Assembly: GCA_963666315.2 (NCBI GenBank)
Contig: CAXXHG010000043.1
Coordinates: 384,001-448,000 of the forward strand
From: Candidatus Binatia bacterium
Lineage (GTDB): Bacteria; Desulfobacterota; Binatia; Bin18
Length of the DNA stretch: 64,000 nucleotides
Direction of reading: 5' to 3'
Shown here: positions 1 to 64,000 of the stretch, piece by piece
How the letters are laid out: every line of letters starts with the position of its first letter
Numbering within the stretch: the stretch's first letter is position 1
Made by a program: the position numbers and the translations under genes
Notes under the pieces: model-generated
What the model was told of the DNA's origin: nothing
Databases searched by the model: none
Seen by the model: only the letters and a program-made list of their open reading frames with translations

Positions 1-418
1 TCGCGATGTTACCCAAGACCTCTTCTACGATACCCTGAGGGAAGTGTTCACCGTGTATGGCACTGCACGGGCCGGCAATATGGCTAATCTGATGACTGCC
101 GGTCCGGGGGTAATCATGGCAAATCAGGGTGTCGATGCGGAAACCGCCGAAGAAATGGTGAGCCAAAGGCAGGAAAACTGCGGGGAAGGTTTCTTAGACG
201 GCACTGTCGCACGTGGCACCCTCCCAACGATTTTCACCATCGAAAGCGTCGGCTACCTGAACACCGGACGTATCACTCGCAGGCTGTCGGGGGTTGTCCA
301 ACGCACAGGCGGTCAGTCATTCCGCATGCTGCGCTGGCAAGATCGTCTCCCTTCACCCGAACTCCCTATCAAAATCGACGACCAAGGATCAGGGGATGAC
401 GTATATGAGGACTTCTAA
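1..418 (+). CDS. Type II secretion GspK-like protein, C-terminal part (starts before window)
   Basis: Open frame from window start: RDVTQDLFYDTLREVFTVYG...N...A...V and later FTIESVG, resembling the GspK C-terminus. Confidence 0.55.
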   Translation, partial: RDVTQDLFYDTLREVFTVYGTARAGNMANLMTAGPGVIMANQGVDAETAEEMVSQRQENCGEGFLDGTVARGTLPTIFTIESVGYLNTGRITRRLSGVVQRTGGQSFRMLRWQDRLPSPELPIKIDDQGSGDDVYEDF

Positions 419-480
419 TCACGCCTCGTCATACGAGCGTGAACAGCGCCGTTGTGTCCTTTTCACGCCCAGAGTCCCAT

Positions 481-717
481 TCACTTCTCCTCATCGCCCA
501 TTTCAGTTTCGAGTAGCTCTTCTTGTTCTTCGAGGCGCACCTGCAGCGTACTCAGCGCTTCAAACACCGCGCCCACGGCCTCCTGAAAATCGTCCTCAGT
601 GCTGACGCTCCCAGCTGCCACGCGTTCCTCACAATCCCGACTCACGTCTGAAATAGACAGCTTGGCTGATTTCACCAACCCTATCCATTGACCAATAATA
701 GCAAGGGCATCTTCCAT
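481..717 (-). CDS. Small acidic helical hypothetical protein (78 aa)
   Basis: AAGGAG RBS upstream of ATG at 717 (MEDALAIIGQW...GDEEK); divergent from the thiolase. Confidence 0.6.
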   Translation of the reverse strand: MEDALAIIGQWIGLVKSAKLSISDVSRDCEERVAAGSVSTEDDFQEAVGAVFEALSTLQVRLEEQEELLETEMGDEEK

Positions 718-793
718 CCGGCCTGTCTCCTTTCTGTCACACTCATCCCCTGGTAGACTATGCAGCCTAACACCTACAGGAAAGGAGACTCGT

Positions 794-1996
794 ATGCGAC
801 AGGTTGCCGTTGTCGGCGCGGGGATGACCCGCTTTGGAAAACATATGGATCGGAGCATGAAAGACTTGGCCCGAGAGGCAATTGAAAATGCCCTGCAGGC
901 GGCCGGAGTCGAAAAAAACGCCATTGAGGCGGCAGCCGTAGGAAACGCGGTTGCCGGCTTGATCACGGGACAAGAGTGCATCCGTGGTCAGGTCGTACTG
1001 CGCGAACTTGGGATAGGCGGCATTCCTGTGATCAACACCGAGAATGCGTGTGCGAGTTCCTCCACAGCCTTCCATCTCGCCTGGCTCTACGTGGCGTCTG
1101 GCATGTACGACATGGTCCTCGCCCTCGGCATGGAAAAGCTTTTTCATGCCGATAAGAAGCGCACCTTCCAGGCCATAGGTAGCGCAATCGACGTCGAGCA
1201 AGCCGAATCATTTGCCCGGGAGATGAGCGGCGAGCAGAGTGCTGGAGCTGGCAAGTCCCGTAGCGTGTTTATGGATTACTACGCCAACCTCGCTCGTCAG
1301 CATATGGATCGCTACGGTACCACCCAAGAACAATTCGCCCGCATTGCGGCCAAGAACCACACCAACGGCAGCCTCAACCCGCACGCCCAGTATCAAACCC
1401 GCCGCTCCGTAGAAGATGTCTTGTCGGCTCCACTGATCGCCGCGCCCCTGACGCGAATGATGTGTTCTCCGATTGGAGATGGAGCTGCGGCCGTACTCGT
1501 TACGACGGCAGAGAAAGCACGCCAGTTGACGACAAGGCTCGTCTTTGTCAAAGCCTCCAGCTTGGGTTCCAGCAAAGAACACGACCCGGACACCCCTGGC
1601 ATCGTCCCCTCGGTCGCGCACAAAGCGTACGAGCAAGCGGGTGTCGGTCCTCACGACCTGCATGTCGTTGAGGTCCACGACGCCACCGCGCCGGCTGAAC
1701 TACTCATCTACGAAGAGCTGAACCTGTGCCAGCCAGGTGACGGCGGCAAATTAATTGATGACGGAGTAACACAGATCGGCGGCCGTTGTCCTGTCAACCC
1801 GAGCGGCGGTCTGCTGGCCAAAGGACACCCCGTCGGAGCAACTGGAGTTGCCCAGATCTGCGAAATTTACTGGCAGCTTCGGGGTGAAGCCGCACAGCGT
1901 CAGGTTTCCGGAGCAAAAGTTGGACTCACCGAGAACGGGGGCGGTGTCCTAGGAGGGGAAAACGCAGCGGCGTCAATCCATGTTTTTACAGTCTAA
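794..1996 (+). CDS. Thiolase family protein (SCP-x / lipid-transfer type)
   Basis: VVGAGMTRFGK, ENACASSS catalytic Cys, EVHDAT, NPSGGLLAKGHPVGATG; AAGGAG RBS. Confidence 0.93.
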   Translation: MRQVAVVGAGMTRFGKHMDRSMKDLAREAIENALQAAGVEKNAIEAAAVGNAVAGLITGQECIRGQVVLRELGIGGIPVINTENACASSSTAFHLAWLYVASGMYDMVLALGMEKLFHADKKRTFQAIGSAIDVEQAESFAREMSGEQSAGAGKSRSVFMDYYANLARQHMDRYGTTQEQFARIAAKNHTNGSLNPHAQYQTRRSVEDVLSAPLIAAPLTRMMCSPIGDGAAAVLVTTAEKARQLTTRLVFVKASSLGSSKEHDPDTPGIVPSVAHKAYEQAGVGPHDLHVVEVHDATAPAELLIYEELNLCQPGDGGKLIDDGVTQIGGRCPVNPSGGLLAKGHPVGATGVAQICEIYWQLRGEAAQRQVSGAKVGLTENGGGVLGGENAAASIHVFTV

Positions 1997-2006
1997 TACA
2001 TACAAC

Positions 2007-2113
2007 GGAAAAAGGCCCGCAGGAAAAAGGAGGGGAAACCTGCGAGCCTTAAAACATCATCCGGCTGGGGAAATCCTGACGATGAGGACTTAAACGACTT
2101 GATCAAGCCCGCA
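2007..2113 (-). ncRNA. Candidate small regulatory RNA, three stem-loops, C/U-rich loops, intrinsic terminator
   Basis: Own promoter upstream; stems GGGCUUGA/UUAAGUCC, CAUCGUC-GG/CC-GAUGAUG, AAGGCUCGCAGG/CCUGCGGGCCUU followed by a U-run; loops AUUUCCCCAG and UUUCCCCUCCUUUUU. Confidence 0.62.
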
Positions 2114-2119
2114 AGCACA

Positions 2120-2148
2120 AATATACCAGAGATTGGGCTGTTTTACAA
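2120..2148 (-). promoter_or_regulatory. Sigma70-type promoter for the candidate sRNA
   Basis: Minus strand TTGTAA-17 nt-TATATT with TGn extended -10. Confidence 0.62.
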
Positions 2149-2233
2149 GATAAGTTGGTCTGAATTATTTTGTTTCAACTTATAAGTTCCATTTATTTTT
2201 CCATCGTTGCAGCGAGGAGCGCAGAATCCCTGC

Positions 2234-2261
2234 TTGCTCTCCATCTTCATCCGGCTATGAT
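2234..2261 (+). promoter_or_regulatory. Probable native tRNA-Arg promoter, now upstream of the 5'-half tRNA fragment
   Basis: TTGCTC-16 nt-TATGAT about 20 nt upstream of the tRNA 5' fragment. Confidence 0.55.
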
Positions 2262-2278
2262 GCGAAGACACTGTTCAG

Positions 2279-2321
2279 CGTGCCCTCGTAGCTCAGGAGG
2301 ATAGAGCACCGGATTCCTAAT
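2279..2321 (+). repeat. att direct repeat: 43 bp identical to 13735-13777 (5' half of tRNA-Arg CCT through the anticodon loop)
   Basis: CGTGCCCTCGTAGCTCAGGAGGATAGAGCACCGGATTCCTAAT occurs at both positions. Confidence 0.93.
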
Positions 2322-2339
2322 ACTATAACTGCCCGTTAC

Positions 2340-2427
2340 ATGGAGTGATATCAAGTAGTAAAGTAGCATACAGAGCGTACTCACCGTTGCGTTTCTGCCT
2401 TCCTGCTATCTCCTGATATCACTCCAT
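2340..2427. repeat. 14-bp perfect inverted repeat just inside the left att site
   Basis: ATGGAGTGATATCA (2340-2353) and TGATATCACTCCAT (2414-2427). Confidence 0.85.
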
Positions 2428-2448
2428 ATCTCCCGTTATACCATCTGT

Positions 2449-2468
2449 TTGGGCACCCCCTTGGGCAC
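2449..2468 (+). promoter_or_regulatory. Putative integrase arm-type sites (left end)
   Basis: TTGGGCAC x2 at 12-bp period, matching TTGGACAC/TTGGTCAC at 13663-13682. Confidence 0.65.
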
Positions 2469-2880
2469 AACTGTCTGCGCCAATAACGTGTGATTGAGGC
2501 GTGGCGGTACCTATTGACCTAAGGGGGTCAGGAAGTCCGGTCACGTCAAAAGCGGCATTGGCCTGGATTTGCCCATGGGTATGCCCTAACTGGGAGACGG
2601 TGCCGTCAACACGGCAGACCTGCACGCCACCCTAGGCCAGCTACATTCCTACGCTCAGCTAATTGCAGATCGTTGCGTAGTCAGACTTCATTGCGACGCG
2701 GAAGACCAGCCTCAGCAGAGCTTCTAAAAATCCGACCTGGAATTGGTTTGTGAACCCGACGTAGACAGTGAATCACGCAAGTGCACGCAGGGGGCTTTCC
2801 TCATGAACTGGTTTGTATTGCGAATCGATGCAGGACCTTGGTAAGGAAAACTTATGCAACGTCTCGTGTTCGTGCTGTAG

Positions 2881-3300
2881 GTGCCCCTGTTGGTACTCGT
2901 CGTGGGGTTCGCCCAAACAGGGACCTGGGAGCAGTTAGGCTCGAGCTTCGTTGCGGAAGGCTCCGGGGATTACCTGGGGCATTCTGTCGCAATCTCCTCC
3001 GACGGAAATCGTGTGGTTCTGGGAGGACAATACAACGACGGTGCAGGACACAACGCTGGCCATGTTCGAGTGTTCCAGTATGGCGGAACGAATTGGAGCC
3101 AACTTGGCGAAGATCTTGACGGCGAAGCGACAGAAGACCAATTCGGGTACGCAGTTGATCTGTCGTCAACATGGGGTCTCGATACTGGTCTTGCTGCTGG
3201 CGTTGTTCTCATTGGGTGCCGCGGCCGCGTGGGCTCAGTCGGCAGGCTGGACCCAAGTAGGAGACACTTTTGTCGAAGAAGCATGGACGGGTACCCAGCG
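2881..3300 (+). pseudogene. Fragments of secreted FG-GAP/integrin-alpha beta-propeller repeat proteins
   Basis: WEQLG...DYLGHSVAISSDGNRVVLGG...NAGHVRVFQY...WSQLGEDLDGEATEDQFGYAVDLS, then a second signal-peptide-like start ending WTQVG in another frame. Confidence 0.7.
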
Positions 3301-3479
3301 GTCTCATCCATCGAGACTGTTCTGATATATCGCTTTGATGAGTTATGGCGAAACGATATGGCCGCCTGAAGTCGTCAATCGGCGCGGCCACATTGTCTGC
3401 GTGTTTGTTTGGACGGCGCTTGGCATCGATGATGTTCCTCATACGGCTCAAACGTGGAGCGGTCCTGATCTTCCATGGG

Positions 3480-3761
3480 GCGACGCTGATTTACAATGAT
3501 GATATTGTGGAAACTGATCAGGATGTGCCGGTAACGATCCCAGAGGCAGACTTGCTTGCCAATGGTACGGATGTGCACGGAGATAGCCTGAATATTACTG
3601 CAATCGACAAAGCAGTGAAGGGGAGAATCCGTATCAGCGGAAACGGGATCATAAACTTCATGACTGGTCGGCGTTTCTCCGGTGACGGATCCTTTCAATA
3701 CACGATTGATGCTGGCAACGGTGGAACCGATACGGCCACCGTGACGATGTCGAGTCCTTAA
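3480..3761 (+). pseudogene. Cadherin-like/bacterial Ig-like adhesin repeat fragment
   Basis: DDIVETDQDVPVTIPEADLLANGTDVHGDSLNI...FSGDGSFQYTIDAGNGGTDTATVT. Confidence 0.7.
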
Positions 3762-3779
3762 AAAGAAGGAGGAGGTATT

Positions 3780-5039
3780 ATGCGGCCAACGTCATGGGCG
3801 GGAAAAGTAGCCGGCCTTTTTAGCGCTATTTTCGCTGGGATGTGTCTGGCTGCAGCGTTTAGCTATGCGGGAGATAAAGCAGGTATTTCTCAGCCTTTAG
3901 CTGGCTTTTCCGGTCTGCAGCTCGGCTTGTACGAGGCCGGGCTAGAGGAGTTCGAGCGACACTTTCGCGCTCGGGATGGGCTTGGGCCACAATTTAATGA
4001 AAACCCGTGCCATTCTTGCCAAGATGAAGGAGGTATTTCTCAACCTTTAGCTGGCCTTTCCACTCAGCAGCTCGGCTTGTACGAGGCCGGGCTAGAGGAG
4101 TTTGAGCGACGCTTTCGCCGTCAGGATGGGCTTGGGCCGCAATTTAATGGCAACTCGTGCCATTTCTGCCATCGTCAGCCGTCCGTTGGCGGCTCAGGTC
4201 CTCGCTATCGGAGTAATTTCAACTTTGCGCATGGTAGCGATCTGCTCGAACTCGAAGGAGGACCGCTGCTCCAAGTGAAAGCCATCCGTGGGGAACCAAG
4301 AGAACTTATTCCAGCCGCAGCAACAAATTTCTCGCTGCGCAAAGTTCCTCCGCTCCACGGCCTGGGCTTGGCGGAGGCCATTCCAGACAGTCAAATAGAA
4401 GCCGTCGCCACCCAAAACGGTGGAAAAAGTGTCCTCACTGAAGACGGCCATATGCAGCGTTTTGGTTCACAAAATCAGGTCGTTAGCCTCAAACAGTTTG
4501 TCATGGGTGGATTTGCTCGGGAACTTGGCATTACGGAAGACGAAAATCCTGAGATCTCTCAATCTATAGAGAACGTTCTCAACTTTATCCGCTTTCTGGC
4601 TCCACCTCTACGCGGAGAAATAAACGAAGACGTTCTGCGTGGCGAAGAAGTCTTCACACAGATTGGATGCGCTGACTGCCACACGCCTTCATTTACGACT
4701 GCGCCAGGCCCGTTCACCACGGCTAGCGGTGAGGTCGTCGATGTCACGGCTATGCAAAATAAGACGATCATGCCGTATTCAGACTTCCTCCTCCACGACT
4801 TGGGTCTAGGGCTCGACGACGGCGTCCCGTTGCACGGGGGATCTAGCGCAGAATATCGAACCATACCGTTGTGGGGACTCCGCTTCCGCAAAAACAAGCT
4901 GATGCATGATGCCCGAGCAGCCAATTTCCGTCAGATGCTGCTCTTTCATGGAGGTGAGGCAGCGGTAGCGAGAGATGAAGCGATGAGTCTTCCGCGTGAA
5001 GACAGCCAGGCTTTAGAGAAATTTTTAAAGTCGCTCTGA
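3780..5039 (+). CDS. Secreted di-haem oxidoreductase (DHOR / thiol oxidoreductase-like) with an internal 50-aa duplication
   Basis: Signal peptide, DGLGPQFN..SCHFCH, PPLHGLGLAEAIPD, GCADCH, PYSDFLLHDLG, RTIPLWGL, MHDARA; strong GGAGG RBS. Confidence 0.88.
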   Translation: MRPTSWAGKVAGLFSAIFAGMCLAAAFSYAGDKAGISQPLAGFSGLQLGLYEAGLEEFERHFRARDGLGPQFNENPCHSCQDEGGISQPLAGLSTQQLGLYEAGLEEFERRFRRQDGLGPQFNGNSCHFCHRQPSVGGSGPRYRSNFNFAHGSDLLELEGGPLLQVKAIRGEPRELIPAAATNFSLRKVPPLHGLGLAEAIPDSQIEAVATQNGGKSVLTEDGHMQRFGSQNQVVSLKQFVMGGFARELGITEDENPEISQSIENVLNFIRFLAPPLRGEINEDVLRGEEVFTQIGCADCHTPSFTTAPGPFTTASGEVVDVTAMQNKTIMPYSDFLLHDLGLGLDDGVPLHGGSSAEYRTIPLWGLRFRKNKLMHDARAANFRQMLLFHGGEAAVARDEAMSLPREDSQALEKFLKSL

Positions 5040-5245
5040 ATACTAGCTAGCCCATCGGCAACCTGTATGAGGGTCATATCGACGAACCTTAGACCAAAAT
5101 TCGATATGGTCATTTGACCCTCCCTGGATATTTGCTCATCACGAAGACGTTTTTTCTTAATGATCGGGTGCACATGAGGACTACGAAAGGTTTTTCCTCT
5201 TGCCGATGTGTACCCATTGTCATTCAACCATTCTGCTATCTGTTT
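5036..5245 (-). pseudogene. Serine-recombinase recombinase-domain-like fragment
   Basis: IAEWLNDNGYTSARGKTF..V..I pattern; no start codon context. Confidence 0.45.
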
Positions 5246-5399
5246 AAATGTCCAACCCTTGCCTCGAAAGTCTGATACCGGATCGTAAAGAAATTGTTGG
5301 TAATTGGAGTAGAGCGCGACCCATAGAGTTGATGTGCGCAGATTTACGTCGAAGGTTAAAATTGAGCCGAGTCATAATAGTCGATTCACCGCTGTCCTG

Positions 5400-5480
5400 G
5401 ATCGCTTTCTTCCGCACTGGCAGCAGCGGCGGGACGAGCTGAATCGTTTGCCAGTCCGGCATGAGGAGTGGGGATATTAA
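5400..5480 (+). pseudogene. C-terminal remnant of a YgjP/DUF45-like metallopeptidase (commonly next to type I RM loci)
   Basis: DRFLPHWQQRRDELNRLPVRHEEWGY* read directly from sequence. Confidence 0.5.
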
Positions 5481-5677
5481 GTGCGAGCGGCTGGCCATGG
5501 CGTGACGGATAGCGGGAGCGAGTGGCGTTATTGAAACGCGGGGACGGTTCTGACGAAAAGACAGGGTCTCATAACGTCGTGATAGGCCCACACCATAATT
5601 ATTCGAGCTGGGGCGGTTTTGTTGCCGGCGATGAGAACGATGATTCAGAACCTGCAGGAAATTCTTGAGTAGAAGTC

Positions 5678-6403
5678 TTAGTCCCGCCCTGCCTCAATAA
5701 TCTTCTCAGCTAATCCAATCGGATTGGTAAAAATCGCCTCATGGCTGCCCGGCATTTGGACCAGCCGATACAGACCCAAGCGATTTGACATACGTGGATG
5801 CCAGCCCCACTCGCCCGGTGGCAAAGCGATATCTTCGGTACAGTTCAGAAAACTCTTGGGGATGTCTGATGCGTAGAACTTCTTCATGTCGAGCTTGTCG
5901 CGATAGGGCTGGTACGGCTCAGGCGAGAGACGTTCGTAGGCGGATTTGGCGAGTGCTAAATCCGCATCATTAATAAAAGCGTCGCGCCAAATCGGGAACG
6001 GCAATACGATCGTATAATCGTTCGACTCTTTTACTAGCTCATCAAAAAGCTCGTGATAGTGAGATGGAACTTCATCCATCAGACTATTGCCATCCTCACA
6101 CACAAACGCATTCCAAAAGACGAGACGCTTGATCCGTTCCGGGATGGCAGGCGCTACCTGAGAGATAAGGGTGCCACCAAAGCTGTGGCCGACAAGGACA
6201 ATATCTCTCAAGTCTTCTTTAACAATGAAATCAATAATCGACTGCGTACACTGGGCGTGATTGACATTTTTGTCCACGCCTTTGCCATGCCCGGCGATGG
6301 TCGGACCAAAAGCGGTATGGCCTTTCCCTTCCAAATGCGCGATCACCGGCTCCCAGGCCGACCCATCGTGCCATGCACCGTGGACCAAGACAAATAGAGA
6401 CAT
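5678..6403 (-). CDS. Alpha/beta hydrolase (esterase, salicylate-esterase-like)
   Basis: FVLVHGAWH, GHSFGG nucleophile motif, PGSHEA catalytic His; AGGAGG RBS. Confidence 0.92.
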   Translation of the reverse strand: MSLFVLVHGAWHDGSAWEPVIAHLEGKGHTAFGPTIAGHGKGVDKNVNHAQCTQSIIDFIVKEDLRDIVLVGHSFGGTLISQVAPAIPERIKRLVFWNAFVCEDGNSLMDEVPSHYHELFDELVKESNDYTIVLPFPIWRDAFINDADLALAKSAYERLSPEPYQPYRDKLDMKKFYASDIPKSFLNCTEDIALPPGEWGWHPRMSNRLGLYRLVQMPGSHEAIFTNPIGLAEKIIEAGRD

Positions 6404-6586
6404 AGCTATCCTCCTGGGTGCTTTCGTATGACATGCCGATGGGAACTGTCAATGCATCGCCCCCGGCTTCTCCCACCCCAATCAGGATGAGAACAGTGTA
6501 CTGCAGTTCGGTACGTCAGTATCCGGAGGATCACTCAATGTTGCCTCCGGCATAACTTCTTCGGTTAGCGGCGGCAGTGGGAGAAA

Positions 6587-6836
6587 ATGCAGGAAGAAGC
6601 CTCGGCTGTTGACTTCAGCCCTGGTTCCCTCGACCTGTTGGCTGGCTCGGTCGGCAACGACGATGACCGGGCGATACTCGACGAAGAACAATTGCAGGCT
6701 GAAGAGGACGCGCAGTTCGAGGCTGCTTCTGCTGCCACGATGGGACCGATTGAGGATTTGTCGGCCAAGCAATTGTTTGAGCGCGAGCAGCAACTGCTCC
6801 AGGAAATGACAGATATTGCGGAGCCGCCCGCGAGGC
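6587..6836 (+). pseudogene. Internal fragment resembling the acidic linker of SNF2 helicases (DISARM DrmD-like)
   Basis: DDDRAILDEEQLQAEEDAQFEAASAA...REQQLLQEMTDIAE; recalled similarity only, no helicase motifs present. Confidence 0.35.
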
Positions 6837-7571
6837 CTAATCCAGTCCCTGCAGATTCTCAAGAATATCCGCCGGCTCTAGGCGAATGGCATAATTCGCG
6901 TCCACATGAGCAAGCTTGATAGTCCGATCTGTACCAATGACGTAGGTCCCGGGTATCGGGAGCTGCCAGACGGCGCCGCCATTATGATCGGGTAGCTTAA
7001 TTCCTAATGCCGCGTACGCTGTTTGAAGCTCATCAACGAGCCGAAATGCGAGTCCGAATTGCTTGGCCACAGTGTTGCCCACGTCGCTGAGGACCTCAAA
7101 CTTGAGGCCAGTCCTCTCTGCAATGGTGAGCGAGTTATCTGGTGTTTGCGGAGAAATGGCAACCAACGAGGCACCCTTAGCTAGTATCTCCGGCAGATGT
7201 TTTTGGTAAGCCTGCAACTGCGGGTTACAGTACGGTCACCACGCGCCTCTATAAAAGGCGACCACGACGAGCCCTGTGACCAAGAGGTCGGAAAGCGAAA
7301 CGGACTCTTCGCGGACATTGGGTAAGCTGAAATCGGGCGTCGTGTCTCCCACCTTCAAGGCTGTTTTTGCGATGCCGGACTTTACCTGGTCTTCTGTTGT
7401 TCGCACTACAACACCAAGAACTTCTTTGGGTAACTTGGGCAGCATTTCTTTCTGAAATGCTGCAATTTGTTGTTTGAGCTCGCTATCGGGCCCAGTCCGC
7501 GGGACCTTTTTGGTGCAGAACTCAATCATATCCGTAACAATCCCCGCGCCGGGTTCCATTTGACCGCTCAT
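6837..7571 (-). CDS. Peroxiredoxin-like AhpC/TSA-family selenoprotein (in-frame UGA at 7236-7238, W-U-P-Y-C)
   Basis: ORFs 7236-7571 and 6837-7217 share a frame; read-through gives VVAFYRGAW-U-PYCNPQLQAYQ, where homologues have WCPYC; selA and tRNA-Sec are in this window. Confidence 0.85.
7206..7228 (-). promoter_or_regulatory. Candidate bacterial SECIS hairpin
   Basis: mRNA GUAACCCGC-AGUU-GCAGGCUUAC; apical loop begins 16 nt after UGA with G at loop position 2. Confidence 0.55.
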
Positions 7572-7795
7572 AGAAATACACCTTTCCGAAAAGAATGACT
7601 GCAGCTCCGCGAGCTTTGCCGTTTGCGTAGGCGGGTCAGGTTGCTTGCTCCCCGGGCTCTTTTTTACCGATGGGGCTGTCGGTTTCGGAGGAGTTGTGCG
7701 CGATACGGAAGGGACAAAGGCGGACGATGGGCGCGGTTCAGGAACATCACCACTCTCTCCTGGTAGGTTAGTTGGCTGAGGCGGCGTTTCATCTG

Positions 7796-8596
7796 TTACA
7801 TCAGAGGACTTTCCTTTGATTCGGCTACGGTTGACCGCTTGGAAGGAGGCGGTGGGTCAGGCAGGAGTGGGACTGGCTCCTTTGTCTCCCGCTTCGCTGT
7901 CTCTTTATGCTGGACGGGGAGTTGTCCTTCTCCTTCCTTCGGATTGTCTAATTCAGAAGAAGCGTCTGAGGGCGGATCGGGTGGTATAGCGGACAAATCC
8001 TTCGGAATGCCAACAAAGGAAGAATCCTGCTTTGTAAGTCGTTGCCTCTGCACTCCTCCCTCATGAACTGGTGTCCATCCAACGTAGCCTACTACGGCAA
8101 GGGCGAGGAGTCCGGCAGCGCACATGCGTGCATAACGCCAACGGCTCTGAGGTGCTTCAAAGAGCTGTGTCGGAAGTACGATTTTATTGCTCTGGGGCTT
8201 TTTGGTTACATCCGCTTCGAGAAATTGCTCCGATGGAAGGGATGCTGCTGTTAACTTTGTCTCTTCGTCCTGTACGGTTTCTGGGGTAGGGGGTTCTTGC
8301 GAAGGCTCTCGCGATGCTTCCTGATCTTGCTGCGCTCTTTCAATAGGGTCTGTCGTCCCGACAGTGTCGAGTCCTCCCTCGGTGCTGAAGTCGTCATCAA
8401 GCTCTTCGAGCACATTCTTTGCCCTTCCCATTTCTACAGAGAGATCAAAGAGCTTCTGACGGATTTCGACGTGGTGAGAATCAAGAGCGAGTACTGCCCG
8501 GTACTCAGCCTCAGCCTCTTCCAGTCTACCCTCCTGCCTGAGACGCTCACCGTTCTGAATGTGATTAATTAGGGGATCACTCTCCTGGTTTGTCAT
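7796..8596 (-). CDS. TPR + single transmembrane + Pro-rich protein (probably continues by frameshift into the selenoprotein frame)
   Basis: N-terminal TPR (GRLEEAEAEYRAVLALDSHH), TM helix AAGLLALAVVGYVGW, Pro/Glu-rich tail. Confidence 0.65.
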   Translation of the reverse strand: MTNQESDPLINHIQNGERLRQEGRLEEAEAEYRAVLALDSHHVEIRQKLFDLSVEMGRAKNVLEELDDDFSTEGGLDTVGTTDPIERAQQDQEASREPSQEPPTPETVQDEETKLTAASLPSEQFLEADVTKKPQSNKIVLPTQLFEAPQSRWRYARMCAAGLLALAVVGYVGWTPVHEGGVQRQRLTKQDSSFVGIPKDLSAIPPDPPSDASSELDNPKEGEGQLPVQHKETAKRETKEPVPLLPDPPPPSKRSTVAESKESPLM

Positions 8597-8864
8597 GGTG
8601 TTTTTGCTGAGTATTCCACGAAGTTATCTAAGGAAATGGCTCTTCATTCGCCCCGCGACATAATCCCGTCTCCCCGTATTCCATTTCCTATTTTTGCGTG
8701 TATCGGTATCGCAGAAACTGGGGCCGTGCAAGAGAAACGCCCTGCCAGACTTCCATAATCGATTGTAGGTAAGCCCCAGGCTAGATATCGACCCGGTTCC
8801 GGGTCCATTTCATCTGACCCCAGCACTGTTTTGCACCCTTCACATCACCGACCTGTCGAACAAA

Positions 8865-9270
8865 GTGGCTTTGATGAACGGGACCGAAGTCGATGTGGTG
8901 CCCCTACCCTCCCTATACCGGCGGCTTGGTCCGGACGATGTGCGCCCTTTGTATCCGTTTGCACGTGATTTTGTTCTTCAGCTCCGTCTTGAAAAGGAGC
9001 TGCACGAGGACTGTCGCGTAGAGACCACGTTCCGATGGATACCGTTGACAGGCGGCAGCTTTAATGTCAGTCCGATGACCGCAAGAGCGCGTTACTCGAT
9101 CCTGCGCATACGCGGAACGCTGTTCGATGTTTTTACGATTCTTCTGCTGTTGACTGGAAGCTAGGATTAATCGACAAGGTCTTGTTCTGCCCTAATCGCG
9201 ACACACTATTTGTGAGACGAGGCAAGCAGAAGTACTGTACCCCTCGCTGCACACAGCACGCGGCAGGCCC
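8865..9270 (+). pseudogene. Degraded mobile-element gene ending in a CGNR-like zinc-finger remnant
   Basis: LFCPN...LFVRRGKQKYCTPRC in a broken frame after ORF 8865-9164. Confidence 0.4.
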
Positions 9271-9525
9271 ACGCGATTTCCAGGCCGCAGCCTGGGGGGG
9301 AATGGAGAGGACAACCCGATGTCCCGTAACCCCCAGAGAATCAAGGCTTTTCGCCTATTTTCGGCGGGTTACGAAACTCATAGTGTGGGTATTGGTAAAC
9401 AGCAATTGTTCACCGTCGAACGCGCAGAAGTCAGTGAGCGTTCCACCGTTGTCGATGTTAATGAGTCTTCCCACGGATTGTCTTCCTATTGAGAGACGAA
9501 ATGTACGCCTTGGCTACAAGGCGCG

Positions 9526-10335
9526 TTATGCGCTTTCAATGTCGTCGTAATCTCCATGGCGCCCTTTGCCACTGCTGAACCGCGCGGCGCCAGCGAGGCC
9601 TTCGGTCTCGACGATGTCGATGCTATTTCCCCATTCGGTACGCAGTGCATCGGCGACCGGCAAGCCATGCTGCCGATAGACCGAGCGACGGTCTGCTCGC
9701 ACGCATTCCTGCGGAAAGCGTGCAATCTCGTGGGCGAGTGCCTCGGCCGACTCTCGCGAGCTACCGTCAGCGACCACCTGTTCGCAGGCGCCGATGCGCA
9801 GACACTCGTCAGATGGGACTTTCCGTCCGGTCATGATGATTTCGAGCGCACGTCCCTGGCCGACCAGTCGGGGCAGGCGCACGGTACCGCCGTCGAGCAG
9901 GGGAACCCCCCAGCGTCGACAGTAGACACCAAAATAGGCGCTCTGTTCCATCACGCGGATATCGCACCACAACGCCAGCTCGAAGCCGCCCGCGACGGCC
10001 GGGCCCGCCACCGCAGCAATCACCGGTTTCGACAAGTCAAGCCGTGTCGGTCCTATGGCACCGCGTGGCGGCTTACTTCCATCCGCCGGAAAGTCGAGTT
10101 CACGGAGCGGTTTTGCGCTCCCTTTGAGCGCGCTCGCATACTTCAGATCCCATCCGGCGCAGAACGCACCGCCTTCCCCCCAGAGAACGGCCACGCTGGA
10201 ATCCGGATCAGCATCGAAACGCTCGAATGCCTCCACCAATGCATCCGCACTGTCAGGGTCCATTGCGTTGCGGGCTTCGAAGCGGCTGTGAATTACTGTC
10301 GTCACTGCACCATTTCTTTCAATGCGTACACTCAT
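9526..10335 (-). CDS. Enoyl-CoA hydratase/crotonase family protein
   Basis: FCAGWDLK, KPVIAAVAGPAVAGGFELALWCD, GVPLLDGGTVRLPRLVG; AAGGAG RBS before ATG at 10335. Confidence 0.93.
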   Translation of the reverse strand: MSVRIERNGAVTTVIHSRFEARNAMDPDSADALVEAFERFDADPDSSVAVLWGEGGAFCAGWDLKYASALKGSAKPLRELDFPADGSKPPRGAIGPTRLDLSKPVIAAVAGPAVAGGFELALWCDIRVMEQSAYFGVYCRRWGVPLLDGGTVRLPRLVGQGRALEIIMTGRKVPSDECLRIGACEQVVADGSSRESAEALAHEIARFPQECVRADRRSVYRQHGLPVADALRTEWGNSIDIVETEGLAGAARFSSGKGRHGDYDDIESA

Positions 10336-10466
10336 CTCGATCTCCTTAATCGTTCGGGCTGGCCAGAAGAGGCACGGGGGGTGCTTGTCGAATTGGGTAT
10401 CCAATACTCCAAGGAGGCTTTTGTTCAGGCCATTGGGAACAATGACTCTACCAAGCGTGTCTTATG

Positions 10467-11558
10467 CTACACAAGATATTTCGCTACTGCGTGCTCATCC
10501 CATGCGAGGCCTGTCCCCGGTGTGGAGGTGGGCAGAATCTTGCCAGCTTCAATAACAGTCGGTTCTTGGAGAAAGGGATCCGCCCAGTCCATATACTCCA
10601 GCCAATGCCGCGTTGGCGTTACTGCGAGCAAGTGAGCGCTGATTTCTGGGTAGAGATGTGACGAGATAGGAATGCCGCTGGGCCCAGCCAAGGCAATCGC
10701 TCGCAGCCAGCCTGAGACGCCGCCGATTTTATTTGCATCCGGCATGAGGAAGTCCCCAGCCCCGGCAGCGATTGCCTTGGCCATGTCATGCGGTCCCCAA
10801 AAGTTCTCTCCAAGCTGAATGGGCGTTTGAGTGGATTGGCGAATGAGGGCATAGCCTGCGTAATCGTCCGCGCGGGTGGGCTCTTCGATCCAACACAGCC
10901 CCTCACCGTCAAGTGCTTGGGCCCTTTGCATGGCCTCAGGAACGGACAAAGACTGATTGTAGTCCGACATCAAGGCGATGTTATCGGGAATCGCGTTGCG
11001 GACTGCGCGCACCACCTCAACATCTGTTTTTACATCCGGATAGCCCAGTCTGACTTTGATGGCTTTGAAGCCTGGCTCAACAAGCGCTCTCGCTTCATCG
11101 CCGGCTCGTTCGGCACCGATAATTCCCAAACCCGTACTGTTGTAAGCCGGAATCGGTTGGGCTTTTCCTCCAAGCAGCTGAACCAAAGGAAGTCCAGCTG
11201 CTTTTGCGCATGCATCCCAGGCCGCGCTATCGATACCGGCGGCTGCCATGGCAGTAAAACCCTGTGGGCCGAGCAAACGAAAGGCTCGTTGTAATTTTTC
11301 TTCTAGGGCGAGCGGGGCAACTACTTCACCGTTGATGAGGTCGCCCAGATTGTGCAGCAGCTTGACGAGAGGTTCAAGGACAAACGCGGCATAGCAGAAG
11401 ATATAGCCACAGCCGGTAATGCCTTCCTCCGTCTCAAGATCGACCAGTACAAGCGGGACCCGAGCGACTGATCCACCCCCCGTTTGTATTGGTCTCGTCA
11501 TGGGCAGGCTGAGTGCACGGGCACGTAAAGAACGGACTGTGAGGACATGCCTGGGCAT
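10467..11558 (-). CDS. Mandelate racemase / enolase superfamily enzyme
   Basis: KAIKVRLG, DYNQ, WIEEP, QLGEN, PDANKIGG, SSHL motifs. Confidence 0.9.
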   Translation of the reverse strand: MPRHVLTVRSLRARALSLPMTRPIQTGGGSVARVPLVLVDLETEEGITGCGYIFCYAAFVLEPLVKLLHNLGDLINGEVVAPLALEEKLQRAFRLLGPQGFTAMAAAGIDSAAWDACAKAAGLPLVQLLGGKAQPIPAYNSTGLGIIGAERAGDEARALVEPGFKAIKVRLGYPDVKTDVEVVRAVRNAIPDNIALMSDYNQSLSVPEAMQRAQALDGEGLCWIEEPTRADDYAGYALIRQSTQTPIQLGENFWGPHDMAKAIAAGAGDFLMPDANKIGGVSGWLRAIALAGPSGIPISSHLYPEISAHLLAVTPTRHWLEYMDWADPFLQEPTVIEAGKILPTSTPGTGLAWDEHAVAKYLV

Positions 11559-11810
11559 GGATTCCCCTCTCTCCCAGTGAGCAGGTGAATGCAGAGTATA
11601 GCCAATGCGCTGAGAGGGTCAAGCAGGAAGGCGAGAAGTTGCTTACTATCCAGGAAGTTGTTCCCTCGGTTATTGGGAGGGTAGCAGACAGTCCTCCGGA
11701 CCGTACCAAGGTTACTGCTGTGTCCAGTTTATTTTCTTGCATCATATGACCTCCCCGTTCTGACGTGTCATAGGACACATACTACTCTCAACAGTTATAC
11801 CCTTTACTAG

Positions 11811-11839
11811 TTGACAGTTCAAGAGTGTCACGGTACGCT
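11811..11839 (+). promoter_or_regulatory. Sigma70 promoter for xre-int
   Basis: TTGACA-17 nt-TACGCT; TGAC..GTCA palindromes nearby (TGACGTGTCA 11761-11770). Confidence 0.6.
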
Positions 11840-11862
11840 TCTCATGTGTGGAGGTCATCATA

Positions 11863-12609
11863 GTGAGACGCAGAGTATCACGGCCACTTGGAGGAATACT
11901 TGGCGCTGCGATCCGCGAAGCACGAGAGACAAGACGGTTGCGTCAAGATGACCTTGCAGCGGTTGCACGAGAGGTTGGACTTCCTTGGACACGGGTGACT
12001 GTGGCAGCCATCGAAATTGGTCGCCGCAGGCTCACTCTCGATGAATTTCTGCTACTACCTGCTGTTCTGAATTTCACCGAGCTGGCCGAGCTTTTTCCAA
12101 TGGACTCGTGGGTTGGCCTTACGAAGGAAACAAGCGTACACAGCACAGAGCTGAAATACATTCTCTCGGGGAAAGCCGGGAAAGGTCATCCCGGAAATTA
12201 TGACACGCCAGCGCAGCGTAAGCTCCAAAATGAATTCCCCAGACAACAGATAAGGGACATCGTTCAAGGGACAGTCATCCCAAAGGTTGTGGAAGTGATA
12301 CGACGCGTGTGGCCAGAGGTAGAAAGTGGCGGCAATGAGTTCCTTATTCAATGTGAGATGGAAGCCAAGAGGGATGCCGAGCAGAAGGCCGCACGAAGAT
12401 TGCACGTGTCGCCCTTTGAGGTCGCCCTGGCGGCGCAGAAGTTGTGGGGGCGTTCGTTGACGGCGGAACGAGACCGGCAGGTCGCGTTTCGAGAGACCGA
12501 CGCGGCGGCAACAGGCAGACGCCGTGCCATCAGGGGCCATGTGACGAGGTTACTTGTTGAAGAGATCAGGCCGCTGGTAACAGGTGCATGTGAGGCTGAC
12601 GAGGGGTAA
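11863..12609 (+). CDS. XRE-family HTH regulator of the integrative element
   Basis: IREARETRRLRQDDLA...WTRVTVAAIEIGRRRLTLDE; GGAGGT RBS before GTG 11863. Confidence 0.8.
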   Translation: MRRRVSRPLGGILGAAIREARETRRLRQDDLAAVAREVGLPWTRVTVAAIEIGRRRLTLDEFLLLPAVLNFTELAELFPMDSWVGLTKETSVHSTELKYILSGKAGKGHPGNYDTPAQRKLQNEFPRQQIRDIVQGTVIPKVVEVIRRVWPEVESGGNEFLIQCEMEAKRDAEQKAARRLHVSPFEVALAAQKLWGRSLTAERDRQVAFRETDAAATGRRRAIRGHVTRLLVEEIRPLVTGACEADEG

Positions 12610-12640
12610 ACAGGGAATCACAAGGCGCAGAGGACTAAAT

Positions 12641-13725
12641 ATGCCTAAATACAGATATGGCGCAGTCAGAGTGTATCGGCGTGGCAAGACTTGGTGGATC
12701 GATTATTACCATGATGGCAATCGTGTCCGCGAATCAGCGGACACGTGTGACAAAAGTGAGGCACGGCGTTTGTTGCAAGAGCGGATGGGGCAAATAGCCG
12801 AGGGACGCTATGGGGGTCCACGAGCGGATCGGGTAACTCTGGTGGACTTGGCAAGAGGTCTTCTCGACGATTACAAGACGAATGGAAGAAAGACTCTGAG
12901 TGACGTGAAAATCCGTATCAATCTGAATTTGTTTCCATTTTTTGGAAAGCGACGGCGAGCCCAATCACTTACATCCACCGATGTGCGTTCCTACATTTCA
13001 GAAAGACAGGTAACCGGGAGTTAGCCGCCCTGAAACGAATGTATAATCTCGCCCTTCAAGAGGCGATAATTAACAGGAAACCCTATATCCCTAGTCTTGA
13101 CGAAAACACGGCGAGAAAAGGCTTTTTCGAGAGGCATGAATTTCTGTCGATGTTGTCGAAGCTGCCCGAGTATCTACGACCATCCTTCATGTTCGCGTAT
13201 CAGTTCGGCTGGAGGATAAGAAGTGAGGTATTCCCACTACGCTGGGAGCAAATTGATCTGCATACCTGCACGGTCCGTTTGGAGGTAGGGATCACGAAAA
13301 GCAAAGATGGAAGACTTATATACCTGACAAACGAACTTCGTGCCGTGTTTAGTGCCTATTGGGAACAACATCTCAGGTCTTCCCCGGGGTGCCCCTGGGT
13401 TTTTCACCGTAGTGGTAAACGTATATTCACGTGCTACAAGGCATGGCACAGGGCTTGTCGGGAAGCCGGGCTGATTGATAGGATACCACACGATTTTAGG
13501 CGGACCGCTGTGAGGAATATGGTAAGGAGCGGAATCCCTGAGAGAGTGGCTATTCAAGTGGCCGGACACAAAACGCGGTCTGTGTCTGATCGGTATCATA
13601 TCGTATCGGATATCGACCTCCAGGAAGCAGCAACACGAATGGAATCGTGTAATTCACCAGTCTTGGACACAAATTTGGTCACAGGAACCCCGTTCGCGTT
13701 AGGGGAAACCAACGTAAGTCACTAA
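12641..13725 (+). pseudogene. Tyrosine integrase, split by a small deletion/frameshift near 13010
   Basis: N-terminal arm-binding region WWIDYYHDG; NRELAALKRM resumes in another frame; catalytic R (GWR), K, HDFRR, GHK and Y present. Confidence 0.88.
13663..13682 (+). promoter_or_regulatory. Putative integrase arm-type sites (right end)
   Basis: TTGGACAC and TTGGTCAC at 12-bp period. Confidence 0.65.
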
Positions 13726-13737
13726 TTTCATTAACGT

Positions 13738-13811
13738 GCCCTCGTAGCTCAGGAGGATAGAGCACCGGATTCCTAATCCGGGGGTCGTGCGTTCGAATCG
13801 CGCCGGGGGCA
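13738..13811 (+). tRNA. tRNA-Arg (anticodon CCT), CCA not encoded
   Basis: Cloverleaf: GCCCTCG/CGGGGGC acceptor, GCTC/GAGC D-stem, CCGGA-TTCCTAA-TCCGG anticodon arm, GTTCGAAT T-loop. Confidence 0.96.
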
Positions 13812-13924
13812 TGTCCTTTCTTTTCAATATCTTATGCAATTTCATAGGTTTTCCAGCTATCTAGAGCAACCCAGTTTGTTGTCCAGTTTGTCTCACCAGT
13901 CCGGTTTATCCAGCTATAACTATG

Positions 13925-13950
13925 AAAAAGGGGCCTGGAAATCCAGGCCC
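13925..13950 (-). terminator. Intrinsic terminator downstream of glmS
   Basis: GGGCCTGG-AAAT-CCAGGCCC with a T-run on the minus strand. Confidence 0.75.
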
Positions 13951-13998
13951 TCTCTTAATCCTGCTTTTGCTTGGATAAGTTGAATGTGAGCTACGCTG

Positions 13999-15828
13999 CT
14001 ATTCTACCGTTACACTTTTTGCCAGATTACGCGGCTGATCAACGTCGGTCCCACGGTAAATGGCAACATGATAGGCTAAGAGCTGGAGCGGGATGCTGAG
14101 CAGAATCGGCATGAGCAGGTGGTTGGTCTTCGGGACTTGGATGATCTCCCAGGCAATCTCTTCAAGCTCAGGAGAAGGAGCGTCGGTCAGTGCAATAACA
14201 CGTCCCCCCCGTGCCTCGACCTCTTTCATATTGCTCAGTGTTTTTTCGTACACGGGATCTTTTGGTATAAGTACGACAACGGGCATTTGCTCATCTATGA
14301 GCGCGATCGGACCGTGCTTCATCTCGCCGGCGGGGTAGCCCTCGGCGTGGATGTAGGAAATTTCCTTGAGTTTGAGTGCTCCCTCGAGCGCAATGGGATA
14401 ATTCACCCCCCGTCCGAGATACAAGAAATCGCTGGCATGGCCATATTTTTTGGCAATTTTTCCAATGGCTTTGGCCTTGGTCAGGGCCTCTTGGACAAGC
14501 GATGGTAGATTGACGATATCTTCGATGAGTTTGCGGCTTTGGTCTTTATTCAAGACACCCCGACGTTGGCCAAGATGTACGGCTAAGAGATAGAGCGCTG
14601 TCAGCTGGGTCGTAAACGCCTTGGTTGAGGCAACGCTGATCTCCGGTCCCGCGTGTGTATACATGACCATGTCAGCCTTGCGCGTAATGGACGAATCGAC
14701 CACGTTGCAGACGGTGAGGGTAGTGGCCCCTTTGGCTATGCCGGTTTCGAGTGCAGCCAGGGTATCCGCAGTCTCACCCGACTGGGACACGGCAAGCAGC
14801 AAGGTGTCTCTGTCGAGCGGGGTATGGCGATAGCGAAACTCGCTACCATAGTCCACTTCTGTCGGTAGGGCTGCCAGCTCTTCAAATAGGAATTTTCCGA
14901 CCAAACACGAATGCCAGGCTGTTCCACATGCGACTAGGGTCGCCCGTTTTACCGCATCGAGTAAGGGCAGATGCTGGTCGAGTTCGCCCAGAGTGATTTC
15001 GCCCGACTCCTCCAAGATACGGCCCCGCATGGTGTCGATAATAGCTTGCGGTTGTTCGTAGATTTCCTTGAGCAGAAAATGCTTATAGCCGCTTTTTTGA
15101 GCGGTAATGGGATCCCAGGTGATTTGCCGCGGGGCGCGCTCGATCGGCTGCCCAGAGAAATCTGAGATCGACACGTTTGTGCAACTTACCTCAGCCATCT
15201 CACCGTCGTCGAGAAATACGACCTGGCGCGTATAGTCGAGAAGCGCGGGTACATCGGAAGCAATAAAATTCTCACCTTTGCCTAAACCGATGACAATGGG
15301 TGTGGCATTTTTTGCTGTGAGAATGGTGCCAGGATTTTTCTCACTCAGGACGACGATGGCAAACGAGCCAGACAGATGTCGGAGAGCCGTCCGGGTGGCT
15401 TCTGAGAATGACATGCCTTCTTGGAGGTATTGATCAATCAGGTGCGAGATAACTTCGGTATCGGTCTCTGAGCTAAACGTCCGCCCTTTTTCCATCAAGG
15501 CATGCCGCAGGTCGAGATAGTTCTCGATAATGCCGTTATGGATCACGACAACGTCTCCGGCCCGATGCGGGTGGGCGTTCTCCTCAGACGGAGGGCCATG
15601 GGTTGCCCAGCGAGTATGGCCTATCCCAATGCAGCCAGGCAGAGGTTCTTCCTGCAACAGCTGATTGAGGTTGTTCAGCTTGCCCACCGCCCGGCGGATA
15701 GAAATGTGTCCATTTGTGAAAGCGGCGATGCCGGCGGAGTCATAGCCTCGATACTCGAGCCGCTTCAGCCCCTGAAAGAGTAGTGGGGCTGCTTCACGCT
15801 GACCAACATAACCCATGATGCCGCACAT
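13999..15828 (-). CDS. glmS: Glutamine-fructose-6-phosphate aminotransferase
   Basis: MCGI N-terminus, GHTRWATHG, SQSGETADT, PRNLAKSVTVE C-terminus. Confidence 0.98.
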   Translation of the reverse strand: MCGIMGYVGQREAAPLLFQGLKRLEYRGYDSAGIAAFTNGHISIRRAVGKLNNLNQLLQEEPLPGCIGIGHTRWATHGPPSEENAHPHRAGDVVVIHNGIIENYLDLRHALMEKGRTFSSETDTEVISHLIDQYLQEGMSFSEATRTALRHLSGSFAIVVLSEKNPGTILTAKNATPIVIGLGKGENFIASDVPALLDYTRQVVFLDDGEMAEVSCTNVSISDFSGQPIERAPRQITWDPITAQKSGYKHFLLKEIYEQPQAIIDTMRGRILEESGEITLGELDQHLPLLDAVKRATLVACGTAWHSCLVGKFLFEELAALPTEVDYGSEFRYRHTPLDRDTLLLAVSQSGETADTLAALETGIAKGATTLTVCNVVDSSITRKADMVMYTHAGPEISVASTKAFTTQLTALYLLAVHLGQRRGVLNKDQSRKLIEDIVNLPSLVQEALTKAKAIGKIAKKYGHASDFLYLGRGVNYPIALEGALKLKEISYIHAEGYPAGEMKHGPIALIDEQMPVVVLIPKDPVYEKTLSNMKEVEARGGRVIALTDAPSPELEEIAWEIIQVPKTNHLLMPILLSIPLQLLAYHVAIYRGTDVDQPRNLAKSVTVE

Positions 15829-15885
15829 GATTGAGTCCTCTTCTGCGAAAGAATCGGGTGTGTGTTCTTACTGAGGGCAGCTGAA

Positions 15886-17316
15886 TTAGCTGTCCTGTTG
15901 TGATTCTTCTTTGGCGCGTTTGGCCGCCGTCCAGCCTGCACGTGTTTCTTCCTGACGCCGATTAAAGACAAGCGCCCCGGCTGGAACGTCGTGGCGGACC
16001 GTCGTGGCCGTGGCGATATAGACATCGTCGTTGATGGTAATCGGAGCGATCAAAGTCGTGTCCGAGCCGATCTGAACCCGATCCCCGATCTTGGTCTTAT
16101 GCTTACGGAAGCCGTCATAGTTGCAGGTGATGGTTCCCGCCCCTATATTGGTATCCTGGCCGACTTCGGTATCGCCGATATAGGCCAAGTGCTTCGCTTT
16201 TGTATGCTCGCCTATGGTAGATTTCTTGACTTCGACGAAATTCCCGATCTCCGCCCGTGGAGCCAGGAAGGCACTAGCGCGCATACGTGAAAACGGACCG
16301 GCCGAGGAATAATTGCTCAGCTCGCTGTCACGTAGGTCAACCGAGAAATAGATCTGGACATTATCCCCGATTGTACAATTTTCAATATACGCACTGCCGT
16401 CAATGCGGCAGTGTGATCCTATCGTCGTCTTGCCCTTGATATGGGTATTTGGACCAATGATCGTATCTTGGCCTATCGTGGCTTCGTCACTCAGGTATAC
16501 GGTCTGCGGGTCTTCAAATGTGACGCCAGCGTCCATCCACTGACGGCGGAGTTGTTCTTGGCGTGTTGTTTCCATACGAGCGAGCTCCTGTCGAGAGTTG
16601 ACGCCTTCGACTTCGTAAAAGTCTGGAGTGAGGACGACCCGAGTCGGGAGTCCGGCCTGGACGGCCGTCGCCACGATATCGGTCAAATAGTATTCACCTT
16701 GGGTGTTGGTCGGCTGCAGGCGGTCCAGGGCGGAAAAAAGAAAATCGGCGTGGACACAATAAATACCGGTATTGATTTCTTGGACGACAAGTTCTTGTTC
16801 CGATGCGTCACGGGCTTCAACAATCCGGTCCAGCTGTCCGTCTGCTTGCCGAATAACGCGCCCGTATTGAGCCGGATCTTCGAGCCGTGCGGTCAAGACT
16901 GACAGCGTGCTCTGCTGAGCCCGATGCTGTGCGACGAAGCGAGCCAGCGTTTGCGTCCTCAGGAGCGGGACGTCGCCGTAGACGATAAGAATATCACCCC
17001 GGAAGCTGTGAAACTGTTCCTGGGCCGCGCGCACGGCGTCTCCCGTGCCGCGCTGCTCGTGTTGGAGAGCGAAAAGAATATCGTCTCCGCCACAGACCTG
17101 CTGAACGACGTCGGCCTGATAACCGACCACCACCACAAGACGGCTCGCGTGGAGACGCTGGCTGGCCTGAATGACATGCGTGAGAAGCGGTTTCCCGGCC
17201 AAGCGATGCAGGACTTTGGCCTGGTTTGATCGCATGCGTGTGCCTTTGCCCGCAGCAAGAATAATAACCCCGAGTTGTGCTCTTGGTGGTGAGTTCGTCA
17301 CGTCAGTAGCGCTCAT
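15886..17316 (-). CDS. glmU: Bifunctional UDP-GlcNAc pyrophosphorylase / glucosamine-1-P acetyltransferase
   Basis: LAAGKGTRM, GNFVEVKK, NIGAGTITCNYDG, hexapeptide repeats; adjacent to glmS. Confidence 0.97.
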   Translation of the reverse strand: MSATDVTNSPPRAQLGVIILAAGKGTRMRSNQAKVLHRLAGKPLLTHVIQASQRLHASRLVVVVGYQADVVQQVCGGDDILFALQHEQRGTGDAVRAAQEQFHSFRGDILIVYGDVPLLRTQTLARFVAQHRAQQSTLSVLTARLEDPAQYGRVIRQADGQLDRIVEARDASEQELVVQEINTGIYCVHADFLFSALDRLQPTNTQGEYYLTDIVATAVQAGLPTRVVLTPDFYEVEGVNSRQELARMETTRQEQLRRQWMDAGVTFEDPQTVYLSDEATIGQDTIIGPNTHIKGKTTIGSHCRIDGSAYIENCTIGDNVQIYFSVDLRDSELSNYSSAGPFSRMRASAFLAPRAEIGNFVEVKKSTIGEHTKAKHLAYIGDTEVGQDTNIGAGTITCNYDGFRKHKTKIGDRVQIGSDTTLIAPITINDDVYIATATTVRHDVPAGALVFNRRQEETRAGWTAAKRAKEESQQDS

Positions 17317-17369
17317 CCCGAATGCATCCCTTATCTAGTGTACCGTCTAAAACGGCGAAATCGCAAAAA

Positions 17370-18476
17370 TTAATTATTGTTAGCCGCATGGAGCCGATCT
17401 GGGAGGTTTTCAAACCAGGGTAAGACCAGCGTTTCATTGATAGAGTAGGTATAGGCATGGCCCCAGTCCGGCAGCTCCGTATAGATGATGTTTGCAAACT
17501 CTTGTCCTTCTAAAAAGTCCCGTGCCATGCGGGCGGAAGATACCGGAAAAATAAAATCCTTGGCGCCGTGTACGATAAAAATCGGAAGTGCAGTTGCCCG
17601 TTTATAATCGAGTCGGGGGAGGAGGACGCCGGCAATGGGCGCAATACCGGCAAAGAGTTTTGGACAACTGATGCCGAGCGCGTACGAAAACGTACCGCCG
17701 TCAGAAAGCCCGCTGACCAAAATTCGGCTGGTGTTGACCGCATATTCGTCCATGACTTCTTCGAGCATGGCCAGGATAGAGCGGATATCCAGGCCGGGTT
17801 GCTGAATAGACCAGGTTTGGCCCAGCGACTTAGGCGAGAGGAGAATGAGTCCCTTGCTCTTGGCTATCCTCAGCCAGGTCAGCATATAATCGTCCCCTCG
17901 TCCATGACCACCGTGTAAGGTGACCACCAGCGGCCAGTGTTGGTCAGGGTCATAGTTCTCGGGAACATACAGCGAATATTCCGCATGTTTCTTGGTTTGG
18001 GGCCGATGCATGACGCCGGTCTGCACGCTGCTTCCTTCGACCGGCGTTTCTAGTTCCGCTAGACGAGGTAGATCCTCGGCAAGGAGCCAATACGGCTGAA
18101 TGGGTGCTAGCTCGGACCGCAGGTCATACAACAGATATTTGCCTAACGAAAACACACGCCGGCTCTGCATATAGGCAACAATAAAATTATGTGGAGAGCC
18201 GGTACGAAAGGATGTGTAGGCGTCTTCGAGATGTTCAAGGGCTTCGAGCCATTTTTTGTGAAACGCGTTTCGGTTCGGTGGGATCTCCAGTTTCTCAGTC
18301 TCGGAATTGATGGCGGAAAACAGATCTCCTACTTTCCCGACCAATTCTTCCTGATGCTCGTTGATTTTCCCAAGATGAATCTGTTCTTGGAGCGCTTCGA
18401 ACGTACGTAAGAACGACAGAATCTGCCCCGCATGCTGGGTAATAGTCTCTTGGTAATGGGTCTCAAGCGTCGCCAT
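17370..18476 (-). CDS. Phospholipase/carboxylesterase (alpha/beta hydrolase) with N-terminal helical extension
   Basis: YSLYVPENYD, LHGGHG, GLSDGG nucleophile, HGAKD, GHAY. Confidence 0.8.
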   Translation of the reverse strand: MATLETHYQETITQHAGQILSFLRTFEALQEQIHLGKINEHQEELVGKVGDLFSAINSETEKLEIPPNRNAFHKKWLEALEHLEDAYTSFRTGSPHNFIVAYMQSRRVFSLGKYLLYDLRSELAPIQPYWLLAEDLPRLAELETPVEGSSVQTGVMHRPQTKKHAEYSLYVPENYDPDQHWPLVVTLHGGHGRGDDYMLTWLRIAKSKGLILLSPKSLGQTWSIQQPGLDIRSILAMLEEVMDEYAVNTSRILVSGLSDGGTFSYALGISCPKLFAGIAPIAGVLLPRLDYKRATALPIFIVHGAKDFIFPVSSARMARDFLEGQEFANIIYTELPDWGHAYTYSINETLVLPWFENLPDRLHAANNN

Positions 18477-18564
18477 AGTCGGTCTCTTTCGATGCAGAGC
18501 GAAGCTAGCAGCTTGGCTTTTGCAGTTGCAAGGGGGAAGCCCGTATGCCAAGGTAAAGACGGGT

Positions 18565-19956
18565 ATGAAAACACCAGGAGCTGATCCCAAAGCCCTTCTT
18601 CGCACGCTCCCGTCCGTCGAAAAAATTCTGAGCGCTGCGGCCTTTCAGCCCATTCTGGCGCGTTACAATAGGACCTATACTACCGATGTCATACGCAACG
18701 TGCTGGCGACTGCGCGTCACGACATTCTGGCTGGAACAATTATCGACCAGGTGAATGAGAGAAACGTCGTCGAACGGGTGCATACAGTGCTCCGTCGCGA
18801 CGACCAGTCCCCGCTGCGTTCGGTCATCAATGCAACCGGGACGGTGCTGCATACGAATCTCGGCCGCGCGCTGCTGGCTAAGGATGCGCTGGATGAAATG
18901 GTCCGAGTCGGCTCAACACCGGTGACGCTGGAATACGACATAGCTAAGACCGGACGCGGCGACCGGGATGATGTCATTGAGGCCGACGTGCTTGCCCTGA
19001 CGGGCGCAGAAGCGGCGACTGTTGTGAACAATAATGCGGCGGCAGTCCTGCTTGTGCTCAATACGCTGGCGGAAGGCAAAGAGGGAATTGTGTCGCGCGG
19101 GGAGCTGATTGAGATTGGCGGTTCGTTTCGCATCCCGGATGTCATGCGCAAGAGCGGAGTTGTTCTGCGTGAAGTGGGAACGACTAATCGGACCCATCTC
19201 AAAGATTATGCTGGTGCGATTTCTGCTGAGACCGGCGTGTTGCTGAAAGTTCACACCAGCAACTACCGTATCATTGGTTTTACTGCAGAAGTCGGGTTGG
19301 AAGAACTGGTTGTCTTAGGCAGGGAACACAACATCCCAGTGATGGAAGACCTTGGTGCAGGCGCGCTCATTGATCTGTCGCAATATGGTCTCCCAAAAGA
19401 ACCCATAGTAGCTGAGCGGATTGCGAAAGGTGCGGACGTTGTCACCTTTAGTGGCGATAAGCTGCTCGGCGGGCCACAGGCCGGACTCATTGTTGGTTGC
19501 AAAGAATGGATCGATAAGATCAAGAAGAATCCACTCAAACGTGCCTTACGGCTTGGCAAACTGACCCTGGCCGCGCTGAGTGCAACCCTGCGGCTGTACC
19601 GTCGTTCGCCCGATCTGCTCCAGGCCTTGCCGACCTTGCGTTGGCTGACCCGGCCGATAGAAGACATGGAAGCGATTGCTGCGCAAGCCCTACCGTTGCT
19701 TCAGAAAACGCTTGGCGACGAATTCTCGATAGCGGCTGACGACGCTATGGCACAGATCGGCAGCGGTGCTCTGCCGGAAGAAGAACTGCCGAGTAAAGTT
19801 ATCGCCATTCGTCATCCACAACTGTCGGCTGAAAAAATAGCGACCCGTTTTCGAGACGCTGATCCACCCATCCTCGGCCGCATCCATGACGGGACGTTTT
19901 TGCTCGACCTGCGTGGGATTTTTGATGCAACTCAGCTCGTCCCACGTTCTTCCTGA
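18565..19956 (+). CDS. selA: L-seryl-tRNA(Sec) selenium transferase
   Basis: VINATGTVLHTNLGRA, SRGELIEIGGSFRIPD, EVGTTNRTH, FSGDKLLGGPQAG. Confidence 0.97.
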   Translation: MKTPGADPKALLRTLPSVEKILSAAAFQPILARYNRTYTTDVIRNVLATARHDILAGTIIDQVNERNVVERVHTVLRRDDQSPLRSVINATGTVLHTNLGRALLAKDALDEMVRVGSTPVTLEYDIAKTGRGDRDDVIEADVLALTGAEAATVVNNNAAAVLLVLNTLAEGKEGIVSRGELIEIGGSFRIPDVMRKSGVVLREVGTTNRTHLKDYAGAISAETGVLLKVHTSNYRIIGFTAEVGLEELVVLGREHNIPVMEDLGAGALIDLSQYGLPKEPIVAERIAKGADVVTFSGDKLLGGPQAGLIVGCKEWIDKIKKNPLKRALRLGKLTLAALSATLRLYRRSPDLLQALPTLRWLTRPIEDMEAIAAQALPLLQKTLGDEFSIAADDAMAQIGSGALPEEELPSKVIAIRHPQLSAEKIATRFRDADPPILGRIHDGTFLLDLRGIFDATQLVPRSS

Positions 19957-19981
19957 CGCTGCAAGCTGAAGCTGGAAGACT

Positions 19982-20077
19982 TGGCGGAGAAGAGATGGAG
20001 TCGAACCATCCGCGCAACGTTACGCCACGCAACTCGGTTTTGAAGACCGGTACAGCCACCGGGCCATATCCTTCTCC
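19982..20077 (-). tRNA. selC: tRNA-Sec (anticodon TCA)
   Basis: 8-bp acceptor GGAGAAGG/TCTTCTCC, 6-bp D-stem, CTTCAAA loop, long variable arm, 5-bp T-stem, GCCA end; next to selA. Confidence 0.95.
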
Positions 20078-20112
20078 GCATAATGAAATCAAGCATTTAG
20101 CATGTGGGCGAA

Positions 20113-21156
20113 TTAGCGTCCAGATCCGTTTGCCAACAATTTGCCAACAGATTGGCCCACGGATGTAGGACGAGGACCGTTCACGACGTTTTTGAGCGCT
20201 TCAAGGGAGGGTTTATTGTACCTGGCGAAGACCTTATCAGTGCGGTGGCCGGTTATCGCCTTGATATAGTCCCTATCCCACCCCTCTCCGACCTTTCTGG
20301 TGACAAAGGACCGGCGCACGTCATGGAAATGGACGTCTTCGAGACCTGCTCTTGCGACCGCGTTATTGAATGACGTCTGGATACTTTTGAACGGTACTCC
20401 TCTGAGGGACAAAAATACATGTTGATAGATTTCGGTCACTTTCCTTCTTTCACGGCGTAGGTCCAGGAAGATTTCTCGCAGGATATCGCTTATGGGAACC
20501 AAGCGTTTGCGGCTCGTTTTCGTGTCATCGCTCAGGAGTGTGATAATGTCATTCCTAAGATCGACCCGAGTCCAGGTCAGCCTAAGAATTTCACCCTTCC
20601 GCATCCCAGTTTCCCACGCACACAACAAGATTGGTTTCAGATGCTCTGCTGCTTGTTCGTAGAGACCAGCGTACTCTTCTTCTGTCAAGACTCGATCTCG
20701 CTCGTTATCCTCTCGAAACAATTCGACCGCTGGGAGTTTCTCTAAGATCCCCTCCTTCCAAGCCATACGCAAGATGTGCCGAAGTAATGCAAGCTTGCGG
20801 TTGCAAGTCGCTGGGCTTTGCAACCGCTCTGGATTCCTGCGGCATGGTGTCTTTCGGAGTTTTAGACCGAATTCCTTGATCCTTGCGTAGGTAATGTTCG
20901 CTAAGGGTAAAGGACCAAATTCCACATTGAGGAACTGCAACAATAATTCGTCGTCCCTGATTGTCTTTTTTCCAGCGGCCAGTTCCAAATATCTGCATCC
21001 CCAGCTATGGAACGTCATCCACTCGGTTCTCCCCCTGTCGAAGTCTACTCTGCGCTCATTCTCGCCTAGGAGGAGCTTTTTCTTGCTTCTCGCTCCTCGA
21101 AGATCTGTGCCCGCGGGAATCTTCCGATTCACCCCTTTCCAATCCTTGAACCGCAC
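20113..21156 (-). CDS. Tyrosine recombinase/integrase (start uncertain)
   Basis: SPATCNRKLALL, TGMRKGE, TKT, FHDVRRSF, TGH, ARY catalytic set. Confidence 0.9.
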   Translation of the reverse strand: MRFKDWKGVNRKIPAGTDLRGARSKKKLLLGENERRVDFDRGRTEWMTFHSWGCRYLELAAGKKTIRDDELLLQFLNVEFGPLPLANITYARIKEFGLKLRKTPCRRNPERLQSPATCNRKLALLRHILRMAWKEGILEKLPAVELFREDNERDRVLTEEEYAGLYEQAAEHLKPILLCAWETGMRKGEILRLTWTRVDLRNDIITLLSDDTKTSRKRLVPISDILREIFLDLRRERRKVTEIYQHVFLSLRGVPFKSIQTSFNNAVARAGLEDVHFHDVRRSFVTRKVGEGWDRDYIKAITGHRTDKVFARYNKPSLEALKNVVNGPRPTSVGQSVGKLLANGSGR

Positions 21157-21218
21157 GTAGTAGCGGGTCGTCCATATGGCGCTGTCGGAGCAGTTGTTGA
21201 TTTGCGGAGATTGGCTCG

Positions 21219-21500
21219 GTGATTCGACGGCAGGCCATCTTCTTGATGGGATTCCTACTCACCGATCTCGAAGGCGGCGGCATCTCGCTTGAAAGAATAC
21301 TCTCCAACTGTAAGAGGCTCGCACGACTACCCGACGATTTTGAAACGATGGAGTGGTTTACTCTTGAAATACGCGGGTACAGTACGAGGGATTTTCCAAG
21401 ATACACAAAAAAAACAAGAGAAATGCTGGACAGCTTCAATCACCAACCTTGAGGCAACTATCGAGGGGCACTTGATCTCACTAAAGAATTTGAAACCGCC
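21219..21500 (+). pseudogene. AbiTii-like N-terminal fragment
   Basis: SLERILSNCKRLARL.DD....WFTLEIRGY pattern; breaks at a poly-A run near 21410; recalled similarity only. Confidence 0.45.
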
Positions 21501-21630
21501 CGACCAGTGCCTATCGCCGATAGCGGTTCTGCGACTGAGATTCGCGTGTGTACCTTGTGAAAGTGTGTCGTTCAAACAGTGAATGCCATACGCAGGGTAT
21601 CAGCCTTAACAATGTCGAGAGCAACTTTGA

Positions 21631-21750
21631 CTGCCTGACGCGCGCGCGGAGACTTTTGGCCTTACCCACATAGATGACGGTTCCGTCTTTATCCTTGAAT
21701 TTATACACCCCGGGACTTGTTGGTAGGGTTCCGAGCTTGGCTTCAAGCTC
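21631..21750 (-). pseudogene. UvrC-type GIY-YIG N-terminal fragment
   Basis: [36 protein letters not shown], then loses similarity. Confidence 0.8.
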
Positions 21751-21898
21751 GGCACTGTGCAAAAAGGTATTATCCACCCGAGTCCTCAAAATAATAAAGG
21801 CGACCACTCAGGCCGCCCTTATCGTTAGCTAGCTAGCCACTAAGCAAGATAGCTGTAGTCTATATCTGTCAATACGCCAAGAGCCATGTTTGGTCTCG

Positions 21899-21927
21899 TT
21901 GACCGCCCAGGGCAAACCCGCTAGATG
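21899..21927 (+). promoter_or_regulatory. Sigma70-like promoter for the ferredoxin fusion gene
   Basis: TTGACC-17 nt-TAGATG; AAGGAG RBS downstream. Confidence 0.45.
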
Positions 21928-21983
21928 AAGAGCTGCTATACGACTGAGTAGTGTGTCAGTTTGTGTAAGGAGAAACATTCAGT

Positions 21984-23363
21984 ATGGCTACGATGATCAC
22001 GGAGGAGTGCATCAATTGCGGTGCGTGTGAACCCGAATGCCCCAACACCGCTATCTATCAGGGTGCCGTTGAGTGGGAATTCAACGGGGAAGAGCACGCC
22101 GCAATATCCGAGGACCTTTTCTATATCGTTCCGCAAAAATGTACAGAATGTGTCGGTTTTTACGACGAGGAAGCGTGCCAGGCAGTCTGCCCGGTTGACT
22201 GCTGTCTGCCTGACCCGGACATTGTTGAGACGGAAGAGGTCCTGCTCGTACGCGCCAAAGAACTGCATCCCGAGCAAACGTTTGGCGACGACTTTCCGTC
22301 GCGATTCAAGGGTGCGGAAGCGCAAGCTACAGCGACTGCCCCGGTAGAAGCTGAGACTCCGGCGCCGGTGACAAATGGAGCCGCTAAACCCGCATCAGCT
22401 CCGCCTGCAGTCACTGCTCCTACGCTAGCACCCGTGGTGGCTGCTCCAGCAGTCGCCGCACCGACCCCAAAACCAGTCCCGCCTAAGAAAGTTGAAGAAA
22501 AGGTATTCGAAGGTGAGCTGGCCGGCAGTTATGCACAGGCCTTTACGCGCGTACAAGCCAAGCAGAATAACTCGATCATTGGGGTACTGCTCGCCGCAGC
22601 ACAGCCCATACTAGGCGCTTTGCCCCTCTCTACAAAGAAAGTCTTAGAGCGAGCTGTTGGGGATACACGTTATTTTAGCGTTGGAACCGCGACAGGCCTG
22701 AATGTCTTGCTTAATATGGTGCTGTATCCCATTATCTTGCTGGCCGTGTATACCACGGTCTTGGGTGGCGAACTGTTCAGCCAAGCAGGGAATAAATTCA
22801 TCTTTTGGGGCATCCTGATTGCCTCGGTAGAATCCATGATTCGCCTGCGTGAATCCTTCTTTCAAGGGATACCGATCGAAGAGACGCCACTGCGTGGGAC
22901 GTTTTACGGTCTGCCGCTTGCGCCGATCCTGGCTCCCTTTCTAGGGTCTTCCAGGGGGCGGACGCCTGATACAGGTGGTCAGCCTATTGAGGGCTATTAC
23001 ACATCAGAGTTTGATGACAAAACAGAGCGTGCGCGTCGATACGGGGAGCGATACGCTGTCGAGGAATATGGCAACGCGTATGTCCTACGCCTGGAACTCC
23101 CGCGGCGGATTCCTGTTTCCGCGGCGAAGCGTGAGATGGGTATTGGCGATGAGATGCCCGACTACGACTATGATTTGTCCCTGAAAAACGGCAGTTTCTT
23201 TGTGAAAGGCAGTGTCGCCGACCCTGACGTCCGAAAATTGGCCGCTGTGTCGTCCGCTTTTCCACCCGATTTTACTAAGCGGATCGATGTCGGTAAGTCT
23301 ATCGGGAGCTTCAAACATCGCTATAACGATAAGGTACTTGAAGTGGTGTTGTTCAAACGCTAA
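21984..23363 (+). CDS. YfhL-type 2x[4Fe-4S] ferredoxin fused to a Pro/Ala linker, membrane segment and Hsp20-like C-terminal domain
   Basis: CINCGACEPECP and CTECVG...CQAVCPVDCC; hydrophobic helices around aa 195-285; C-terminal alpha-crystallin-like strand pattern. Confidence 0.8.
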   Translation: MATMITEECINCGACEPECPNTAIYQGAVEWEFNGEEHAAISEDLFYIVPQKCTECVGFYDEEACQAVCPVDCCLPDPDIVETEEVLLVRAKELHPEQTFGDDFPSRFKGAEAQATATAPVEAETPAPVTNGAAKPASAPPAVTAPTLAPVVAAPAVAAPTPKPVPPKKVEEKVFEGELAGSYAQAFTRVQAKQNNSIIGVLLAAAQPILGALPLSTKKVLERAVGDTRYFSVGTATGLNVLLNMVLYPIILLAVYTTVLGGELFSQAGNKFIFWGILIASVESMIRLRESFFQGIPIEETPLRGTFYGLPLAPILAPFLGSSRGRTPDTGGQPIEGYYTSEFDDKTERARRYGERYAVEEYGNAYVLRLELPRRIPVSAAKREMGIGDEMPDYDYDLSLKNGSFFVKGSVADPDVRKLAAVSSAFPPDFTKRIDVGKSIGSFKHRYNDKVLEVVLFKR

Positions 23364-23377
23364 ACGTGCCGACGTAT

Positions 23378-23434
23378 GGAGCGAGTGGAGCAGCCTCTTC
23401 AGAATGTCATGCAGAAGAGATGCTGCTTCGCTCC
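23378..23434. repeat. Imperfect long inverted repeat (intergenic hairpin)
   Basis: GGAGCG..GAGCAGC-CTCTTC ... GAAGAG..GCTGCTT-CGCTCC. Confidence 0.65.
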
Positions 23435-23627
23435 GCATCTATAATCCACCGACCTTCCCGCCGTTTCTGAGACTGAGTAAGTCTTGTTTTCTGTGCCTTG
23501 GACAACCGACTCCTTCGAGGTTGGGCTGTATAATTCTGACACCCGCGCAAGGACTTACAAGAACCTAGAGGTTCCAGAACAAAAGACAGCCAAATCCGAA
23601 CTCTCTACGCGAGAGGGAAACGCTAAA

Positions 23628-25022
23628 ATGGAGACAGCCGGACCGTCCACTCGGCAGACGAATCTTCCCCTACGCATGGTGATTGGCTACGGGGCAGGGA
23701 ACTTCGCTTTTGCCCTCCTTGGCCTTGTCGTTGCCGTAAATTTGCAATTTTTTTACACCGACTACGTAGGGCTCTCGGCAGGACTGGTGTCCTGGTCGTT
23801 ACTCTTGGCTCGCATGCTTGATGCGGTGACGGACCCCGTCATGGGCTACCTGTCTGACCGGTCACAGACACGACTCGGGCGTCGGCGCCCATATTTTTTA
23901 GGTGCTGCTCTCCCGTTGGGTGTTGCGTTTTACTTTCTCTTTGCACCCCCAGCTGTTGAGAACCCAGCCCAACATCAGACGTATCTACTTGTCTATCTGC
24001 TCACGACGTATACGCTGACCTATCTGATCTGGACGATTGGAGCCGTACCGTATTTTAGCTTAGGCGCGGAGTTGACGGACGACTATCAGGAACGGGTATA
24101 CGTCATTGCCGTGCGCGAAGCGTGGGCGCTGTGTGGGCTTTTGGCAGCGGCCATTCTGCCTGCCTACCTCATTTATTTGTATGGAGGACGCCAAGGCTAT
24201 GCCGCGATGGGTGGCATCCTGGGTGTCGGCACCTCGCTCTTTCTGATTATTGCGGCTCTGAGTGTACGCGAACGACCCGAGTTTCAAGGCCGCCCGCCGC
24301 TGCCGCCGTATCAAGGCTGGCGGGAGACGTTACGCAATCCCCACTTTCGACCTCTGCTTATCGCGTTTACGTGTAGTGCAATTGCGGGCGCGATTCCTGC
24401 AACACTGGTCATTTACGTATCGGTCTACATCATCGGCACGCCACCGTGGTGGACGGCTACGGTTCCCGCTTGGCTGCCGACCTGGTCCTATTATCTGTTA
24501 GTCTATTTTGCGAGTGGGATCTGCTCGCTCCCGGTCTGGAATTGGATTGCAAGTCGAGTGGGAAAGAAAGCTACATGGGGCATCTCCATTGTCTTGGCCG
24601 TGATTGTGAGTGTCGCCTGTTGGGGCCTCGCGCCGGGAGCGATAGGCTATTTTACCTGTATTCTCATCCTTGGAGGGATCGCCTTTGGGAACTATCTTGC
24701 CTTACCCGCCTCGATTGTGGCTGATTTGATTGACTATGATGAGGCACGCACAGGCCGCCGCCGTGAGGCGTCTTATTTTGCCATCTGGGCCTTTGCGACC
24801 AAGCTTGGCAATGCGATTACGGGCTTTGCCGCCTTGCAGGTCCTGGAGCACGTTGGCTATGTCCCCGGTGTCCCCCAAACCGAGCTGGTCAAGACATGGA
24901 TGCTCGGTATGTATTCGTGGTTCCCGGCTGCCTTTTATCTCCTGTCGGGATGGGCGCTCCTTCGTTTCCGTTTCAGCCAGGCTGATCTCGAAGCTGTGCA
25001 AAAGCAGCTCGGGAGGGTCTGA
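23628..25022 (+). CDS. MFS transporter, GPH (MelB-like) family
   Basis: DAVTDPVMGYLSDR, LGRRRPY, GAELTDDYQER, ADLIDYDE..TGRRRE, about 12 TM. Confidence 0.92.
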   Translation: METAGPSTRQTNLPLRMVIGYGAGNFAFALLGLVVAVNLQFFYTDYVGLSAGLVSWSLLLARMLDAVTDPVMGYLSDRSQTRLGRRRPYFLGAALPLGVAFYFLFAPPAVENPAQHQTYLLVYLLTTYTLTYLIWTIGAVPYFSLGAELTDDYQERVYVIAVREAWALCGLLAAAILPAYLIYLYGGRQGYAAMGGILGVGTSLFLIIAALSVRERPEFQGRPPLPPYQGWRETLRNPHFRPLLIAFTCSAIAGAIPATLVIYVSVYIIGTPPWWTATVPAWLPTWSYYLLVYFASGICSLPVWNWIASRVGKKATWGISIVLAVIVSVACWGLAPGAIGYFTCILILGGIAFGNYLALPASIVADLIDYDEARTGRRREASYFAIWAFATKLGNAITGFAALQVLEHVGYVPGVPQTELVKTWMLGMYSWFPAAFYLLSGWALLRFRFSQADLEAVQKQLGRV

Positions 25023-25107
25023 ATCAGGGCCTTGCTCAAGAGAGCCTGTCCTCGGAACGTTTGCAGAATGCTTGCAAAATTCCCATCCGCCCCATAAGCA
25101 ATGAACC

Positions 25108-28100
25108 ATGTCGCACAAGCGGGTCTTTGTCTCTGACTCACTTGCTGTTTTGCAAGAGGCGTGTATTTCCGCCATCCAAACGCTGAAGGCGGCTGACCCG
25201 CTCACTGCGCTGACCGTTATTGTCCCGAACGATCTTCTCGGAACCCAACTGAGCCAAGAGGTTGTCTGGGCCGGGGATGGATATATAGGGCTCCGGTTTG
25301 TGACGCTGGTTGATTTCGCTGCCGGCATTGCTGACGGCGCTTTGGCACAGGCAGGACAACAGCGTGTGTCCGATGTGGCAGCAGCGCGTATTGTGAGAAA
25401 TCTGATGCAGGCTATGCCTGGCACGGGGTTCCCGGAACTTGCCCAGCAGCCTCGGCTTCCGCAGTTCTTTGTGGAGACCATGACTGAGCTCAAACAGGCC
25501 GGCATCCGGCCGCATCAGCTGCAAACATTTGGCGCTCAGATTTCTCTCCAATCGACCATGTATCGAGACAAGATGCGCAATCTCTTTCACCTCTATGATC
25601 GCTATACGGACTTCTTGGCCGAACATCAGCTTGTCGATGACGCTGATCTGTTTACGCATGCTGCCCAAGGAGAGACCGTTATCTCTGACGGCCCGCTACT
25701 GTTGTATAGCTGTATCGCATTGACTGCACTGCAGCGTCGCCTTATCGAAATAGTTTTCAGACAGCGTGACGGGCTAATCTTTCTTCCGTGGAGACCGGGC
25801 TCAGCCTATGAATCTGTGACTCCTGTGTTGACGTGGCTTATGGGATTGGGGTTTCAGTATGCTGCTCTTGCACACTCGGAGACGCTGCCGCGAGACCTCG
25901 CTCGAGTTGCGACTCGACTCTTCGAGAGGACTTGGGAGCAGACGAAAACAAAGCCGAGCGCAGGAGAGCCGCACGACGCTCCTGCCTGCGCCGATTCTTC
26001 CGTCCACATTACTTCCGCGCCAGATCAAACACGGGAAGCGCGTGAAATTGCGCGTGCGATTTTTGGCCTCGTGCGAGAGCAAGACTATATCTTTGATGAG
26101 ATCGGCGTGTTTCTCAGAGAGCCTGCAACCTATGCTCCACTCCTGGTTGAGACGTTCGCCAGCCTGGGCATTCCGTACACGCTGGCGGATGGTCTTCCTC
26201 TACTCCAGACGCGAGCGGGGAAGGCCGTGCAGGCGCTGTGTCTGATCCTGGCTGAGGATTTTGCTCGGCAGCGGGTGTTTGAGTTTCTCTGGATTGTACG
26301 CGATTCTTTTCCCGCACCGCTTGGTGCAGCGGTGTCAGCTGCCGACCTCGCTCAGTGGGAAGCCTTGGCGGTGGAAGCCGGGATTGTGCGTGGGGCACAG
26401 GAGTGGCGCATTCGACTCGCTGCTCTTGAAGAAGACGATCAGCAGGGTGAACGTGGTCGAGAAGCGGACACGGGGCAAGTACAAGTCCTGTGCACTTTTA
26501 TCCGGTTCATGCAGCGCTTTCTTTCGGACGCAGCAGAAGTTCTCGTCCAGCAAACATGGACAGGCTGGATCGCGCATTTCCTTCAAGTATGCCGAAGCTA
26601 TGTGTCCTGGACCGCTGACGATATGCAAAGTGATGGTTTGCAAATAGAAGAAGCTCTCCGGGGCCAGGACTATCTTTTTCAGTCAAATGGAGCAGTCCAG
26701 ACCGAGGCGTGGGCCGACAGTGTGTGCGTCATCCTGTCACAAGTACGCCAGCGGCAAAACGTAGTGCATGCAGATGGCGTATTTCTGAGTGATCTGACGC
26801 AGGCCTGGGGCCGCCCTTTTCGGGCCGTCATCATCCCCGGACTCGTAGCAGAGTCGCTGGCAACGCAGCCGTACCGAGATCCCATCCTGCATGATGCAGA
26901 CCGACAACATCTGGCGGAGGTCCTGAGCACTGAAGTTCCGTTGCGCAGACAGCAAGTCGAGTACGAACAACTGCTCTTTACGCTTGCGACTCAAAGTGCG
27001 CAAGAGAGGTTACTCCTGACCTATCCACGCTCCGTAGGAGGGGCGTCGCAAAGCCCATCACTTTTACTTTTGCAGATCGTTAGTGCGCTGTGTGGTCGAC
27101 CGGCAGCGCTTGCAGACCTTGAAAAGAGAAGCCAGTGGGTGTCAAGCGATCCGCTGGACGGCATTTCCCCTCAACATGTGTTGGACACACTGGAGTTGCA
27201 TCTCGCATGTGTTGAGCGTGCGAAAAGCACAGGCAGCCCACAGCCTGTCGAATATGGCCTCCAGACGTTGCCCTTCTTCGCCCCTGCGGCTCGGGCGATG
27301 TTCCAACGCCTGGAGCTTCCACAACTGACGGCCTTTGACGGACTGATTGAGGCGGAGGCTGTCCAAACGACGCTACGGCAGCACCTCTTCCCGCACGGAC
27401 TGCGCTTGTCGGCCAGTGCCCTGGAGAGCTATGCCCGCTGTCCGTTTCGATATTTTTTGAGTGTGGTGCTTCATCTTACGCCCTTGGAACAGCCGGAACA
27501 TATTATGACCATCCTCCCGCGTGACCGAGGCGTGCTGCTGCACGACATCCTGCATGACTTTTTCTCACAACTCCGTACGGCAGATCGTCTCCCCTTGGCA
27601 ACTCAGGACTTGCCTGAGCTGCAAACACTCCTCAGACACGTATCTGAGGAACACTTTTCCCGTTTTGCTTGGAGACGACCGGTGGGACTGCCGTTGTTAT
27701 GGGAGATGGAACGCGAGCAGCTGTCACGTCGTCTACAGGCATTCCTCAAGCGGGACTATGGTGAAGTAGGTTTCTGCCCGGAAGCGTTTGAAGTGCAGTT
27801 CGGACTAGGAGATGAGGAGACAGCAAAGGTGGCTCCTCATTTTTTTCCTCCACAATCCATTCCTTTCACCCTCGATACGGGTGAAGACGTACAACTGCGT
27901 GGGCGTATCGACCGAGTCGATGTGTATCATGAGCGCAACTGCGCACGGATTCTCGACTACAAAACGGGCAAGGCTCCGTCCGGATGCTTTGCCGGCGGAA
28001 CTGCCTTACAACTGTCACTATACCTCTTTGCCGCGCAATACCTCCGGCCGGATCTCACCTGGGTTTCATCAGAATATACGAGTGTTGACGGCTCTGCCCA

Positions 28101-28335
28101 AACGCAGAAATCTGTATTCCCTCTAGCAACCTTGACTTCTACACTCGGAACACTGCGAACCATAGTCACACGTCTTGCCGAGGGGATCTCTTCCGGACAA
28201 TTTTTTTTGGCTCCTGACTCGTGTATGCCGTGTGCCTTTCCTCAGATCTGCGCGGCACACGGACTCAAGCGAGCTGGGGAGAAACTCCAGGACCAGCGGA
28301 CGGCCGCATGGCGCTGGATACGGACTCAAGCATGA
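25108..28335 (+). CDS. addB: AddB/RexB-like subunit with inactive helicase fold and Fe-S PD-(D/E)xK nuclease
   Basis: SASALESYARCPFRYF, RGRIDRVD, ILDYKTG, CMPCAFPQIC. Confidence 0.85.
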   Translation: MSHKRVFVSDSLAVLQEACISAIQTLKAADPLTALTVIVPNDLLGTQLSQEVVWAGDGYIGLRFVTLVDFAAGIADGALAQAGQQRVSDVAAARIVRNLMQAMPGTGFPELAQQPRLPQFFVETMTELKQAGIRPHQLQTFGAQISLQSTMYRDKMRNLFHLYDRYTDFLAEHQLVDDADLFTHAAQGETVISDGPLLLYSCIALTALQRRLIEIVFRQRDGLIFLPWRPGSAYESVTPVLTWLMGLGFQYAALAHSETLPRDLARVATRLFERTWEQTKTKPSAGEPHDAPACADSSVHITSAPDQTREAREIARAIFGLVREQDYIFDEIGVFLREPATYAPLLVETFASLGIPYTLADGLPLLQTRAGKAVQALCLILAEDFARQRVFEFLWIVRDSFPAPLGAAVSAADLAQWEALAVEAGIVRGAQEWRIRLAALEEDDQQGERGREADTGQVQVLCTFIRFMQRFLSDAAEVLVQQTWTGWIAHFLQVCRSYVSWTADDMQSDGLQIEEALRGQDYLFQSNGAVQTEAWADSVCVILSQVRQRQNVVHADGVFLSDLTQAWGRPFRAVIIPGLVAESLATQPYRDPILHDADRQHLAEVLSTEVPLRRQQVEYEQLLFTLATQSAQERLLLTYPRSVGGASQSPSLLLLQIVSALCGRPAALADLEKRSQWVSSDPLDGISPQHVLDTLELHLACVERAKSTGSPQPVEYGLQTLPFFAPAARAMFQRLELPQLTAFDGLIEAEAVQTTLRQHLFPHGLRLSASALESYARCPFRYFLSVVLHLTPLEQPEHIMTILPRDRGVLLHDILHDFFSQLRTADRLPLATQDLPELQTLLRHVSEEHFSRFAWRRPVGLPLLWEMEREQLSRRLQAFLKRDYGEVGFCPEAFEVQFGLGDEETAKVAPHFFPPQSIPFTLDTGEDVQLRGRIDRVDVYHERNCARILDYKTGKAPSGCFAGGTALQLSLYLFAAQYLRPDLTWVSSEYTSVDGSAQTQKSVFPLATLTSTLGTLRTIVTRLAEGISSGQFFLAPDSCMPCAFPQICAAHGLKRAGEKLQDQRTAAWRWIRTQA

Positions 28336-31300
28336 CCTCATCAGAGTCCCAAGCGTCTCATGATGAAACGACCCAGCGCGCTATTTTGTCCGATTTTCAG
28401 ACAACGTTCTTGCTTGAGGCGGGTGCGGGGACGGGCAAAACGCAGATGTTGTTGCAGCGCTTGCTCGCACTGCTACGGACCAGGCGTAGCTCCCTCGATC
28501 GGATTGCCATTATCACCTTTACGGACAAAGCGGCGACGGAGCTCCGGACGCGCCTACGGGCGGCAATTGAGTCAGCACTGGAGCGTCCTCTTGCTGAGGC
28601 GGAGCGGGACGCGTTGCAGACCGCGCTGCGCCAGCTTGATCGTGCCGTTGTGATGACCGTGCACGCTTTCTGTGCAGCGCTCTTGCGCGAACGGGCCCTT
28701 GAAGTCCGGCTCGATACGCATTTTGTGGTCCTTGACCAGGCGCGCGCAAGCGCGTTGCAGGACGAAGTTTGGAACGCATGGCTGGCCACAGAGTTCAATC
28801 CAGACTCGCACAACTCCCCGCTCTTACGCCAAGCCTTCCGCGCCGGCCTGACAATTTCCCATCTGGCGTCTTTACGGGATTTTCTGAGCGAAAATCGCGA
28901 CTGCCTAGTATGGCTGCCTGCGCCTGTTGCCTCTCCTTTCCCAACCTTTTGTCACTCTGTACAAGACGCTGTTGCTCGTCTCGCTGCCCTGCGCGGCTGC
29001 TGTCAGGACACTACGGACAAAGTCTGGGAGCAAATTACACTGCTAATTGATGCTGTTCCGACGGGTTATGAAGAGGAAGCGTGGGAGCGGTTCCTGATAC
29101 ACGGACTCAGACTCCAGCCGCGCAAAGGCAAAAAAGCAAACTGGCAACCTGCCTCCGCCCTCCAAGAAGCGCGCACCCTGCTGACACAGATGAAGGAGTC
29201 TTATCTCCAGGCCCGTTCGGCCTGGTTTCATAATCTCACGGTCGGACTCGCACATTGGATGGAAGGCTATCTTCAAGCCTATCGGGAAAAAAAGCAGCAG
29301 CACTGCAGCCTGGATTTTCTCGACCTGCTTGTCATCCTGCGTGACGTACTCAAGCAGAATTACGAGCTGCGGAGATATTTTCAACGCAAGTTCGACTTCC
29401 TCTTTGTTGACGAGGTTCAGGATACGGATCCTCTGCAAGCGGAAATCGTGTTTTTCCTTGCGGAAGACCAGCCACAAGCGGAGCACTGGACGCAGGTGAC
29501 GTTGCGTCCAGGGAAACTCTTCCTTGTCGGTGATCCGCAGCAGTCGATTTATCGCTTCCGTCGCGCTGATATCGACGTCTACCGAGTGGTCCGCTCGATT
29601 ATTGAGCGACAAGGATCCGTCCTATCGCTTTCGACGAATTTTCGGATGCGTGCTGCCCTTGTGGACTGGGTGAATGAGACGTTTGCGCGGATTCTGCGAG
29701 ATCCGCGGGACCTGCAAGATCCGCACGACGAGGGAGAAGACCAACCCAGCTATCGGCCTCTATTTGCTGCAAATGGGGAGGAAGCCGACAGGAAAGATCC
29801 CACGGTTTTCCTTTTGCAATATCCACACCGCCGGCCAAACGGACAATATAAGTGGGAGACACAGCAGGGCGCCGAAGCCCAGTGTGTTGCGCGATTTGTC
29901 CGTCACATAGTCGAGCAGCAGCCGCTGCTGACACAAACGGGACAGGCTCTTCGGTATGGGGATATTGCCCTGTTGTTCCGGACCAACCGGAGTGTGGAGG
30001 TCTATGCGGCAGCTTTGCGCGCAGCGCAGATTCCATATCGCAGTGTGCCTGCCCAGCAGAAAACGCCGAGTGTGGAGGGCGAAGAGCTTCGAGCCTGTGT
30101 CCGTACGCTGGAACACCCTGCGGATACAACCGCGCTCATAGCAACGCTGCGTTCCTCACTGTTCGGCTTTTCAGATGAGGAGCTAGCCCAGTTTATCTGC
30201 GCCGGCGGAAAATTCGATTATCTGCGTGGAGTCGTCCCCGCGCGTCTCCCTAGTGCAGACCGTTTCCATGCCGCCTTTGCGTTGCTGAGAATACTGCACG
30301 GCCAACAGTGTAGTGTCGGTATCGCTCCGCTTTTATCCGAGATCTATGCGAGAACTCCGGCATTACCTCTGCTGGCCTTGCATCAGGACGGAAAGCAACG
30401 CCGACTAGGCTTGCTCCAATTGGTCGAGGCAGGGTATGAACGCTTGGGTTCAGGCAAAAGCTCTCTAGCCGACCTGGAACGCTTGCTCGCGTATTCCTCA
30501 CGAGAGCAAGAACCCGGAGAGGAGCCGACCTCCCAAGATCGGCAAGACGGGCTCCACTTGCTGACGATCCATAAGGCCAAAGGGCTCGAGTTTCCGTTGG
30601 TGATTTTGGCGGAGCCGGAATCACAACAGAACCGGCTGTCCCGAACCGGCTTTGTCAGGCGCAAAAACACTCGCCTCGATCTGCAAATTGGTCCGCGTAG
30701 CCTAACCTGTACAACGCAAGGATGGCAGGTGGCTGAAGTCCAAGAACGCAGACGAGAGGCGGCTGAGGAGCGGCGCTTGTGGTATGTCGCGGCCACGCGT
30801 GCGCGGGAGTATGTGGGGATTCCTTTACAGGCAGCAATACGGGCAGGGACACCGAATAAAAAGGGTGAACGTGCTATTCTCGCAAAAGAGGCGCAGCGTT
30901 CATCCCACACTGTGATTGTTGACCTCAGCGATCAAGACATAGTGGCTGCTTCTGCTGCATATGCGTCCGTTGACGGGCCATCCGTTGACGAGTCTGGACG
31001 TCCGTCTTCTACTTTCCTATCCATTTTGGGGGCGGATAAACCGGCCCAGCCAGTACCGACACAGCCAGCATTTGATGTGCCGTACTCGGATCTGGCTTGG
31101 TTGACTGAACGACGCCGGCTGCTGGCGAAAGGGCGTCGGAAGGGTCACCCGCAAAGGAAAAAGATGATTCGTACGGAAATCTCTCCTTGGCAACCGACAG
31201 CCGTTGATCATGTGGTGCAACAGATGGCAGCGCGAGTCGGAAAGGATGGATTGTCCGGAGTGGAAGGGGATGGGTTTACTCAGAAACCGACCCATGCCAG

Positions 31301-31670
31301 CGGGTTATGGGAACGCGTCGCGTCTGCTCCCATATGGGCGCGAGTCCGAGCTGCTCGGAGATGTGTGACGAATGAGGTCTTTGCCCTCCGCTCGGGCGAG
31401 ATCGCACTCGAAGGTATGATTCCGCTTGCCTGGCTCGAAGACGAGAAATGGATCGTGGTATATTTTCATGAAGGTGAAATGCTCACCGCTGGCACAGGAC
31501 AGGCACGTGTGTGCGAAAAGCTTGGCCCCAGTGCATGGGCTCTGGAACAATTGACCCCGTTCCCGGTGCGCGAACTGATATTTTTTTTCATCAATCAACA
31601 GCCAGAGATTCGCATTGCTTGGAATACAGAGACGCGGACGTCTCTCCAGGGTCAGCTCTTTCGGGTGTGA
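28332..31670 (+). CDS. addA: AddA/UvrD-family helicase subunit (nuclease motifs degenerate)
   Basis: AGAGTGKT, VDEVQD, GDPQQSIYRFR, TNFR, TIHKAKGLEF, YVAATRA; ATGA overlap with addB. Confidence 0.87.
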   Translation: MTSSESQASHDETTQRAILSDFQTTFLLEAGAGTGKTQMLLQRLLALLRTRRSSLDRIAIITFTDKAATELRTRLRAAIESALERPLAEAERDALQTALRQLDRAVVMTVHAFCAALLRERALEVRLDTHFVVLDQARASALQDEVWNAWLATEFNPDSHNSPLLRQAFRAGLTISHLASLRDFLSENRDCLVWLPAPVASPFPTFCHSVQDAVARLAALRGCCQDTTDKVWEQITLLIDAVPTGYEEEAWERFLIHGLRLQPRKGKKANWQPASALQEARTLLTQMKESYLQARSAWFHNLTVGLAHWMEGYLQAYREKKQQHCSLDFLDLLVILRDVLKQNYELRRYFQRKFDFLFVDEVQDTDPLQAEIVFFLAEDQPQAEHWTQVTLRPGKLFLVGDPQQSIYRFRRADIDVYRVVRSIIERQGSVLSLSTNFRMRAALVDWVNETFARILRDPRDLQDPHDEGEDQPSYRPLFAANGEEADRKDPTVFLLQYPHRRPNGQYKWETQQGAEAQCVARFVRHIVEQQPLLTQTGQALRYGDIALLFRTNRSVEVYAAALRAAQIPYRSVPAQQKTPSVEGEELRACVRTLEHPADTTALIATLRSSLFGFSDEELAQFICAGGKFDYLRGVVPARLPSADRFHAAFALLRILHGQQCSVGIAPLLSEIYARTPALPLLALHQDGKQRRLGLLQLVEAGYERLGSGKSSLADLERLLAYSSREQEPGEEPTSQDRQDGLHLLTIHKAKGLEFPLVILAEPESQQNRLSRTGFVRRKNTRLDLQIGPRSLTCTTQGWQVAEVQERRREAAEERRLWYVAATRAREYVGIPLQAAIRAGTPNKKGERAILAKEAQRSSHTVIVDLSDQDIVAASAAYASVDGPSVDESGRPSSTFLSILGADKPAQPVPTQPAFDVPYSDLAWLTERRRLLAKGRRKGHPQRKKMIRTEISPWQPTAVDHVVQQMAARVGKDGLSGVEGDGFTQKPTHASGLWERVASAPIWARVRAARRCVTNEVFALRSGEIALEGMIPLAWLEDEKWIVVYFHEGEMLTAGTGQARVCEKLGPSAWALEQLTPFPVRELIFFFINQQPEIRIAWNTETRTSLQGQLFRV

Positions 31671-31686
31671 CAACGCTGAGGGAAGG

Positions 31687-32838
31687 ATGAAAACTGTGCC
31701 TGCTGACGGGCCGCTTGTCGAGAAAGACTTTTATCTCAAGGAATTCGGGGACAAAAGTCTGCTTTTTGTGCTGCGCGTGGCTGATCTGGTCTCTCTCGAG
31801 GATCGCCGCAGCGTTGGAGATGTCCTCAGTACACTGGTTCGCAATGAAACGCGAACACTCCTTTTACTTGAAACGGATGGAACAGCGGAGCAGCAGCGAT
31901 GTATTGAAACCTTGTACCAGCAGTGCGCTCAAACGCTGAAGTCTACGCTTCCGACTCCCACCGTCTTGTCGCCTGAAGCTGACGACGATCAGCTGCTTAT
32001 CCAGGCTTGGGAGGTCCTCCGAACAGGACCGATCTTTATCGGTCTGTGGCCAGAGCAGGCGAACGTCTCGTTTCTGTTAGGTGCGCAACGGCTGGCGATC
32101 CGCCTGAAGGTATATAAACTTGTTCTCCTCGATCGGCAGGGTGGCTTGACCTCTGCTGGCGGCCCGACGTCTTTCCTAAACGGCCCGACTTTGAAGGTTC
32201 TGCAATCCAAAATTGAGAACATTGATGGATCCGTGGAACGTCGCTTTCAGCTCGAAACTGCATGGCGGGCGCTTGAAGGAGGAGTCTCCTCTGTTTCGCT
32301 CTGTGCTCCGTCTCACTTAGCGCGAGAGCTTTTCACCTACGAAGGCTGTGGCACCCTATTGACCTTGGCAGATTATTGCCGGGTGGAACGACTCGCCCTT
32401 GATGATTTCTACGAGGTCGAAAGACTCATGCAGCGTGGCGAGCGAGAGGGGTATCTGAAGAGCCGAACCCCGTACGAAGTGAGTCTCCTGCTTTTGCATG
32501 GTTACGGCGCCAGGCTGGGTAAGGAGAGAGATTTAGTCGGTTTTTGTGCCCTGCTGCCCTACCGAGCTGAAAATGCAGGAGAAATTGCAGGTTTATATAC
32601 ATTGACTCGGTTTCATGGAGAAGGGATCGGAAGTCGCCTTGTCATGACCGCGATTACCGAAGGATGGGAGCGTCATTTTGCCTATCTCTTTGCGTGTACG
32701 AATCAGGCGGGGGCGCAACGGCTATTTGAACGGTTCGACTTTGACCAAGTCGGTCCAGACGAAATTCCTGCAGAAAAATGGGAAGGATATGCTGAAGGGC
32801 GCCGGCGGAATGTTACAGTGTATAAACGTGAACTGTAG
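31687..32838 (+). CDS. ArgA-like amino-acid N-acetyltransferase (degenerate kinase-like domain + GNAT)
   Basis: ELFTYEGCGTL linker, AGEIAGLY...HGEGIGSRL, FACT. Confidence 0.72.
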   Translation: MKTVPADGPLVEKDFYLKEFGDKSLLFVLRVADLVSLEDRRSVGDVLSTLVRNETRTLLLLETDGTAEQQRCIETLYQQCAQTLKSTLPTPTVLSPEADDDQLLIQAWEVLRTGPIFIGLWPEQANVSFLLGAQRLAIRLKVYKLVLLDRQGGLTSAGGPTSFLNGPTLKVLQSKIENIDGSVERRFQLETAWRALEGGVSSVSLCAPSHLARELFTYEGCGTLLTLADYCRVERLALDDFYEVERLMQRGEREGYLKSRTPYEVSLLLLHGYGARLGKERDLVGFCALLPYRAENAGEIAGLYTLTRFHGEGIGSRLVMTAITEGWERHFAYLFACTNQAGAQRLFERFDFDQVGPDEIPAEKWEGYAEGRRRNVTVYKREL

Positions 32839-32893
32839 TCCTTGAAGGAATAGTATTTCTGATGAGAAAAGAAGCACACGGAGGTCTTTGTCT

Positions 32894-34000
32894 CGAATTT
32901 TCTCTTGACTTCCCTAAGACGTTGAAATGTGGTTCTGACTGTCCCTATTATACATGGGATTCTGTATTTCGTCAGAAGTTCTAGCCAATTGATCTATCTT
33001 CCTATTTCTTTTGGACCACGTATACGAAAGTGGCGCTGTCAGGAAAGCCAAGCCTTTTCTTCTTTCTCTGAATACATAAGGGTGAAGGAGAGTCTGCACC
33101 CCTTCGTGCTTTGATGCCGCTCATAATGAAGGGGGCAGAGGCAGTCTATGGAAAAAAAATAAAAACAAAAAGATGTTGGTTGTTCCGCGCACCCCCAAGA
33201 AGGCGTCTGCGAAGACTACTGTCACGCCTGTCCAAGCGGCCTCCTCCGCTTCTCAAGGGGTCGCTCCGACAGGAGAGATCGACGGTGTCATGACCATTCT
33301 CGAGGAAATGGACATTGAGACGGTCGACGTTCTTGAAGAAGAGAGCAGCGTCAACATTGAGGAAGAGGGCGCCGCTACCGTTGGGGCTTCAAAACGGGGA
33401 GAAGGAAACTGGGGAGAGGAAGTTGTCGCGACTGTGTAGATTATCAGGGGCGAGGGAAAGAATTTACATTTCAAACTGAGACACTACCGAATTTTCTCTT
33501 GACTTCCCTTTCTGACTGTCCCTATTATACATGGGATTCTGTATTTCGTCAGAAGTTCTAGCCAATTGATCTATCTTCCTATTTCTTTTGGACCACGTAT
33601 ACGAAAGTGGCGCTGTCAGGAAAGCCAAGCCTTTTCTTCTTTCTCTGAATACATAAGGGTGAAGGAGAGTCTGCACCCCTTCGTGCTTTGATGCCGCTCA
33701 TAATGAAGGGGGCAGAGGCCTATGGAAAAAAAAATAAAAACAAAAAGATGTTGGTTGTTCCGCGAGAAGGCGTCTGCGAAGACTACTGTCACGCCTGTCC
33801 AAGCGGCCTCCTCCGCTTCTCAAGGGGTCGCTCCGACAGGAGAGATCGACGGTGTCATGACCATTCTCGAGGAAATGGACATTGAGACGGTCGACGTTCT
33901 TGAAGAAGAAGAGCGTCAACATTGAGGAAGAGGGCGCCGCTACCGTTGGGGCTTCAAAACGGGGAGAAGGAAACTGGGGAGAGGAAGTTGTCGCGACTGT
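32894..34000 (+). repeat. Tandem imperfect duplication (~0.52 kb) of the rpoD promoter and 5' end
   Basis: 32894-33435 and 33488-34000 nearly identical with several small indels. Confidence 0.9.
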
Positions 34001-35517
34001 AGAACCGGTAATTGGAGTGACCCTGTCCGTATGTATCTCCAAGAGATGGGAAATATCCCTCTCCTGAGTCGCGAAGAAGAGGTGACGGTTGCCAAAGAGA
34101 TCGAGGCAGGAGAAAAGCACATTCGCCAAGAGATATTCTCAGCACCTTTAGCGCTCCAATATATCTTGTCGCTCGGCGAGCGCCTTAAGCGGGACGAAAA
34201 CGAAGCACGGTTTATTTTCGGTGATGAAGGGGAAGGTGATGAAGAGGAGGGTGCTGAGGCAACGAGAAAAGAAGATCCACGCATTGAGCTTTTCTTGAGC
34301 CGCATGGGTCCCCTGAAACGGCTTGCTGGAGAACGGGAGAAGGCCGAGAAACTCTCCCTCAAGCGCAGCCCGGTGAAAGAACGAGAGAAGGTGCTCAAGC
34401 GACTTATCGATCTACAGGGGAAAGTCAGAACATCGCTCGACGCTCTGCCTCTAGGCCGACGCCATATTACGATTGTTGTCGATAAATTGAAGGAAGTGGG
34501 CCTTCTCCTGGAAAAGCAGACCAGGACGATCAGACGCCAGGAGAGTCTGCACAATTGTCAGGCGTCCGAAATCCTCGCTCTTTCCCGTATCTACAAGAAT
34601 GGCGCCCCACGAGACGCGAAAGAAGGCAAGGAATCCAGTAAGGCGGCCCACGCACAAAAAATCCGAGAGGCAAGCCAAATCATCAAGAATACCCGAAAAG
34701 AGATCCAGCGCATTGAGGACCGACTTGGGACAAATATGGAAAAGATGCGTCGATCTCTCGCCGTCATTGCCCAAGGGGAGGCTCAAGCCCAGGAGGGGGA
34801 AACGCCGTGTTAATCGAGGCCAACCTGCGCCTTGTAGTGAGTATTGCCAAGCGCTATGTCAACCGTGGCCTTGGCTTCCTCGACTTGATCCAGGAGGGGA
34901 ATATCGGACTCATGCGCGCGGTTGAGAAGTTTGAGTATCAACGCGGATATAAGTTCTCAACGTATGCAACGTGGTGGATTCGCCAGTCTGTGAGTCGGGC
35001 GATCGCTGACCAAGCCCGGACGATCCGTATTCCGGTGCATATGATTGAGACGATCAATAAGGTGCTCCGGACCTCTCGCTATCTTGTCCAGCAGCTCGGC
35101 CGCGAACCCTCTCCAGAAGAAATTGCGGCGCAAATGGAAGTGCCGCCAGATAAGGTCCGAAAAGTCCTGAAGATAGTGAAAGAACCCGTCTCGCTGGAAA
35201 CACCCATTGGGGATGACGAAGAAAGTTCGCTCGGTGATTTTGTTGAAGACCGCCAAACGCTCTCTCCAGCCGACGCCGCCATGGCCCTCAGTTTAGAGGA
35301 GCAAACCCGCAAGGTGTTAGCCACGCTGACGCCGCGTGAGGAACAGATTCTGCGGATGCGGTTTGGGATTGATGAAAAGACGGACTACACGCTTGAAGAA
35401 GTTGGACAGCGGTTTGCGGTGACACGAGAACGTATTCGTCAGATTGAAGCAAAGGCGCTCCGGAAGCTGCGTAACCCAACACGAGCCAAGAGTTTAGAGG
35501 CTTTCATTGATGGCTAG
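33722..35517 (+). CDS. rpoD: RNA polymerase primary sigma factor (frameshifted as assembled)
   Basis: [63 protein letters not shown]; frame breaks near 33750-34020 and 34800. Confidence 0.9.
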
Positions 35518-35551
35518 ATCATAGGAATGTCGTATGAGTATGGAGGACCGA

Positions 35552-35707
35552 GTGGATTCGAAAGATCTTGAAAGACAACTCAAAATATGGCGGGAAGGTC
35601 GCGGACAGAAGCCTGTTCAGCTACCCGTAGCAGACAAAAGGACCGTCCGGGTGAATGGTCAAAATATCGTCGTCGTGAAGCGGTCTCGTCACAGAACTCA
35701 GGGATAA
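35552..35707 (+). CDS. Small basic hypothetical protein (51 aa), absent from the ORF track
   Basis: GGAGGA RBS then GTG; MDSKDLERQLKIWREGRGQKPVQLPVADKRTVRVNGQNIVVVKRSRHRTQG*. Confidence 0.55.
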   Translation: MDSKDLERQLKIWREGRGQKPVQLPVADKRTVRVNGQNIVVVKRSRHRTQG

Positions 35708-35730
35708 TGCCCGCCTCGAAAGTCTTTTTC

Positions 35731-36804
35731 TTAACGAAAAAGCAGCTTTTGAACTTCCGCGCAAAACGCAGTCGTTGATGCTGTGCCCCCCTGATCAGGG
35801 GGAAGGACGCCGCCGTCCGCGTATACCCGAGTAACCGTTTCCTCAAGGCGCTGTGCCTCTTCGGGCCAGCCCAGATATTCGAGCATCATGGCCGCTGAGA
35901 GCAGTGTTGCCGTCGGGTTGATAATGTTCTGTCCGGCAATGTCCGGAGCAGAGCCGTGCACGGACTCAAAATAGGCATAGGCGTCCCCGTAGCATCCGCT
36001 CGGCCCCAGCCCCAATCCTCCGATAGTTCCGGCGGCAACGTCTGAGAGAATGTCTCCGTACAGATTCGGCATCACCACGACGTCGAATTGAGAGGGACTG
36101 GCGACCAAACGTCGTGCAAAATCATCAACAATATACCGGTCATACTGCACATCTGGATACTCATTTGCCGCAGCCTCAACAACGTCTCGGAACAAACCAT
36201 CACTCTTACGCAGCATATTATATTTACTCGTACACGTGACTAAGCCCTTCCCGCCCTGGGCTTTGCGTTTGCGGGCAAGGGCAAACGCAAAATGCGCAAT
36301 ACGCTGTGTCCCCGCCTCGGTAATCACTTTAATGGCAAACTGGCCCTTAGATCGTGTATCCAAGGGTTTTCGAGTGATGGCACTCGTTAAAGACAGCGGC
36401 GCCAGCGTATCCAGGTCTCCCTCCAGCCCCATATACAGATCTTCAAGGTTTTCTCGGACAATGACAAAGTTGATTTTCTCAGGATCTTTGAGCGGACTAC
36501 GAAACCCAGGTCGCCAATGGGCCGGGCGGACATTTGCATAGGTCTGCTTGCCCCAGCGCAGATAGCCGATGCCACCCGTTGTCCCGTTCGTAGAGCCAAA
36601 CAGCGTTGAGTCAGATTGATCAATCGCTTTACGCAGCGCCATTTCGAATTCCCTGCGGGAACCGTATTGTTTGACCCCCTCTTCGCCGGAGGGGAACTCA
36701 GTAAAGCTGATATCCAACTCCAAACTTTTCAGAATGTTGACTGTTGGGGTCATCGCCTCTGGTGCGGCATCGTCACCCGGAATAATCACAACACGCTTTG
36801 GCAT
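35731..36804 (-). CDS. Isocitrate/isopropylmalate dehydrogenase family protein
   Basis: IPGDD, YANVRP, VRENLEDLY, NLYGDILSD, FESVHGSAPDIAGQNIINP. Confidence 0.92.
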   Translation of the reverse strand: MPKRVVIIPGDDAAPEAMTPTVNILKSLELDISFTEFPSGEEGVKQYGSRREFEMALRKAIDQSDSTLFGSTNGTTGGIGYLRWGKQTYANVRPAHWRPGFRSPLKDPEKINFVIVRENLEDLYMGLEGDLDTLAPLSLTSAITRKPLDTRSKGQFAIKVITEAGTQRIAHFAFALARKRKAQGGKGLVTCTSKYNMLRKSDGLFRDVVEAAANEYPDVQYDRYIVDDFARRLVASPSQFDVVVMPNLYGDILSDVAAGTIGGLGLGPSGCYGDAYAYFESVHGSAPDIAGQNIINPTATLLSAAMMLEYLGWPEEAQRLEETVTRVYADGGVLPPDQGGTASTTAFCAEVQKLLFR

Positions 36805-36892
36805 ACTTCTTTCCCCTTTTTTATATGGTGGATAAAGGCGGATCTCAGCAAGATGTATAATAACGAAGAGCCGCCCATATGGGACATAGTCC

Positions 36893-38074
36893 CTAACCCA
36901 GCCGTACGCTGTGATAGTTTTTGCCAGGAGTTATTTTCCCGAGTACAACCGGCGCGCGGGCACCTGTAGCGCTGGGAACGTTGGACGGCAGTCCATGCAA
37001 GGTCGCATAGGCCAAGACGGCGAACGCCACGGCTTCGAGAGATTGGCTATCATAGCCGGTCTCTTCGAGGAGGCGGACGCGGACCTCGGGCAGTGCTGCA
37101 GCGAATTGAGCCCGGAGAGCGGGATTCAAGGCCCCCCCGCCTGTTAAGAACACCTCGGCAAGCGGACCTCTCGGCAGGATAAAATTACGATACGCCTGCG
37201 CCATACTGATCGCGGTCAAGGCTGTGGCGGTAGCGACTTGGTCGGCTGGACTGAGTTTGAGACGTGTTGCGCGTTGACAAAAACGTCGCAGAAAAGGTTC
37301 GCCGAATTCTTCTCGGCCTGTGGATTTCGGGGGCCGTCGGGTAAAATAGGGATGACGTAACAGCTCGCCCAGGAGGCGTGTATGTATTGTTCCGGCTCGT
37401 GCCAGGCGGCCATTGCGGTCGTATAATTTTTTGCCGTCACTCACCGTGTGGACGACTCCGTCCATGAGTACATTACCCGGGCCGGTATCAAAAGCCACCA
37501 TATCTTTCGTGGCTGAGCGTGGGGGGAGGGCAGTGACATTTGCAATCCCGCCAATATTGTGGATGGCGACTGACCGGGTCGGATGTTGAAAAAGAAACGC
37601 ATGCACATAAGGAACCAGCGGTGCTCCCTCGCCACCCAGCGCGACATCTGCAGGCCGAAAGTCGGCCACTGTAGTAATGCCGGTTCGATTGGCAATAACC
37701 GCAGGCTCTCCGATTTGAAGAGTCGAACCTGGTCCGGGCCGCTGGTGTGGCCGATGATAGACCGTGTGGCCATGTGAGCCGATTGCGTCAATCTGCTCCG
37801 GCGTGACATCAGCCGCGCGACACAGTTTGAGAACGGCACGAGCAAAAAGTTCGCCTAGGAGCACGTTTACTTGTGAGACCTCGCCCGCGTTTGCGCTGGC
37901 TCCCTGGCTGAGGCGTAGGAGTCGGTCCCGGACGGCCCGCGAGTAGCGAAACGAGCGAAAAGCGTGTTGGTGGACGTGGAAGCGAGCCTTTGTACGCGCA
38001 ATATCAACAAGCACGGCATCGATGCCGTCGTGCGAAGTGCCGGACATGAGGCCGATGAGGGCGCGTTTCAGCAT
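36893..38074 (-). CDS. anmK: Anhydro-N-acetylmuramic acid kinase
   Basis: IGLMSGTSHDGID, IGSHGHT, DFRPAD.ALGGEGAPLVP, NIGGIAN, FDTGPGN. Confidence 0.96.
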   Translation of the reverse strand: MLKRALIGLMSGTSHDGIDAVLVDIARTKARFHVHQHAFRSFRYSRAVRDRLLRLSQGASANAGEVSQVNVLLGELFARAVLKLCRAADVTPEQIDAIGSHGHTVYHRPHQRPGPGSTLQIGEPAVIANRTGITTVADFRPADVALGGEGAPLVPYVHAFLFQHPTRSVAIHNIGGIANVTALPPRSATKDMVAFDTGPGNVLMDGVVHTVSDGKKLYDRNGRLARAGTIHTRLLGELLRHPYFTRRPPKSTGREEFGEPFLRRFCQRATRLKLSPADQVATATALTAISMAQAYRNFILPRGPLAEVFLTGGGALNPALRAQFAAALPEVRVRLLEETGYDSQSLEAVAFAVLAYATLHGLPSNVPSATGARAPVVLGKITPGKNYHSVRLG

Positions 38075-38195
38075 GAGCGAGGAATGATGCGGGAAAAGCT
38101 GGAACGAGTCAGAGAGAACGGGACAAAAACCTCAGAAAGACCGGAGAGGGCTGGTACTCTTCCCCGGTGAGAGCGGGACGAGGGCCGCAGGTAGC

Positions 38196-38534
38196 TCAGT
38201 CAGTCAGATTAAACTGAAAGACGGCATCGATGCCTTTTGAGGCTTCGGGCTTAAACGCATCCGCCATGCCGTCAATGACTTCTTGTATCGTTTCTGCCGG
38301 AGTACTGCCCTCATCAGCCGGCTTAAACAGATTTTGCATCTTCAGGGCTAGTCCCATATCTCCGGCAATTTTCAGCTTACCGCTCATAAAGGCCATCTGC
38401 CCGTTGAGCTTGCCGTTGACCATGTCAAGGTAATCACTTTCCTTCATGGTCATCGTGATTTTCGGGGTGTCGTGCGTACCTGTGTGCACGTCAATGCTTT
38501 CGTTCGCAATACGGAAGTGGTATTGGGTGGCCAT
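38196..38534 (-). CDS. SCP2 sterol/lipid-binding domain protein, circularly permuted
   Basis: [26 protein letters not shown] precedes the normally N-terminal [16 protein letters not shown] segment; GAGGAGG RBS. Confidence 0.85.
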
Positions 38535-38686
38535 CTTGGTCTCCTCCTCTAACTCCGGGATAAAGCTACGCTATCATAGATATTTGAGATGAGGAACTAG
38601 AGTAGAGTATTTTCTCATTGGAGTGGGCGTCAGACGTGTTGGACAATGCGATGCAGCAGCGCACAGAGAAAAGAGAGGGAGTAGGT

Positions 38687-39172
38687 ATGCAGCAGTCTAG
38701 GCGAAGAGACTGGTCGTTTGGGACTGGACTGGGGCTGTGTTTCCTCTGCTGGAGCCTGTTCAGTGGAGTGAACGCCCGAGCGCAGGAGACCCCGATTCAT
38801 GACAAACTTGCCCAAGTGGCTGAGGAGTCGACGCTTGAAATTACGACTCTCGGTCGTACGAGTGGGAAGCCGCGTACCAAACCGATTTGGTTTGTGTACG
38901 AGCAGGGATATTTATACATACAGTCGGGACAAGAAGGCAAAACCCACTGGTATCGTAATCTGCAAAAGAATGCCCAGTTGCGGCTCAAAATTGCCCATCT
39001 CGTCCTCACTGGGAAAGCAAAGTTTATTGAGGATAGGGTTGAAACGGAGAGAGTTCACATTCTGTTCAGCTCCAAATATACATTCGCCCGGTTTGCCGGG
39101 TTGGTCGGGTCGTCAATTGGCCAGGGGAAAGTGGTCGAGGTTGAGCTGTTGACCGAAGCCGAACAGGAGTAG
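38687..39172 (+). CDS. Deazaflavin(F420)-dependent nitroreductase-like split-barrel protein with signal peptide
   Basis: LEITTLGRTSGKPRTKPIWF, HWYRNLQKN. Confidence 0.75.
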   Translation: MQQSRRRDWSFGTGLGLCFLCWSLFSGVNARAQETPIHDKLAQVAEESTLEITTLGRTSGKPRTKPIWFVYEQGYLYIQSGQEGKTHWYRNLQKNAQLRLKIAHLVLTGKAKFIEDRVETERVHILFSSKYTFARFAGLVGSSIGQGKVVEVELLTEAEQE

Positions 39173-39183
39173 CGAGTTTTCTC

Positions 39184-39876
39184 ATGAAGGTGAACGCGAT
39201 CATTGTTGCGGCAGGAAAAGGCGAGCGCATGCAGAGTGAGCTGCCCAAGCCCTTCCTGTCTGTCGCCGGCAAACCGATTCTCGTGCATACCCTACGGCGT
39301 ATTGAGCAGGTGGCCGCAATCAGCCGTATCGTTGTTGTGGTTGCCCCTGAACGTGAAGCATTATGCCGTGAGCTGTTGCGCTCTCACGGGTCGTTTCGGA
39401 GGCCGATTGTCGTCGTGCATGGAGGCGCAGAACGGCAGGATTCGGTGCGCAAGGGCTTAGCTGGGCTTGAAACAGGCTGCGATATCGTCGTTATTCATGA
39501 CGCAGCTCGGCCGTTTATTGCGGTCAGGACCATTGAGCAGAGCATTACGGCGGCGGCTGAGTCGAGTGGTGCAATAGTTGCGATCCCGGCCCGGGATACC
39601 ATTAAACGCGTCAGCGCTCAGCATTTTATCTGTGAGACTGTTTCACGCTACGACCTCTGGCTGGCCCAAACCCCACAGACGTTTCGGGTTGCGGCCATTC
39701 GAGAAGCGCACGAAAGGGCTCTGCAATACGGCATATCGGCAACGGATGATGCCGCTCTTGTTGAGCAAATGGGGCAACGTGTTCGCATCGTTTTGGGTGA
39801 GGCTGGCAACTTTAAAATCACTACCCCGGACGATCTCGTTGTGGCTGAGGCACTCCTGCAAAGCAAGCCGGGCTAG
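39184..39876 (+). CDS. ispD: 2-C-methyl-D-erythritol 4-phosphate cytidylyltransferase
   Basis: AAGKGERM, GGAERQDSV, IHDAARP, AQTPQ, TDDA, NFKITTPDDL. Confidence 0.96.
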   Translation: MKVNAIIVAAGKGERMQSELPKPFLSVAGKPILVHTLRRIEQVAAISRIVVVVAPEREALCRELLRSHGSFRRPIVVVHGGAERQDSVRKGLAGLETGCDIVVIHDAARPFIAVRTIEQSITAAAESSGAIVAIPARDTIKRVSAQHFICETVSRYDLWLAQTPQTFRVAAIREAHERALQYGISATDDAALVEQMGQRVRIVLGEAGNFKITTPDDLVVAEALLQSKPG

Positions 39877-41018
39877 AGGCGCTCAAAATGTCGCGGAACC
39901 TGAGCCCCTTCGAGTCGGAGCCAGGCCGGTGGCTTCAAACCTTCAGCGCCTACCTCCTGTGTCTCATTGACCTTGATCTTGAGGCGGAGATTATTGACAC
40001 TGTCTGCATTACTCAGTGCTTGGTCAAGACCAATTAAGCCGTTGCTGTAGAGGTCGAAAAGGGCCATATCAAACGTCTGACAGCCCTCTAGTTCGGCTTG
40101 CGCCATCGCCTCTTTCAGCGTATCGACTTCACGCCGTTTGATCAGCGCTTTGATACGCGGTGTATCAAGCAGAATCTCTAACGCAGGGACACGCCGGTTG
40201 TCGGTTCCCAGGACTAAGCGCTGTGAGATGATGGCCCGAAGGTTGAGGGAAAGCTGGAGAAAGATCTGGGCATGTTGGGATTCCGGAAAAAAATTGATGA
40301 TGCGATCAAAGGATTGGTTCGCGTTCGTCGAGTGCAGCGTCGCAAGGCATAAGTGACCGGTGTCCGCAAAGGTGACGGCGGCTTCCATCGTGTCCCGATC
40401 CCGGATTTCGCCGATCAGAATGACGTCTGGAGCCTGACGCATCGCGCTCTTGAGCGCGGCCTGAAACGAGTGGGTATCTGACGTGACCTCTCTTTGGTTC
40501 ACAATCGACTTCTTATGGCGGTGAACAAACTCAACCGGGTCTTCAATCGTAATGATATGGCCCGAGGTAGTGCTGTTCCGATGGTCTATCATAGCTGCCA
40601 ATGAGGTTGACTTTCCTGAACCTGTTGCACCAACGACTAAGATGAGACCACGCTTGGCCAGCATGATATCTTTGAGAATGGAGGACAGTCCTAGATCGTC
40701 CAATGTTGCGATGTCAAAGTTGATTTTACGCACCACCATGCCGACCAAGCCGCGCTGTCGAAACACATTCACCCGGAAACGACTGAACTCGCTGTAAGAG
40801 AGCGCAAGATTCATTTCCCATTGTTCAGTAAATTCCTGCCACTGCTGGTCATTCATAGTTGAGCGGGCAAGGACCTCCATATCGGACGGAGTGAGCATCT
40901 CTCCTCCGAGGGATTGGGTGCTACCCTCGATCCGGTACATGGGCGAAGTCCCGACAGTCAGATAAATGTCTGACGCGTTGTGACTCACCATAGTCTCAAG
41001 GAGGGGTTTTATATCCAT
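39873..41018 (-). CDS. pilU: Type IV pilus retraction ATPase PilU
   Basis: GATGSGKSTSLAAMI, TIEDPVE, MRQAPDVILIGEIRD, GCQTFD. Confidence 0.9.
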   Translation of the reverse strand: MDIKPLLETMVSHNASDIYLTVGTSPMYRIEGSTQSLGGEMLTPSDMEVLARSTMNDQQWQEFTEQWEMNLALSYSEFSRFRVNVFRQRGLVGMVVRKINFDIATLDDLGLSSILKDIMLAKRGLILVVGATGSGKSTSLAAMIDHRNSTTSGHIITIEDPVEFVHRHKKSIVNQREVTSDTHSFQAALKSAMRQAPDVILIGEIRDRDTMEAAVTFADTGHLCLATLHSTNANQSFDRIINFFPESQHAQIFLQLSLNLRAIISQRLVLGTDNRRVPALEILLDTPRIKALIKRREVDTLKEAMAQAELEGCQTFDMALFDLYSNGLIGLDQALSNADSVNNLRLKIKVNETQEVGAEGLKPPAWLRLEGAQVPRHFERL

Positions 41019-41034
41019 GTGCTGCTCCGTTTCT

Positions 41035-42114
41035 CTATCCACGCAGGGCCATGCGACCGGTTGTCTCGGCCCGTCCAAAAAGGTTGGGGGTCATACTCTT
41101 GGTCTGTGCTTCTTCTGCGGTAATGAGGCCGCGGGCGGCGAGGTCCATGAGCGCCATGTCCATTGTTTGCATGCCGTCTTTTTGGCCGACCTGCATAGCA
41201 GAAGGGATCTGATGCACTTTCCCTTCTCGGATCAAATTACGGACTGCAGGGGTTGGAACGAGGCTCTCTAAAGCCGCGGCGCGTCCGCCCGCTTTCTTTT
41301 TGCACAGGATTTGAGTGATGATGGCTTCAATGGAGTCGGCGAACTGGGTGCGGATCTGGGCTTGCTGGGCCGCCGGGAATACGTCGACAATACGGTCAAC
41401 GGTTTGGGCAGCGCCAGGTGAGTGTAAGGTGGCAAAGACAAGATGGCCCGTTTCGGCTGCGGTGATCGCGAGCTGAATGGTTTCCAGGTCACGCATTTCA
41501 CCGACGAGGATGATATCCGGATCTTCACGTAAGACTGCTCGGAGCGCATTGGCAAAGGAATGGGTATGTACGCCGAGTTCGCGTTGGGTGACGAGACATT
41601 TCTTCGACTAGTGGGTAAATTCAATCGGATCTTCAATCGTGATGATATGGCCTTCAAAGTCGTCATTGATGTGATAGACCATGGCGGCTAGGGTGGTCGA
41701 TTTTCCCGATCCTGTTGGTCCGGTGACGAGGATGAGTCCTTTTTCGCGTTTACACAGTTGCTTCAAGAGCGGCGGCAGACCAAGTTTTTCAAACGAAGGG
41801 ATTTCCGTCGGAATCGTCCGGAAGACTGCGCCTTCCCCACGCTGTTGCATAAAGACGTTGACCCGGAAACGTCCCACGTCACCCATATCAAACGAGAAGT
41901 CCAGCTCGAGCGTCTCCTCAAAGTCGTTGCGTTGGCCGTCATCCATAATGTCATAGATGAGAGCGTGCACTTCATCGCGAGAAAGCGCTGGGTGATCCAG
42001 ACGCTTCATACGACCGTCGAGCCTGATCATGGGTGGTTGCCCGCTGCTCAGGTGAACGTCTGAGGCTCCTGACTGAATCGCGAAGGTCAGCAATGCGGTG
42101 ACATCAATAGACAT
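41035..42114 (-). CDS. pilT: Type IV pilus retraction ATPase PilT, interrupted by an in-frame TAG at 41608-41610
   Basis: GPTGSGKSTTLAAM, TIEDPIEFTH*SKKCLVTQRE, REDPDIILVGEMRD, AVRNLIRE. Confidence 0.9.
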
Positions 42115-42289
42115 GAAAATCCCTTCCACCGTACAGTACAAAAGATCGCGGTTTCCTGTGGGAACTTTACTAAGAAAAGTCATACAGGACAAGCATTTTT
42201 CTACCCAATATCTGCCGCAATCTGTCTCTATGCACTCTCCCTCGCATGTGGTAAGCCAGACGTTCTATTTTTTTACGAGGAGGCACGGC

Positions 42290-43105
42290 ATGGGATACGA
42301 GGCTATCGTGTATGAGAAGGTCGAAGACAAGATCTCCCGTGTGACGCTTAACCGTCCGGAGAAACTGAATGCCATGAGCCGCCAGCTCCTGTCCGAGCTG
42401 GACGATGCGTTGGATGAGTTCGAGCAGGACAATGACGCGAGCGTATTGATTATCCGTGGGGCGGGCCGCGCTTTCTGTGCCGGGTATGATTTGCAGCCGG
42501 TTTCCGGGCCGGGCGGGAGATTTACTGTCACCAGTGATCGCTGGGGATTGCGAAAGATCGTTGCACGTTGGCAGCGCTTATGGAATCTACCCAAGCCGAC
42601 GATTGCTCAGGTGCACGGGTATTGTCTGGCTGGAGCGACCGAGCTTGTTGGGCATTGCGACATCGTCTTTGCCGCAGACGATGCCCAGTTCGGTCACCCG
42701 GCTGGGCGTTCGCTTGGCGTGTTACCCTCGCTTGCGATGTGGCCGTATCTTATGGGAATGCGCAAAACAAAAGAGTTTCTTTTCACCGGAGACTCCATGA
42801 CGGCAGCACAGGCGCTGGAAAACGGCTTGATTAACCGCGTCTACCCCAAGGACCGGCTTGAGGAGGAAGTGCTGGCGTATGCCCGCCGTGTAGCGACGGT
42901 CCCGGTAGATTTACTGACCCTGCATAAAGCAGCCACAAATCGTTTTTTCGAAGCCATGGGCCTGTATACCGCAGAGCAATCGGCAACGGAATTTGATGTT
43001 ATTGCTCACCAGACGGTCACGGTCAAAAACGAGGTCAAGAAGATGATGGAGCGAGGGCTTAAAGAAGCACTGCGGGACCGAGATCGACCGTTTGCCAAGA
43101 AATAA
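42290..43105 (+). CDS. Enoyl-CoA hydratase/isomerase family protein
   Basis: TLNRPEKLNA, FCAGYDL, KPTIAQVHGYCLAG; GAGGAGG RBS. Confidence 0.9.
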   Translation: MGYEAIVYEKVEDKISRVTLNRPEKLNAMSRQLLSELDDALDEFEQDNDASVLIIRGAGRAFCAGYDLQPVSGPGGRFTVTSDRWGLRKIVARWQRLWNLPKPTIAQVHGYCLAGATELVGHCDIVFAADDAQFGHPAGRSLGVLPSLAMWPYLMGMRKTKEFLFTGDSMTAAQALENGLINRVYPKDRLEEEVLAYARRVATVPVDLLTLHKAATNRFFEAMGLYTAEQSATEFDVIAHQTVTVKNEVKKMMERGLKEALRDRDRPFAKK

Positions 43106-43136
43106 GGTGAGACCTCGACGAGATGAGATCTCAACT

Positions 43137-43829
43137 ATGAATGGTCGTCGCATCTACCTCATGCGCCATGGCGAAACCCTCTACCAACGTGTGGCAAACG
43201 AGGGGGCACTTGGCAATGGCGCACTCACCGAACGTGGGCAAGAGCAGATCGCAACAGCGGCTCTTTTATTTCGTGCCGTTGCTCTTGATGCAATATACAC
43301 CAGCCCGCTTGAGCGTGCATATGAAACCACCCAGATTATTGCCAAGGAAAAAGAGCTGGACATTCAGGTTGCGCCAGAGCTCAGCGAGATTATTCCCAGC
43401 GATGCAGTGCTCGAGCAAAAGAGTCTTACGGAGATATTCAAGGATATTCAGGAATTCTTTAAGAACGCAGACTCAGACTGGGGCGAATCGTACTTGGGGG
43501 GTGAGAGTTTTCAGCAGGTGTATGAGCGCGCTGGTCGATTTCTCAAGACTCTCCTGAGCAAGGATGACTGGCAAACGCTGCTCCTCGTCGCGCATGGGGG
43601 AGTGAACAATGCTTTTTTAGCCCACGCTACAGGGACAACGAGTGGACGGGTGTTCAATATTGAGCAGGACTTTGGGTGCATAAACATCATAGACTTTGCC
43701 AGGAATCGACCTTTTCTTCGCTTAGCCAATTTTACCCTGTACGATCAGCTCAAAATCAACCTTCGAGAGCACAGCTTGGATATCATTCTTAATCTGCTTA
43801 GAGGTCGAGGGGTTATTGATCCTGATTGA
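43137..43829 (+). CDS. Histidine phosphatase family protein
   Basis: YLMRHGET, SPLERA, GGESF, LVAHGG. Confidence 0.9.
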   Translation: MNGRRIYLMRHGETLYQRVANEGALGNGALTERGQEQIATAALLFRAVALDAIYTSPLERAYETTQIIAKEKELDIQVAPELSEIIPSDAVLEQKSLTEIFKDIQEFFKNADSDWGESYLGGESFQQVYERAGRFLKTLLSKDDWQTLLLVAHGGVNNAFLAHATGTTSGRVFNIEQDFGCINIIDFARNRPFLRLANFTLYDQLKINLREHSLDIILNLLRGRGVIDPD

Positions 43830-44011
43830 GCGGGAATAAGAAGAAAAATTTCCCGACTTTCTGGGCGGCTCATCCTCTAGCAGGCCTCTGGATTTCCCTA
43901 TGTCATTGATTCTCATAAAAGAATTAGAATGAGGTAAGGAGAAAAAGGAGAAATTGTCGAAAAAGAAGGTACGGTGGCTTGATTTCTTTTCTAATCTATC
44001 TTATCTAGTTT

Positions 44012-44024
44012 AATTAGACTAATT
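44012..44024. promoter_or_regulatory. Candidate PadR operator palindrome
   Basis: AATTAG-A-CTAATT perfect dyad 16 nt upstream of the padR start. Confidence 0.5.
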
Positions 44025-44039
44025 CATAAGAAACCAACA

Positions 44040-44696
44040 ATGAGCGTCCAACTTGTCGTCCTAGGGCTATTATCTGAGAAGCCGAGTCACGGTTATGAAC
44101 TGCGACAAGAGGTCGAGCGTCGGTTGTATGCGTCATATATCAACCTCAGCGGAGGGTCACTCTACTACAACCTGGGGCAACTGGAGCGCGCCGGCTACGT
44201 AGAGAAGACTCGAGTAGAGCAGAAGGGACGCTATCCTGCCCGTCAAGTCTACCAAATTACGCCGGGGGGCAAAGAATATCTCCAGGCTGAGTTGCGACGC
44301 CTCTTATTCAATACTGAAGAACGAGACAAGGTTTTTGATCCGCTCAATACCGCCCTGGCCTTTGGCCACTTCCTGAAAAGGGACGAGTTATATACCGCGC
44401 TCCAAAGCCATCTGGAGTGGGCGCAGAAAAGGCTGGCCTGGGTGACTGAGCAGCAAGCGTATTGGGGTGCCCAGAGTGCAACATTGCCGCAAGTCCAGAT
44501 TATTGAGCATGGGCGTGCTCACTTCAAAGCGGAAATCACTTGGCTCGAACAATTTCTGGGTATACTTGAAACACAAGACGGTCAGGAGTTAGAGGCGAAC
44601 ATGTCCCTTGGCGTCTCTTCTCCCGAAGCGGAGGAGGCGGTTGAACAAACGCGTAAAAATCCCATACAAGAGGAGGGTCCAGTATGGAAGGTCTAA
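44040..44696 (+). CDS. PadR-family transcriptional regulator
   Basis: VLGLLSEKPSHGYEL, GSLYYNL..LE..GYV, RQVYQITPGG, C-terminal EITWL. Confidence 0.92.
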   Translation: MSVQLVVLGLLSEKPSHGYELRQEVERRLYASYINLSGGSLYYNLGQLERAGYVEKTRVEQKGRYPARQVYQITPGGKEYLQAELRRLLFNTEERDKVFDPLNTALAFGHFLKRDELYTALQSHLEWAQKRLAWVTEQQAYWGAQSATLPQVQIIEHGRAHFKAEITWLEQFLGILETQDGQELEANMSLGVSSPEAEEAVEQTRKNPIQEEGPVWKV

Positions 44697-45328
44697 GTGT
44701 CCTCGATATGATTCAGCAGGGGTGGTACATCACCTATCCCCTGATTGTGATGTCTATGGTTATTATCACGATTATATTTGAACGAATATTCGCTCTGCGT
44801 GGACTGATCGCCGGCACTCTCCAGACTGCCGGCGGGCTGGTTGGGCAATTACAGAAAGGTGATTTCCAAACGGCCCTTGCCACCGCCGAGGAGAATCAGA
44901 AAAAGCCGGCCGGCCGCATATTTCGCGACGTCATTTCCCAACAAGAGGGGGAATCTCTTGAATATCTGTCTGAAGTCATTGAGAACCGACGCTTCGAGGA
45001 AATCGAAGCACTCAAAGGCAGCATCTGGGTCCTGGGAACAGTCGGTGTGAGTGCGCCCTTCATCGGGCTACTCGGTACCGTCATCGGGATTATCAAATCC
45101 TTCACAAGTATGGCGGTTGAGGGCAGCGGTGGTTTTGCGGTTGTTGCCGGTGGTATTTCTGAGGCCCTGATTGCAACGGCTCTTGGCCTCGCAGTCGGGA
45201 TCATTGCGGTGATCTTCTACAATTATTTTCATACCAAACTTGAGCGGATCGAGGCGGCAATGACGATCAGCTCGGACCGTGTCCTCGAAGCAGTCCGTCT
45301 CGGGAGGAAAGCTCATGGGAATGGCTAG
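44684..45328 (+). CDS. MotA/TolQ/ExbB proton channel family protein
   Basis: APFIGLLGTVIGII, GISEALIATALGLAV. Confidence 0.93.
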   Translation: MEGLSVLDMIQQGWYITYPLIVMSMVIITIIFERIFALRGLIAGTLQTAGGLVGQLQKGDFQTALATAEENQKKPAGRIFRDVISQQEGESLEYLSEVIENRRFEEIEALKGSIWVLGTVGVSAPFIGLLGTVIGIIKSFTSMAVEGSGGFAVVAGGISEALIATALGLAVGIIAVIFYNYFHTKLERIEAAMTISSDRVLEAVRLGRKAHGNG

Positions 45329-45734
45329 TCCACGCAAGAAGAAGGCGAGTGGGTCTGCCATTATGGCCGAGATCAATATCGTTCCCTTGTGCGACATCTT
45401 TCTGGTGCTACTAATCATCTTTATGGTGACCAGCGTGGCGATGGTCCAATCCGGAGCGCATATTACTCTGCCCGAGGTTCAAGAGACCGATTCCGAGCCG
45501 CGACAGATTGTCATTACAGTCACGCCACAAAAAGAGATCTTTGTGAATGCCAGACCTGTGAAAATGATCGAACTCGAAGTGGCGCTTCGTCAGCTTATAA
45601 TGGCAAAGCCAGACGTACCGGTCGTACTCGAAGGTGATCAGGATGTCATCCTGGGGGAGGCTGTAAAAATCCTCTCCATTGCGCAGCGAGCTGGGGCAAC
45701 CCAGGTCGCAATTGCTGCCCGGCAAGCGGGCTGA
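45315..45734 (+). CDS. ExbD/TolR family protein
   Basis: EINIVPLCDIFLVLLIIFMV with the essential TM Asp. Confidence 0.93.
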   Translation: MGMASPRKKKASGSAIMAEINIVPLCDIFLVLLIIFMVTSVAMVQSGAHITLPEVQETDSEPRQIVITVTPQKEIFVNARPVKMIELEVALRQLIMAKPDVPVVLEGDQDVILGEAVKILSIAQRAGATQVAIAARQAG

Positions 45735-45768
45735 AAAGTGTAAGCGACCTCGTATCCCAAGGAAGGGC

Positions 45769-47010
45769 ATGGTTATGGCTGCATCCGAGGAAAATACGAA
45801 AACACCCGAGGAATCTTCGGTCGAGCGCAAAATCCAAGAGGACCTGTGGCTGTCTCGGGGCGGGGGATTTGGCAAAAACGCGCGGTGGTTTGCCTTCTCG
45901 ACCGCGGCCCATATCCTGGTCTTGTCCATATTTGCAACGACGGCTGTGACCATCATGCGAGAGCCGGAAATGATTAAGGTCAAAGCCTTACCGCTGACGG
46001 CAGAAGAGCTGGCGGCCATGGAGGAGGCGGGGGATGATGATTGGGAGGGCGAGCCGTCCTTGGAGGATATTCCGGGCATCCTGACCATGGAGGATCTGGC
46101 TCTGAGCAAAGCCCGGCCCACTGGGCCGGCGTCAACCGGCCCCCTTCAGGCACCCATTCAACGGGCAGCTATTCCGGTCTTCCAGGGGCATGGTCTTGTC
46201 ACGATAGACGTGAAGCGCCCGGACGATAGCTTCTCCGGCTTCGCAACCCAGCTGAGCGGTCTGGTCGGAACTGAAAATTTTGGTGGTGGCGGGTTTGGCG
46301 ATTATGGCCGAGGGCTGCGTAAGGTTGGTCTTGATGTCGCCTTGGTGATTGATGCCACGGACAGTATGCAGTTTGTCATCGACTCGGTACGCAGTCGATT
46401 GACTAAATTGGTGACTCTCTTGCGCAAGCTCGTACCGACCTCGCGCATCGGCATTGTGACTTACCGCGATAGAGGCGAAGAGTATGTGACGAGGTGGGTG
46501 GACTTGAGTTTTTCGACTTTGAAGCTGAAGAATTTTCTGGCTAATCTGCATGCGGATGGAGGAGGGGACTGGCCCGAGGCTGTCTATGAGGGCCTGGACG
46601 CGGCGGTGAATGATCTGAGTTGGCGTAAACGCTCACGTCGTGTTGTCGTCCTCGTTTCCGGCTCTCCGCCGCACCCGGAAAGTATGGGTGGCGTCCTGAG
46701 TTTGGCCCAGGGATTCCAGTCTCGTGGCGGAGTCGTGAGTGTGATGGACCTGGCCGAAAAGATGCACGAAGACTTTGAATACGCCCTGTGGGAACAGACC
46801 GGCAAGGTTATGAACGTCCCCTTTGAGCCCACTCCTTTGCCTGGATTTTATCGAGACTTCCGGAATACGATGGCATCGGTAGCGCAAGCGGGTGGTGGAG
46901 ACTTCATCCCGCTGACCGAGGAGAAGGTGCTGACCAGGAATATTATTATCATGACCTTCGGTTCGCGTTGGGAAGTGGAAATGGCGAAATATCTGCGAGA
47001 CTTGGAATAG
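45769..47010 (+). CDS. Membrane-anchored vWA-domain protein with TonB-like SxxxH anchor
   Basis: TM WFAFSTAAHILVLSIFA; acidic/Pro/Gly spacer; vWA DVALVIDATDSM, IVTYRD, GGGDWPEAV. Confidence 0.85.
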   Translation: MVMAASEENTKTPEESSVERKIQEDLWLSRGGGFGKNARWFAFSTAAHILVLSIFATTAVTIMREPEMIKVKALPLTAEELAAMEEAGDDDWEGEPSLEDIPGILTMEDLALSKARPTGPASTGPLQAPIQRAAIPVFQGHGLVTIDVKRPDDSFSGFATQLSGLVGTENFGGGGFGDYGRGLRKVGLDVALVIDATDSMQFVIDSVRSRLTKLVTLLRKLVPTSRIGIVTYRDRGEEYVTRWVDLSFSTLKLKNFLANLHADGGGDWPEAVYEGLDAAVNDLSWRKRSRRVVVLVSGSPPHPESMGGVLSLAQGFQSRGGVVSVMDLAEKMHEDFEYALWEQTGKVMNVPFEPTPLPGFYRDFRNTMASVAQAGGGDFIPLTEEKVLTRNIIIMTFGSRWEVEMAKYLRDLE

Positions 47011-47155
47011 CGGGATAGTGCGCTGTGGAATGGTAATATGCAAAAGGACGCTCGTGCACCTCGGTGCAAGGGGCTCTCTTCATGTCATGCCGGGGATGGA
47101 AAGTCGGAGCTTTGGGCGCAAAATGAACACTAGAATATAAAAAAGGAGTACGAGC

Positions 47156-49558
47156 GTGCGGCGTCTGGTTTCCATTATCGGCATGGTGTCTCTTGTGATG
47201 AACATGGGGGCTCTGACCTCTGAGGTCCAGGCCGCCTCACTCTCTGAGCTGTCTTCGCGCGCAAAGCAGGCCCGCAGTAAGGTCAATGGGCTGAAAAAAG
47301 GTGGCTGGAGCGCCCAAGAAAAGATCGAAGCCATTCAAATACTTGGCCCTGTTGCGCTTGATTTTGTGGCGGTTCCCAATCTGGCCGCATCGGTCAAAAC
47401 GACGTCTGGTAGAAAAGCGGTCCGCGCCGTCTACGAGACGCTTTATGGTCCACTCAACCATATCTACACAGGCAGTTTCCTGCGCATTGACCAAATGACG
47501 AAGCAGGTCATTGCGCAGGATGGTGACCTAGAGGCCGTGCAAGACTCACAGGCATACCAAGCCGAACAGGGTGTTGCTGCGCGCTCCTTGTATTTCTTGA
47601 ACCACCTCAACTACATCGGCTCGTTCGCGTTTGACGACGAGAAAAAGAAGGAACTGCTCCAGAAGGCGATGAATGGATATTCCGAGTTCGCTGTGGGGGA
47701 TCAGGCCTCGCGACTCAAAAACGAAAGTTTGTTTTTTCGGGCGCTGTGCGAACGCGAACTCCAGAAATTCGACTGGGCAGTCCGCGATTTCGAGCTGCTC
47801 TTAAAACAGGGCAGATTGTCCGCAGACATGCGGCGTAAAGCCCAGCGAGCGTTGGCCCAGACGCGTAAATTCGCTAAGAGTGGTGGCAAGATTCAGTCCT
47901 CTCCTACGGACTTGGCTCTGGCTAATCATCAAAAAGCGAAGAGCTTCCTAAAGCAGAGTCGTAAGGCGAGCGGTAAGAAGCGGCGCACCCTACGGGGTCA
48001 GGCGCTCACATTGATTCTTGAGGTCCGCAAGGCGGGTGGCAAGTGGACGGTGCGGGCGGATGAGCTGGCCAGGGCAGAGCTGACGGCTGAAGAGCAACTC
48101 GCACTCGCGGAACATATATATCCCTTTCCGCCGTGGCTGAAAGCTAAAGAGCTTATGAAAAAACGCCGCTTTGCCAAGGCGGTGCCTTTTCTGGAGGAAG
48201 TCCTGGCATCAAACGAACCAAATGCCGCTGTGTACAAAACCGACGCGCAGTATTACCTCGGAGTCGGGCTGTATGAACAACGTCGGTATCGAGAGGCCAT
48301 TGCGAAATTGGACGCCTTTCTCCTCAATGGGGGGGCAGAGACCAAGCGCGCGTCTGACGCGGAATATTTCCAGTTCAAGTCAGCCGAGTCGCTGTACGCT
48401 GGGGACCAAAGCGACCGAACGGCAAAGATCTACTTGAAAGCAATTAACGACTACACCCGGAAATATCCGAAACACCGCTCCATATACGAGGCGCATTTTC
48501 GACTTGGTGAGTACTATCAGGATAAGAAAAACTATCTGAAGGCGGCGGGTGCGTATAAAAAGGTAAGAGGACAGCAAGCGTATCGCGTCCGCGCCGACTA
48601 CGCGACCCTTCAGTCATACTTTGAAGTTTTGCACGCCATCGAAGACGGAGACACAGGGAGCGGGCTGAGTGAGGATGACCTTCGGCAGCGGATAGGGGAG
48701 AGCCTCGATGCGTTCTGGAAAAATAACGCCAAGCTGGCCGAGAGTAGTCCGAAGCTCGCCAAACGCGATCCATACCGTGAATATCCGGGTAAAGTCGGGG
48801 TGATGAATGCGGTGTATTTGAGCAAGGATACTGATGCAAATGCGGCCCAAATCGTCTCCTTGCTTGACGGCTTTGAAGAGAAATACCCCAAGCAGCCCGA
48901 CGCCTTTGAAACCGTGGCGCGGACGCGGCTGATTGCTCTGCAGAAGACGGGGCAATACATCGAGTTGGAAAAGGATGTGGATAAGATTTTTGCTCGTTTT
49001 CAACCCGAACAGCAAAAAGAACTCCTCGTCGGCCTGGCCGGCGTCTTAGAGAGAGATGTCCGCAAACTCCGCCGTAAGAATGATCGTGACGGCGAACTCG
49101 CTGCGAAGCGGACGCTCACCCGGCTGCACGTAGACCGACTCGAGAATGGTGGGGACTTTGCCGACGACGAATCCCCGGATCGATTCCGGTACGATCTTGC
49201 CCAGCTCTATCTCGATACCAAACAATACGACGAGGCCGAGGTCCTGTATAAAGACCTGGAACAAAAACAGGGTCCGTACTCGCTGGTGTCACTCGTCGGC
49301 TTGGCCCAAATTGCCGAGGTCAGGGGTAATAAAAAGCTGTCTTTATCGCTCTGGGAGGGCGCGCTCAAGGGGACTCACGTGGGCGATCCGCTCTGGTTTC
49401 GGGGCACGTTTGAGGTGGCGCGGCTTAACGGCGATATTGGCAATGCTGACCAAGCGTGCAAGACCGTTAGCAGCGCCCAGCGTATGCTTCATCGTCTCGG
49501 TGATCAAAAACTCAAGGCCAAGATTCAGGACTTTGCTAGCCAAACGTGCGGGGTGTAA
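47156..49558 (+). CDS. Large exported TPR-repeat protein
   Basis: Signal peptide ending VQA; multiple TPR-like helices (DAQYYLGVGLY, EAHFRLGEYY, RYDLAQLY). Confidence 0.8.
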   Translation: MRRLVSIIGMVSLVMNMGALTSEVQAASLSELSSRAKQARSKVNGLKKGGWSAQEKIEAIQILGPVALDFVAVPNLAASVKTTSGRKAVRAVYETLYGPLNHIYTGSFLRIDQMTKQVIAQDGDLEAVQDSQAYQAEQGVAARSLYFLNHLNYIGSFAFDDEKKKELLQKAMNGYSEFAVGDQASRLKNESLFFRALCERELQKFDWAVRDFELLLKQGRLSADMRRKAQRALAQTRKFAKSGGKIQSSPTDLALANHQKAKSFLKQSRKASGKKRRTLRGQALTLILEVRKAGGKWTVRADELARAELTAEEQLALAEHIYPFPPWLKAKELMKKRRFAKAVPFLEEVLASNEPNAAVYKTDAQYYLGVGLYEQRRYREAIAKLDAFLLNGGAETKRASDAEYFQFKSAESLYAGDQSDRTAKIYLKAINDYTRKYPKHRSIYEAHFRLGEYYQDKKNYLKAAGAYKKVRGQQAYRVRADYATLQSYFEVLHAIEDGDTGSGLSEDDLRQRIGESLDAFWKNNAKLAESSPKLAKRDPYREYPGKVGVMNAVYLSKDTDANAAQIVSLLDGFEEKYPKQPDAFETVARTRLIALQKTGQYIELEKDVDKIFARFQPEQQKELLVGLAGVLERDVRKLRRKNDRDGELAAKRTLTRLHVDRLENGGDFADDESPDRFRYDLAQLYLDTKQYDEAEVLYKDLEQKQGPYSLVSLVGLAQIAEVRGNKKLSLSLWEGALKGTHVGDPLWFRGTFEVARLNGDIGNADQACKTVSSAQRMLHRLGDQKLKAKIQDFASQTCGV

Positions 49559-49672
49559 ATCGGGCCGAGGGGGCCTGGCAATATCGCAATATCAAGCGAC
49601 CAAGCGATATTGCGATCAGCGATTCCCCCCACAGAATATTGCGCTTCCCTTGCATCGCCCTAGAATAAGGCG

Positions 49673-51592
49673 ATGGTCGATCTCCTGATCGTTCTCGCAT
49701 TTGTCCTGTACGCCGTTTCCACAGGACTGCGGGCGCGCAAGCGTGCTTCACAAAACCTGTCTGAATACTTCCTGGCGGGTAAAACCCTGACTGGGTGGCG
49801 GGCAGGGGTCAGCATGGCAGCGACCCAATTTGCTGCCGATACGCCGTTGCTGGTCACGGGTCTGATTGCTACAGGCGGTATCTTCCTCGTCTGGCGATTG
49901 TGGATTTATGGTCTGGCCTTCTTACTCATGGGCTTTGTCTTTGCGGCGGGTTGGCGGCGTACGGGGGTAGTGACGGATGCGGAACTCGCGGAACTGCGCT
50001 ACAGCGGGCCAGGGGTCCTGGCCCTGCGTGGGCTGAAAGCGTTGTACTATGGCACAGTCATTAACTGTGTCGTTATCGCCATGGTGTTGGTTGCCGCCCT
50101 GCGTATCGCCGAAGTGTTTCTTGTGTGGCACGCTTGGCTCCCGACCGGACTGTACACGAGTTTTTCTCAGGCGATTCAAGGCTTGGGGATTTCTCTTGCT
50201 TCAGGGGCAACTGGTCTCGATGCGTCTATTGCGACGACAAATAATTTCATCAGTATTATTGCTCTGGTGAGTTTTACTGCCTTCTATTCTACCGCTGGTG
50301 GGCTGCGCAGTGTTGTCGCGACAGACATTGTCCAATTTTTTCTGGCAATGGCAGGCACGCTTATCTATGCGTGTGTGGTGATCGCCCACATCGGCGGATT
50401 GGAAGAACTCCCGAAGCAGCTTGCCGCACACTACGGGGCCGAGGCTGCTGAGGCGATGCTCTCTTTTACGCCCTCTCAAGGCGAGGTGCTGATGCCCTTC
50501 CTCATCCTGATCAGTTTGCAATGGTTCTTCCAAGTCAGTAGCGACGGGAGCGGTTATCTGGCGCAGCGCGCCATGGCGTGTAGAACAGACCGTGAGGCGC
50601 GGATCGCAGGGCTGGTGTTTGCCTGGCTGCAGATCGTCGTGCGCAGCCTGCTCTGGCTGGTGATTGGGGTCGGCCTCTTGGTCATTTATCCTTTTAACCC
50701 TGTTGACCTTGCTGATATTGCGAATGGTGGAGGTGAACAGTTCACTGCGAGCCGTGAGCTTGTCTTTGTCACTGGGATTAACGACCTGCTGCCTACCGGC
50801 GTGCGCGGTGTCATGCTGGTTGGTCTTTTAGCCGCCCTGGCCTCAACTATTGATACACATATGAACTGGGGAGCTAGCTATTGGAGTAACGATCTGTATA
50901 AACGCCTGCTGTGTCAGGCCTGGCTGCAACGGGAAGCCCAGAATAAGGAACTCGTTTTTGTGGCGCGTGTGTCGAATATCCTCGTGCTCGGCATTGCGCT
51001 TATCATCATGACCCAGCTCGGTTCGATCCAAGCCGCCTGGTCTGTCTCGCTGCTCTTTGGGGCAGGGACAGGCGCCGTCCTGGTGCTGCGTTGGCTGTGG
51101 GAGCGCATTAATGTATTTTCTGAAATTGCAGCCATGCTGGTCTCCTTGATCGCTGCACCTATCCTGCTCATGACTGTTGATGCCGAATGGCTACGTATAG
51201 CGGTCATGGGTGGCCTTTCGACCCTGGCCGCCATCGGGATAACATTTTTTTCTCCTGCAACCGAACATGCTGTGCTGGACCGCTTCTATCAACGTGTACA
51301 GCCCCTCGGCTTTTGGCACGACACTGCCCTACGCATGGGGGATGATCCCGACATGCCGCTGCGACGATTTTTCCGTGAGCTGAAAAATACGATACTGTGT
51401 GCGTTGTCCCTTTTCTTGACGCTCATCGGATTTGGAAAATTGCTCGTCCACTCGGCTGACGAGTCGAGCCTATGGGCGTGGATTGCTCTTGGCGTGGCGG
51501 CTATGCTGGTTCCGTTTTGGTGGCGTGCTGCGGGAGCATCGCCCCGCCAGGGTAGCGATGCGGGACCGGATGAGAAAATGATGTGTGGGTAA
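49673..51592 (+). CDS. Sodium:solute symporter family protein
   Basis: EYFLAG, SMAATQFAADTP, GGLRSVVATD, YLAQR, AALASTIDT; many TM helices. Confidence 0.92.
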   Translation: MVDLLIVLAFVLYAVSTGLRARKRASQNLSEYFLAGKTLTGWRAGVSMAATQFAADTPLLVTGLIATGGIFLVWRLWIYGLAFLLMGFVFAAGWRRTGVVTDAELAELRYSGPGVLALRGLKALYYGTVINCVVIAMVLVAALRIAEVFLVWHAWLPTGLYTSFSQAIQGLGISLASGATGLDASIATTNNFISIIALVSFTAFYSTAGGLRSVVATDIVQFFLAMAGTLIYACVVIAHIGGLEELPKQLAAHYGAEAAEAMLSFTPSQGEVLMPFLILISLQWFFQVSSDGSGYLAQRAMACRTDREARIAGLVFAWLQIVVRSLLWLVIGVGLLVIYPFNPVDLADIANGGGEQFTASRELVFVTGINDLLPTGVRGVMLVGLLAALASTIDTHMNWGASYWSNDLYKRLLCQAWLQREAQNKELVFVARVSNILVLGIALIIMTQLGSIQAAWSVSLLFGAGTGAVLVLRWLWERINVFSEIAAMLVSLIAAPILLMTVDAEWLRIAVMGGLSTLAAIGITFFSPATEHAVLDRFYQRVQPLGFWHDTALRMGDDPDMPLRRFFRELKNTILCALSLFLTLIGFGKLLVHSADESSLWAWIALGVAAMLVPFWWRAAGASPRQGSDAGPDEKMMCG

Positions 51593-51595
51593 CCT

Positions 51596-53920
51596 ATGAA
51601 GCGAGTCGAGAACACGGCAAATCTCCGCACTGTCTTCCACTGGGGCGCCTACGCGTCTCACGTGCAAGACGGTCGCTTGGTCGGACTAGAGCCCGTACCT
51701 GAAGATCCGGATCCTTCGTCGCTGGGGCGTTCGTATGTTGAGGCAGTCGACGACGCACTCCGTATCCGTCAACCCATGATCCGGCAGAGCTGGCTCACAA
51801 ACGGACCCGGGAGTGGAACCCGAGGGGCAGAGCCTTTTATTGCCGTAGAGTGGGGGCGGGCCCTCGATCTCGTGGCTGCAGAGCTAGGGCGGGTCAAAAA
51901 CGCGTGTGGCAACCGGGCAATCTATGCCGGCTCATATGGCTGGGGCAGTGCCGGCGCGTTCCATTTCCCCCAGGCTCAGCTCCAGCGGTTTCTGAATCTC
52001 TTCGGCGGCTTTACCCGTTCGGTGAATACCTATAGCCACGCGGCGGCAGATGTCATGATGCCGTATATTGCTGGCAATTTCTTTCGTCTGCTGGTTGAAC
52101 AAGCCTCGTGGCAGACGATTGCTCAGCATTCAGAACTTGTTGTGATGTTTGGTGGAATGCCGCCTAAAAACGCCCAGGTCGCTTACGGCGGGGTCACCCG
52201 CCATAGGACGCGCGATGGTCTCCAGGCCTGCCGAGACGCTGGAGTCCACTTCCTCAATATTGGCCCGCTGAAAAACGATGCGGTTGATTTTGTCCGAGCC
52301 GAGTGGTTGACGCCACGGCCAAACACAGATGTCGCCTTGATGCTCGGCCTGGCCCACACGCTGGTGACACACGGGCTGGCCGACGAGCATTTTCTTGGCC
52401 GGTATTGTGTTGGTTTTGATATATTTCAGTCCTATCTCATGGGCGCCGGGGATGGGCAGCCCAAAGACGCGGCCTGGGCAGCCGACATTACCGGCCTCGA
52501 TGCCGAGACGATCCGGACTCTTGCCCGGCGCATGGCTGCCAAGCGGACGCTCATCACGCTATCGTGGTCTCTGCAGCGAGCCGATCACGGGGAGCAAACA
52601 TATTGGATGGCAGTGACGCTGGCCGCCGTCCTGGGACAGATTGGCCTGCCTGGGGGTGGTTTCGGCTATGGCTATTCCTCGGTCGCTAGCGTAGGAAGCC
52701 GTGCCGCTCGGATTCCCTGGGCAACGTTAGACCGCTGCGCCTATCCTGTTGAAGATATGATCCCGGTTGCCCGAATTGCCGACCTCTTGCTCAACCCGAA
52801 TGCCGAGTTTGACTACAATGGACGCCAGGCGACCTACCCCGATATCCGGCTCATCTACTGGGTTGGAGGAAATGTCTTCCACCACCACCAAGATTTGAAC
52901 CGTTTGTTACAGGCCTGGCAAAAACCCGAGACCATTATCGTCCATGAGCCCTGGTGGACGCCGATGGCGCGCCACGCTGATATTGTCCTGCCCGCGACGA
53001 CGCCGCTTGAACGCAACGATATCGTGTGCACCCCACGCGACGGATTTGTTGTCGCCAATAAACAGGCGATTAAACCCGTTGGCCAGGCCCGCAACGATCA
53101 TGATATTTTTGCAGACCTAGCCGAGAGGCTAGGATTTCGGGAGGGGTTTACCGAAGGACGAGATGAAACAGGCTGGCTGCGGCATCTGTACGACATCTCA
53201 CGCGCACGAGCGGTCAAACGCGGGTTTTCCTTGCCCGACTTTGAACGCTTTTGGGAAGACGGATTGTGTGAACTCCCCCCTCCACGCGAAAGGCAGCTTT
53301 TTCTGTCTGCCTTTCGTGCCGACCCAGAGGCCCATCCGCTGGATACGCCATCGGGCAAGATTGAAATCTGGTCAGCGCGTATTGCATCCTACAAGTATGA
53401 TGACTGCCCATCACATCCGACCTGGATGGAACCCACCGAATGGCTAGGCAGTGAAAAGGCCAAACAGTATCCACTCCATCTGATCTCAAACCAACCCGCC
53501 GTCCGTCTCCACAGTCAACTTGACCAAGGTCCGGTCAGCCGTGCGGCAAAAGTCGCCGGTCGCGAGCCTATCCGGATCCATGCTGACGATGCCGAAGAAC
53601 GTGGCTTGACTGAGGGCGACGTGGTCCGGGTGTTTAACGACCGAGGCCAGTGCTTGGCGGGTGTTGTGATCACACCGGATATTCAAAAGAACGTGGTGCA
53701 GCTTGCAACCGGCGCTTGGTATGATCCTCTGGAGCTGGGCGTGCCTGGAACGCTGGAAAAACATGGCAACCCCAACGTCCTTACTCTAGACAAAGGCACC
53801 TCAAAATTGAGTCAGGGCCCGAGCGCGCAGACGACCTTGGTTGAAGTCGAACGCTATCAGGGCGAACCTCCACCTGTGACGGCGTTTCTGCCCCCAGAGA
53901 TTCGCCGGGAAGACGCGTGA
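51596..53920 (+). CDS. Cytoplasmic bis-MGD molybdoenzyme, BisC/TorA/DMSO-reductase type
   Basis: HWG start, GSYGW.SAG.FH, TYS Ser ligand, LQRADHGEQ, TPSGKIEI, RLHSQL, GNPNVLT; no Tat signal. Confidence 0.92.
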   Translation: MKRVENTANLRTVFHWGAYASHVQDGRLVGLEPVPEDPDPSSLGRSYVEAVDDALRIRQPMIRQSWLTNGPGSGTRGAEPFIAVEWGRALDLVAAELGRVKNACGNRAIYAGSYGWGSAGAFHFPQAQLQRFLNLFGGFTRSVNTYSHAAADVMMPYIAGNFFRLLVEQASWQTIAQHSELVVMFGGMPPKNAQVAYGGVTRHRTRDGLQACRDAGVHFLNIGPLKNDAVDFVRAEWLTPRPNTDVALMLGLAHTLVTHGLADEHFLGRYCVGFDIFQSYLMGAGDGQPKDAAWAADITGLDAETIRTLARRMAAKRTLITLSWSLQRADHGEQTYWMAVTLAAVLGQIGLPGGGFGYGYSSVASVGSRAARIPWATLDRCAYPVEDMIPVARIADLLLNPNAEFDYNGRQATYPDIRLIYWVGGNVFHHHQDLNRLLQAWQKPETIIVHEPWWTPMARHADIVLPATTPLERNDIVCTPRDGFVVANKQAIKPVGQARNDHDIFADLAERLGFREGFTEGRDETGWLRHLYDISRARAVKRGFSLPDFERFWEDGLCELPPPRERQLFLSAFRADPEAHPLDTPSGKIEIWSARIASYKYDDCPSHPTWMEPTEWLGSEKAKQYPLHLISNQPAVRLHSQLDQGPVSRAAKVAGREPIRIHADDAEERGLTEGDVVRVFNDRGQCLAGVVITPDIQKNVVQLATGAWYDPLELGVPGTLEKHGNPNVLTLDKGTSKLSQGPSAQTTLVEVERYQGEPPPVTAFLPPEIRREDA

Positions 53921-53955
53921 ATCAGGCACGCGAAAATTGCGCTCAGCCCGTGTGC

Positions 53956-54516
53956 CTAGAAATTGACGCTAAAACCCTCGTTGGCCTGGGTCTGCTCTTG
54001 TATGAGAAATCCTCGTGCGCCAGTATACGAACCGGGTGGATAGGACAGGTAGCCTCTGACACTTGTGCCTGGGGCAATGGTTCGGCTGGTCAACACGGGG
54101 GTCGGAGTGTCGTCGCTTGCCACCAAGGGTTTGACCCGTTCGCCTGACGCCGCCCGTAACGTGACTTTGTCGGCTTTCAGAGTATAGGCGTGCGCAGTGG
54201 CATTGCTGATCTCGACCTCTACAATAAATACCCCGTTATCCCGGACGCGCTCCCATATAGTCTCCATATTCTCCGATGACCTGCGCAGCGGCGGTTCCCT
54301 GCCTCGCAGCGGCGGTTCCCTGCCTTGTGGTACCGCTATGACAGATGCAGTTAATGGCCGTACTTTGACCTCCAACCGACCTTGCTCAGCCTGAATGGGA
54401 GAAGTGAGAAGGAAAAACACGCTCGAGACGAAAAGGCAGACAGCGCAGTAATGCGCAGTCCGAAGTGCTCTCGGCAGAGTGTTGAAACGTACAAATGGGG
54501 ACTTCCCGTTGGCCAT
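53956..54516 (-). CDS. Exported Ig-like hypothetical protein containing a 21-bp tandem repeat
   Basis: Signal-like N-terminus, VEVEISN...TIAPG.SVRGYL; GREPPLR x2 (54284-54325). Confidence 0.6.
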   Translation of the reverse strand: MANGKSPFVRFNTLPRALRTAHYCAVCLFVSSVFFLLTSPIQAEQGRLEVKVRPLTASVIAVPQGREPPLRGREPPLRRSSENMETIWERVRDNGVFIVEVEISNATAHAYTLKADKVTLRAASGERVKPLVASDDTPTPVLTSRTIAPGTSVRGYLSYPPGSYTGARGFLIQEQTQANEGFSVNF

Positions 54517-54770
54517 GGCATTTTCCTTCTTCCTGGAGTGTTAGAGACTCGTTTTGTCAGGGTATAGAGCATTCAGTTCGGCTCTTTCTACTCTTCTTGT
54601 TTTCTTTTGGCAAGGAAATTATGAGGCTTGGGACTGAATTTCCTGCTCAGTTCAGGGCAGACAAAAATTTCAGAATTCCCAAGAAATACGACGTAGACTT
54701 TTCCTCCTCCGCAGAGTCTCCGGAAAGAACTCAGGGTCAAGAATTTCCTCCAAATTCAAACCCTTTGGCG

Positions 54771-55157
54771 TCAGTTTGCATCCATGTATTTTACCGGAAT
54801 TAACCTATGGCCAAGTATATCCACTGCTGCTCCGCATTGCTCAAGAGCAATGTAACCGAGTAATGGCTCATATTCGCCATTATCTGGTTTCATGTCTAAA
54901 AACAGGACTTCGTTATAAATAGGTCGAAACCCCTCGATAGTGATTTTTACAGGACCACAGACTGTTCCTTTTACTCTCTCTTGGGTTGCGGTTTGAAGTT
55001 CGATGGTCTCCTCCGAGGCAAATGCCCCGAACCGACTCCTCCACACTGATGGCAACGTCAGATAGCCTGCTCCTGTACCAGCGAGTGCCTCCAGTTTTAT
55101 GGACGAGCCCGGTTCAGAAAATTTTTCGATATCAACTGTTGCTACTATTCTTCCCAT
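54771..55157 (-). CDS. Clan AA (retropepsin-like) aspartic protease homologue lacking the catalytic Asp
   Basis: ALAGTGA in place of ALxDTGA; EPLLGYIALE flap motif. Confidence 0.7.
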   Translation of the reverse strand: MGRIVATVDIEKFSEPGSSIKLEALAGTGAGYLTLPSVWRSRFGAFASEETIELQTATQERVKGTVCGPVKITIEGFRPIYNEVLFLDMKPDNGEYEPLLGYIALEQCGAAVDILGHRLIPVKYMDAN

Positions 55158-55332
55158 TTGATGACGGCTCCGATTGGTAGCTCGCGTAGCAGATCCTCAT
55201 AGACTGACACTTCCTACGAATACAACAAAATCCGTAGAATTGTGATTCGATGATAGGAGCGGTTTCAGCGGAGTTTTTGCTTCACCCAGCACCCTTCCCC
55301 TGTGAGATTAACTCCGCTACATATACCGCGCT

Positions 55333-56079
55333 ATGCCAACACAAGTGGATTCACCGGGTATTCTGTATTTCATTGAACAAGGCGGGGTGTTGATGTACCT
55401 CATCATCCTGTTGTCTATTTTTGCTCTGGCCATTGTGCTGGTCAAGTTCTGGGGATTGTGGCGTTTTCGGTCCCAGTTGGAGCAGCTCAGCCAGCGGCTT
55501 AGCCTGCACGCTCAGGGAGCTGGACACGACTCCAGCAAAGAGGCGCACCTGGCTGCCGCACTACAAATCTGTAGCGAGGATAACTCTCCGCTGGGTAGGT
55601 TATTCGAGACTGCTTTTCTGTATCGTGCAGAAGGGCGGACTGAACTGACCCACCGCCTCGAACGGTTTGGTGGGGACGTAGTGGCGGGGCTGGAGTCATA
55701 TATGACCGCCCTGGCCAGCGTCGTTGGGGTTGCGCCCATGCTGGGATTCCTCGGCACGATTATCGGTCTGGTTGAAGCCTTTATGAGCTGGGAGACGCTC
55801 GGGGGGCAGATTACGGTAGGCGTGTTAGCCGGTGGTATTTATAAAGCCATGCTGACCACAGGAGCAGGCCTGTGTGTCGCGATTCCATACTTCTTGTTGT
55901 ACAACCACCTCACTATGCGGGTGCAGGCCTTGACCCGTTTGACTGAAGCGCGGACCGAAGAACTCCTGGATACGCTGACCGAGACGAAGGCGCACGCAGC
56001 GGTCCAAGAAGCGGCATCCGAAGCGATGCCGGGAGCGGGGCAAGTGCCAACGCGGGAGCTGACACGTCATGCGGTTTAA
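55333..56079 (+). CDS. MotA/TolQ/ExbB proton channel family protein
   Basis: APMLGFLGTIIG, GGIYKAMLTTGAGL. Confidence 0.92.
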   Translation: MPTQVDSPGILYFIEQGGVLMYLIILLSIFALAIVLVKFWGLWRFRSQLEQLSQRLSLHAQGAGHDSSKEAHLAAALQICSEDNSPLGRLFETAFLYRAEGRTELTHRLERFGGDVVAGLESYMTALASVVGVAPMLGFLGTIIGLVEAFMSWETLGGQITVGVLAGGIYKAMLTTGAGLCVAIPYFLLYNHLTMRVQALTRLTEARTEELLDTLTETKAHAAVQEAASEAMPGAGQVPTRELTRHAV

Positions 56080-56488
56080 ACCAGGGTCCAAAGTTTTGGC
56101 GAGTATGGAGCCGCTTGCGCTCACAGACATCATCATCAATATGTTCATCTTCTTCTTTATTACTTTCAGTTTCCTGGCCACGTTTGAAAAAACGCGCGAA
56201 GGCCAGGTGAATGTCAATTTGCCCAAAGCTACGTCGGCCACGCCTCCGGTAGAAAAGAAACGTCTGAATGTCAGCCTGAAGAAAGACGGCGGGCTGTTCC
56301 TCGGTGACACGCCGGCAACTATTGAAGACCTCGAAGCGCGCTTCAAGGCTGAAAAGGCCCAAGGAGCAGACGTAATCCTGGTCATTCGGGCGGACGGCGA
56401 TGTTACTCATAGCCGGGTGGTCCAAGTGATGGACCTTGCCCGAATCGAAGGGCTGAATCGCTTGGCCATAGCAACGCAGAATAGATAA
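56069..56488 (+). CDS. ExbD/TolR family protein
   Basis: LTDIIINMFIFFFI, VNLPKA, IRADG.V. Confidence 0.92.
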   Translation: MRFKPGSKVLASMEPLALTDIIINMFIFFFITFSFLATFEKTREGQVNVNLPKATSATPPVEKKRLNVSLKKDGGLFLGDTPATIEDLEARFKAEKAQGADVILVIRADGDVTHSRVVQVMDLARIEGLNRLAIATQNR

Positions 56489-56494
56489 GGAATT

Positions 56495-56566
56495 GGGGGT
56501 AGGGGAGAGGGGATAGGGATGAGCGCCTTACAAAAGAAAATTCTCCGACCCCTCTCCCCTACCCCC
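56495..56566. repeat. 18-bp perfect purine/pyrimidine inverted repeat
   Basis: GGGGGTAGGGGAGAGGGG (56495-56512) and CCCCTCTCCCCTACCCCC (56549-56566). Confidence 0.88.
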
Positions 56567-56582
56567 TATCTCCCACTTCGCC

Positions 56583-57461
56583 ATGTCCCCGTGGCAAGAA
56601 CATAACCTGGGCGAAATTACACAACGCCTCGCCCCACTCTGTCGTTCTCCGCAGGGTGTTCTGTTTGAGCAGTCATCTCTCAACAATCACATTGTCGTCC
56701 GACATGGACGGGGACAGATTCTGCTGTGCTATCGACACACGGGGCACCGTATCGAAGAGGTCCAATCTCGGCTTGATCCCACTCATCCGCTCAGGCTGCT
56801 CTCCCCTTACACCCAGGCCATGATGCTGGCGCTGCTCTGGTGTCGGCAGCCACAACGCATTTTGCTTATTGGTCTTGGTGGCGGCCGGCTGCAGCTGGTA
56901 CTACACCACCTGCTTAAAGACGCACGGCTCGCAACCGTTGAACTCGATCCTCTTGTTCTTGAAGTTGCCCGGCGCTTCTTTGGTTTCCTGCCTGATGAAC
57001 GTCAGTGCGTTTCGCTTGCAGACGGGAGAGCCTTTTTGCGTGAGGAGTCGGCTCATGCCCAGTATGATTTGATCTTTCTGGATGCATACCAGGCCGAAGG
57101 TGTCCCGTCTCATATGATAACGCTTGAATTCTACGCTGAATGTCGTGCACGCCTTTGTCCCAACGGGTTGGTTGTTGCCAATCTGCATTCTTCCACGCCG
57201 GTGTATGATGCCTCACGCACGACGTTTGCCGCAGCGTTCAGATATATGACGGCTTTCTCTGTTTCGAGTGGTAACGTCGTTGTTTTGGGGAGCGAAGAGA
57301 CGCCGCTTGATCCCCGGGCACTCCGGAAGCAGGCCCGTATGGCGGAGGAATTCTACGGCGGGGTTCTTCCGTTTTCAACGTGGGCGAGGGATGTCTCTTT
57401 ACGCGCGCCATATCGCAATAACGCGCGGATACTCCAGGATAGCGTTTCGGTATCGGTATGA
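56583..57461 (+). CDS. Spermidine-synthase-like SAM-dependent transferase
   Basis: LLIGLGGG, VELDP.V, DGRAFL, YDLIFLDAY. Confidence 0.82.
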   Translation: MSPWQEHNLGEITQRLAPLCRSPQGVLFEQSSLNNHIVVRHGRGQILLCYRHTGHRIEEVQSRLDPTHPLRLLSPYTQAMMLALLWCRQPQRILLIGLGGGRLQLVLHHLLKDARLATVELDPLVLEVARRFFGFLPDERQCVSLADGRAFLREESAHAQYDLIFLDAYQAEGVPSHMITLEFYAECRARLCPNGLVVANLHSSTPVYDASRTTFAAAFRYMTAFSVSSGNVVVLGSEETPLDPRALRKQARMAEEFYGGVLPFSTWARDVSLRAPYRNNARILQDSVSVSV

Positions 57462-57537
57462 TTTTTTGCTTGCTCTAGAGGGGTGTTTTCAGTTACAACC
57501 TTCAAAAAGAGACTTAGCTGTCCAATAAGGCTAGCGC

Positions 57538-57864
57538 ATGTCTGTCAAACACCGCCTGTATCTCCGGGTCGGAGATTACGTCAAACATCGCCACTATGGA
57601 GAATGGGGGGCGGGTGAAGTCGTTGAGGAAATGACCTCAATTCTAGACGGCGGAACATGCCTGGTGCGCGTGAACTTTGCGGATGGCCAGCAGCGTACGT
57701 TTGACAACAACCTCGACAGTCAGTCGTGTTGCTACTTCTTTGGAGTGCGTCGCTATCAGCATCCACTGTTTGACCCTGATGGCGATCCGGATTTAGGTGT
57801 TTCGCCCCAGCGCCAGCCGCCTGCTAGGTTGCGTACTAAACCCGAGGCCCAGCGTCTCCCTTAA
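57538..57864 (+). CDS. Small SH3-like protein (DUF3553-like)
   Basis: GDYVKH...EWGAGEV pattern. Confidence 0.55.
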   Translation: MSVKHRLYLRVGDYVKHRHYGEWGAGEVVEEMTSILDGGTCLVRVNFADGQQRTFDNNLDSQSCCYFFGVRRYQHPLFDPDGDPDLGVSPQRQPPARLRTKPEAQRLP

Positions 57865-57866
57865 GG

Positions 57867-58091
57867 CTAGGCGGTTTCTCCGTTCGATGCAGACGCTTCT
57901 TCGTCCCGCGATTCGAGAGTTTCGCCTTTGGGACCGGTCCGACTAATCTGCCTGAGCTCGAGCGTTTTGACTGTGTCCTGATTCACCCACGGTAAACCCA
58001 TGGCGCAGGGTTTTGCCATGCCTTCTTCTTCAACTTCTTCGTACTGGGGAAATCCGACCTTACTGAAGTTGACCATCATCCGTTTGCCCAT
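57867..58091 (-). CDS. Hypothetical protein (74 aa)
   Basis: AGGAG RBS upstream, fills the intergenic gap. Confidence 0.5.
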   Translation of the reverse strand: MGKRMMVNFSKVGFPQYEEVEEEGMAKPCAMGLPWVNQDTVKTLELRQISRTGPKGETLESRDEEASASNGETA

Positions 58092-58264
58092 ATCAACGCT
58101 CTCCTATCAGCCTGATTTCAGTGTTTTTTTCTTGCCTGCGGCTATTCTTGGCTGTTCTCTGACGGGGGGTCAAGCCCGCTCTAGTGCATGGAGTGCCCTC
58201 TAGTAAAAGTATACCTCAATCGGTAGCCTAGAGCACAAATAGCGTGTCTATGTGAGGAATACTG

Positions 58265-61200
58265 ATGAAAGCGGTTGCGGAAAACGTGAAGCTAGCCGAG
58301 GTTGAACTCGAAGTCCTGAAGTCTTGGGATGACAACGATATTTTCAAAAAGACGTTGACCAAAACCCAAGGGCAGCAGCCCTTTATTTTCTATGACGGCC
58401 CACCGTTTGCCACGGGCTTGCCGCATTACGGGCATTTATTGGCTGGAACCATCAAAGATATCATTCCCCGTTTTTGGACTATGCGTGGCCGCTATGTTGA
58501 GCGACGGTTCGGCTGGGACTGTCACGGCCTGCCGGTAGAGATGGAAATCGAACAGGCTCTGGGCATAAGCGGAAAAGCGGAAATCGAAAAATTCGGGGTT
58601 GCCAACTTTAACGACGAATGCCGCAAAATTGTGCTGCGTTATACTCAGGAGTGGGAAAAGACCGTCCGCCGAATGGGCCGTTGGGTCGATTTTCGGAACG
58701 ACTACCGCACCATGGATGCCTCCTTTATGGAGACGGTGTGGTGGGTGTTCCAGCAGATGTGGGACAAAGACTTAGTCTATGAAGGATACAAAGTCCTGCC
58801 CTTTTCGACCCGGCTGGGGACGGTATTGTCCAATTTTGAAGCCAATCTGAATTATAAAGACGTTCAAGATCCAGCCCTCACGATCCGGTTTGCCGCTGAG
58901 GGCGAGGAGAACACCTTTTTCATTGCCTGGACGACAACCCCGTGGACGCTGCCGAGTAATCTGGCTTTAGCCGTTGGTTCGGACATCGACTATGTGAAAG
59001 TTCGCGATCATGTGGATAAGAGCTGCTACATCCTGGCTGAGGCCCGACTGAAGGTCTATTTCCCCAAAGATGGCACCTATACCGTTGAAGCCCGCTATCA
59101 AGGCAAAGACCTAGCCGGGCGGTCCTTTGTCCCTCTTTTCCCCTATTTTGCCGAACACAAGCAGGCCGGCGCCTTTCGGGTGATCGAGTCCGAGCACGTC
59201 ACTACAGAAGACGGCACCGGTATCGTACATATTGCCCCTGCCTTTGGCGAAGACGACTTTTATGCCTGCCAAAAGGTGGGTATTCCTCTCGTTAATCCGG
59301 TTGACGATGAAGGACGTTTCACCCAAGCGGTGAGTGATTTTGCGGGCATGCATGTCAAAGAGGCAGACCCCAAAATTATTCAGTATCTGAAACGAGAAAA
59401 GCAACTCGTGCATCAGAGCACGATTAATCATAGCTACCCGTTTTGCTGGCGAAGTGACACGCCACTTATCTATAAGGCGGTGGACACGTGGTTTGTGCGG
59501 GTTGAAGCGTTTCGTGACCGGTTGGTGAGCAATAACCAGCTGATCGCCTGGGTGCCGGATCATCTGCGTGATGGGCGCTTTGGCAATTGGCTCGAAAATG
59601 CGCGTGATTGGGCAATTAGCCGCAATCGGTACTGGGGGACGCCGTTGCCTATTTGGAAAAATGAAGACGGATCTGAAGTCGTCTGTCTGGGCAGTGTGGA
59701 TGAAGTAGCTGAGCGCACGGGAACACGGGTCAACGACTTACACCGCGAATTTGTTGACGATCTCACCTTTCCGGACTCGAGCGGCAATGGTCTCATGCGC
59801 CGCGTCCCCTTCGTGTTTGATTGCTGGTTTGAGAGCGGGTCGATGCCGTACGCTCAGATTCATTACCCGTTTGAGAACAAAGAGGATTTTTCGCGCGTAT
59901 TTCCCGCAGACTTTATCGCCGAAGGGCTGGATATGACACGCGGCTGGTTTTACACTCTGATGGTGGTGGCCTCTGCGCTGTTTGACAAGCCGGCTTTCCA
60001 CAACGTCATCGTCAATGGGCTCGTTCTGGCCGAAGATGGTAAAAAGATGAGCAAGCGGCTTAAGAACTATCCCGAGCCTGAGGAGACAATAGCTGAGCAT
60101 GGGGCTGACGCCCTGCGTCTCTACCTCATTAACTCGCCGCTAGTGCGGGCAGAGGAGCTGCGCTTTAGCGAGCGAGGAGTGCGTGATACTGTCAGACGCT
60201 TACTTCTGCCGTGGTGGAACGCCTATAAATTCTTTGTCACGTATGCCGTAGTTGATGACTGGCGTCCGTCCCAAACGCCGAGCGGCGATTCCCCCAATAT
60301 TTTAGATCGCTGGATACTCTCGCGGAAGCAAACGCTTATCCGCCGAGTGAGTACTGAGATGGAAGAGTATCGGTTATACAATGTCGTTCCCGCGCTGCTC
60401 GACTTTCTGAACGAGTTAACGAATTGGTATGTGCGGCTCAACCGGCGCCGTTTCTGGAGTGAAGACAACGCTGCAGAAAAACAGTTTGCCTATCAGGCCC
60501 TGTATGATGTACTGCTGGCCTTTGCCAAACTGATGGCTCCGTTTACGCCATTTTTTGGCTGATGCCATTTACTGCAACCTTGTCACGCTGCAAGAAACGG
60601 GGGCCGAAGACAGCGTCCATCTAGAGCCTTTCCCCGACTATGATGAACGTCAGGTTGACGTTCAGCTCGAAGATGCGGTGACGCGGATGCAACGCGTGAT
60701 TCTGCTCGGTCGGAGTCTGCGCAACGAGCGCAAAGTCAAAGTGCGTATCCCCCCTCCAAACCCTGACTATTCTTCATCGCCAGCAGCCGATCCTGGATGA
60801 ATTACGTCCTTTGGCGGGCTATATCCGGGAAGAGTTAAATGTCAAAGAAATTATCTACAGCACGGCTGAAGATGAAAAAATCACTCTGAGTGCAAAGCCC
60901 AACGCCCAGCTGCTAGGCCCGCGCTTTGGGAAGACGTTCGGGCAGGTGCGCAAGCGGATTGCCGATCTTGCCGCGGACCAGATGCTCGCGCTTGAGGCTG
61001 GTGATTCGATTCAATTGGACGGCGAGACGTTCCAGCCCAATGAGATTCAGATCCTACGCGCAGCACGGGAAGGGGCGCAAAAATGGACAAGACATACAGG
61101 ATGTCCGGTCGGATCGATTTATCTCGATCGATTTTCCATGTGAGTTGAACAATGCCCTGATTGCTGAAGGACTCGCCCGCGAAGTCGTGCACCATATCCA

Positions 61201-61423
61201 ACAGCTGCGCAAGGAAGCTGGTTACCATGTTGAGGATCGCATTGCCGTGACCTATGAAGCCGACGGCCGCCTGCTCGATGCGATCACACAACACAAGACG
61301 TATATCCAGCAAGAGACCCTGGCGCGCGTGCTTGATCAAACGCAGCCCAGCGGAGACAAAGTGGACAGTGTGAAGATTGATGGGGCAGCGCTCACCGTTG
61401 GAGTGCAGCGCGAGAGCGTGTGA
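58265..61423 (+). CDS. ileS: Isoleucine-tRNA ligase, type 2 (eukaryote-like), frameshifted as assembled
   Basis: DGPPFATGLPHYGH, GWDCHGLP, WAISRNRYWG, KMSKR; frame breaks near 60555, 60750 and 61080. Confidence 0.95.
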
Positions 61424-61429
61424 GTGCTG

Positions 61430-61931
61430 ATGCGCAAGAAGACTCGCCTTGCCCTCTTGATTGTGGGCGTTATTTTTGCTCCTTGATCAAGCAAGCAAAG
61501 CGCTCGTCGTACGCCATATGGCGCTGTATCAATCAGAGCCCATTGTCGCGTCCTTTTTTCATCTTACCTATGTCCGCAATACCGGTGCGGCGTTCGGATT
61601 CTTGGCCCAAACACCAGCCTGGTTTCGACAGCCATTCTTTTTGGGTACGACGGTGGTTGCCGTTTTTGCCCTTGGGATATTTTTACGTAATGCGGACGAA
61701 ACCGACCGTATGACCAATATCGCGGGCGCGACAATCTTGGGGGGAGCGCTGGGAAATATGGTAGACCGTATCCAAGATGGTTCTGTGATAGACTTCCTTG
61801 ATTTTCACTGGCATGGTTATCATTGGGCGGCGTTTAATGTGGCTGACACGTGTATTACGTTAGGCGTTATTGGGCTGCTTGTGTCGTTTCGCAATCAGCG
61901 TGTCGTTTCGAATGACGAAACCGTTCCTTGA
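61430..61931 (+). CDS. lspA: Lipoprotein signal peptidase (frameshift in T-run near 61475)
   Basis: DQASK, NTGAAFG, GGALGNMVDR, VIDFLD, FNVAD; follows ileS. Confidence 0.93.
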
Positions 61932-62029
61932 TATTGACCCGGTAGAAGGTGCCGATAACAGTAGGAAAGGTAATTCCTGCCCAGACCACACGAGCGGGAA
62001 TTACACGGATTTTTTTTAGGAGGTGTTGG

Positions 62030-62369
62030 ATGACAGTGAAGATAAGAACGGGCAGTCTCTTGGTCATTGCGGTGTTTGCCCTGAGTGCCTGCTCACAGCC
62101 ACTCTCAACGCGTGAGAAGGGGACATTAGCTGGGGCAGGCCTAGGTGCGGCAACCGGCGCGATTATTGGGGCGATGGTCGGCAGCCCCTGGGGCGGGAGC
62201 GGCCATAGGCGGCGCCCTTGGCAGTGTGACCGGTGCGGTGGTGAGTGATAAAATACAAAGCCAAGAAACGCAACAGACTGAGCAGCAGCGGCAGCTTGAA
62301 CAGCAACGACACGAGATCGAGCAACAACGTCGAGAGCTCGAAGATCTCAAACGACAACAAGAATACTAG
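62030..62369 (+). CDS. Glycine-zipper lipoprotein with coiled-coil tail (frameshift near 62188)
   Basis: Lipobox LSAC, GAGLGAATGAIIG, Q/E-rich tail; AGGAGG RBS. Confidence 0.75.
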
Positions 62370-62388
62370 ACACGAGAAAGCATTGGCT

Positions 62389-63099
62389 ATGAAAAAGGCA
62401 GTTCTGCATGGGTGTGTTTTAATGCTCGTCCTCGTGGTTGGTTGTTCACAGCCTTTATCGACGCGTGAGAAGGGGACATTAGCTGGAGTAGGCCTGGGTG
62501 CCGCAGCTGGCGCGATCATTGGGGCGGCGCTCGGCAGCCCCGGAGCGGGAGCGGCTATTGGCGGCACCCTTGGCGGCGTGACTGGTGCGGTGGTGGGTGA
62601 CCGGTTTCAAAAACGGGATAATGAAATCGCAGGCAATGAGCAACAGATTGAGCAGCGACGACAAGAAATCACCCGCAACCGTCGCCTCCTCGAAGAGCTG
62701 AAGAAACGGAATCTTGAGGCGCGCGAGACCGAGCGTGGAGTGGTGGTGAATCTGCCCGATGTCTTGTTCGAATTCGGCCAGTCCGATTTGACGAAGGATG
62801 CGCGTATCCACGTTCAGAGCATTGCCGAGGTACTGAATAATCAGGCCAATGGACGCCGCGTATCGGTTGAGGGTCATACCGACTCCGTTGGGAGCGACGA
62901 GGCGAACCAACGGCTGTCGCAACGACGTGCCGACGGCGTCGCGGGTACGTTAGCCGCAGCCGGTGTGGACCAGGGACGCATTGCCACAACCGGCTATGGC
63001 GAGCGCTATCCGGTCGCACCGAACACAAATCCGGACGGGTCGGATAACTCATCTGGGCGGGCCAAGAATCGCCGCGTTGAAGTCGTAATCGAGAACTAG
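62389..63099 (+). CDS. OmpA-family lipoprotein with glycine zipper
   Basis: VVGC lipobox, VEGHTDSVG, N..LSQRRA, NRRVEVVI. Confidence 0.93.
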   Translation: MKKAVLHGCVLMLVLVVGCSQPLSTREKGTLAGVGLGAAAGAIIGAALGSPGAGAAIGGTLGGVTGAVVGDRFQKRDNEIAGNEQQIEQRRQEITRNRRLLEELKKRNLEARETERGVVVNLPDVLFEFGQSDLTKDARIHVQSIAEVLNNQANGRRVSVEGHTDSVGSDEANQRLSQRRADGVAGTLAAAGVDQGRIATTGYGERYPVAPNTNPDGSDNSSGRAKNRRVEVVIEN

Positions 63100-63204
63100 C
63101 GAGGAGTTTTTCGATTTCAGCAGGTCTTGCAGGTCTTGGATGAGGGGTGTATCACCCGGCGGGCGAGAGATGACGGAGATTCTTCACGGCGCTGAGAATG
63201 GAAT

Positions 63205-64000
63205 CTACAACACTTCCTCTTCGATGTTTGAAGCGGACTTACCACCAGAGTCTGCAGACTCCGCTGCCGTGGCCTCTTCCTCTTCCGGTTGTTCCCAAAA
63301 ATCCGCCGGCTTTTTGTTAAGCTGAGAGAAGACGTAATCACGCAGGGTGAAGACGGTCTTTCCACCTTCTTGCATGGCAAACCGTTTTTCGGTCCCATCT
63401 ACCATCGTTTGTCCTAATAGCACTGTCGAAAGGCGTTCTCCGTCTTCATCGGACGCAATCAAGGTGAGAGCCGGAGTATCGAGTCCATAGGTGCTTAAGT
63501 CATCTGGATTATCTGCCGCAATTTCAAACCCACGCAGCTCTCGCAGGTCTGCAATGAACTGGCTGAGTGTCGCGGTTTTGAGTGTTCCTTCCTGTGTTGT
63601 ATCGATTTCCCATTTATTCTCAGCCCCGTGCGTAATGGTGAAGTCTCCTCCGTCCTGTCGTCTGACTTCGACTTTCTCGATTTTCTCTTCGGGAATACTG
63701 GCGACGGTCTTATCTCGAAAATCATTGACCGCTTTGCTGAGGTCTTTGAGAATCCCTGCGCGGATGAGATACAGAGTCTCTCCGTCATCCCGTTTGACGT
63801 AGCGTTGGATCGCCCTAGCACCTGCTGCTTTTTCATTACCAATAGAGATGGTTTGCGTTGTGTCTGCCCCGATTTGCAATGAAACAGTAAGTTGAGCAGG
63901 ATCAAGACCAAAGTCTGACATTTCAAGCAGCGGCTGCTCTATGAAGTCTTCTGCCCGCATGCCCTGCAGGGTAGAAAGATAGTTGAGGACTGCTGCCGCC
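63205..64000 (-). CDS. DUF4340-like periplasmic protein, C-terminal part
   Basis: Repeated FGLD.P/YGLD.P motifs, FRDK, W.I segments; runs off the window end. Confidence 0.7.
   Translation of the reverse strand, partial: AAAVLNYLSTLQGMRAEDFIEQPLLEMSDFGLDPAQLTVSLQIGADTTQTISIGNEKAAGARAIQRYVKRDDGETLYLIRAGILKDLSKAVNDFRDKTVASIPEEKIEKVEVRRQDGGDFTITHGAENKWEIDTTQEGTLKTATLSQFIADLRELRGFEIAADNPDDLSTYGLDTPALTLIASDEDGERLSTVLLGQTMVDGTEKRFAMQEGGKTVFTLRDYVFSQLNKKPADFWEQPEEEEATAAESADSGGKSASNIEEEVL

Follow-up and report, generated by a model that had tools for sequence, protein, structure and literature searches.

The 64,000-nucleotide stretch of Candidatus Binatia DNA analyzed here (the window) belongs to a genome of 5.0 Mb in 47 contigs that is 92% complete. 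Near the start of the window, a 400-aa thiolase gene (794-1996, plus strand; Thiolase_N/Thiolase_C_1) faces a candidate small-RNA gene that would be transcribed from the minus strand. The thiolase gene is the downstream, convergent neighbor of the candidate, with 15 nt between the thiolase stop codon and the nearest hairpin, and the upstream, divergent neighbor is the 5′ part of a tRNA-Arg(CCU) on the plus strand. There is no co-directional gene on the upstream side, so that neither a 3′ UTR nor a leader can account for the candidate. The tRNA fragment has a history of its own: positions 2279-2321 are identical over 43 nt to the region of a complete tRNA-Arg at 13734-13776, and the 11.4 kb between the two copies holds a tyrosine-recombinase gene (13039-13725) that ends beside the intact tRNA. 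The closest relative with an uninterrupted tRNA (genome G024, locus L005) is without this 11.4-kb stretch. Because the recombinase lies by the intact tRNA and the stretch is missing in G024, the 11.4 kb is, judged by this arrangement, an integrated island that is separate from the sRNA.

A preliminary description of this DNA had proposed that the unit begins at a promoter of the form TTGTAA-17-TATATT with an extended -10, and a consensus promoter scan bears this out (score 9/12, TG present). In particular, the -35 element TTGTAA occupies 2148-2143 and the -10 element TATATT occupies 2125-2120, with a 17-nt spacer between them and a TG at 2128-2127 that makes the -10 an extended one; in the interval 1500-3000 the scan found 2 promoter-like sites, against a mean of 0.7 in shuffled sequence. 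The entire extended -10, TGgTATATT (2120..2128), is kept as (T)GcTATAnT in orthologues and paralogues. Farther upstream on the same strand, box C (CTTATC) runs directly into the -35 TTGTAA (together 2143..2154), as seen in both the promoter scan and an alignment of upstream regions, and is preceded by box B (TAATTCAG, 2160..2167, about -50), which is near-invariant in the two paralogues described below and recognizable as AATTCA in other genera. Box A (CTTATAAG in the window copy, 2179..2186; CTAATAAT-type in paralogues) was recognized as a conserved column block in an anchored alignment of 66 upstream regions; relative to the predicted start it lies at about -60 to -67 in the window copy and at about -72 in the anchored family alignment. 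From the promoter and the fold together we predict a minus-strand transcript of ~104 nt (2009..2113), for which the start at 2113/2112 was placed 7-8 nt past the -10 and the 3′ end was placed in the U run. Most orthologues carry a C-rich stretch after the -10 that may lie upstream of +1, since the start is a prediction only.

Folding of the minus strand from 2120 to 2003 gives three consecutive hairpins and then a run of five U, in agreement with the three stems and U run over ~105 nt that had been described. The minimum free energy is -39.4 kcal/mol, compared with -29.1 +/- 3.6 for shuffled sequences (z = -2.9), and 3 of 200 shuffles were at least as stable. Hairpin 1 (SL1, 2110-2086) is seen in the fold of the window copy only, and hairpin 2 (SL2, 2084-2055) is found both there and in the consensus of the orthologues. 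The loop of hairpin 2 (2074-2065) reads AUUUCCCCAG in the window copy and, as had been claimed, contains UUUCCCC, the core in the family being UCCCC. The last hairpin (2050-2012), called from the fold of the window copy, has a 12-bp stem and a 15-nt loop (loop 3, 2038-2024) whose sequence, UUUCCCCUCCUUUUU, is also as first described; it is followed by the five-U run (2013-2009), which is kept as a T run in all aligned copies. The plus-strand sequence beyond the stem is UUAAAAC; the U run is thus confined to the minus side, the strand for which the terminator is oriented. (Note that a consensus terminator scan did not call this main hairpin, because its 15-nt loop exceeds the scanner limit of 3-8 nt.)

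The suggestion that the unit contains no ORF holds in substance and not to the letter: a mechanical GTG frame of 41 codons overlaps it (1993..2118, minus strand), and this frame is not kept in relatives. Among 20 orthologues the longest sense frame reaches ~33 codons in 11, and in the window copy it reaches 37, all of these frames crossing the terminator; in the other 8 orthologues it has 30 codons or fewer, and 2-18 in seven of those. The frames start with TTG or GTG, with the exception of two residual short ATG frames. We rejected a small-protein reading, there being no conserved ORF among the 20 orthologues.

Distribution, covariation and paralogues

When the interval 2000-2160 was used as a blastn query, matches were obtained in all 24 genomes of the same genus and in none of 16 genomes of other genera, and 20 orthologues could be aligned from the upstream boxes through the terminator. 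We also searched with a covariance model (R1). At E <= 1e-4, R1 matched 41/41 genomes from 10/10 genera of one GTDB family of 'Candidatus Binatia', with 1-4 matches per genome in this family sample; in the window's own genome it gave two strong copies, at 92.8 and 84.5 bits, along with two weak matches. In a sample of 151 genomes of the class, each of the 18 that belong to the window's GTDB family gave an R1 match of at least 55 bits, and outside that family there were weak matches (24-32 bits) in 7 of 132 genomes. Three of these out-of-family matches (L108-L110) were set aside as ordinary terminators, having short loops of 3-5 nt and none that is C-rich; on inspection residue by residue, two of them proved to have short loops in both hairpins. 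R1 thus found no convincing copy in 132 genomes of other families of the class, and the claim that the RNA is lineage-specific is upheld by its presence throughout the one family (41/41) and by this result outside it. A scan for the exact pattern in one genome per species (185,579 species) returned 43 stretches, all of them in Candidatus Binatia MAGs or in MAGs with generic or evidently wrong labels, and several of these stretches have a third type of stem, CACCGC.../...GCGGUG.

Many genomes gave a second blastn match that was confined to the terminator part, and we fetched 20 such loci. They define paralogue 2, which has the same promoter boxes and terminator loop as the window copy (paralogue 1) and a different hairpin 2 with the loop UCUCCCC; in the window's own genome it lies at C7:61676-61755, behind mgtE. 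Among same-genus loci, 19/19 have paralogue 1 in convergent orientation to the thiolase gene and 7/7 have paralogue 2 behind a co-directional mgtE, and at 8 loci of other genera neither thiolase nor mgtE is a neighbor.

When 66 distinct upstream regions were anchored at the box immediately upstream of the -35, paralogues and genera proved to have the same order of elements: CTAAT (about -72), then (T)AATTCA(G) (about -52), then CTTAT(C/G/A)TTG, which continues into the -35, and finally (T)GcTATAnT as the -10. CTAAT, TAATTCAG, CTTATCTTG and TGcTATAnT are common to paralogues that lie in different contexts, and CTTAT(C/G/A)TTG is kept in the great majority of the 66 regions. Within the window's own genome, the two sRNA genes are the sole places where box B and box C stand in front of a C-rich-loop RNA; a further 4 strict matches to box B plus box C lie outside any such context. 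We had considered that the upstream block might be the promoter of the divergent tRNA-Arg, and dropped this idea, as the tRNA is present at only 1 of 10 relatives' loci and paralogue 2 shares the boxes. The unrelated neighbors, together with the tRNA at 1/10 loci, indicate that the boxes are part of the RNA gene rather than of its neighbors. In paralogue 2 the -35 is weak (TTCCCA), and this weak element, combined with the phased upstream boxes, suggests that an activator may act at these promoters.

The alignment used for covariation analysis spans hairpin 2 and the terminator in 59 sequences, 58 of them distinct, with the structure specified by hand. Among the 58 distinct sequences, 97.2% of cells are paired, compared with 90.9 +/- 0.4% in shuffles and 29.9-47.8% when the partners are slid, and 13 of 22 pairs are changed on both sides, compared with 6.6 +/- 1.3 in shuffles. 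Compensatory changes affect 7 of the 10 pairs of hairpin 2 and 6 of the 12 pairs of the terminator stem. Hairpin 1 is variable, and RNAalifold did not include it in the consensus of the 20 orthologues. Conservation of the promoter and stems in relatives, which the preliminary description had named as a check, therefore extends to the promoter, hairpin 2 and the terminator, the latter two with covariation, and not to stem 1. The hairpin-2 loop (UCCCC) and the terminator loop (UUUCCCCUCCUUU) are almost constant (most orthologues have the loop sequence UCCUCCCCGU), although the searches by blastn, pattern, regular expression and model that gathered the sequences all contained the loop, so that this invariance is partly built in. 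Among 20 lower-scoring copies (35-67 bits), which have very different stems (for example, AGCCCCCAGG/CCUGGGGGCU), CCUCC is present in the terminator loop of 16 and UCCCC in the hairpin-2 loop of 15. Stems that drift and compensate while the loops stay fixed are the pattern expected if the loops are the functional part, and the two exposed C-rich loops are most likely the functional parts of this RNA.

Nine sequencing runs are listed, one of them recorded as RNA, and 4 runs were compared with the interval 1700-2330. The RNA-library run yielded a single 167-nt contig over 1909-2073, with 4 differences, that spans the 3′ end of the thiolase gene, the terminator hairpin and half of hairpin 2; it carries no strand, end or level information and may represent DNA or read-through. 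(Two further records, X2 and X3, fall on the tRNA fragment or on the thiolase gene and miss the sRNA.) A contig that extends from the thiolase 3′ end across the hairpin, which itself begins 15 nt past the thiolase stop, would fit a locus that is no more than a shared or bidirectional terminator and spacer for the thiolase gene, and for mgtE at the paralogue, with a promoter that is a chance match and no independent RNA; the location of paralogue 2 downstream of a co-directional mgtE would also fit. However, the U run is on the minus strand only, the boxes are conserved between paralogues with unrelated neighbors and across 10 genera, hairpin 2 and both loops are under a constraint that a terminator does not need, and terminators in other Binatia families have loops of 3-5 nt (three examples). 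We consider this explanation highly improbable.

The same contig at 1909-2073 is compatible with an overlap between the candidate and thiolase transcripts, and hence with a cis-antisense RNA whose target is the convergent thiolase mRNA, either its 3′ end or its read-through. Thiolase transcripts could indeed enter the sRNA gene, given that no plus-strand U tract follows the hairpin, and the convergence with thiolase is seen at all 19 same-genus loci. Nevertheless, members in other genera and paralogue 2 keep the loops and the promoter despite having other neighbors, which points to a function that is independent of the neighbor, and we attach very little weight to the cis-antisense reading. 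Taken together, the promoter, the fold and their conservation indicate that the minus strand at 2148..2009 very probably holds a genuine small regulatory RNA gene of Binatia that has so far not been catalogued.

Comparison with known C-rich-loop sRNAs

Searched against Rfam at gathering thresholds, the whole window contains two tRNAs only, and at E <= 10 the region 1800-3000 gave three chance-level matches only. No Rfam family reaches its gathering threshold in the window copy, in the 20 orthologues or in 15 loci of other paralogues and genera; the absence of an Rfam family presumed at the outset thus held for the window and for its relatives. The closest Rfam resemblance of the Binatia RNA is to ar14, or 'cuckoo', RNAs. 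Sub-threshold full-length matches to ar14 (RF02344) occur in 10 of the 20 same-genus orthologues at 26.7-38.5 bits (30.2 bits in L007), the gathering score being 58.8. Orthologue L011, searched alone, gave 38.5 bits for ar14 (E = 6.8e-06), followed by sX13 (27.1), ErsA (24.6), mmgR (22.9) and anti-hemB (22.5), and its alignment with ar14 matches up the three modules and the C-rich loops. The window copy has no ar14 or sX13 match at E <= 10 and does not match the other three families either, and none of the 15 loci of other paralogues and genera matches ar14 at E <= 1. Matches to sX13 (RF02232; gathering score 50) were found at 24.9-31.9 bits in 3 of those 15 loci and, overall, at 22.7-31.9 bits in five relatives' loci. 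For RsaE/RoxS (RF01820), neither the window region (at E <= 10) nor the 20 plus 15 loci of relatives (at E <= 1-10) gave a match.

Cuckoo RNAs are described in the cited passages as having 2-4 hairpins, in which the sole conserved sequence is the anti-SD loop motif CCUCCUCCC and the stems show many compensatory changes, and as occurring in several copies per genome (PMC4615179; PMC8034643); one of them, RSs0680a, is reported to be bound by Hfq (PMC4615179). Like the members of this group in Alphaproteobacteria (CcsR1-4, SmelC397), the Binatia RNA combines adjacent hairpins (three here), variable and compensating stems, anti-SD loops and multiple copies. It differs from them in its loops, UCCCC and UUUCCCCUCCUUU, which are related C/U-rich anti-SD motifs and not exact CCUCCUCCC; in having its own promoter, whereas cuckoo RNAs arise via UTR processing; and in its phylum, with no hfq found in the Binatia family. 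Unlike the CcsR subgroup, moreover, it is flanked by a thiolase gene and a tRNA-Arg and not by a DUF1127 (CcaF1-type) gene, and no DUF1127 gene (PF06568) was detected in the window's own genome (92% complete).

The L011 match, with its E value of 6.8e-06 the best of those in 10/20 orthologues, and the shared modular plan of adjacent hairpins, anti-SD loops and variable stems outlined in the cited source (PMC4615179) raise the possibility that the Binatia RNA is a distant true homologue of the alphaproteobacterial ar14/cuckoo (CcsR) family. Every score, however, falls short of 58.8, the window copy is without a match at E <= 10, the other loci match in 0/15 cases at E <= 1 with three leaning to sX13 instead, the exact CCUCCUCCC motif is missing, a search of the 92% complete genome turned up no DUF1127 gene, and the phylum differs. 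We therefore regard true homology as quite unlikely.

Other characterized RNAs resemble the Binatia RNA in design. According to the cited account, sX13 forms three stable stem-loops with CCCC loops and represses mRNAs that have G-rich motifs in their RBSs, independently of Hfq (PMC3771888). CCCC is likewise exposed in loops 2 and 3 of the Binatia RNA, although no sequence relationship with sX13 is detectable beyond the loops and the terminator, and the longest Binatia motif lies in the terminator loop. sX13, from Xanthomonadaceae, is a single-copy RNA of Gammaproteobacteria. The multicopy LhrC1-5 RNAs of Listeria monocytogenes are reported to carry redundant CU-rich UCCC sites in the loops of a hairpin and of the terminator, both of which bind the G-rich SD region of the target (PMC4132741), an arrangement that is echoed by UCCCC in the Binatia hairpin-2 loop, CCCCUCC in the terminator loop and the presence of several copies. 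The resemblance is one of design only: LhrC comes from a Firmicute, has a third site in a single-stranded linker, is induced by LisRK and shares no sequence or Rfam similarity with the Binatia RNA. Finally, RsaE/RoxS of Bacillales, in the cited description, uses multiple C-rich regions to pair with G-rich SDs and inhibit translation, is conserved over a whole family or order, and is transcribed under the control of a two-component system (PMC4409812). The C-rich regions and the family-wide conservation are common to the Binatia RNA; the motif context differs, that of RoxS being CCCCUUUGUU.

We therefore treat the Binatia RNA, on the strength of these sequence comparisons, as an independent family of the same kind as cuckoo, sX13, LhrC and RsaE, the design of which is already well known. 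It contributes a well-supported and independent example to a recurring theme of anti-SD sRNAs with C-rich loops, and no new mechanism, its mode of action probably being conventional. Binatia are an uncultured and environmentally widespread group, and full-text literature searches retrieved no paper that pairs Binatota with 'small RNA' and none that pairs Binatia with 'sRNA'; the R1 model could serve to annotate genomes of the family.

Possible pairing with ribosome-binding sites and candidate function

The 16S 3′ end of the window's own genome reads ...CACCUCCUUUCU (also given as ...GGAUCACCUCCUUUCU), and loop 3 shares CCUCCUUU with this tail, extended by CC. The commonest hexamers upstream of starts in the same genome are AAGGAG and AGGAGG, which fits the complementarity between loop 3 and SD-type sites that had been proposed. 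Consistent with this, a duplex scan over ~5,300 roughly called ORFs, in which start regions were compared with internal control sites, found loop 3 duplexes of -18 kcal/mol or better at 366 start regions as opposed to 102 control sites. Loop 2 of the window copy showed no preference for start regions in this comparison (949 versus 1040 control sites). The conservation of the promoter, hairpin 2, the terminator and the loops, and the lack of an Rfam match at threshold, support the earlier proposal of a trans-acting sRNA with anti-Shine-Dalgarno loops; occlusion of SDs by the RNA is a well-motivated idea.

A search for the Hfq family found no match in the window's own genome and none in any of 31 genomes of the family, with matches in 5 of 14 controls. 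If the RNA pairs with mRNAs, this pairing is probably Hfq-independent. The missing hfq matches what the cited passages report for the Hfq-independent class of C-rich-loop RNAs (PMC3771888, PMC4132741, PMC4409812, PMC4615179). The reading that we favor, and that we consider reasonably probable, is that the locus is a stand-alone gene for an sRNA of ~104 nt whose C-rich loops occlude G-rich RBSs independently of Hfq. In this model, a σ70-type promoter of its own, with the conserved upstream boxes, would drive synthesis of the ~104-nt RNA, which would end at its own intrinsic terminator. The loops UCCCC and UUUCCCCUCCUUU would then base-pair with AAGGAGGGG-type G-rich RBSs on mRNAs with no need of Hfq, in the manner of sX13, LhrC, RsaE/RoxS and the cuckoo RNAs, and occlusion of the RBS would be expected to lower translation and possibly the stability of the mRNA.

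Loop 3 complements nearly every strong SD, without target specificity, and its sharing of CCUCCUUU with the 16S 3′ end would also suit an RNA that is real and whose loops mimic the 16S 3′ tail in order to titrate a protein or another RNA, as a decoy or sponge and not as an antisense repressor. Each molecule offers two to three C-rich sites, and there are 1-4 matching copies per genome. Repeated sites and multiple copies are also typical of protein-sequestering RNAs (the CsrB/RsmZ logic, with a different motif). In the cited accounts of the characterized RNAs compared here (sX13, LhrC, RsaE/RoxS), by contrast, pairing is with G-rich sites on mRNAs, and a decoy seems to us unlikely. A broader version, which we put forward tentatively as a minority view, holds that the RNA may be a mimic of the 16S 3′ tail that serves as a global, promoter-controlled competitor for AAGGAGGGG-type SDs, or else that it may titrate a factor that recognizes the anti-SD. 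Were the global-competitor reading true, translation would be re-programmed for an entire class of mRNAs and not just for a small number of targets. Under either the mimic or the titration reading, the RNA would be a core regulator of the whole Binatia family and an unusually clear case of independent origin of the cuckoo/sX13 design in an uncultured phylum.

Returning to RBS occlusion by a stand-alone sRNA, the presence of the RNA in all sampled family genomes, its distinctive conserved promoter and the failure to find hfq make it a probable core post-transcriptional regulator in its Binatia family. The target prediction that had been recommended gave the start-region enrichment for loop 3, and no specific target emerged from it. 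There are ~98 ORFs with a perfect complement to loop 3 of at least 9 nt at the RBS, and with loop 3 complementing a generic SD in this way no specific regulon can be named. The 20 best leaders, chosen by longest match, show no clear functional theme, being a mixture of oxidoreductase- and hydrolase-type genes; among them are luciferase-like monooxygenases, VOC/glyoxalase proteins, an AmoC/PmoC-like protein and a thiolase paralogue. A 148-aa VOC gene was rejected as a target, GGAGGGG being found in only 2 of its 24 same-genus orthologues. A 126-aa gene of the VOC/glyoxalase family has GGAGGGG at the RBS in 14 of 22 same-genus orthologues and provides a weak target lead.

Additional occurrences of the sRNA and of its loop-3 motif

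A third paralogue of the sRNA is present in three relatives, scoring 63-67 bits in two of them (G003:C11:26720-26799 and G021:C1:2355357-2355438) and detected in the other only as a 45-nt blastn match (G017:C1:4484899-4484943). In these genomes, 3-5 kb separate this copy from the orthologue of the 126-aa VOC/glyoxalase gene, the ribosome-binding site of which is the best conserved candidate target of the sRNA. At the corresponding place in the organism's own genome, we found no copy of the third paralogue.

The loop-3 complement AGGAGGGGAA also occurs within the thiolase coding region (window 1951-1960, plus strand), 36 nt before the stop codon; in the window sequence, it is perfectly complementary to the core of loop 3 in the convergent sRNA. 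Elsewhere in the same genome (G000:C20:12456-12490), AGGAGGGGAA and the loop-3 motif itself, TTCCCCTCCT, form the arms of an inverted repeat and are separated by a few bases. This repeat might represent a naturally occurring "self-paired" form of the motif; alternatively, it could be a terminator.

Within the sRNA gene, most orthologues carry a C-rich stretch of 7-12 nt right after the -10 (UCCCCUC or CCUCCUC, for example; columns 1-12 of orthologue alignment A2); in the window copy this position is occupied by UGUGCUU (2113-2119), which is not C-rich. Depending on the start site, which is predicted only, the stretch in the orthologues would either be transcribed, giving the RNA a third C-rich site, or be a C-rich discriminator outside the transcript.

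Paired hairpins upstream of a GTPase gene

Two adjacent hairpins are located ~15 kb before the start of the window, on the minus strand of locus L088 (~1470-1545; G000:C43:368624-368712), directly upstream of a gene for a CobW/HypB/UreG-family GTPase. The first has the loop GGUUCCCCUCCUUUCUG; in the second, the stem GGGAAGGGAGG/CCUCCCUUCCC closes the loop AUUCUCCCC. The pair is not followed by a U run and matches R1, the covariance model of the sRNA family, weakly (23.8 bits). These hairpins may constitute a cis-acting relative that shares the loop theme of the sRNA, or the resemblance may be due to chance.

Genomic surroundings of the sRNA gene

In the loci of six relatives (L008, L012, L014, L017, L020 and L022), the Rfam family 5_ureB_sRNA (RF02514) gave truncated matches at the locus ends, ~1.4 kb from the sRNA, with scores of 48-54 bits that exceed the gathering score. 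Most likely these matches reflect the likeness of the ureB coding sequence itself, and they show that the sRNA is flanked in these six genomes by urease genes rather than by tRNA-Arg.

In the window, a 43-nt direct repeat, which takes in 3 nt of leader and the first 40 nt of tRNA-Arg(CCU), up to and including the anticodon loop, is found at 2279-2321 and at the intact tRNA-Arg(CCU) region (13734-13812), and bounds an insertion of 11.4 kb (2322-13733). Between the intact tRNA and the end of a Phage_integrase-family gene (13039-13725; 228 aa) there are 11 nt, and this gene is closely preceded by an ORF of 146 aa (12584-13024). Encoded among the cargo are a di-haem oxidoreductase, cadherin-like and FG-GAP proteins, an MR/MLE-type enolase-superfamily enzyme, an alpha/beta hydrolase and an HTH protein. 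The empty site is present in one relative (G024), and related DNA past the repeat is present in G009 and G020. In an unusual arrangement, the island provides the 5' half of tRNA-Arg, and the gene is cut off from its former upstream region.

The window further contains a tRNA-Sec gene on the minus strand (19982-20077; Rfam RF01852, 66.8 bits; ARAGORN anticodon TCA); presumably, the organism uses selenocysteine.

Follow-up and report, generated by a model that had tools for sequence, protein, structure and literature searches.

A Reversed-Polarity Island at tRNA-Arg(CCT)

The DNA analyzed here is a 64,000-nt stretch, in the following called the window, of a Candidatus Binatia bacterium (GCA_963666315.2, contig CAXXHG010000043.1, positions 384,001–448,000 of the forward strand), whose genome assembly comprises 47 contigs and is 92% complete. 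Its left part carries a thiolase gene (794–1996, + strand; Pfam Thiolase_N and Thiolase_C_1), a segment that we call U (2203–2278, + strand), and the first 41 nucleotides of a tRNA (2281–2321). The intact tRNA-Arg(CCT), the sole CCT tRNA in the genome, is located further downstream on the same strand (13737–13812; ARAGORN; 63 bits with Rfam tRNA). A repeat search connects the two sites by a single exact 43-nt direct repeat: Positions 2279–2321 are identical to 13735–13777, a span that begins 2 nt before the tRNA and ends with the first base past the 7-nt anticodon loop. The left copy (attL, + strand) is the displaced native 5′ fragment of the tRNA, the right copy (attR, + strand) corresponds to the element-borne tRNA 5′ part, and between them extends an island body of 11.4 kb (2322–13734) with an integrase at its right end and the same GC content as its flanks.

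The thiolase is the native left flank and precedes tRNA-Arg(CCT) in the same orientation in the 17 relatives that have both genes on one contig. U, the native region upstream of the tRNA, is found with 85–88% identity in the relatives G024 and G009. In G024, a close relative, thiolase, U, and the intact tRNA follow one another without interruption on contig C23, the counterpart of 2203–2321 running into that of 13735–13834 with the island body missing in between. A sequence-only reading of this DNA had described the 43-bp identity over the tRNA 5′ half, ending just past the anticodon loop, the intact tRNA shortly after the integrase stop on the same strand, and a native upstream region left behind with the broken 5′ fragment, and it had predicted an empty site in relatives. 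All of this agrees with our results: The repeat is exact and direct, the C-terminal integrase ORF ends at 13725 with 11 nt between its stop and the tRNA, U and the fragment together form the left end, and in G024 U is joined straight to the intact tRNA.

Two other species, G020 and G009, have a homologous element at the same site. In both, U and the 5′ fragment are followed by a recognizable left end, which is 83% identical to 2322–2602 in G020 and 78% identical to 2322–2470 in G009; the integrase–tRNA junction of G020 is 80% identical to that of the window, and this junction is also present in the distant MAG L062. The flanks of G009 are closer to the window (95%) than those of G020 (91%), yet the order is reversed for the left end of the element, and because of this disagreement a single ancient insertion is not established. 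With a tyrosine recombinase at one end, a tRNA-derived direct repeat at both ends, and an uninterrupted site in a relative, the island is of the tRNA-targeting type. Its polarity is reversed: The displaced 5′ part lies upstream in direct orientation, and the integrase adjoins the restored 5′ end.

Integrase and Cargo

The right end of the island is formed by an Xre-type HTH gene (11848–12609, + strand; Pfam HTH_3, E 9.2e-06; an NCBIfam match to HipB-type HTH falls below cutoff) and, downstream of it, the integrase, which, as a correction to the earlier reading, is not intact but split over two frames of the + strand. Its N-terminal part (12584–13024) aligns with intact paralogues from MPKYRYG onward and stops after ...ERQVTGS (Arm-DNA-bind_2, E 0.0014, below cutoff). 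The catalytic part occupies a different frame (13039–13725; Pfam Phage_integrase, E 1.1e-16), with homology resuming at about 13009. Intact paralogues are encoded in the same genome on contigs C24, C14, and C37 (52–64% identity), and the alignment with them reveals a loss of about eight codons together with the change of frame. The broken sequence is identical in contigs of the public runs X1, X2, and X5. The integrase is a pseudogene that arose by a frameshifting deletion.

Among the cargo, a di-haem oxidoreductase-like gene (3780–5039, + strand) matches its family only in the C-terminal third (Pfam DHOR, profile positions 325–499 of 499) and contains a 150-bp tandem duplication (3872–4171, repeat family D1). 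A block on the opposite strand (5678–11558), with genes assigned by Pfam, comprises an alpha/beta hydrolase (5678–6403), a split AhpC/TSA gene (6837–7217 and 7236–7571), a TPR protein (7796–8596), an enoyl-CoA hydratase (9526–10404), and an MR/MLE enzyme (10467–11558), the last of which has a 97% identical copy at C1:36793–37966. Several cargo genes are fragments; homologues are dispersed elsewhere in the genomes of the genus, and the cargo is not foreign-looking, which together with the GC content counts against the integration reading.

Proposed Attachment Site Architecture

The single word TTGGNCAC is not enriched, with nine occurrences in the window against 8.33 expected. Its tandem pair with a 12-bp period, however, occurs in exactly two perfect copies (2449–2468 and 13663–13682), and if up to two mismatches are allowed, three matches stand against 0.36 expected, a count that none of 100 shuffles reached. 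Tandem sites of this period near both island ends, as proposed before, are thus substantiated at the level of the pair. The left pair, TTGGGCAC-N4-TTGGGCAC (2449–2468, + strand), is kept with one mismatch in G009 and has lost exactly one 12-bp unit in G020. The right pair, TTGGACAC-N4-TTGGTCAC (13663–13682, + strand), is situated within the last codons of the integrase, 74–55 nt before the tRNA, and is identical in G020 though the adjacent bases differ. Other members of the integrase family have tandem words of their own at the corresponding position before the tRNA, and tandem words at the same distance are found in 11 of 19 reversed junctions versus 57 of 2000 random windows. The tandem words are putative arm-type integrase sites; of the arm-binding N-terminal domain that would go with them, the integrase has the Arm-DNA-bind_2 match below cutoff. 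The left arm additionally contains a 14-nt inverted repeat (2340–2353 and 2414–2427, 100% complementary), both arms of which are kept in G020 and G009 with the intervening 60 nt diverged; the one change in G009 is present on both arms.

The 5′ repeat, which reaches to 13777, and the 3′ repeat described below, which begins at 13767, share 11 nt that include the anticodon loop (13770–13776). At four further loci (L063, L066, L073, and L076), the fragments end at tRNA positions 31–40. Williams reportedly defined in 2002 an anticodon-loop sublocation class, in which the crossover falls within the 7-nt anticodon loop and has the symmetric stem on either side. A perfect match to the IHF-type consensus WATCAANNNNTTR lies between the arm words and the tRNA in 8 of the 19 reversed junctions. 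The window element has no perfect match to this consensus; the motif is degenerate here and present in paralogues.

We propose the following course of integration. A tyrosine-integrase element, whose attachment site would carry the tRNA 5′ part directly after the integrase stop codon, would have entered the only tRNA-Arg(CCT) gene at its anticodon loop. This would have pushed the native 5′ part (2279–2321), together with the upstream region and the likely promoter, 11.4 kb leftward, and the complete gene would consist of the element-borne 5′ half (13737–13777) joined to the resident 3′ half. The attP would accordingly be composed, in this order, of two arm-type sites in the last codons of the integrase, a short spacer, the tRNA 5′ half, and the left arm, with the anticodon stem-loop as its presumed core and the conserved inverted repeat plus the second arm-site pair in its left arm.

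Integrase Family and Target Polarity

The same layout recurs in the genome itself: The integrase stops about 11 nt before the 5′ end of tRNA-Leu(TAA) on C24 and of tRNA-Leu(CAA) on C37, where a tandem copy has an integrase with only a 5′ fragment behind it, and on C22 an integrase-tail remnant precedes tRNA-Arg(ACG), a 30-nt 5′ fragment of which is found 10.6 kb upstream. Homologues were searched for with an alignment of the three full-length integrase paralogues as the query, and the integrase–tRNA layout with a spacer of 11–12 nt is shared by paralogues and homologues from other phyla. At 21 loci from other phyla, the tRNA follows the integrase on the same strand in five cases, is convergent in 11, and precedes the integrase in one, with no tRNA nearby in the remaining four; the 29 class-level loci divide into five reversed and 13 standard cases and 11 with no tRNA within 400 nt.

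The integrase phylogeny that the sequence-only reading had asked for, a tree of 55 rows, places the window integrase within a clade of 13 (SH-aLRT 91), of which 11 members are reversed, one is standard, and one is unplaced. This clade covers at least six tRNA species and several phyla, and the nearest relative of the window integrase (63%) also abuts tRNA-Arg(CCT). Reversed polarity is hence typical of the clade of the window integrase and not a one-off. In the wider integrase family, polarity flipped at least three times on this tree.

Transcription of the Restored tRNA

Integration on the 5′ side parts the tRNA from its own promoter; therefore, either the element brings expression or the host tolerates the loss. 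In U, a candidate promoter identified by eye consists of TTGCTC (2234–2239), a 16-nt spacer, and TATGAT (2256–2261) and matches the consensus at 8/12 positions, below the scan threshold; the sole promoter listed by the scan of the left side before the tRNA fragment (9/12, 2142–2171) is about 110 nt upstream. On the island side, the + strand between 11400 and 13740 yielded no sigma-70-like promoter at the scan threshold, and no proximal promoter for the tRNA. A candidate xre promoter (TTGACA, 17-nt spacer, TACGCT; 11811–11839, + strand), again identified by eye, reaches 9/12, with a second hexamer that at 3/6 is below the scan listing. Within the 120 nt preceding the tRNA, no sigma-70-like match exceeds 6/12, which is among the lowest 16 of 50 tRNAs, in a genome in which the consensus weakly separates tRNA upstream regions from background (score ≥8 in 20 of 50 versus 344 of 2000).

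Two further candidates were set aside. In 6 of 12 family junctions, a lenient scan detected a shared 8/12 site roughly 258 nt upstream of the tRNA; we do not rely on this site because it overlaps the conserved codons A-C...G-K-I-P. A terminator-like hairpin inside the integrase gene (13383–13399) was discarded as a conserved feature: Its T run is owed to conserved codons, and G020 and L062 have a different left arm.

Transcription of the tRNA may well start at the xre–int unit and proceed by readthrough with processing at the tRNA ends, although we hold this only tentatively. The sequence-only reading had likewise pointed to the xre–int promoter as a possible source, in which case the supply of this tRNA would be coupled to the control of the element. 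It might also start from a promoter within the 3′ part of the integrase gene, which we regard as possible but doubtful. We consider it unlikely that the restored tRNA is barely or not at all expressed. Such silence would be tolerated because AGG is rare, accounting for 3.7% of Arg codons and 2.4 per 1000 codons in 967 long ORFs, and because tRNA-Arg(UCU), whose gene (TCT) is present on C10, reads AGG by wobble, and the element would therefore not need to supply a promoter; the 6/12 score directly before the tRNA points in the same direction. However, G000, G009, G020, and G024 have the full tRNA in unchanged form, whereas the displaced fragment in G020 has accumulated 4 mismatches in 42 nt. 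Moreover, tRNA-Leu(CAA), tRNA-Leu(TAA), and the only tRNA-Arg(ACG) show this polarity as well, and these genes are present in single copy and hard to lose. Since one genus offers the occupied and the empty state of the site along with several paralogous cases, the question of how the tRNA is transcribed is directly testable.

Mobility of the Island

Because the integrase is frameshifted with the loss of about eight codons and much of the cargo has decayed, the island looks fixed, that is, old and now immobile. It is very improbable that an intact paralogous integrase still mobilizes it in trans: Although such paralogues are at hand on C24, C14, and C37 and the tandem pairs are intact at both island ends, the tandem words at the arm position differ from one paralogue to the next, which speaks for specificities of their own. 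An excised or empty-site form, i.e., a joint skipping 2322–13777, was absent from the contigs of four public runs, which is a weak test as these contigs break at the repeat. Likewise, neither island junction is bridged in the contigs of these runs, because the public k-mer contigs all stop inside the 43-bp repeat. A search for sequencing runs gave 20 from 10 studies, none of them recorded as RNA.

The 3′ Side of the tRNA

A second att-type repeat reaches from the anticodon loop to a point 13 nt beyond the tRNA (13767–13825, + strand) and has a 59-bp, 100% identical inverted copy at C43:328454–328512, beyond the window. Directly after the tRNA, a remnant on the − strand (13813–13925) resembles the integrase tail of a standard-polarity element, with tandem CCAGTTTGT at 13871–13879 and 13883–13891 in the same layout as in the family tails; at its position, G009 and G020 contain a small element bounded by a direct 3′ fragment. 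The following glmS gene (13999–15828, − strand; Pfam; terminator at 13931–13950) is not the native neighbor of the tRNA. Synteny has changed: In G021 and G024, glmS borders a homologue of C43:328.85 kb, and the inverted copy at C43:328454–328512 adjoins the flank found after the tRNA in G009, G020, G021, and G022.

The tRNA 3′ half thus also appears to derive from a second element, of standard polarity, which would have replaced it in like manner and of which only short remnants are left. A later inversion, broken at one end inside the second element and at the other end downstream of glmS, would have moved the native 3′ fragment and the native downstream flank to an inverted position 69 kb away. 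A single inversion does not account for all synteny differences to G021 and G024: The tRNA and glmS junctions fit, the join C43:339.4–370.6 kb does not. For C43:328608–328841, which looked like an IS630-type transposase fragment, this label was dropped, as the segment has no Pfam match at E up to 0.01 and no other copy in the genome.

In sum, we consider it probable that the locus is a reversed-polarity integrase island in tRNA-Arg(CCT) which is immobile, with the 3′ half of the tRNA replaced by a second element and an inversion thereafter. That it is instead an ordinary 3′-type island with a later rearrangement, or a misassembly at tRNA-derived repeats, is highly unlikely: Such an origin would suit a 47-contig, 92% complete assembly that, compared with relatives, shows at least one inversion close to the locus, has an inverted tRNA fragment 69 kb off, and contains repeats that public contigs cannot span, but the two 43-bp copies are direct and not inverted, the junction of U, 5′ fragment, and left end recurs in G009 and G020, the integrase–tRNA junction recurs in G020 and the distant L062, paralogues and homologues from other phyla share the layout and its 11–12 nt spacer, and the rearrangement broke within the second element, outside the repeats, and therefore not at sequences that an assembler could mix up.

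Relation to Known Systems and Implications

A reversed-polarity tRNA-targeting element was reportedly described by Zhao and Williams in 2002 (J Bacteriol 184:859). Reversed polarity itself is rare but already known, and the rarity of 5′-restoring elements assumed in the sequence-only reading is confirmed by section 7 of PMC6563490, which rates the 5′ use of tRNA genes as considerably less frequent than 3′ use. Like such elements, archaeal cases included, the island recombines with the 5′-distal part of the tRNA and leaves a displaced 5′ fragment upstream; unlike them, it belongs to an integrase clade most of which has this polarity, at several tRNA species and in several phyla, and it has a standard-polarity remnant next to the same tRNA. 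With the standard tRNA and tmRNA islands mapped by Islander and TIGER it has in common the tyrosine integrase, the att identity block making the split gene whole again, the displaced fragment marking the far end, and the occurrence of tandem arrays. The Islander configuration filter, as described in a section of PMC4383910, allows an upstream 5′ fragment as well as a downstream 3′ fragment. Standard islands carry the 3′ part and the native promoter stays with the gene, whereas here the two are separated. The proposed attP resembles the heterobivalent lambda type, in which arm-type and bending-protein sites surround a core, in that short tandem words flank the core on either side at distances of about 100–150 bp, and doubled motifs are reported for reconstructed attP sites of PICI integrases in section 19 of PMC10111431. 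It differs from the lambda type in that one pair of the putative arm words lies inside the coding tail of the integrase itself and that the IHF-type motif is degenerate in the window element.

The clustering of polarity on the tree, together with its repeated flips, suggests that target polarity is an evolvable property of the attP layout and not of the enzyme, which is relevant for island-mapping software and for the choice of integrases as tools. We regard it as conceivable, if somewhat unlikely, that in this integrase family a near-symmetric anticodon stem-loop as the core lets elements switch between carrying the 5′ and the 3′ half of a tRNA and that members of the reversed clade use the final few hundred bases of their integrase gene also as the transcription unit of the tRNA. 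If the integrase 3′ end had this double role, it would explain why integrase tails outlast decayed elements, as in G020, on C37 and C22, and here. Both halves of one tRNA gene are apparently derived from mobile elements, and the host would, in the case of such a transcription unit, depend on a dead element for its tRNA.

Structure of the island and its attachment sites

A repeat search of the window returned a single exact direct repeat, whose 43-nt copies at 2279-2321 (attL) and 13735-13777 (attR) enclose an island body of 11.4 kb (2322-13734). The right-hand copy runs from 2 nt 5′ of the single tRNA-Arg(CCT) gene, which ARAGORN places at 13737-13812 on the + strand (Rfam match, 63 bits), to one base past the 7-nt anticodon loop; this is the sole CCT tRNA of the genome, in which 50 tRNA genes were found. 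On the same strand, the open reading frame with the Phage_integrase domain reaches its stop at 13725, which leaves 11 nt to the tRNA. The sequence-only reading had described a 43-bp identity over the tRNA 5′ half that ends just past the anticodon loop, and an intact tRNA directly after the integrase stop on the same strand, and both descriptions agree with what we found: the island in tRNA-Arg(CCT) is a genuine feature whose structure was read correctly.

Tandem sites with a 12-bp period near both ends, likewise part of that reading, hold as pairs and not as single words: TTGGNCAC is not enriched in the window (9 occurrences versus 8.33 expected), whereas the mismatch-free pair occurs exactly twice, at 2449-2468 and 13663-13682, and with up to two mismatches there are 3 matches versus 0.36 expected, a number reached in 0 of 100 shuffles. 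Among relatives of the same genus, G009 keeps the left pair with one mismatch and G020 is short of exactly one 12-bp unit, while the right pair is the same in G020 despite differing bases nearby. The left arm also carries a 14-nt inverted repeat (2340-2353 and 2414-2427), whose arms are kept in all three species around a diverged spacer, with one change on both arms in G009.

Read leftward from the attR copy, which forms the right end, the island comprises the integrase, an overlapping Xre-type HTH gene (11848-12609), a divergent intergenic region, the cargo, namely five opposite-strand genes followed by + strand gene fragments, and the left arm. The integrase is broken: aligned with three intact paralogues, it can be followed to ...ERQ in one frame, and the match starts again at GNRELAAL in a different frame after a loss of about 8 codons. 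Contigs of three public sequencing runs from three studies (X1, X2 and X5) cover this stretch without an indel, and the break is therefore not a consensus error of the source assembly. Further decay is seen in a split AhpC/TSA gene, in FG-GAP and cadherin-like fragments, and in a di-haem oxidoreductase-like gene that matches its family in the last third only and contains a 150-bp tandem duplication (3872-4171, 88% identical). No foreign signature was found in the composition of the cargo, whose homologues are scattered over the genus genomes. The MR/MLE gene has, over 10443-11616, a 97% identical second copy elsewhere in the genome (C1:36793-37966). Short stretches of about 100-140 bp at 3286-3388, 5361-5483 and 2557-2697, possibly small repeat elements, recur at 88-95% identity on contigs C46, C37, C32, C38 and C21 and in G009, G020 and G024. 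To the right of the locus, at a distance of 6 kb, the minus strand carries a tRNA-SeC gene (19982-20077).

Empty and occupied sites in relatives

The empty site predicted from the sequence is present in G024: on its contig C23, a thiolase gene is followed by a homologue of 2203-2278, the intact tRNA and 22 nt matching 13813-13834, with no island between them and with a flank identity of about 92% to the window. In 17 genus genomes, counted as genomes with both features on one contig, a thiolase gene lies upstream of tRNA-Arg(CCT) in the same orientation, at a distance of 0.3 to 23 kb. The occupied form is found in G020 and G009, where the upstream region leads into a 5′ fragment, with 90% and 100% identity respectively, and then into sequence matching the left end of the island (83% and 78%); the integrase-tRNA junction is also present in G020 (80% identity). 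In G020, 4 of 42 nt of the 5′ fragment are changed while the full tRNA is not, as expected if selection acts on the full gene only. Given that the element ends show lower conservation than the coding flanks, and that G009 has the more divergent left end despite its closer flanks, there may have been one old insertion or several.

The 3′ side of the tRNA

A third piece of the tRNA, 59 bp long and 100% identical to window positions 13767-13825, lies on the opposite strand of the same contig (C43:328454-328512) and covers the tRNA from the anticodon loop onward plus 13 nt beyond the gene end. The flank beside it corresponds to the sequence that follows the tRNA in relatives: G009 and G020 have the order intact tRNA, element of 1.3 to 2.9 kb, direct 3′ fragment and flank, and in G021 and G022 the flank is likewise downstream of the tRNA. 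In the window, the minus strand of 13813-13925 resembles the tail of a family integrase directed at the tRNA 3′ end, with a tandem 9-mer at 13871-13879 and 13883-13891, and a comparable remnant occupies the same place in G024. The next gene in the window is glmS, which in G021 and G024 borders the homologue of C43:328.85 kb. Judged from gene order, the inverted 59-bp copy beside the native flank implies a probable inversion between the tRNA locus and the region downstream of glmS: one inversion, with one break inside a second element and the other downstream of glmS, would yield both new junctions. On this reading, the working tRNA gene would combine a 5′ half derived from one element with a 3′ half derived from another, and both native halves would persist as fragments separated by 58 kb.

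Beyond the inversion account, the source genome also differs from G021 and G024 in the join at C43:339.4-370.6 kb. This interval (C43:339400-370600) holds 31 kb of ordinary chromosomal genes and connects two blocks that in G021 lie far from each other and in G024 belong to separate contigs, with different neighbours in both genomes; it reflects either another rearrangement or a join made in assembly. Next to the inverted tRNA fragment, an open frame of 78 codons (C43:328608-328841) was considered as a transposase fragment and rejected, having no Pfam match and no other copy in the genome.

Transcription of the tRNA

The candidate native promoter consists of TTGCTC, a 16-nt spacer and TATGAT, the second hexamer starting 25 nt before the 5′ fragment. 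It is conserved in G024 and G009 and resembles the better-scoring sites before other tRNAs of the genome, where the second hexamer often begins 14-26 nt upstream. This native upstream region now precedes the fragment only, and readthrough from it to the intact tRNA is implausible because five opposite-strand genes intervene. Within the 120 nt before the intact tRNA the best consensus match is 6/12, and a scan from the tRNA back to 11400 listed no + strand promoter site; just before the xre start there is a candidate promoter, noted by eye (TTGACA, 17-nt spacer, TACGCT), with palindromes nearby. In G020 and on contig C37 of the source genome, an integrase remnant of about 300-540 nt stands alone before the tRNA, with opposite-strand open reading frames beyond it, which favours a transcription start inside the 3′ part of the integrase, one option beside a start at the candidate xre promoter. 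Low expression of tRNA-Arg(CCT) might suffice, since AGG, at 3.7%, is the least used Arg codon and the genome also has a tRNA-Arg(TCT) gene.

Recurrence and polarity across the integrase family

The layout of integrase stop, about 11 nt and tRNA 5′ end on the same strand recurs in the source genome at tRNA-Leu(TAA) on C24 and at tRNA-Leu(CAA) on C37, where the arrangement is a tandem array: another integrase, this one intact, lies 8 kb upstream and has no more than a 5′ fragment after it. C5 bears a fragment of the layout. On C22, an integrase-tail remnant directly precedes the only tRNA-Arg(ACG) of the genome (C22:78598-78673), with a 30-nt 5′ fragment 10.6 kb upstream (89246-89275) and a 45-nt 3′ fragment 46 kb downstream (32198-32242). 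The tandem words differ between paralogous copies and lie at equal distance from the tRNA, within the last integrase codons. A 9-mer repeated at ≥8/9 with a period of 11-13 bp was found at 11 of 19 reversed junctions, which are related sequences and not independent trials, versus 57 of 2000 random windows. The IHF consensus is WATCAANNNNTTR, and a perfect match to it over the stop codon occurs at 8 of these 19 junctions versus 1 of 2000 random windows; the window island has the tandem words and lacks the IHF-type motif.

Elements of this reversed polarity restore the tRNA 5′ half, those of standard polarity the 3′ half. Among 21 loci with related integrases from other phyla, the tRNA directly follows the integrase on the same strand in 5 and is convergent with it, in the usual polarity, in 11; in 1 it precedes the integrase, and in 4 no tRNA is close by. 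Of 17 of these loci, 4 show a displaced fragment inside the 10 kb that were fetched. Without exception this fragment is the half expected from the polarity, with its end at tRNA positions 31-40; L063 carries two, one from the 5′ part upstream and one from the 3′ part downstream. At L050 (G024:C21:1-2487), tRNA-Leu(TAA) sits between family integrase remnants, one of each polarity. A further 29 loci of the same class comprise 5 reversed, 13 standard and 11 without a tRNA within 400 nt.

In a 55-row tree, which leaves out L081 (long branch) and L082 (too short), the window integrase falls inside a clade of 13 rows (SH-aLRT 91) with 11 reversed, 1 standard (L085, tRNA-Cys) and 1 unplaced; its nearest row (L062, 63% over 226 columns) is a Binatia MAG locus whose integrase likewise abuts tRNA-Arg(CCT). 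A smaller, careful tree recovers the same clade (support 89/97). The 14 reversed and 25 standard rows require at least 5 polarity changes, 3 of them forced by well-supported branches, versus a mean of 11.7 for shuffled labels, with 0 of 500 shuffles as low as 5. Given this clade pattern and these counts, reversed polarity is heritable within the integrase family, with more than one origin.

A passage in PMC6563490 describes recombination in the 5′-distal part of tRNA genes as considerably less frequent than in the 3′ part, citing for 5′ use a single report from bacteria (Zhao and Williams 2002) along with several from archaea; the filters of Islander, as outlined in part of PMC4383910, admit 5′ fragments upstream, and doubled attP motifs in other integrase clades are mentioned in a section of PMC10111431. 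In the main text of open-access papers we found no description of a bacterial integrase clade whose polarity is consistently 5′. The locus is a further case of a known, rare kind of tRNA element, and what it adds is the clade-level pattern of polarity, the proposed double replacement of a tRNA and a well-posed promoter question.

Follow-up and report, generated by a model that had tools for sequence, protein, structure and literature searches.

A conserved circularly permuted SCP2 domain in a Binatota-type bacterial lineage

Results

The SCP2 gene and its neighbours

The window, which here means the whole 64-kb stretch of DNA that was analysed, contains an intact open reading frame (ORF) for a small SCP2-domain protein, and its sequence matches those of its relatives. 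The sequence-only reading of this DNA had placed an ORF with a clean start and stop at exactly 38196..38534, and the ORF list and translation agree with it in coordinates, in the ATG and TGA codons and in the protein sequence that it quoted. The strong ribosome-binding site that it claimed is also present, with a GGAGG core 8 nt from the ATG. The features of the gene and the surrounding genes are as follows.

38196..38534, minus strand: permuted SCP2 coding sequence, ATG start, 112 codons and a TGA stop (ORF list, translation)
38541..38549, minus strand: Shine-Dalgarno sequence GAGGAGGAG, read from the sequence
38325..38534, minus strand: part A (residues 1-70), equivalent to the C-terminal two-thirds of a canonical SCP2 domain, with beta2, beta3, beta4, two helices, beta5 and the last helix
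38289..38324, minus strand: linker, residues 71-82, between the helices that are last and first in the canonical chain
38199..38288, minus strand: part B (residues 83-112), equivalent to the N-terminal third of a canonical domain but C-terminal here, with helix 1, a short helix 2 and beta1
36893..38074, minus strand: anmK, anhydro-N-acetylmuramic acid kinase (Pfam AnmK, E 2e-109), 121 nt downstream of the SCP2 gene
35731..36804, minus strand: isocitrate/isopropylmalate-type dehydrogenase (Pfam Iso_dh, E 1e-79), the next gene
38618..39172, plus strand: PNPOx/F420H2-reductase-like gene (Pfam PF04075, PF01243), the divergent, conserved upstream neighbour
39184..39876, plus strand: ispD (Pfam IspD, E 9e-73), beyond the PNPOx-like gene

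Each of the two parts occurs once in the 64-kb window, as had been stated earlier (tblastn; remaining matches E >= 0.2). The linker is variable in composition, with abundant Pro, Gly, Ser and Ala, and it is the least conserved region in the alignment of relatives. The dehydrogenase gene at 35731..36804 has no NCBIfam equivalog at the cut-off. The PNPOx-like ORF (38618-39172), as called, carries approximately 60 extra N-terminal residues that include a hydrophobic signal-like stretch, and the true start of this gene may be an internal ATG near 38687. A promoter and terminator scan found no terminator-like site in the gap between the SCP2 gene and anmK; the sole terminator-like site in that scan falls inside anmK and is uninformative. 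The SCP2 gene is possibly co-transcribed with anmK.

Relatives and conserved gene order

A word-indexed protein search returned 1326 relatives of the window protein, and the best 120, as clusters at 90% identity, were listed. All of these best 120 are collinear with the query (97-100% coverage, 63-96% identity). Most of them are 109-112 aa long, and P0002 is 96% identical to the window protein. Where public names are given, they are only "SCP2 sterol-binding domain-containing protein" or "putative sterol carrier protein". In a scan of one genome per species, 548 relatives were found, and the best 80 loci were examined by tblastn with parts A and B separately. Part A is followed by part B, which is the permuted order, at six of these best 80 loci (L001-L006). 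The canonical order, B followed by A with 15-18 nt between them, is found at 14 of the 80, and at 60 only part A was detected. Homologues with the same order, which the sequence-only reading had suggested looking for, therefore exist both among the best 120 relatives and at six of the best 80 genome loci.

Permuted and canonical relatives come from metagenome-assembled genomes (MAGs) labelled Binatia, Binatota or delta proteobacterium, and the MAG labels together with the nearest ESM Atlas clusters make the lineage of the permuted clade Binatota-like. The labels of L002 and L014 (Enterobacteriaceae and Klebsiella pneumoniae, respectively) are at odds with their gene content and closest relatives, and these record labels are probably wrong.

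The permuted loci have a common gene order, with ispD and the PNPOx-like gene on one strand, SCP2, anmK and the isocitrate-type dehydrogenase gene on the other strand, and then rpoD. Adjacency of SCP2 and anmK is kept in L001, L002, L004 and L006, and the dehydrogenase gene follows SCP2 in all of L001-L006. A homologue of the PNPOx-like gene stands at the same place in L001, L003, L004 and L006, and ispD is kept in L001, L004 and L006. The exceptions are L003, which is without anmK, L002, in which neither ispD nor the PNPOx-like gene was matched, and L005, which lies on a short contig. A functional link of the SCP2 gene with anmK in peptidoglycan recycling was considered and set aside, and the pairing is left as adjacency only, at six of the best 80 loci. 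In L017 (5875-7489) and L018 (5983-7609), the gene immediately upstream of anmK is an SCP2 gene of canonical order that encodes 111 aa. These genes belong to another SCP2 clade, and the pairing therefore recurs with both chain orders. The nearest canonical clade (L007, L008, L011, L012, L013 and L016; approximately 2300-9700 in each), to which P0129 belongs, has a conserved block of its own. This block consists of SelA, a 507-aa BON-domain protein and SCP2, with a convergent FtsX/MacB-type permease and a family III CoA-transferase, and it has a cell-envelope or lipid flavour.

Order of the SCP2 segments

The Pfam SCP2 profile (PF02036) matches only residues 3-71 of the window protein, and these correspond to positions 33-101 of the 101 profile positions. 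The score is 73 bits, which is above the gathering cut-off of 21.3 bits. Because the match begins at profile position 33, the start of the protein corresponds to the end of the profile's first third, whereas canonical sisters are matched in one piece over positions 11-100. The last 41 residues alone gave no Pfam match; they are too short for the general Pfam profile, and a profile of close canonical relatives is needed for them.

Such a profile was built from an alignment of 40 canonical relatives and has 109 positions. It matches the permutant twice, with residues 3-71 on positions 40-108 (110.7 bits) and residues 80-111 on positions 4-35 (26.7 bits). When the protein sequence was doubled, one full-length match appeared, from residues 80-183 to positions 4-108, with 147 bits. 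The tail alone scored 30.3 bits, and the maximum among 200 shuffled tails was 2.6 bits. The sequence-only reading had predicted that an SCP2 profile would give two partial matches in swapped order; this holds for the profile of the 40 canonical relatives, but PF02036 gives one match.

Pairwise alignments give the same pattern. In BLASTP against the canonical P0129 (109 aa), query residues 4-70 align with subject residues 42-108 (69% identity, E 5e-34), and query residues 80-111 align with subject residues 5-36 (47% identity, E 1e-9). The same swapped pair of alignments was obtained with P0135. Identity to these two canonical relatives is 66-69% in part A and 41-47% in part B (E 1e-7 to 1e-9 for part B). 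Among representatives at 50% identity, canonical proteins of approximately 105-113 aa typically match in two stretches, and a handful of proteins of 110-111 aa are collinear over their full length. In both the alignments and the profile matches, the permutant departs from the canonical N-to-C order of elements; its two swapped segments each match the reference, and the reference is covered once. The swapped order proposed from the sequence is borne out by these data.

The canonical relatives have a Gly-rich turn of five residues between beta1 and beta2 (subject 37-41 in P0129), and this turn is absent in the permutant. The break had been placed at the beta1-beta2 turn in the earlier reading, and the alignments agree that the cut falls there and that the new ends lie at this position. 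That reading had also described a new linker of 11 residues between the old C-terminus and the old N-terminus. The linker does join these ends, but it is not wholly new. The alignments with P0135 reach query residue 73 and restart at query residue 80, which leaves six query residues opposite the first four residues of the subject, and this indicates that the linker is made of the canonical C-terminal tail and the canonical N-terminal tail and has their length.

Predicted structure

AlphaFold2 (AF2) was run on the permutant with an alignment of 55 sequences, all of them permuted. The monomer model has a pLDDT of 91.7 and a pTM of 0.82, with no segment below 50, and the pLDDT of the linker block is approximately 80. 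The predicted elements are E3-10, E14-18, E26-31, H32-39, H45-50, E55-58 and H60-69 in part A and H83-93, H96-99 and E103-111 in part B. The order is therefore E E E H H E H, linker, H H E. The model of the canonical P0129 (pLDDT 92.6) has the order H H E, turn, E E E H H E H, and the permutant has the same ten elements rotated by three. The full SCP2 set is present in the permutant model, that is, the two helices that are N-terminal in canonical proteins, five strands and three further helices. The monomer prediction that the sequence-only reading called for thus gave a confident closed fold with the canonical elements in rotated order.

The best structural relatives by sequence and fold are eukaryotic SCP2 and the SCP2-like domain of MFE-2 (1c44, 2c0l and 1ikt), which are lipid-binding alpha/beta folds. 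Foldseek, which depends on chain order, placed the permutant on 1ikt in 56 columns, with an rmsd of 1.3 and a TMq of 0.46, and gave one match at E<=1e-3. With these SCP2 structures, only the collinear 56-67 columns superpose (rmsd 1.3-4.7, TMq 0.46-0.50). For the model of the canonical sister, 100-106 columns aligned, TMq was 0.75-0.82 and 49 matches reached E<=1e-3. Since Foldseek requires the same chain order, a result of this kind would be expected for a model of a circular permutant. The confidence of the model and the order of its elements suggest that helix 1 and beta1 occupy their canonical places and that the permutant is a closed monomer with normal SCP2 architecture.

Another possibility, raised in part by the sequence-only reading as domain swapping or polymerisation by strand complementation, is that the protein forms an obligate strand-swapped dimer or an open-ended polymer, in which the C-terminal beta1 of one chain pairs with the N-terminal beta2 of the next. 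The new ends are on strands that neighbour each other edge to edge (E3-10 and E103-111), and with a flexible 12-residue linker (pLDDT approximately 80) this geometry would in principle permit such an exchange. The monomer model is nevertheless confident and compact, its sheet is complete without a partner, and relatives tolerate large additions directly after beta1, which would crowd a polymer. We consider strand exchange unlikely and prefer the closed monomer.

Phylogeny and tandem SCP2 proteins

For the trees, permuted rows were reordered in silico to the canonical order. In a quick tree of 127 rows, all 27 permuted rows formed one clade (SH-aLRT 100), which lies inside a starred set (99) together with the canonical P0129, L007, L008, L011, L012, L013 and L016. 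A more careful tree, with 76 rows, gave the permuted clade UFBoot/SH-aLRT values of 100/99 and recovered it in 100% of 200 bootstrap trees, and the sister link between it and the P0129 clade had support of only 85/87. The careful tree was rooted on 12 more distant canonical rows, which did not all fall on one side of a branch, and with this approximate rooting the permuted clade falls within the canonical SCP2 proteins from Binatota-type MAGs. The trees show a single origin of the permutation in a Binatota-type lineage.

Three tandem SCP2-SCP2 proteins were found among the canonical relatives, namely P0128 (221 aa), P0271 (259 aa) and P0276 (242 aa). P0001 aligns with P0128 in one alignment that crosses the junction of the two domains (query 4-111, subject 42-147, E 5e-20). 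The part of P0128 that the permutant covers begins at beta2 in repeat 1 and ends at beta1 in repeat 2, and the linkers differ by two residues. Between P0129 and repeat 2 of P0128, identity is 63%. The tandem intermediates that the sequence-only reading had named as something to look for are thus present, and the permutant is collinear across the junction of one of them. The halves of the tandem proteins pair with each other in the careful tree, which indicates separate, recent in-gene duplications that occurred at least three times, and not ancestors of the permuted clade. The placement of P0128 in the tree is unsettled.

The most likely route to the permutant would be tandem duplication of an SCP2 gene of approximately 110 aa, after which copy 1 lost its first third and copy 2 its last two-thirds. 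The present chain starts at beta2 and runs to the last canonical helix, then crosses a flexible linker of 12 residues derived from the former C- and N-terminal tails, and ends with the former N-terminal helices and beta1. The new ends lie at the former Gly-rich beta1-beta2 turn. The tandem proteins resemble the intermediate that this route requires, although, unlike the permutant, they keep both domains complete.

The same product might have arisen by another route, for example fission at the beta1-beta2 turn and fusion in the reverse order. Sequence data reveal the end state only, and the sister canonical clade is at another locus, so that the ancestral locus is not fixed. On the other hand, the length and the residues of the linker fit a head-to-tail join of canonical tails, tandem SCP2-SCP2 proteins arose at least three times in close relatives, with the permutant collinear across one junction, and no split half-genes were seen in searches that were not restricted to shorter proteins. 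Fission and fusion is therefore very unlikely, and duplication and trimming is the route that we favour. Conversion of a canonical gene in place was also considered and is unsupported; the nearest canonical clade is in a different neighbourhood, and L017 and L018 belong to another clade.

Selection and sequence quality

Selection was estimated by the Nei-Gojobori method for the window gene and L001-L006, which give 21 pairs, 15 of them saturated at synonymous sites. Over the whole gene, dN/dS was 0.05-0.145 in the six of 21 pairs with finite dS. Where dS was finite, the values were 0.02-0.10 for part A, 0.05-0.22 for part B and 0.16-0.79 for the linker. These values indicate that parts A and B are under purifying selection and that the linker is relaxed.

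The sequence around rpoD in the window is untidy. A tandem direct duplication of approximately 570 bp (33000-33435 and 33577-34000; 98-100% identity, copy spacing 565-577 bp) covers the upstream region and the 5' end of rpoD. Its copies differ by small indels and the frame holds stops, and it could be either an assembly artefact or a very recent duplication. The rpoD frame changes at 34774-34813, beside a run of five G at 34795-34799, and regions 2-4 (34807-35517) do not share the frame of the 260 codons before them; in L001 the gene is one ORF of 608 aa. The frame change looks like a homopolymer indel error because the gene is essential, and base-level errors are therefore possible in the window.

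The near-identical duplication and the frame breaks in rpoD are the grounds for asking whether the permuted order is itself a product of mis-assembly, or whether the gene is the functionless middle of a broken tandem gene. This has a negligible probability, because the same order, start and stop are found in all of the best 120 clusters and at six independently assembled loci, and dN/dS is low, the ribosome-binding site is strong and the predicted fold is confident. A truncated SCP2 with an unrelated C-terminal helix-strand extension, which the single partial Pfam match and the absence of any Pfam match for the tail might suggest, can be dismissed with equal firmness from the identity of the tail to the canonical N-terminus, its score against 200 shuffles and the single full-length match of the doubled sequence.

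C-terminal extensions of relatives

The window gene ends directly after beta1, and the 121-nt gap before anmK is too short for a hydrophobic tail. Ten of the best 120 relatives are longer, with 167-182 aa, and six of these were read (P0030, P0032, P0035, P0046, P0062 and P0109). Past beta1, they have a low-complexity spacer of approximately 35 aa and then approximately 20 hydrophobic residues, as judged by eye. From their sequences, these six look like tail-anchored versions of the carrier.

In six of 19 longer relatives, those of 349-412 aa (P0272-P0275, P0277 and P0278), the C-terminus of the permuted domain leads into a fused module of approximately 290 aa. In three of the six, checked against Pfam, this module matches Ubiq_cyt_C_chap (PF03981) with 33.6-45.4 bits against a cut-off of 21.5. 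The module also has a sub-threshold NCBIfam match to MsyB and a Cys-rich, zinc-ribbon-like end. The C-terminal fusions indicate an exposed new C-terminus that can be used, and their sequences hint at a membrane, quinone or respiratory-complex context. The fusion protein P0274 and the stand-alone P0014 have longest listed contigs of equal length and may be paralogues in one genome.

Discussion

Our data indicate that the protein encoded at 38196..38534 is a real, conserved circular permutant of the SCP2 fold. The sequence-only reading had inferred a functional permutant of the type produced by duplication and trimming, and this is supported by the swapped matches, the homologues in the same order, dN/dS, the predicted fold, the single clade and the tandem forms. 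Taken as a whole, it is highly probable that the gene encodes a single-domain, circularly permuted SCP2 that arose once by duplication and trimming and acts as a closed monomer carrying a hydrophobic ligand, the ligand being proposed by analogy.

Stand-alone SCP2 proteins of 109-112 aa (P0129, P0135, P0138 and L007-L019) have the same size and the same ten elements as the permutant. They differ from it in that its order is rotated, its ends replace the Gly-rich turn and a 12-residue linker joins the old ends. The permutant also lies in a different gene neighbourhood from that of the nearest canonical clade.

Compared with eukaryotic SCP2, the window protein is without a peroxisomal targeting end, and ligand binding would be shared by analogy. 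The mammalian SCP2 is the best relative of solved structure by sequence (E 1e-11 over query 24-70). Because of its fold, this match to mammalian SCP2 and an identity of 69% between part A and stand-alone SCP2, the permutant is probably a small carrier of a hydrophobic ligand, such as a lipid, an isoprenoid or a quinone-like molecule. The closed monomer would shelter its ligand in a cavity between the sheet and the helices.

The SCP2 fold serves in peroxisomal lipid transfer, in insect sterol uptake and in the quinone carriers UbiJ and UbiT. It is also used as a scaffold for engineered enzymes, according to PDB titles among the Foldseek matches. UbiJ and UbiT, which carry quinone intermediates, are bacterial SCP2 folds, and UbiJ structures are low in the Foldseek list of the permutant. 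The sole NCBIfam match of the window protein is to the UbiT SCP2 domain, with 23.6 bits against a cut-off of 46.9. With a score this far under the cut-off and no ubi genes beside the window gene, membership in UbiT or UbiJ was rejected. The C-terminal domain of alkyl sulfatase (PF14864) was likewise rejected, with 23.6 bits against a cut-off of 27 and a stand-alone protein of 112 aa.

Natural circular permutation is known from textbook examples such as saposin and swaposin, DNA methyltransferases and lectins. For SCP2 the phenomenon and the proposed route are the same but the fold differs, and related genomes contain the permuted clade together with its canonical relatives and the tandem forms. 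The literature searched, a body that excludes most subscription journals, gave no account of an SCP2 with permuted order, and within that scope the form appears to be undescribed.

The natural permutant means that the SCP2 fold tolerates opening at the beta1-beta2 turn together with joining of its original ends. The series in related genomes is unusually complete, from canonical proteins through recurrent tandems to one permuted clade and C-terminal fusions, and it makes the duplication-and-trimming model experimentally testable. Annotation with the general profile catches two-thirds of the domain, so that permutants look truncated in databases.

The permutation might also have been adaptive rather than neutral. 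With the chain ends now at the beta1-beta2 tip and no longer on the helical face, the C-terminus would be free for modules, and the clade would be a family of free and membrane-tethered carriers of a lipid or quinone-like ligand. Relatives use this end for a hydrophobic segment like a tail anchor and for a Ubiq_cyt_C_chap (Cbp3/YaaW-like) module. We put this reading forward tentatively and regard it as unlikely. If it is true, the C-terminus of the permuted SCP2 would carry modules without disturbing the ligand cavity, and these carriers would act at the cytoplasmic membrane.

Follow-up and report, generated by a model that had tools for sequence, protein, structure and literature searches.

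What does a proton motor of the ExbB-ExbD type drive when the gene beside it encodes, in place of TonB, a membrane-anchored protein ending in a vWA domain? The question is raised by positions 44040-49558 of the window (the whole 64,000-nucleotide stretch analysed here, from an uncultured Binatia bacterium), where a padR gene, ExbB/TolQ-like and ExbD/TolR-like genes, a gene for a membrane-anchored vWA protein and a gene for an exported 800-aa TPR protein follow one another. The reading that we favour, and consider probable, is that these five genes form one operon encoding a PMF-driven machine of the vWA force transducer class. The genes are as follows.

44040-44696, plus strand: padR, 218 aa, a winged-helix regulator of the PadR family, extended at its C terminus (Pfam PadR 64.4 bits, cut-off 27)
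44684-45328, plus strand: exbB/tolQ-like proton-channel subunit, 214 aa (Pfam MotA_ExbB 109 bits)
45315-45734, plus strand: exbD/tolR-like subunit, overlapping exbB (Pfam ExbD 93.9 bits)
45769-47010, plus strand: candidate vWA force transducer, 413 aa, with TM helix, linker and vWA domain
47156-49558, plus strand: TPR gene, 800 aa, exported, all-alpha TPR solenoid (Pfam TPR_2 38.9 bits)

This is the layout given in the initial annotation, with padR, exbB and exbD overlapping (padR and exbB by 13 nt) and the vWA and TPR genes following, and the genes described there are real, except that two starts had to be corrected: the exbD reading frame is open from GTG 45279 but probably starts at ATG 45315, and that of the vWA gene, open from 45679, starts at ATG 45769 as set by database homologues, giving the 413-aa product. 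Contigs assembled from four RNA libraries span all five genes, bridging the exbB/exbD and exbD/vWA junctions, and, being contigs that are not controlled for DNA carry-over, they lend weak support to an operon. In the ORFs scanned between 42098 and 63960 neither a TonB_C, TolB or Pal domain nor that of a TonB-dependent receptor was found, in agreement with the earlier statement that the locus lacks TonB, TolA/TolB/Pal and a TonB-dependent receptor. The only related match in that interval is a distant OmpA-family gene at 62245-63099. Against NCBIfam, all matches of the padR product fell below their respective cut-offs, as did the best models for the exbB-like product (TolQ, 108 bits; ExbB, 76 bits), and PADLOC models, which cover anti-phage systems with MotA-like parts such as Zorya, gave no match for any of the five proteins.

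The motor subunits keep their key residues. In the ExbB-like protein P125, T132, E160 and T165 are each conserved in at least 97% of 76 sequences, and the essential TM aspartate of the ExbD-like protein, already noted as retained, is D27 (numbered from ATG 45315), conserved in at least 97% of 75 sequences. By family membership and these intact residues, ExbB and ExbD would form a 5:2 proton motor of the Ton/Tol type.

The vWA protein combines a TonB-like N terminus with a different tip, and four of its motifs bear on the argument.

45898-45912, plus strand: codons of the SxxxH motif Ser44-Thr-Ala-Ala-His48, the motor-binding motif in the TM helix
45970-45996, plus strand: post-TM motif M68-I-K-V-K-A-L-P-L76, a candidate 'motor box' strand
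46042-46083, plus strand: linker island W92-E-G-E-P-S-L-E-D-I-P-G-I-L105, inside the disordered linker
46351-46365, plus strand: MIDAS-like D195-A-T197-D-S199, at the end of the first vWA-domain strand

Ser44 and His48 lie inside the predicted TM helix at residues 37-63, as proposed at the outset, and both are invariant in the 31 aligned vWA homologues. Across related loci the Ser/His pair is kept in 79 of 80, the single exception being a gene cut by the end of its contig. The motif aligns with the SxxxH of the genome's own TonB and TolA, and the alignment with TonB extends over the S, H and 'HILVL' positions to the following [IL]KV motif, where M68-L76 stands opposite LLKVALI. An [IVL]-[KRT]-V-like motif occurs 18-21 residues past His48 in 73 of 79 loci; DSSP assigned no strand to residues 64-77 of the monomer model. 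At the later Leu and Ser positions of the SHLS motif, the 31-homologue alignment has Phe/Leu55 and Ala/Thr59.

Beyond helix 37-63, the monomer model is disordered over residues 65-184 (pLDDT below 50 over 87-184) and folds as a vWA domain over 186-413, where most 10-residue blocks have pLDDT 80-93, the lowest 60-69, and residues 411-413 stand at 47. In 31 sequences the periplasmic linker is 102-147 aa long, with a median of 124 aa; within it, G94, S97, D100, G103 and L105 of the W92-L105 island are invariant among near homologues, and the island is missing from the alignment of distant relatives. Pfam VWA_4, VWA_2 and VWA all score above their cut-offs in this protein, whereas TonB_C, TonB_2 and TolA domains have no match in it, TonB_C and TolA being found elsewhere in the genome. 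A Foldseek search of the PDB with the vWA model placed BatB 3ibs and 4jdu first, followed by the pilus adhesin SpaC and integrin I domains, with probability 1.00 to BatB and integrin I domains; a sequence search of the PDB with the vWA profile returned no match at E ≤ 0.001. In the 31-homologue alignment D195 and S199 never vary, T197 is kept in at least 90% of sequences, and D267 (in GGGD) and S299 (in GSPPH) stand at what we take to be the places of the canonical MIDAS Thr and Asp. All the described features of the acidic/Pro/Gly spacer and the MIDAS-like DxTxS domain were found in the sequence.

For the gene neighbourhood, we counted loci from tblastn anchors, greedy ORF clustering having been dropped as noisy (antisense ORFs, high-GC DNA). 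Of the 72 loci whose sequence extends at least 1400 nt upstream, 69 have the exbB-exbD pair immediately before the vWA gene, and the remaining three have the order vWA-exbB(-exbD)-TPR. All 73 loci with at least 2600 nt of sequence past the vWA gene hold a TPR gene on that side, directly adjacent in 70. The proposed exbB-exbD-vWA-TPR synteny is therefore borne out by the survey. Among distant relatives in metagenome loci flanked by at least 2.5 kb on both sides, exbB is found in 21 of 25, in four gene orders, and no exbB lies near the vWA gene in the other four; the association persists through three further gene orders. The vWA gene occurs in 89 of 121 sampled genomes of the class, including the unpublished genome G233. 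With the proviso that E-value thresholds separate these orthologues poorly, an ExbB orthologue was counted in 99 of the 121 genomes against 89 for vWA, families f85 and f87 had neither, f77 had ExbB in 6/6 genomes and vWA in 0/6, and f78, f83, f86 and f88 together had vWA in 8/8 and ExbB in 0/8. Look-alikes from an atlas search fall, by rough taxonomy, in Pseudomonadota, Binatota, Planctomycetota, Poribacteria and Verrucomicrobiota, and serve as leads only.

The TPR protein begins with a signal-peptide-like helix (residues 1-26) that lacks a lipobox Cys, and its model (pLDDT 89) matched only generic TPR solenoids in the PDB by Foldseek (TM-score at most 0.37). In its alignment Cys768 and Cys798 are each kept in at least 90% of sequences. 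Its predicted contact with the vWA protein centres on one loop.

47519-47533, plus strand: codons of the TPR loop D122-G-D-L-E126, centre of the predicted vWA contact

In the TPR alignment D122, G123, D124 and L125 never vary, and E126 is kept in at least 90% of sequences. The complex was modelled from a truncated TPR protein (residues 29-536) and the linker-containing vWA protein, each with its own unpaired alignment, and three runs gave ipSAE values of 0.69, 0.70 and 0.64 against 0.00 for the best of three controls, so that the complex proposed earlier came through this check. The mark applied passes 116 of 157 solved complexes and lets through 2 of 215 mismatched pairs, a calibration that is approximate for models built with own alignments. 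At least 13% of contacts recur between runs, with partner pLDDT at least 65. Since the sequence search for solved relatives of the vWA protein came back empty, a memorised solved complex is unlikely to account for the score. The pairs with the lowest expected error join TPR residues 119, 122, 123 and 125 to vWA residues 247-249 and 224, and TPR residue 126 to vWA residues 286-289. Conservation of the TPR interface is 0.579 against 0.393 for random sets, a level reached by 8 of 10000 such sets, while the vWA side is marginally above background (836 of 10000). Together the models support a vWA protein that binds the TPR protein in its conserved N-terminal part. In the predicted contact the segment ahead of the vWA domain participates and the MIDAS-like residues stand outside the interface, so that a grip on the TPR partner through this site is not supported. 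We also considered the D-G-D-L-E loop as an acidic MIDAS ligand and have set this aside for the present, its partners being vWA residues 223-224, 247-252 and 286-289, not 195-199, 267 or 299.

Is such a system new? Section 8 of PMC12204202 (2025) proposes force transducers of the form TMH(SHLS)-linker-vWA, encoded beside tolQR-like and TPR genes, so the initial suggestion of an undescribed system does not stand; according to that paper, no deletion phenotypes have been reported for the class. The Binatia system shares with the class, as presented there, an SHLS-type Ser/His TM helix, some 100 aa of disordered linker that include a candidate post-helix motif, a C-terminal vWA fold, adjoining motor genes and a co-occurring TPR gene, and its vWA protein is homologous to those from clusters arranged as published. 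One such cluster, locus L103, reads TPR-MotA_ExbB-ExbD-ExbD-vWA by Pfam; its vWA protein matches that of Binatia by BLASTP (E 7e-27), and hhalign joins the alignment of near homologues to that of distant relatives with a probability of 100% (E 3.8e-64). From these matches we infer identity with the Tichowtungia family of PMC12204202. The differences are of arrangement and detail. Binatia have exbB-exbD-vWA-TPR rather than the TPR-tolQ-tolR-tolR-vWA of the published type, and a single exbD between exbB and vWA rather than the heterologous pair of the PVC subtype. The TPR protein is larger (800 aa versus 375 aa in L103), a padR gene with an operator-like dyad is present, unlike in the published type, about 28 aa are inserted in the vWA domain (roughly residues 330-358), and the Ser of GSPPH takes the place of the Asp in the GDAPPH of distant relatives. 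Binatia are absent from the phyla named in the main text of PMC12204202, the species lists of its supplement apart. Judged by its sequences, the Binatia operon is a real, well-conserved new member of the published class, itself a proposal drawn from genomes.

Better-known systems resemble parts of the locus, and neither an Agl/Glt nor a Bat system, the characterised matches for which the locus was checked, was found there. With TonB-ExbB-ExbD and TolQ-TolR-TolA it has in common the motor families, the SxxxH helix, the post-helix motif and a long linker on the transducer; it differs in that the vWA protein lacks a TonB_C or TolA C-terminal domain and, from Tol-Pal, in that TolB and Pal are not at the locus, their canonical cluster lying on contig C36 (TolB 360.8 bits, Pal 131.2 bits, with tolQRA). 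Bat aerotolerance operons, which in Bacteroides encode the vWA proteins BatA and BatB and the TPR protein BatC, resemble it in placing a membrane-anchored vWA protein beside a TPR protein, and BatB (3ibs) and 4jdu are the top fold matches. Those operons have MoxR and DUF58 genes and are not known to include an ExbBD motor, whereas the ORFs scanned from 42098 to 53920 contain no MoxR or DUF58 domain, and we know of no Bat-type anchor that carries SxxxH. The Agl-Glt gliding machinery of Myxococcus shares a TolQR-like motor, a transducer built of TM helix and linker and a large TPR partner, and it includes a vWA adhesin: in the accessible text of PMC11761067, GltG has, besides its TM helix, about 124 aa of disordered linker and is predicted to bind the large periplasmic TPR protein GltD. 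By the same account GltG ends in a TonB-like C-terminal domain and the vWA adhesin CglB is a separate outer-membrane protein, whereas here the arm itself is tipped with vWA. A scan limited to the locus found no GltG/GltJ or other Glt component and no CglB.

The claim that a vWA protein stands in for TonB on an ExbBD-type motor of its own, together with a TPR partner, is supported by the conserved Ser/His, the synteny, its persistence through rearranged gene orders and the complex model; novelty and a MIDAS contact are not supported. By analogy with TonB and TolA, the vWA protein may use its Ser44/His48 helix to dock at the rim of the ExbB pentamer, the post-helix motif engaging ExbD. The disordered linker of about 124 aa, as computed, would reach across the periplasm, and the vWA domain with its preceding segment is predicted to hold the N-terminal part of the periplasmic TPR solenoid. 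Rotation of the motor would then pull on the vWA-TPR assembly, and the MIDAS-like face may be left free for a third ligand. A bolder version, to which we give a small chance, has the vWA arm carrying the TPR protein as cargo or adaptor on its non-MIDAS face while the metal-site face catches an outer-membrane partner, in a three-part, PadR-switched 'grappling' machine. If true, it would give Binatia, of which this genome has only two TonB-dependent receptors, an envelope function beyond Ton and Tol, such as uptake, or outer-membrane remodelling in response to hydrophobic or aromatic compounds.

The strongest competing explanation starts from the other motors and transducers of the genome. The locus motor is not needed for Tol-Pal or for a second exbB-exbD pair (55333-56488, with no transducer adjoining), because these exist separately; an orphan TonB on contig C24, however, has its own SxxxH and no adjacent motor, and therefore the locus motor may be shared, also serving this TonB. 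On this reading ExbB-ExbD would be an ordinary Ton motor for the orphan TonB and for two TonB-dependent receptors encoded at other sites of the genome, merely co-transcribed with a separate, Bat-like periplasmic module made up of the vWA and TPR proteins. The closest fold match, BatB, fits this, and the nearest ExbB and ExbD relatives (44-49% identity), in Binatia family f77, lie in tonB-exbB-exbD operons without a vWA or TPR gene, so this motor lineage can work with an ordinary TonB. Yet the second pair could itself serve the TonB, and the retention of Ser/His in 79 of 80 loci, the joint occurrence of motor and vWA genes in four gene orders and the lack of MoxR and DUF58 all speak for a vWA protein coupled to the motor; we consider the ordinary Ton reading unlikely. 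Slightly less credit goes to a motor shared in a regulated way, in which the vWA protein and TonB compete for one ExbB site and PadR-controlled expression shifts power between uptake and the vWA/TPR task. TolA, TonB and the vWA protein of this genome do carry the same SxxxH helix and post-helix motif, and TolA and TonB can use each other's motors according to the accessible text of PMC12204202, but the genome's ExbB paralogues are only 25-31% identical to one another, which would allow specificity. Least likely of all is a vWA protein that transmits no force and serves as a fixed anchor or as a regulator, either tying the TPR scaffold to the inner membrane beside the motor or gating the motor. 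A TPR contact on the face away from the MIDAS-like residues, plus the pre-domain segment, would suit such a permanent complex, and no outer-membrane target was identified, but the conserved long disordered linker and TonB-like N-terminal module are the known layout of a transducer.

How would the favoured vWA-tipped machine be controlled? Two elements lie ahead of padR.

43979-44007, plus strand: putative sigma-70-type promoter, with -35 TTGATT (43979-43984), a 17-nt spacer and -10 TATCTA (44002-44007)
44006-44021, unstranded: candidate PadR operator TAGT-N8-ACTA, a dyad overlapping the predicted -10 and the dyad at 44012-44024

The perfect dyad previously noted before padR, AATTAG-A-CTAATT at 44012-44024, is present, but it is perfect only in the window and in locus L011, and the element conserved in relatives is instead TAGT-N8-ACTA. 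In the upstream regions of the window and 34 related loci the latter is exact in 28 and has one mismatch in the other 7; it lies 32-35 nt from the padR start in 33 of the 35 (44 and 47 nt in L026 and L029), occurs once in the 64-kb window, and was found in 8 of 2000 shuffled 160-mers. TTGA[CT] stands 59-62 nt ahead of the padR start in 28 of the same 35 regions. A consensus scan for promoters and terminators over 43700-49800 found sites no commoner than in shuffles and did not call the conserved putative promoter. The padR product has the PadR domain (64.4 versus 27 bits), a candidate palindrome is kept at the gene's own putative promoter, and the element presumably resembles the ATGT-N8-ACAT sites of other PadR proteins. 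Both padR and the operator-like dyad are found in 35 of the 80 loci, whose vWA proteins are all at least 53% identical to that of the window, so that control by PadR, originally proposed as induction, is plausible for the nearer clade only. There, going by the conservation of the dyad, PadR may bind TAGT-N8-ACTA over the -10 and autoregulate the operon.

The 5:2 proton motors of Ton, Tol, Mot, Agl and GldLM have been reused for differing envelope tasks, and vWA-tipped transducers are a recently proposed further branch of these motors. The Binatia operon adds a member to this branch and opens no new category by itself. What it offers is a compact version of four core genes, widespread, with a regulator and candidate operator and a predicted interface between transducer and TPR protein, so that a first biochemical test of the class could start from definite residues and constructs.

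The locus consists of five closely packed genes on the + strand, as judged from ORF calls and a Pfam scan:

44040-44696, + strand, padR (Pfam PadR, 64.4 bits against a cut-off of 27)
44684-45328, + strand, exbB/tolQ-like gene (MotA_ExbB, 109 bits), overlapping padR by 13 nt
ORF open from 45279, likely start ATG 45315, + strand, exbD/tolR-like gene (ExbD, 93.9 bits), overlapping exbB
ORF open from 45679, with ATG 45769 the start in database homologues, + strand, vWA gene (413 aa)
47156-49558, + strand, TPR gene (800 aa), following the vWA gene after a 145-nt gap

Because this ORF and Pfam evidence fits it, the gene description in the initial annotation stands apart from two starts, those of exbD and the vWA gene, which are revised here. 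By NCBIfam, the motor proteins are closer to the TolQ/TolR than to the ExbB/ExbD models, with every match below the curated cut-offs. The genes on either side look unconnected with the locus, being an enoyl-CoA hydratase and a histidine phosphatase on the 5' side and a sodium:solute symporter and a BisC/TorA-like molybdoenzyme on the 3' side (Pfam/NCBIfam). Farther away in the window, the isoleucyl-tRNA synthetase (58265-61423) seems split in two: a 765-aa ORF stops within the anticodon-binding domain, covering positions 1-82 of the 148 in the Pfam model, and a second, 165-aa ORF holds the C-terminal DUF5915. A frameshift or misassembly of the MAG may be the cause. Two or more neighbouring T2SSE (type II/IV secretion ATPase) ORFs of 401 and 194 aa, separated by short ORFs, occupy 39873-42192 on the - strand, and may represent two PilB/PilT-like genes, one of them fragmented.

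The vWA protein is laid out like TonB and TolA. An AlphaFold2 model built with 31 homologues has a helix at residues 37-63 (pLDDT ∼82), disorder from 65 to 184 and a vWA fold over 186-413. Scored in blocks of 10 residues, this fold mostly reaches pLDDT 80-93 and at its lowest 60-69; the last residues, 411-413, have 47. Among PDB structures it comes closest to BatB (3ibs) and to another aerotolerance protein related to it (4jdu), with a pilus adhesin (SpaC) and integrin I domains ranking next. W40, S44 and H48 of the helix are invariant in an alignment whose members go as low as 45% identity, as are D195 and S199 of the D-x-T-x-S motif, the GGGD at 264-267 and H302. The transmembrane SxxxH motif reported in the initial annotation is thus conserved: Ser-x3-His falls within a hydrophobic segment in 79 of 80 related loci, the lone exception being truncated by a contig end. 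The window genome's own TonB and TolA have the same motif. When the three proteins are aligned, their Ser and His coincide, the vWA protein and TonB both read 'HILVL', and [IL]-K-V comes at an equal distance after the helix. This conserved post-helix motif, present in 73 of 79 loci, lies where PMC12204202 places a 'motor box' strand; it is not folded as a strand in our monomer model. The linker (median 124 aa; 10% Pro, 15% Gly, 12% Asp+Glu) contains a conserved island, W92-L105.

To establish the gene order, the window proteins were searched by tblastn against 80 loci from species-representative genomes. Where at least 1400 nt of upstream sequence is available (72 loci), exbB-exbD directly precedes the vWA gene in 69, and the remaining three are ordered vWA-exbB(-exbD)-TPR. 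Where the downstream sequence reaches at least 2600 nt (73 loci), a TPR homologue always follows the vWA gene, adjoining it directly in 70. The synteny anticipated in the initial annotation is therefore conserved, and it persists to 40% vWA and 28% TPR identity, by which point the flanking genes are no longer conserved. A vWA profile (E <= 1e-40) matched 89 of 121 sampled genomes of the class (including the unpublished genome G233); the figure is 80 of 108 for genomes of high quality and 49 of 65 by genus. Across the GTDB phylum it matched only 9 of 151 sampled genomes. Among 1.84 billion representatives, a profile search found 369 matches at E <= 1e-30. Of the 149 representatives listed from P0128 onwards (P0034, first in the list, already belonged to the homologue alignment), 66 have Ser-x3-His within a hydrophobic segment; a few of these 66 are false positives rich in Gly, and fragments make up many of the others. 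Twelve distant relatives share the helix motif together with GLD[IV]V.V.D.T.SM, GGGD.PEA, G[DS].PPH and AGGGE. Within one family of the class, f80, some genomes (G190, G233, G249) have two or three vWA-transducer matches, two of which adjoin each other (e.g. G190:C4:346007-348058), which suggests tandem paralogues in this lineage.

The TPR protein is modelled as an unbroken all-alpha solenoid (pLDDT 89) after a signal-like helix that lacks a lipobox cysteine. Two C-terminal cysteines are conserved, and in the PDB the model matches only generic TPR folds. Its conservation peaks in the N-terminal third, including an invariant D122-G-D-L loop. Complex prediction, run on the partnership proposed in the initial annotation with residues 29-536 of the 800-aa TPR protein and residues 64-413 of the vWA protein, both metal-free, gave an ipSAE of 0.69, 0.70 and 0.64 in three runs against 0.00 for the best of three controls. 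Of 157 solved complexes 116 attain the ipSAE mark, as do 2 of 215 mismatched pairs; this calibration is only approximate because our own alignments were used. The runs share at least 13% of contacts, with partner pLDDT of at least 65, and the confident contacts involve TPR residues 108-126, 138-145, 169-182 and 199-211 and vWA residues 162-185, 223-224, 247-252 and 286-289. The TPR interface is clearly more conserved than chance, its mean being attained by 8 of 10000 random sets, and the vWA interface only marginally so (836 of 10000). These models support binding of the vWA protein to the TPR protein. The MIDAS-like residues are absent from the predicted interface and should face away from the TPR contact, since in the monomer model they lie at the opposite strand ends. 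A transducer paired with a large periplasmic TPR protein has a precedent in the predicted GltG-GltD complex of Myxococcus, described in PMC11761067.

The motor itself looks functional from its residues: ExbB P125, T132, E160 and T165 (76 sequences) and the transmembrane Asp of ExbD, D27 (75 sequences), are at least 97% conserved among related loci, and we take them to be the counterparts of essential E. coli residues. The window covers C43:384001-448000 of genome G000, which is 5.0 Mb in size and 92% complete; nearly all its relatives carry the label Candidatus Binatia. This genome holds four MotA/ExbB-family genes, the three outside the locus belonging to:

contig C36, canonical tolQ-tolR-tolA-tolB-pal cluster
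window 55333-56488, second exbB-exbD pair (MotA_ExbB 80 bits, ExbD 84 bits)
C43:485-487 kb, MotA/MotB-like pair

Tol-Pal is accounted for outside the locus by the cluster on C36. There are two TonB_C matches in the genome, TolA on C36 and an orphan TonB on contig C24, the latter between CusF and a nickel-insertion gene, and two TonB-dependent receptors. The second exbB-exbD pair, followed by a spermidine-synthase-like gene (together 55333-57461), is a spare pair that could serve TonB. As its neighbours include no transducer-like protein, it may work for the orphan TonB or as a second stator of the vWA system. In a middle clade of relatives this pair and the spermidine-synthase-like gene lie directly 3' of the TPR gene; in the window the same three genes lie ∼5.8 kb further on, past a symporter/molybdoenzyme/DUF4352 block. 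Outside the window, in locus L098 (G000:C43:485000-489600), the MotA-like gene is accompanied on the minus strand by MotB_plug and OmpA-domain ORFs, and ∼1.6 kb from this group is a further vWA gene (391 aa, plus strand), reminiscent of a second vWA family that PMC12204202 links to tolQ-like genes.

It is conceivable that the motor is shared, or in cross-talk, with TonB in this genome. The orphan TonB on C24 has no motor of its own; in Binatia family f77 the nearest ExbB/ExbD relatives (44-49% identity) belong to tonB-exbB-exbD operons whose surroundings lack vWA and TPR genes, and in f79 the pair is likewise found without either gene. This comparison indicates a motor lineage able to run with an ordinary TonB, and by the same comparison the vWA protein holds in the window lineage the place that TonB holds in the sister lineages. 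In two f77 loci with such operons and no nearby vWA or TPR gene (L180, L181), TonB has an SxxxH helix and TonB_2/TonB_C domains. The feature itself is real and conserved, and its most likely reading is a vWA transducer that is coupled to a proton motor and has a TPR protein as partner.

The padR gene is found in 35 of 80 loci, each with at least 53% vWA identity, and in none with vWA identity of 47% or less; a few nearer loci stop short of the padR position. Upstream of padR, a dyad element TAGT-N8-ACTA (44006-44021 in the window) is exact in 28 and has one mismatch in 7 of 35 regions (the window and 34 loci). Its distance from the padR start is 32-35 nt in 33 regions and 44 and 47 nt in L026 and L029. 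The 64-kb window has it at this one site, and of 2000 shuffled controls 8 contain it. In 28 of these 35 regions TTGA[CT] precedes the padR start by 59-62 nt. The element overlaps a plausible -10 (TATCTA, 44002-44007) and the perfect dyad described in the initial annotation, which is present in the window and perfect only there and in locus L011. Such an arrangement is that expected under PadR autoregulation, making this a candidate operator, and the element seems akin to the ATGT-N8-ACAT sites of other PadR proteins. Contigs from four marine and hydrothermal-vent RNA libraries cover all five genes and span the exbB/exbD (45122-45439, 45245-45621) and exbD/vWA (45584-45926, 45710-45858) junctions, a weak sign of transcription since these are contigs with DNA carry-over uncontrolled.

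A full-text literature search found one paper on motor-coupled, membrane-anchored vWA proteins, PMC12204202, and also returned two papers on Myxococcus gliding motility; a term search of the Binatota genome survey PMC8262859 found no mention of ExbB, TonB, von Willebrand or PadR. PMC12204202 describes transducers whose TM helix carries an SHLS motif and which further comprise a disordered region containing a motor box, ∼100 residues of spacer and a C-terminal vWA domain. Their genes adjoin tolQR-like genes and one for a TPR protein, and the phyla named are Proteobacteria, Planctomycetes, Verrucomicrobia, Bacteroidetes and Rhodothermaeota. In its AF3 models the conserved His sits at the TonB/TolA site; no phenotype is reported for the class. 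The system is therefore not undescribed, contrary to the suggestion in the initial annotation: that paper already proposes a proton-driven machine with vWA in place of the TonB end.

Kinship with this family was tested indirectly, through metagenome loci found with the alignment of distant relatives. Four gene orders occur among them, TPR-exbB-exbD-(exbD)-vWA, exbB-exbD-vWA-TPR, vWA-exbB-exbD-TPR and a divergent exbD-exbD-exbB facing vWA-TPR, and exbB is present in 21 of the 25 loci with at least 2.5 kb on each side and missing in 4. One locus, L103, reads TPR (375 aa)-MotA_ExbB-ExbD-ExbD-vWA (367 aa) by Pfam, the order given for the PVC group in PMC12204202. The Binatia and distant alignments match over residues 169-413 (hhalign probability 100%, E 3.8e-64), and the window and L103 vWA proteins share 28% identity (E 7e-27). 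In contrast to the PVC clusters of PMC12204202, the Binatia branch has one exbD rather than two, and unlike in L103 its TPR gene is downstream and twice as long. It also has padR, a ∼28-aa insertion in the vWA protein at roughly 330-358, with H333, F336, P356, P358, F360 and Y361 invariant, and Ser299 where distant relatives have the Asp of GDAPPH. The Binatia feature is a new and clearly delimited member of a class that was put forward in 2025 from genomes and modelling alone.
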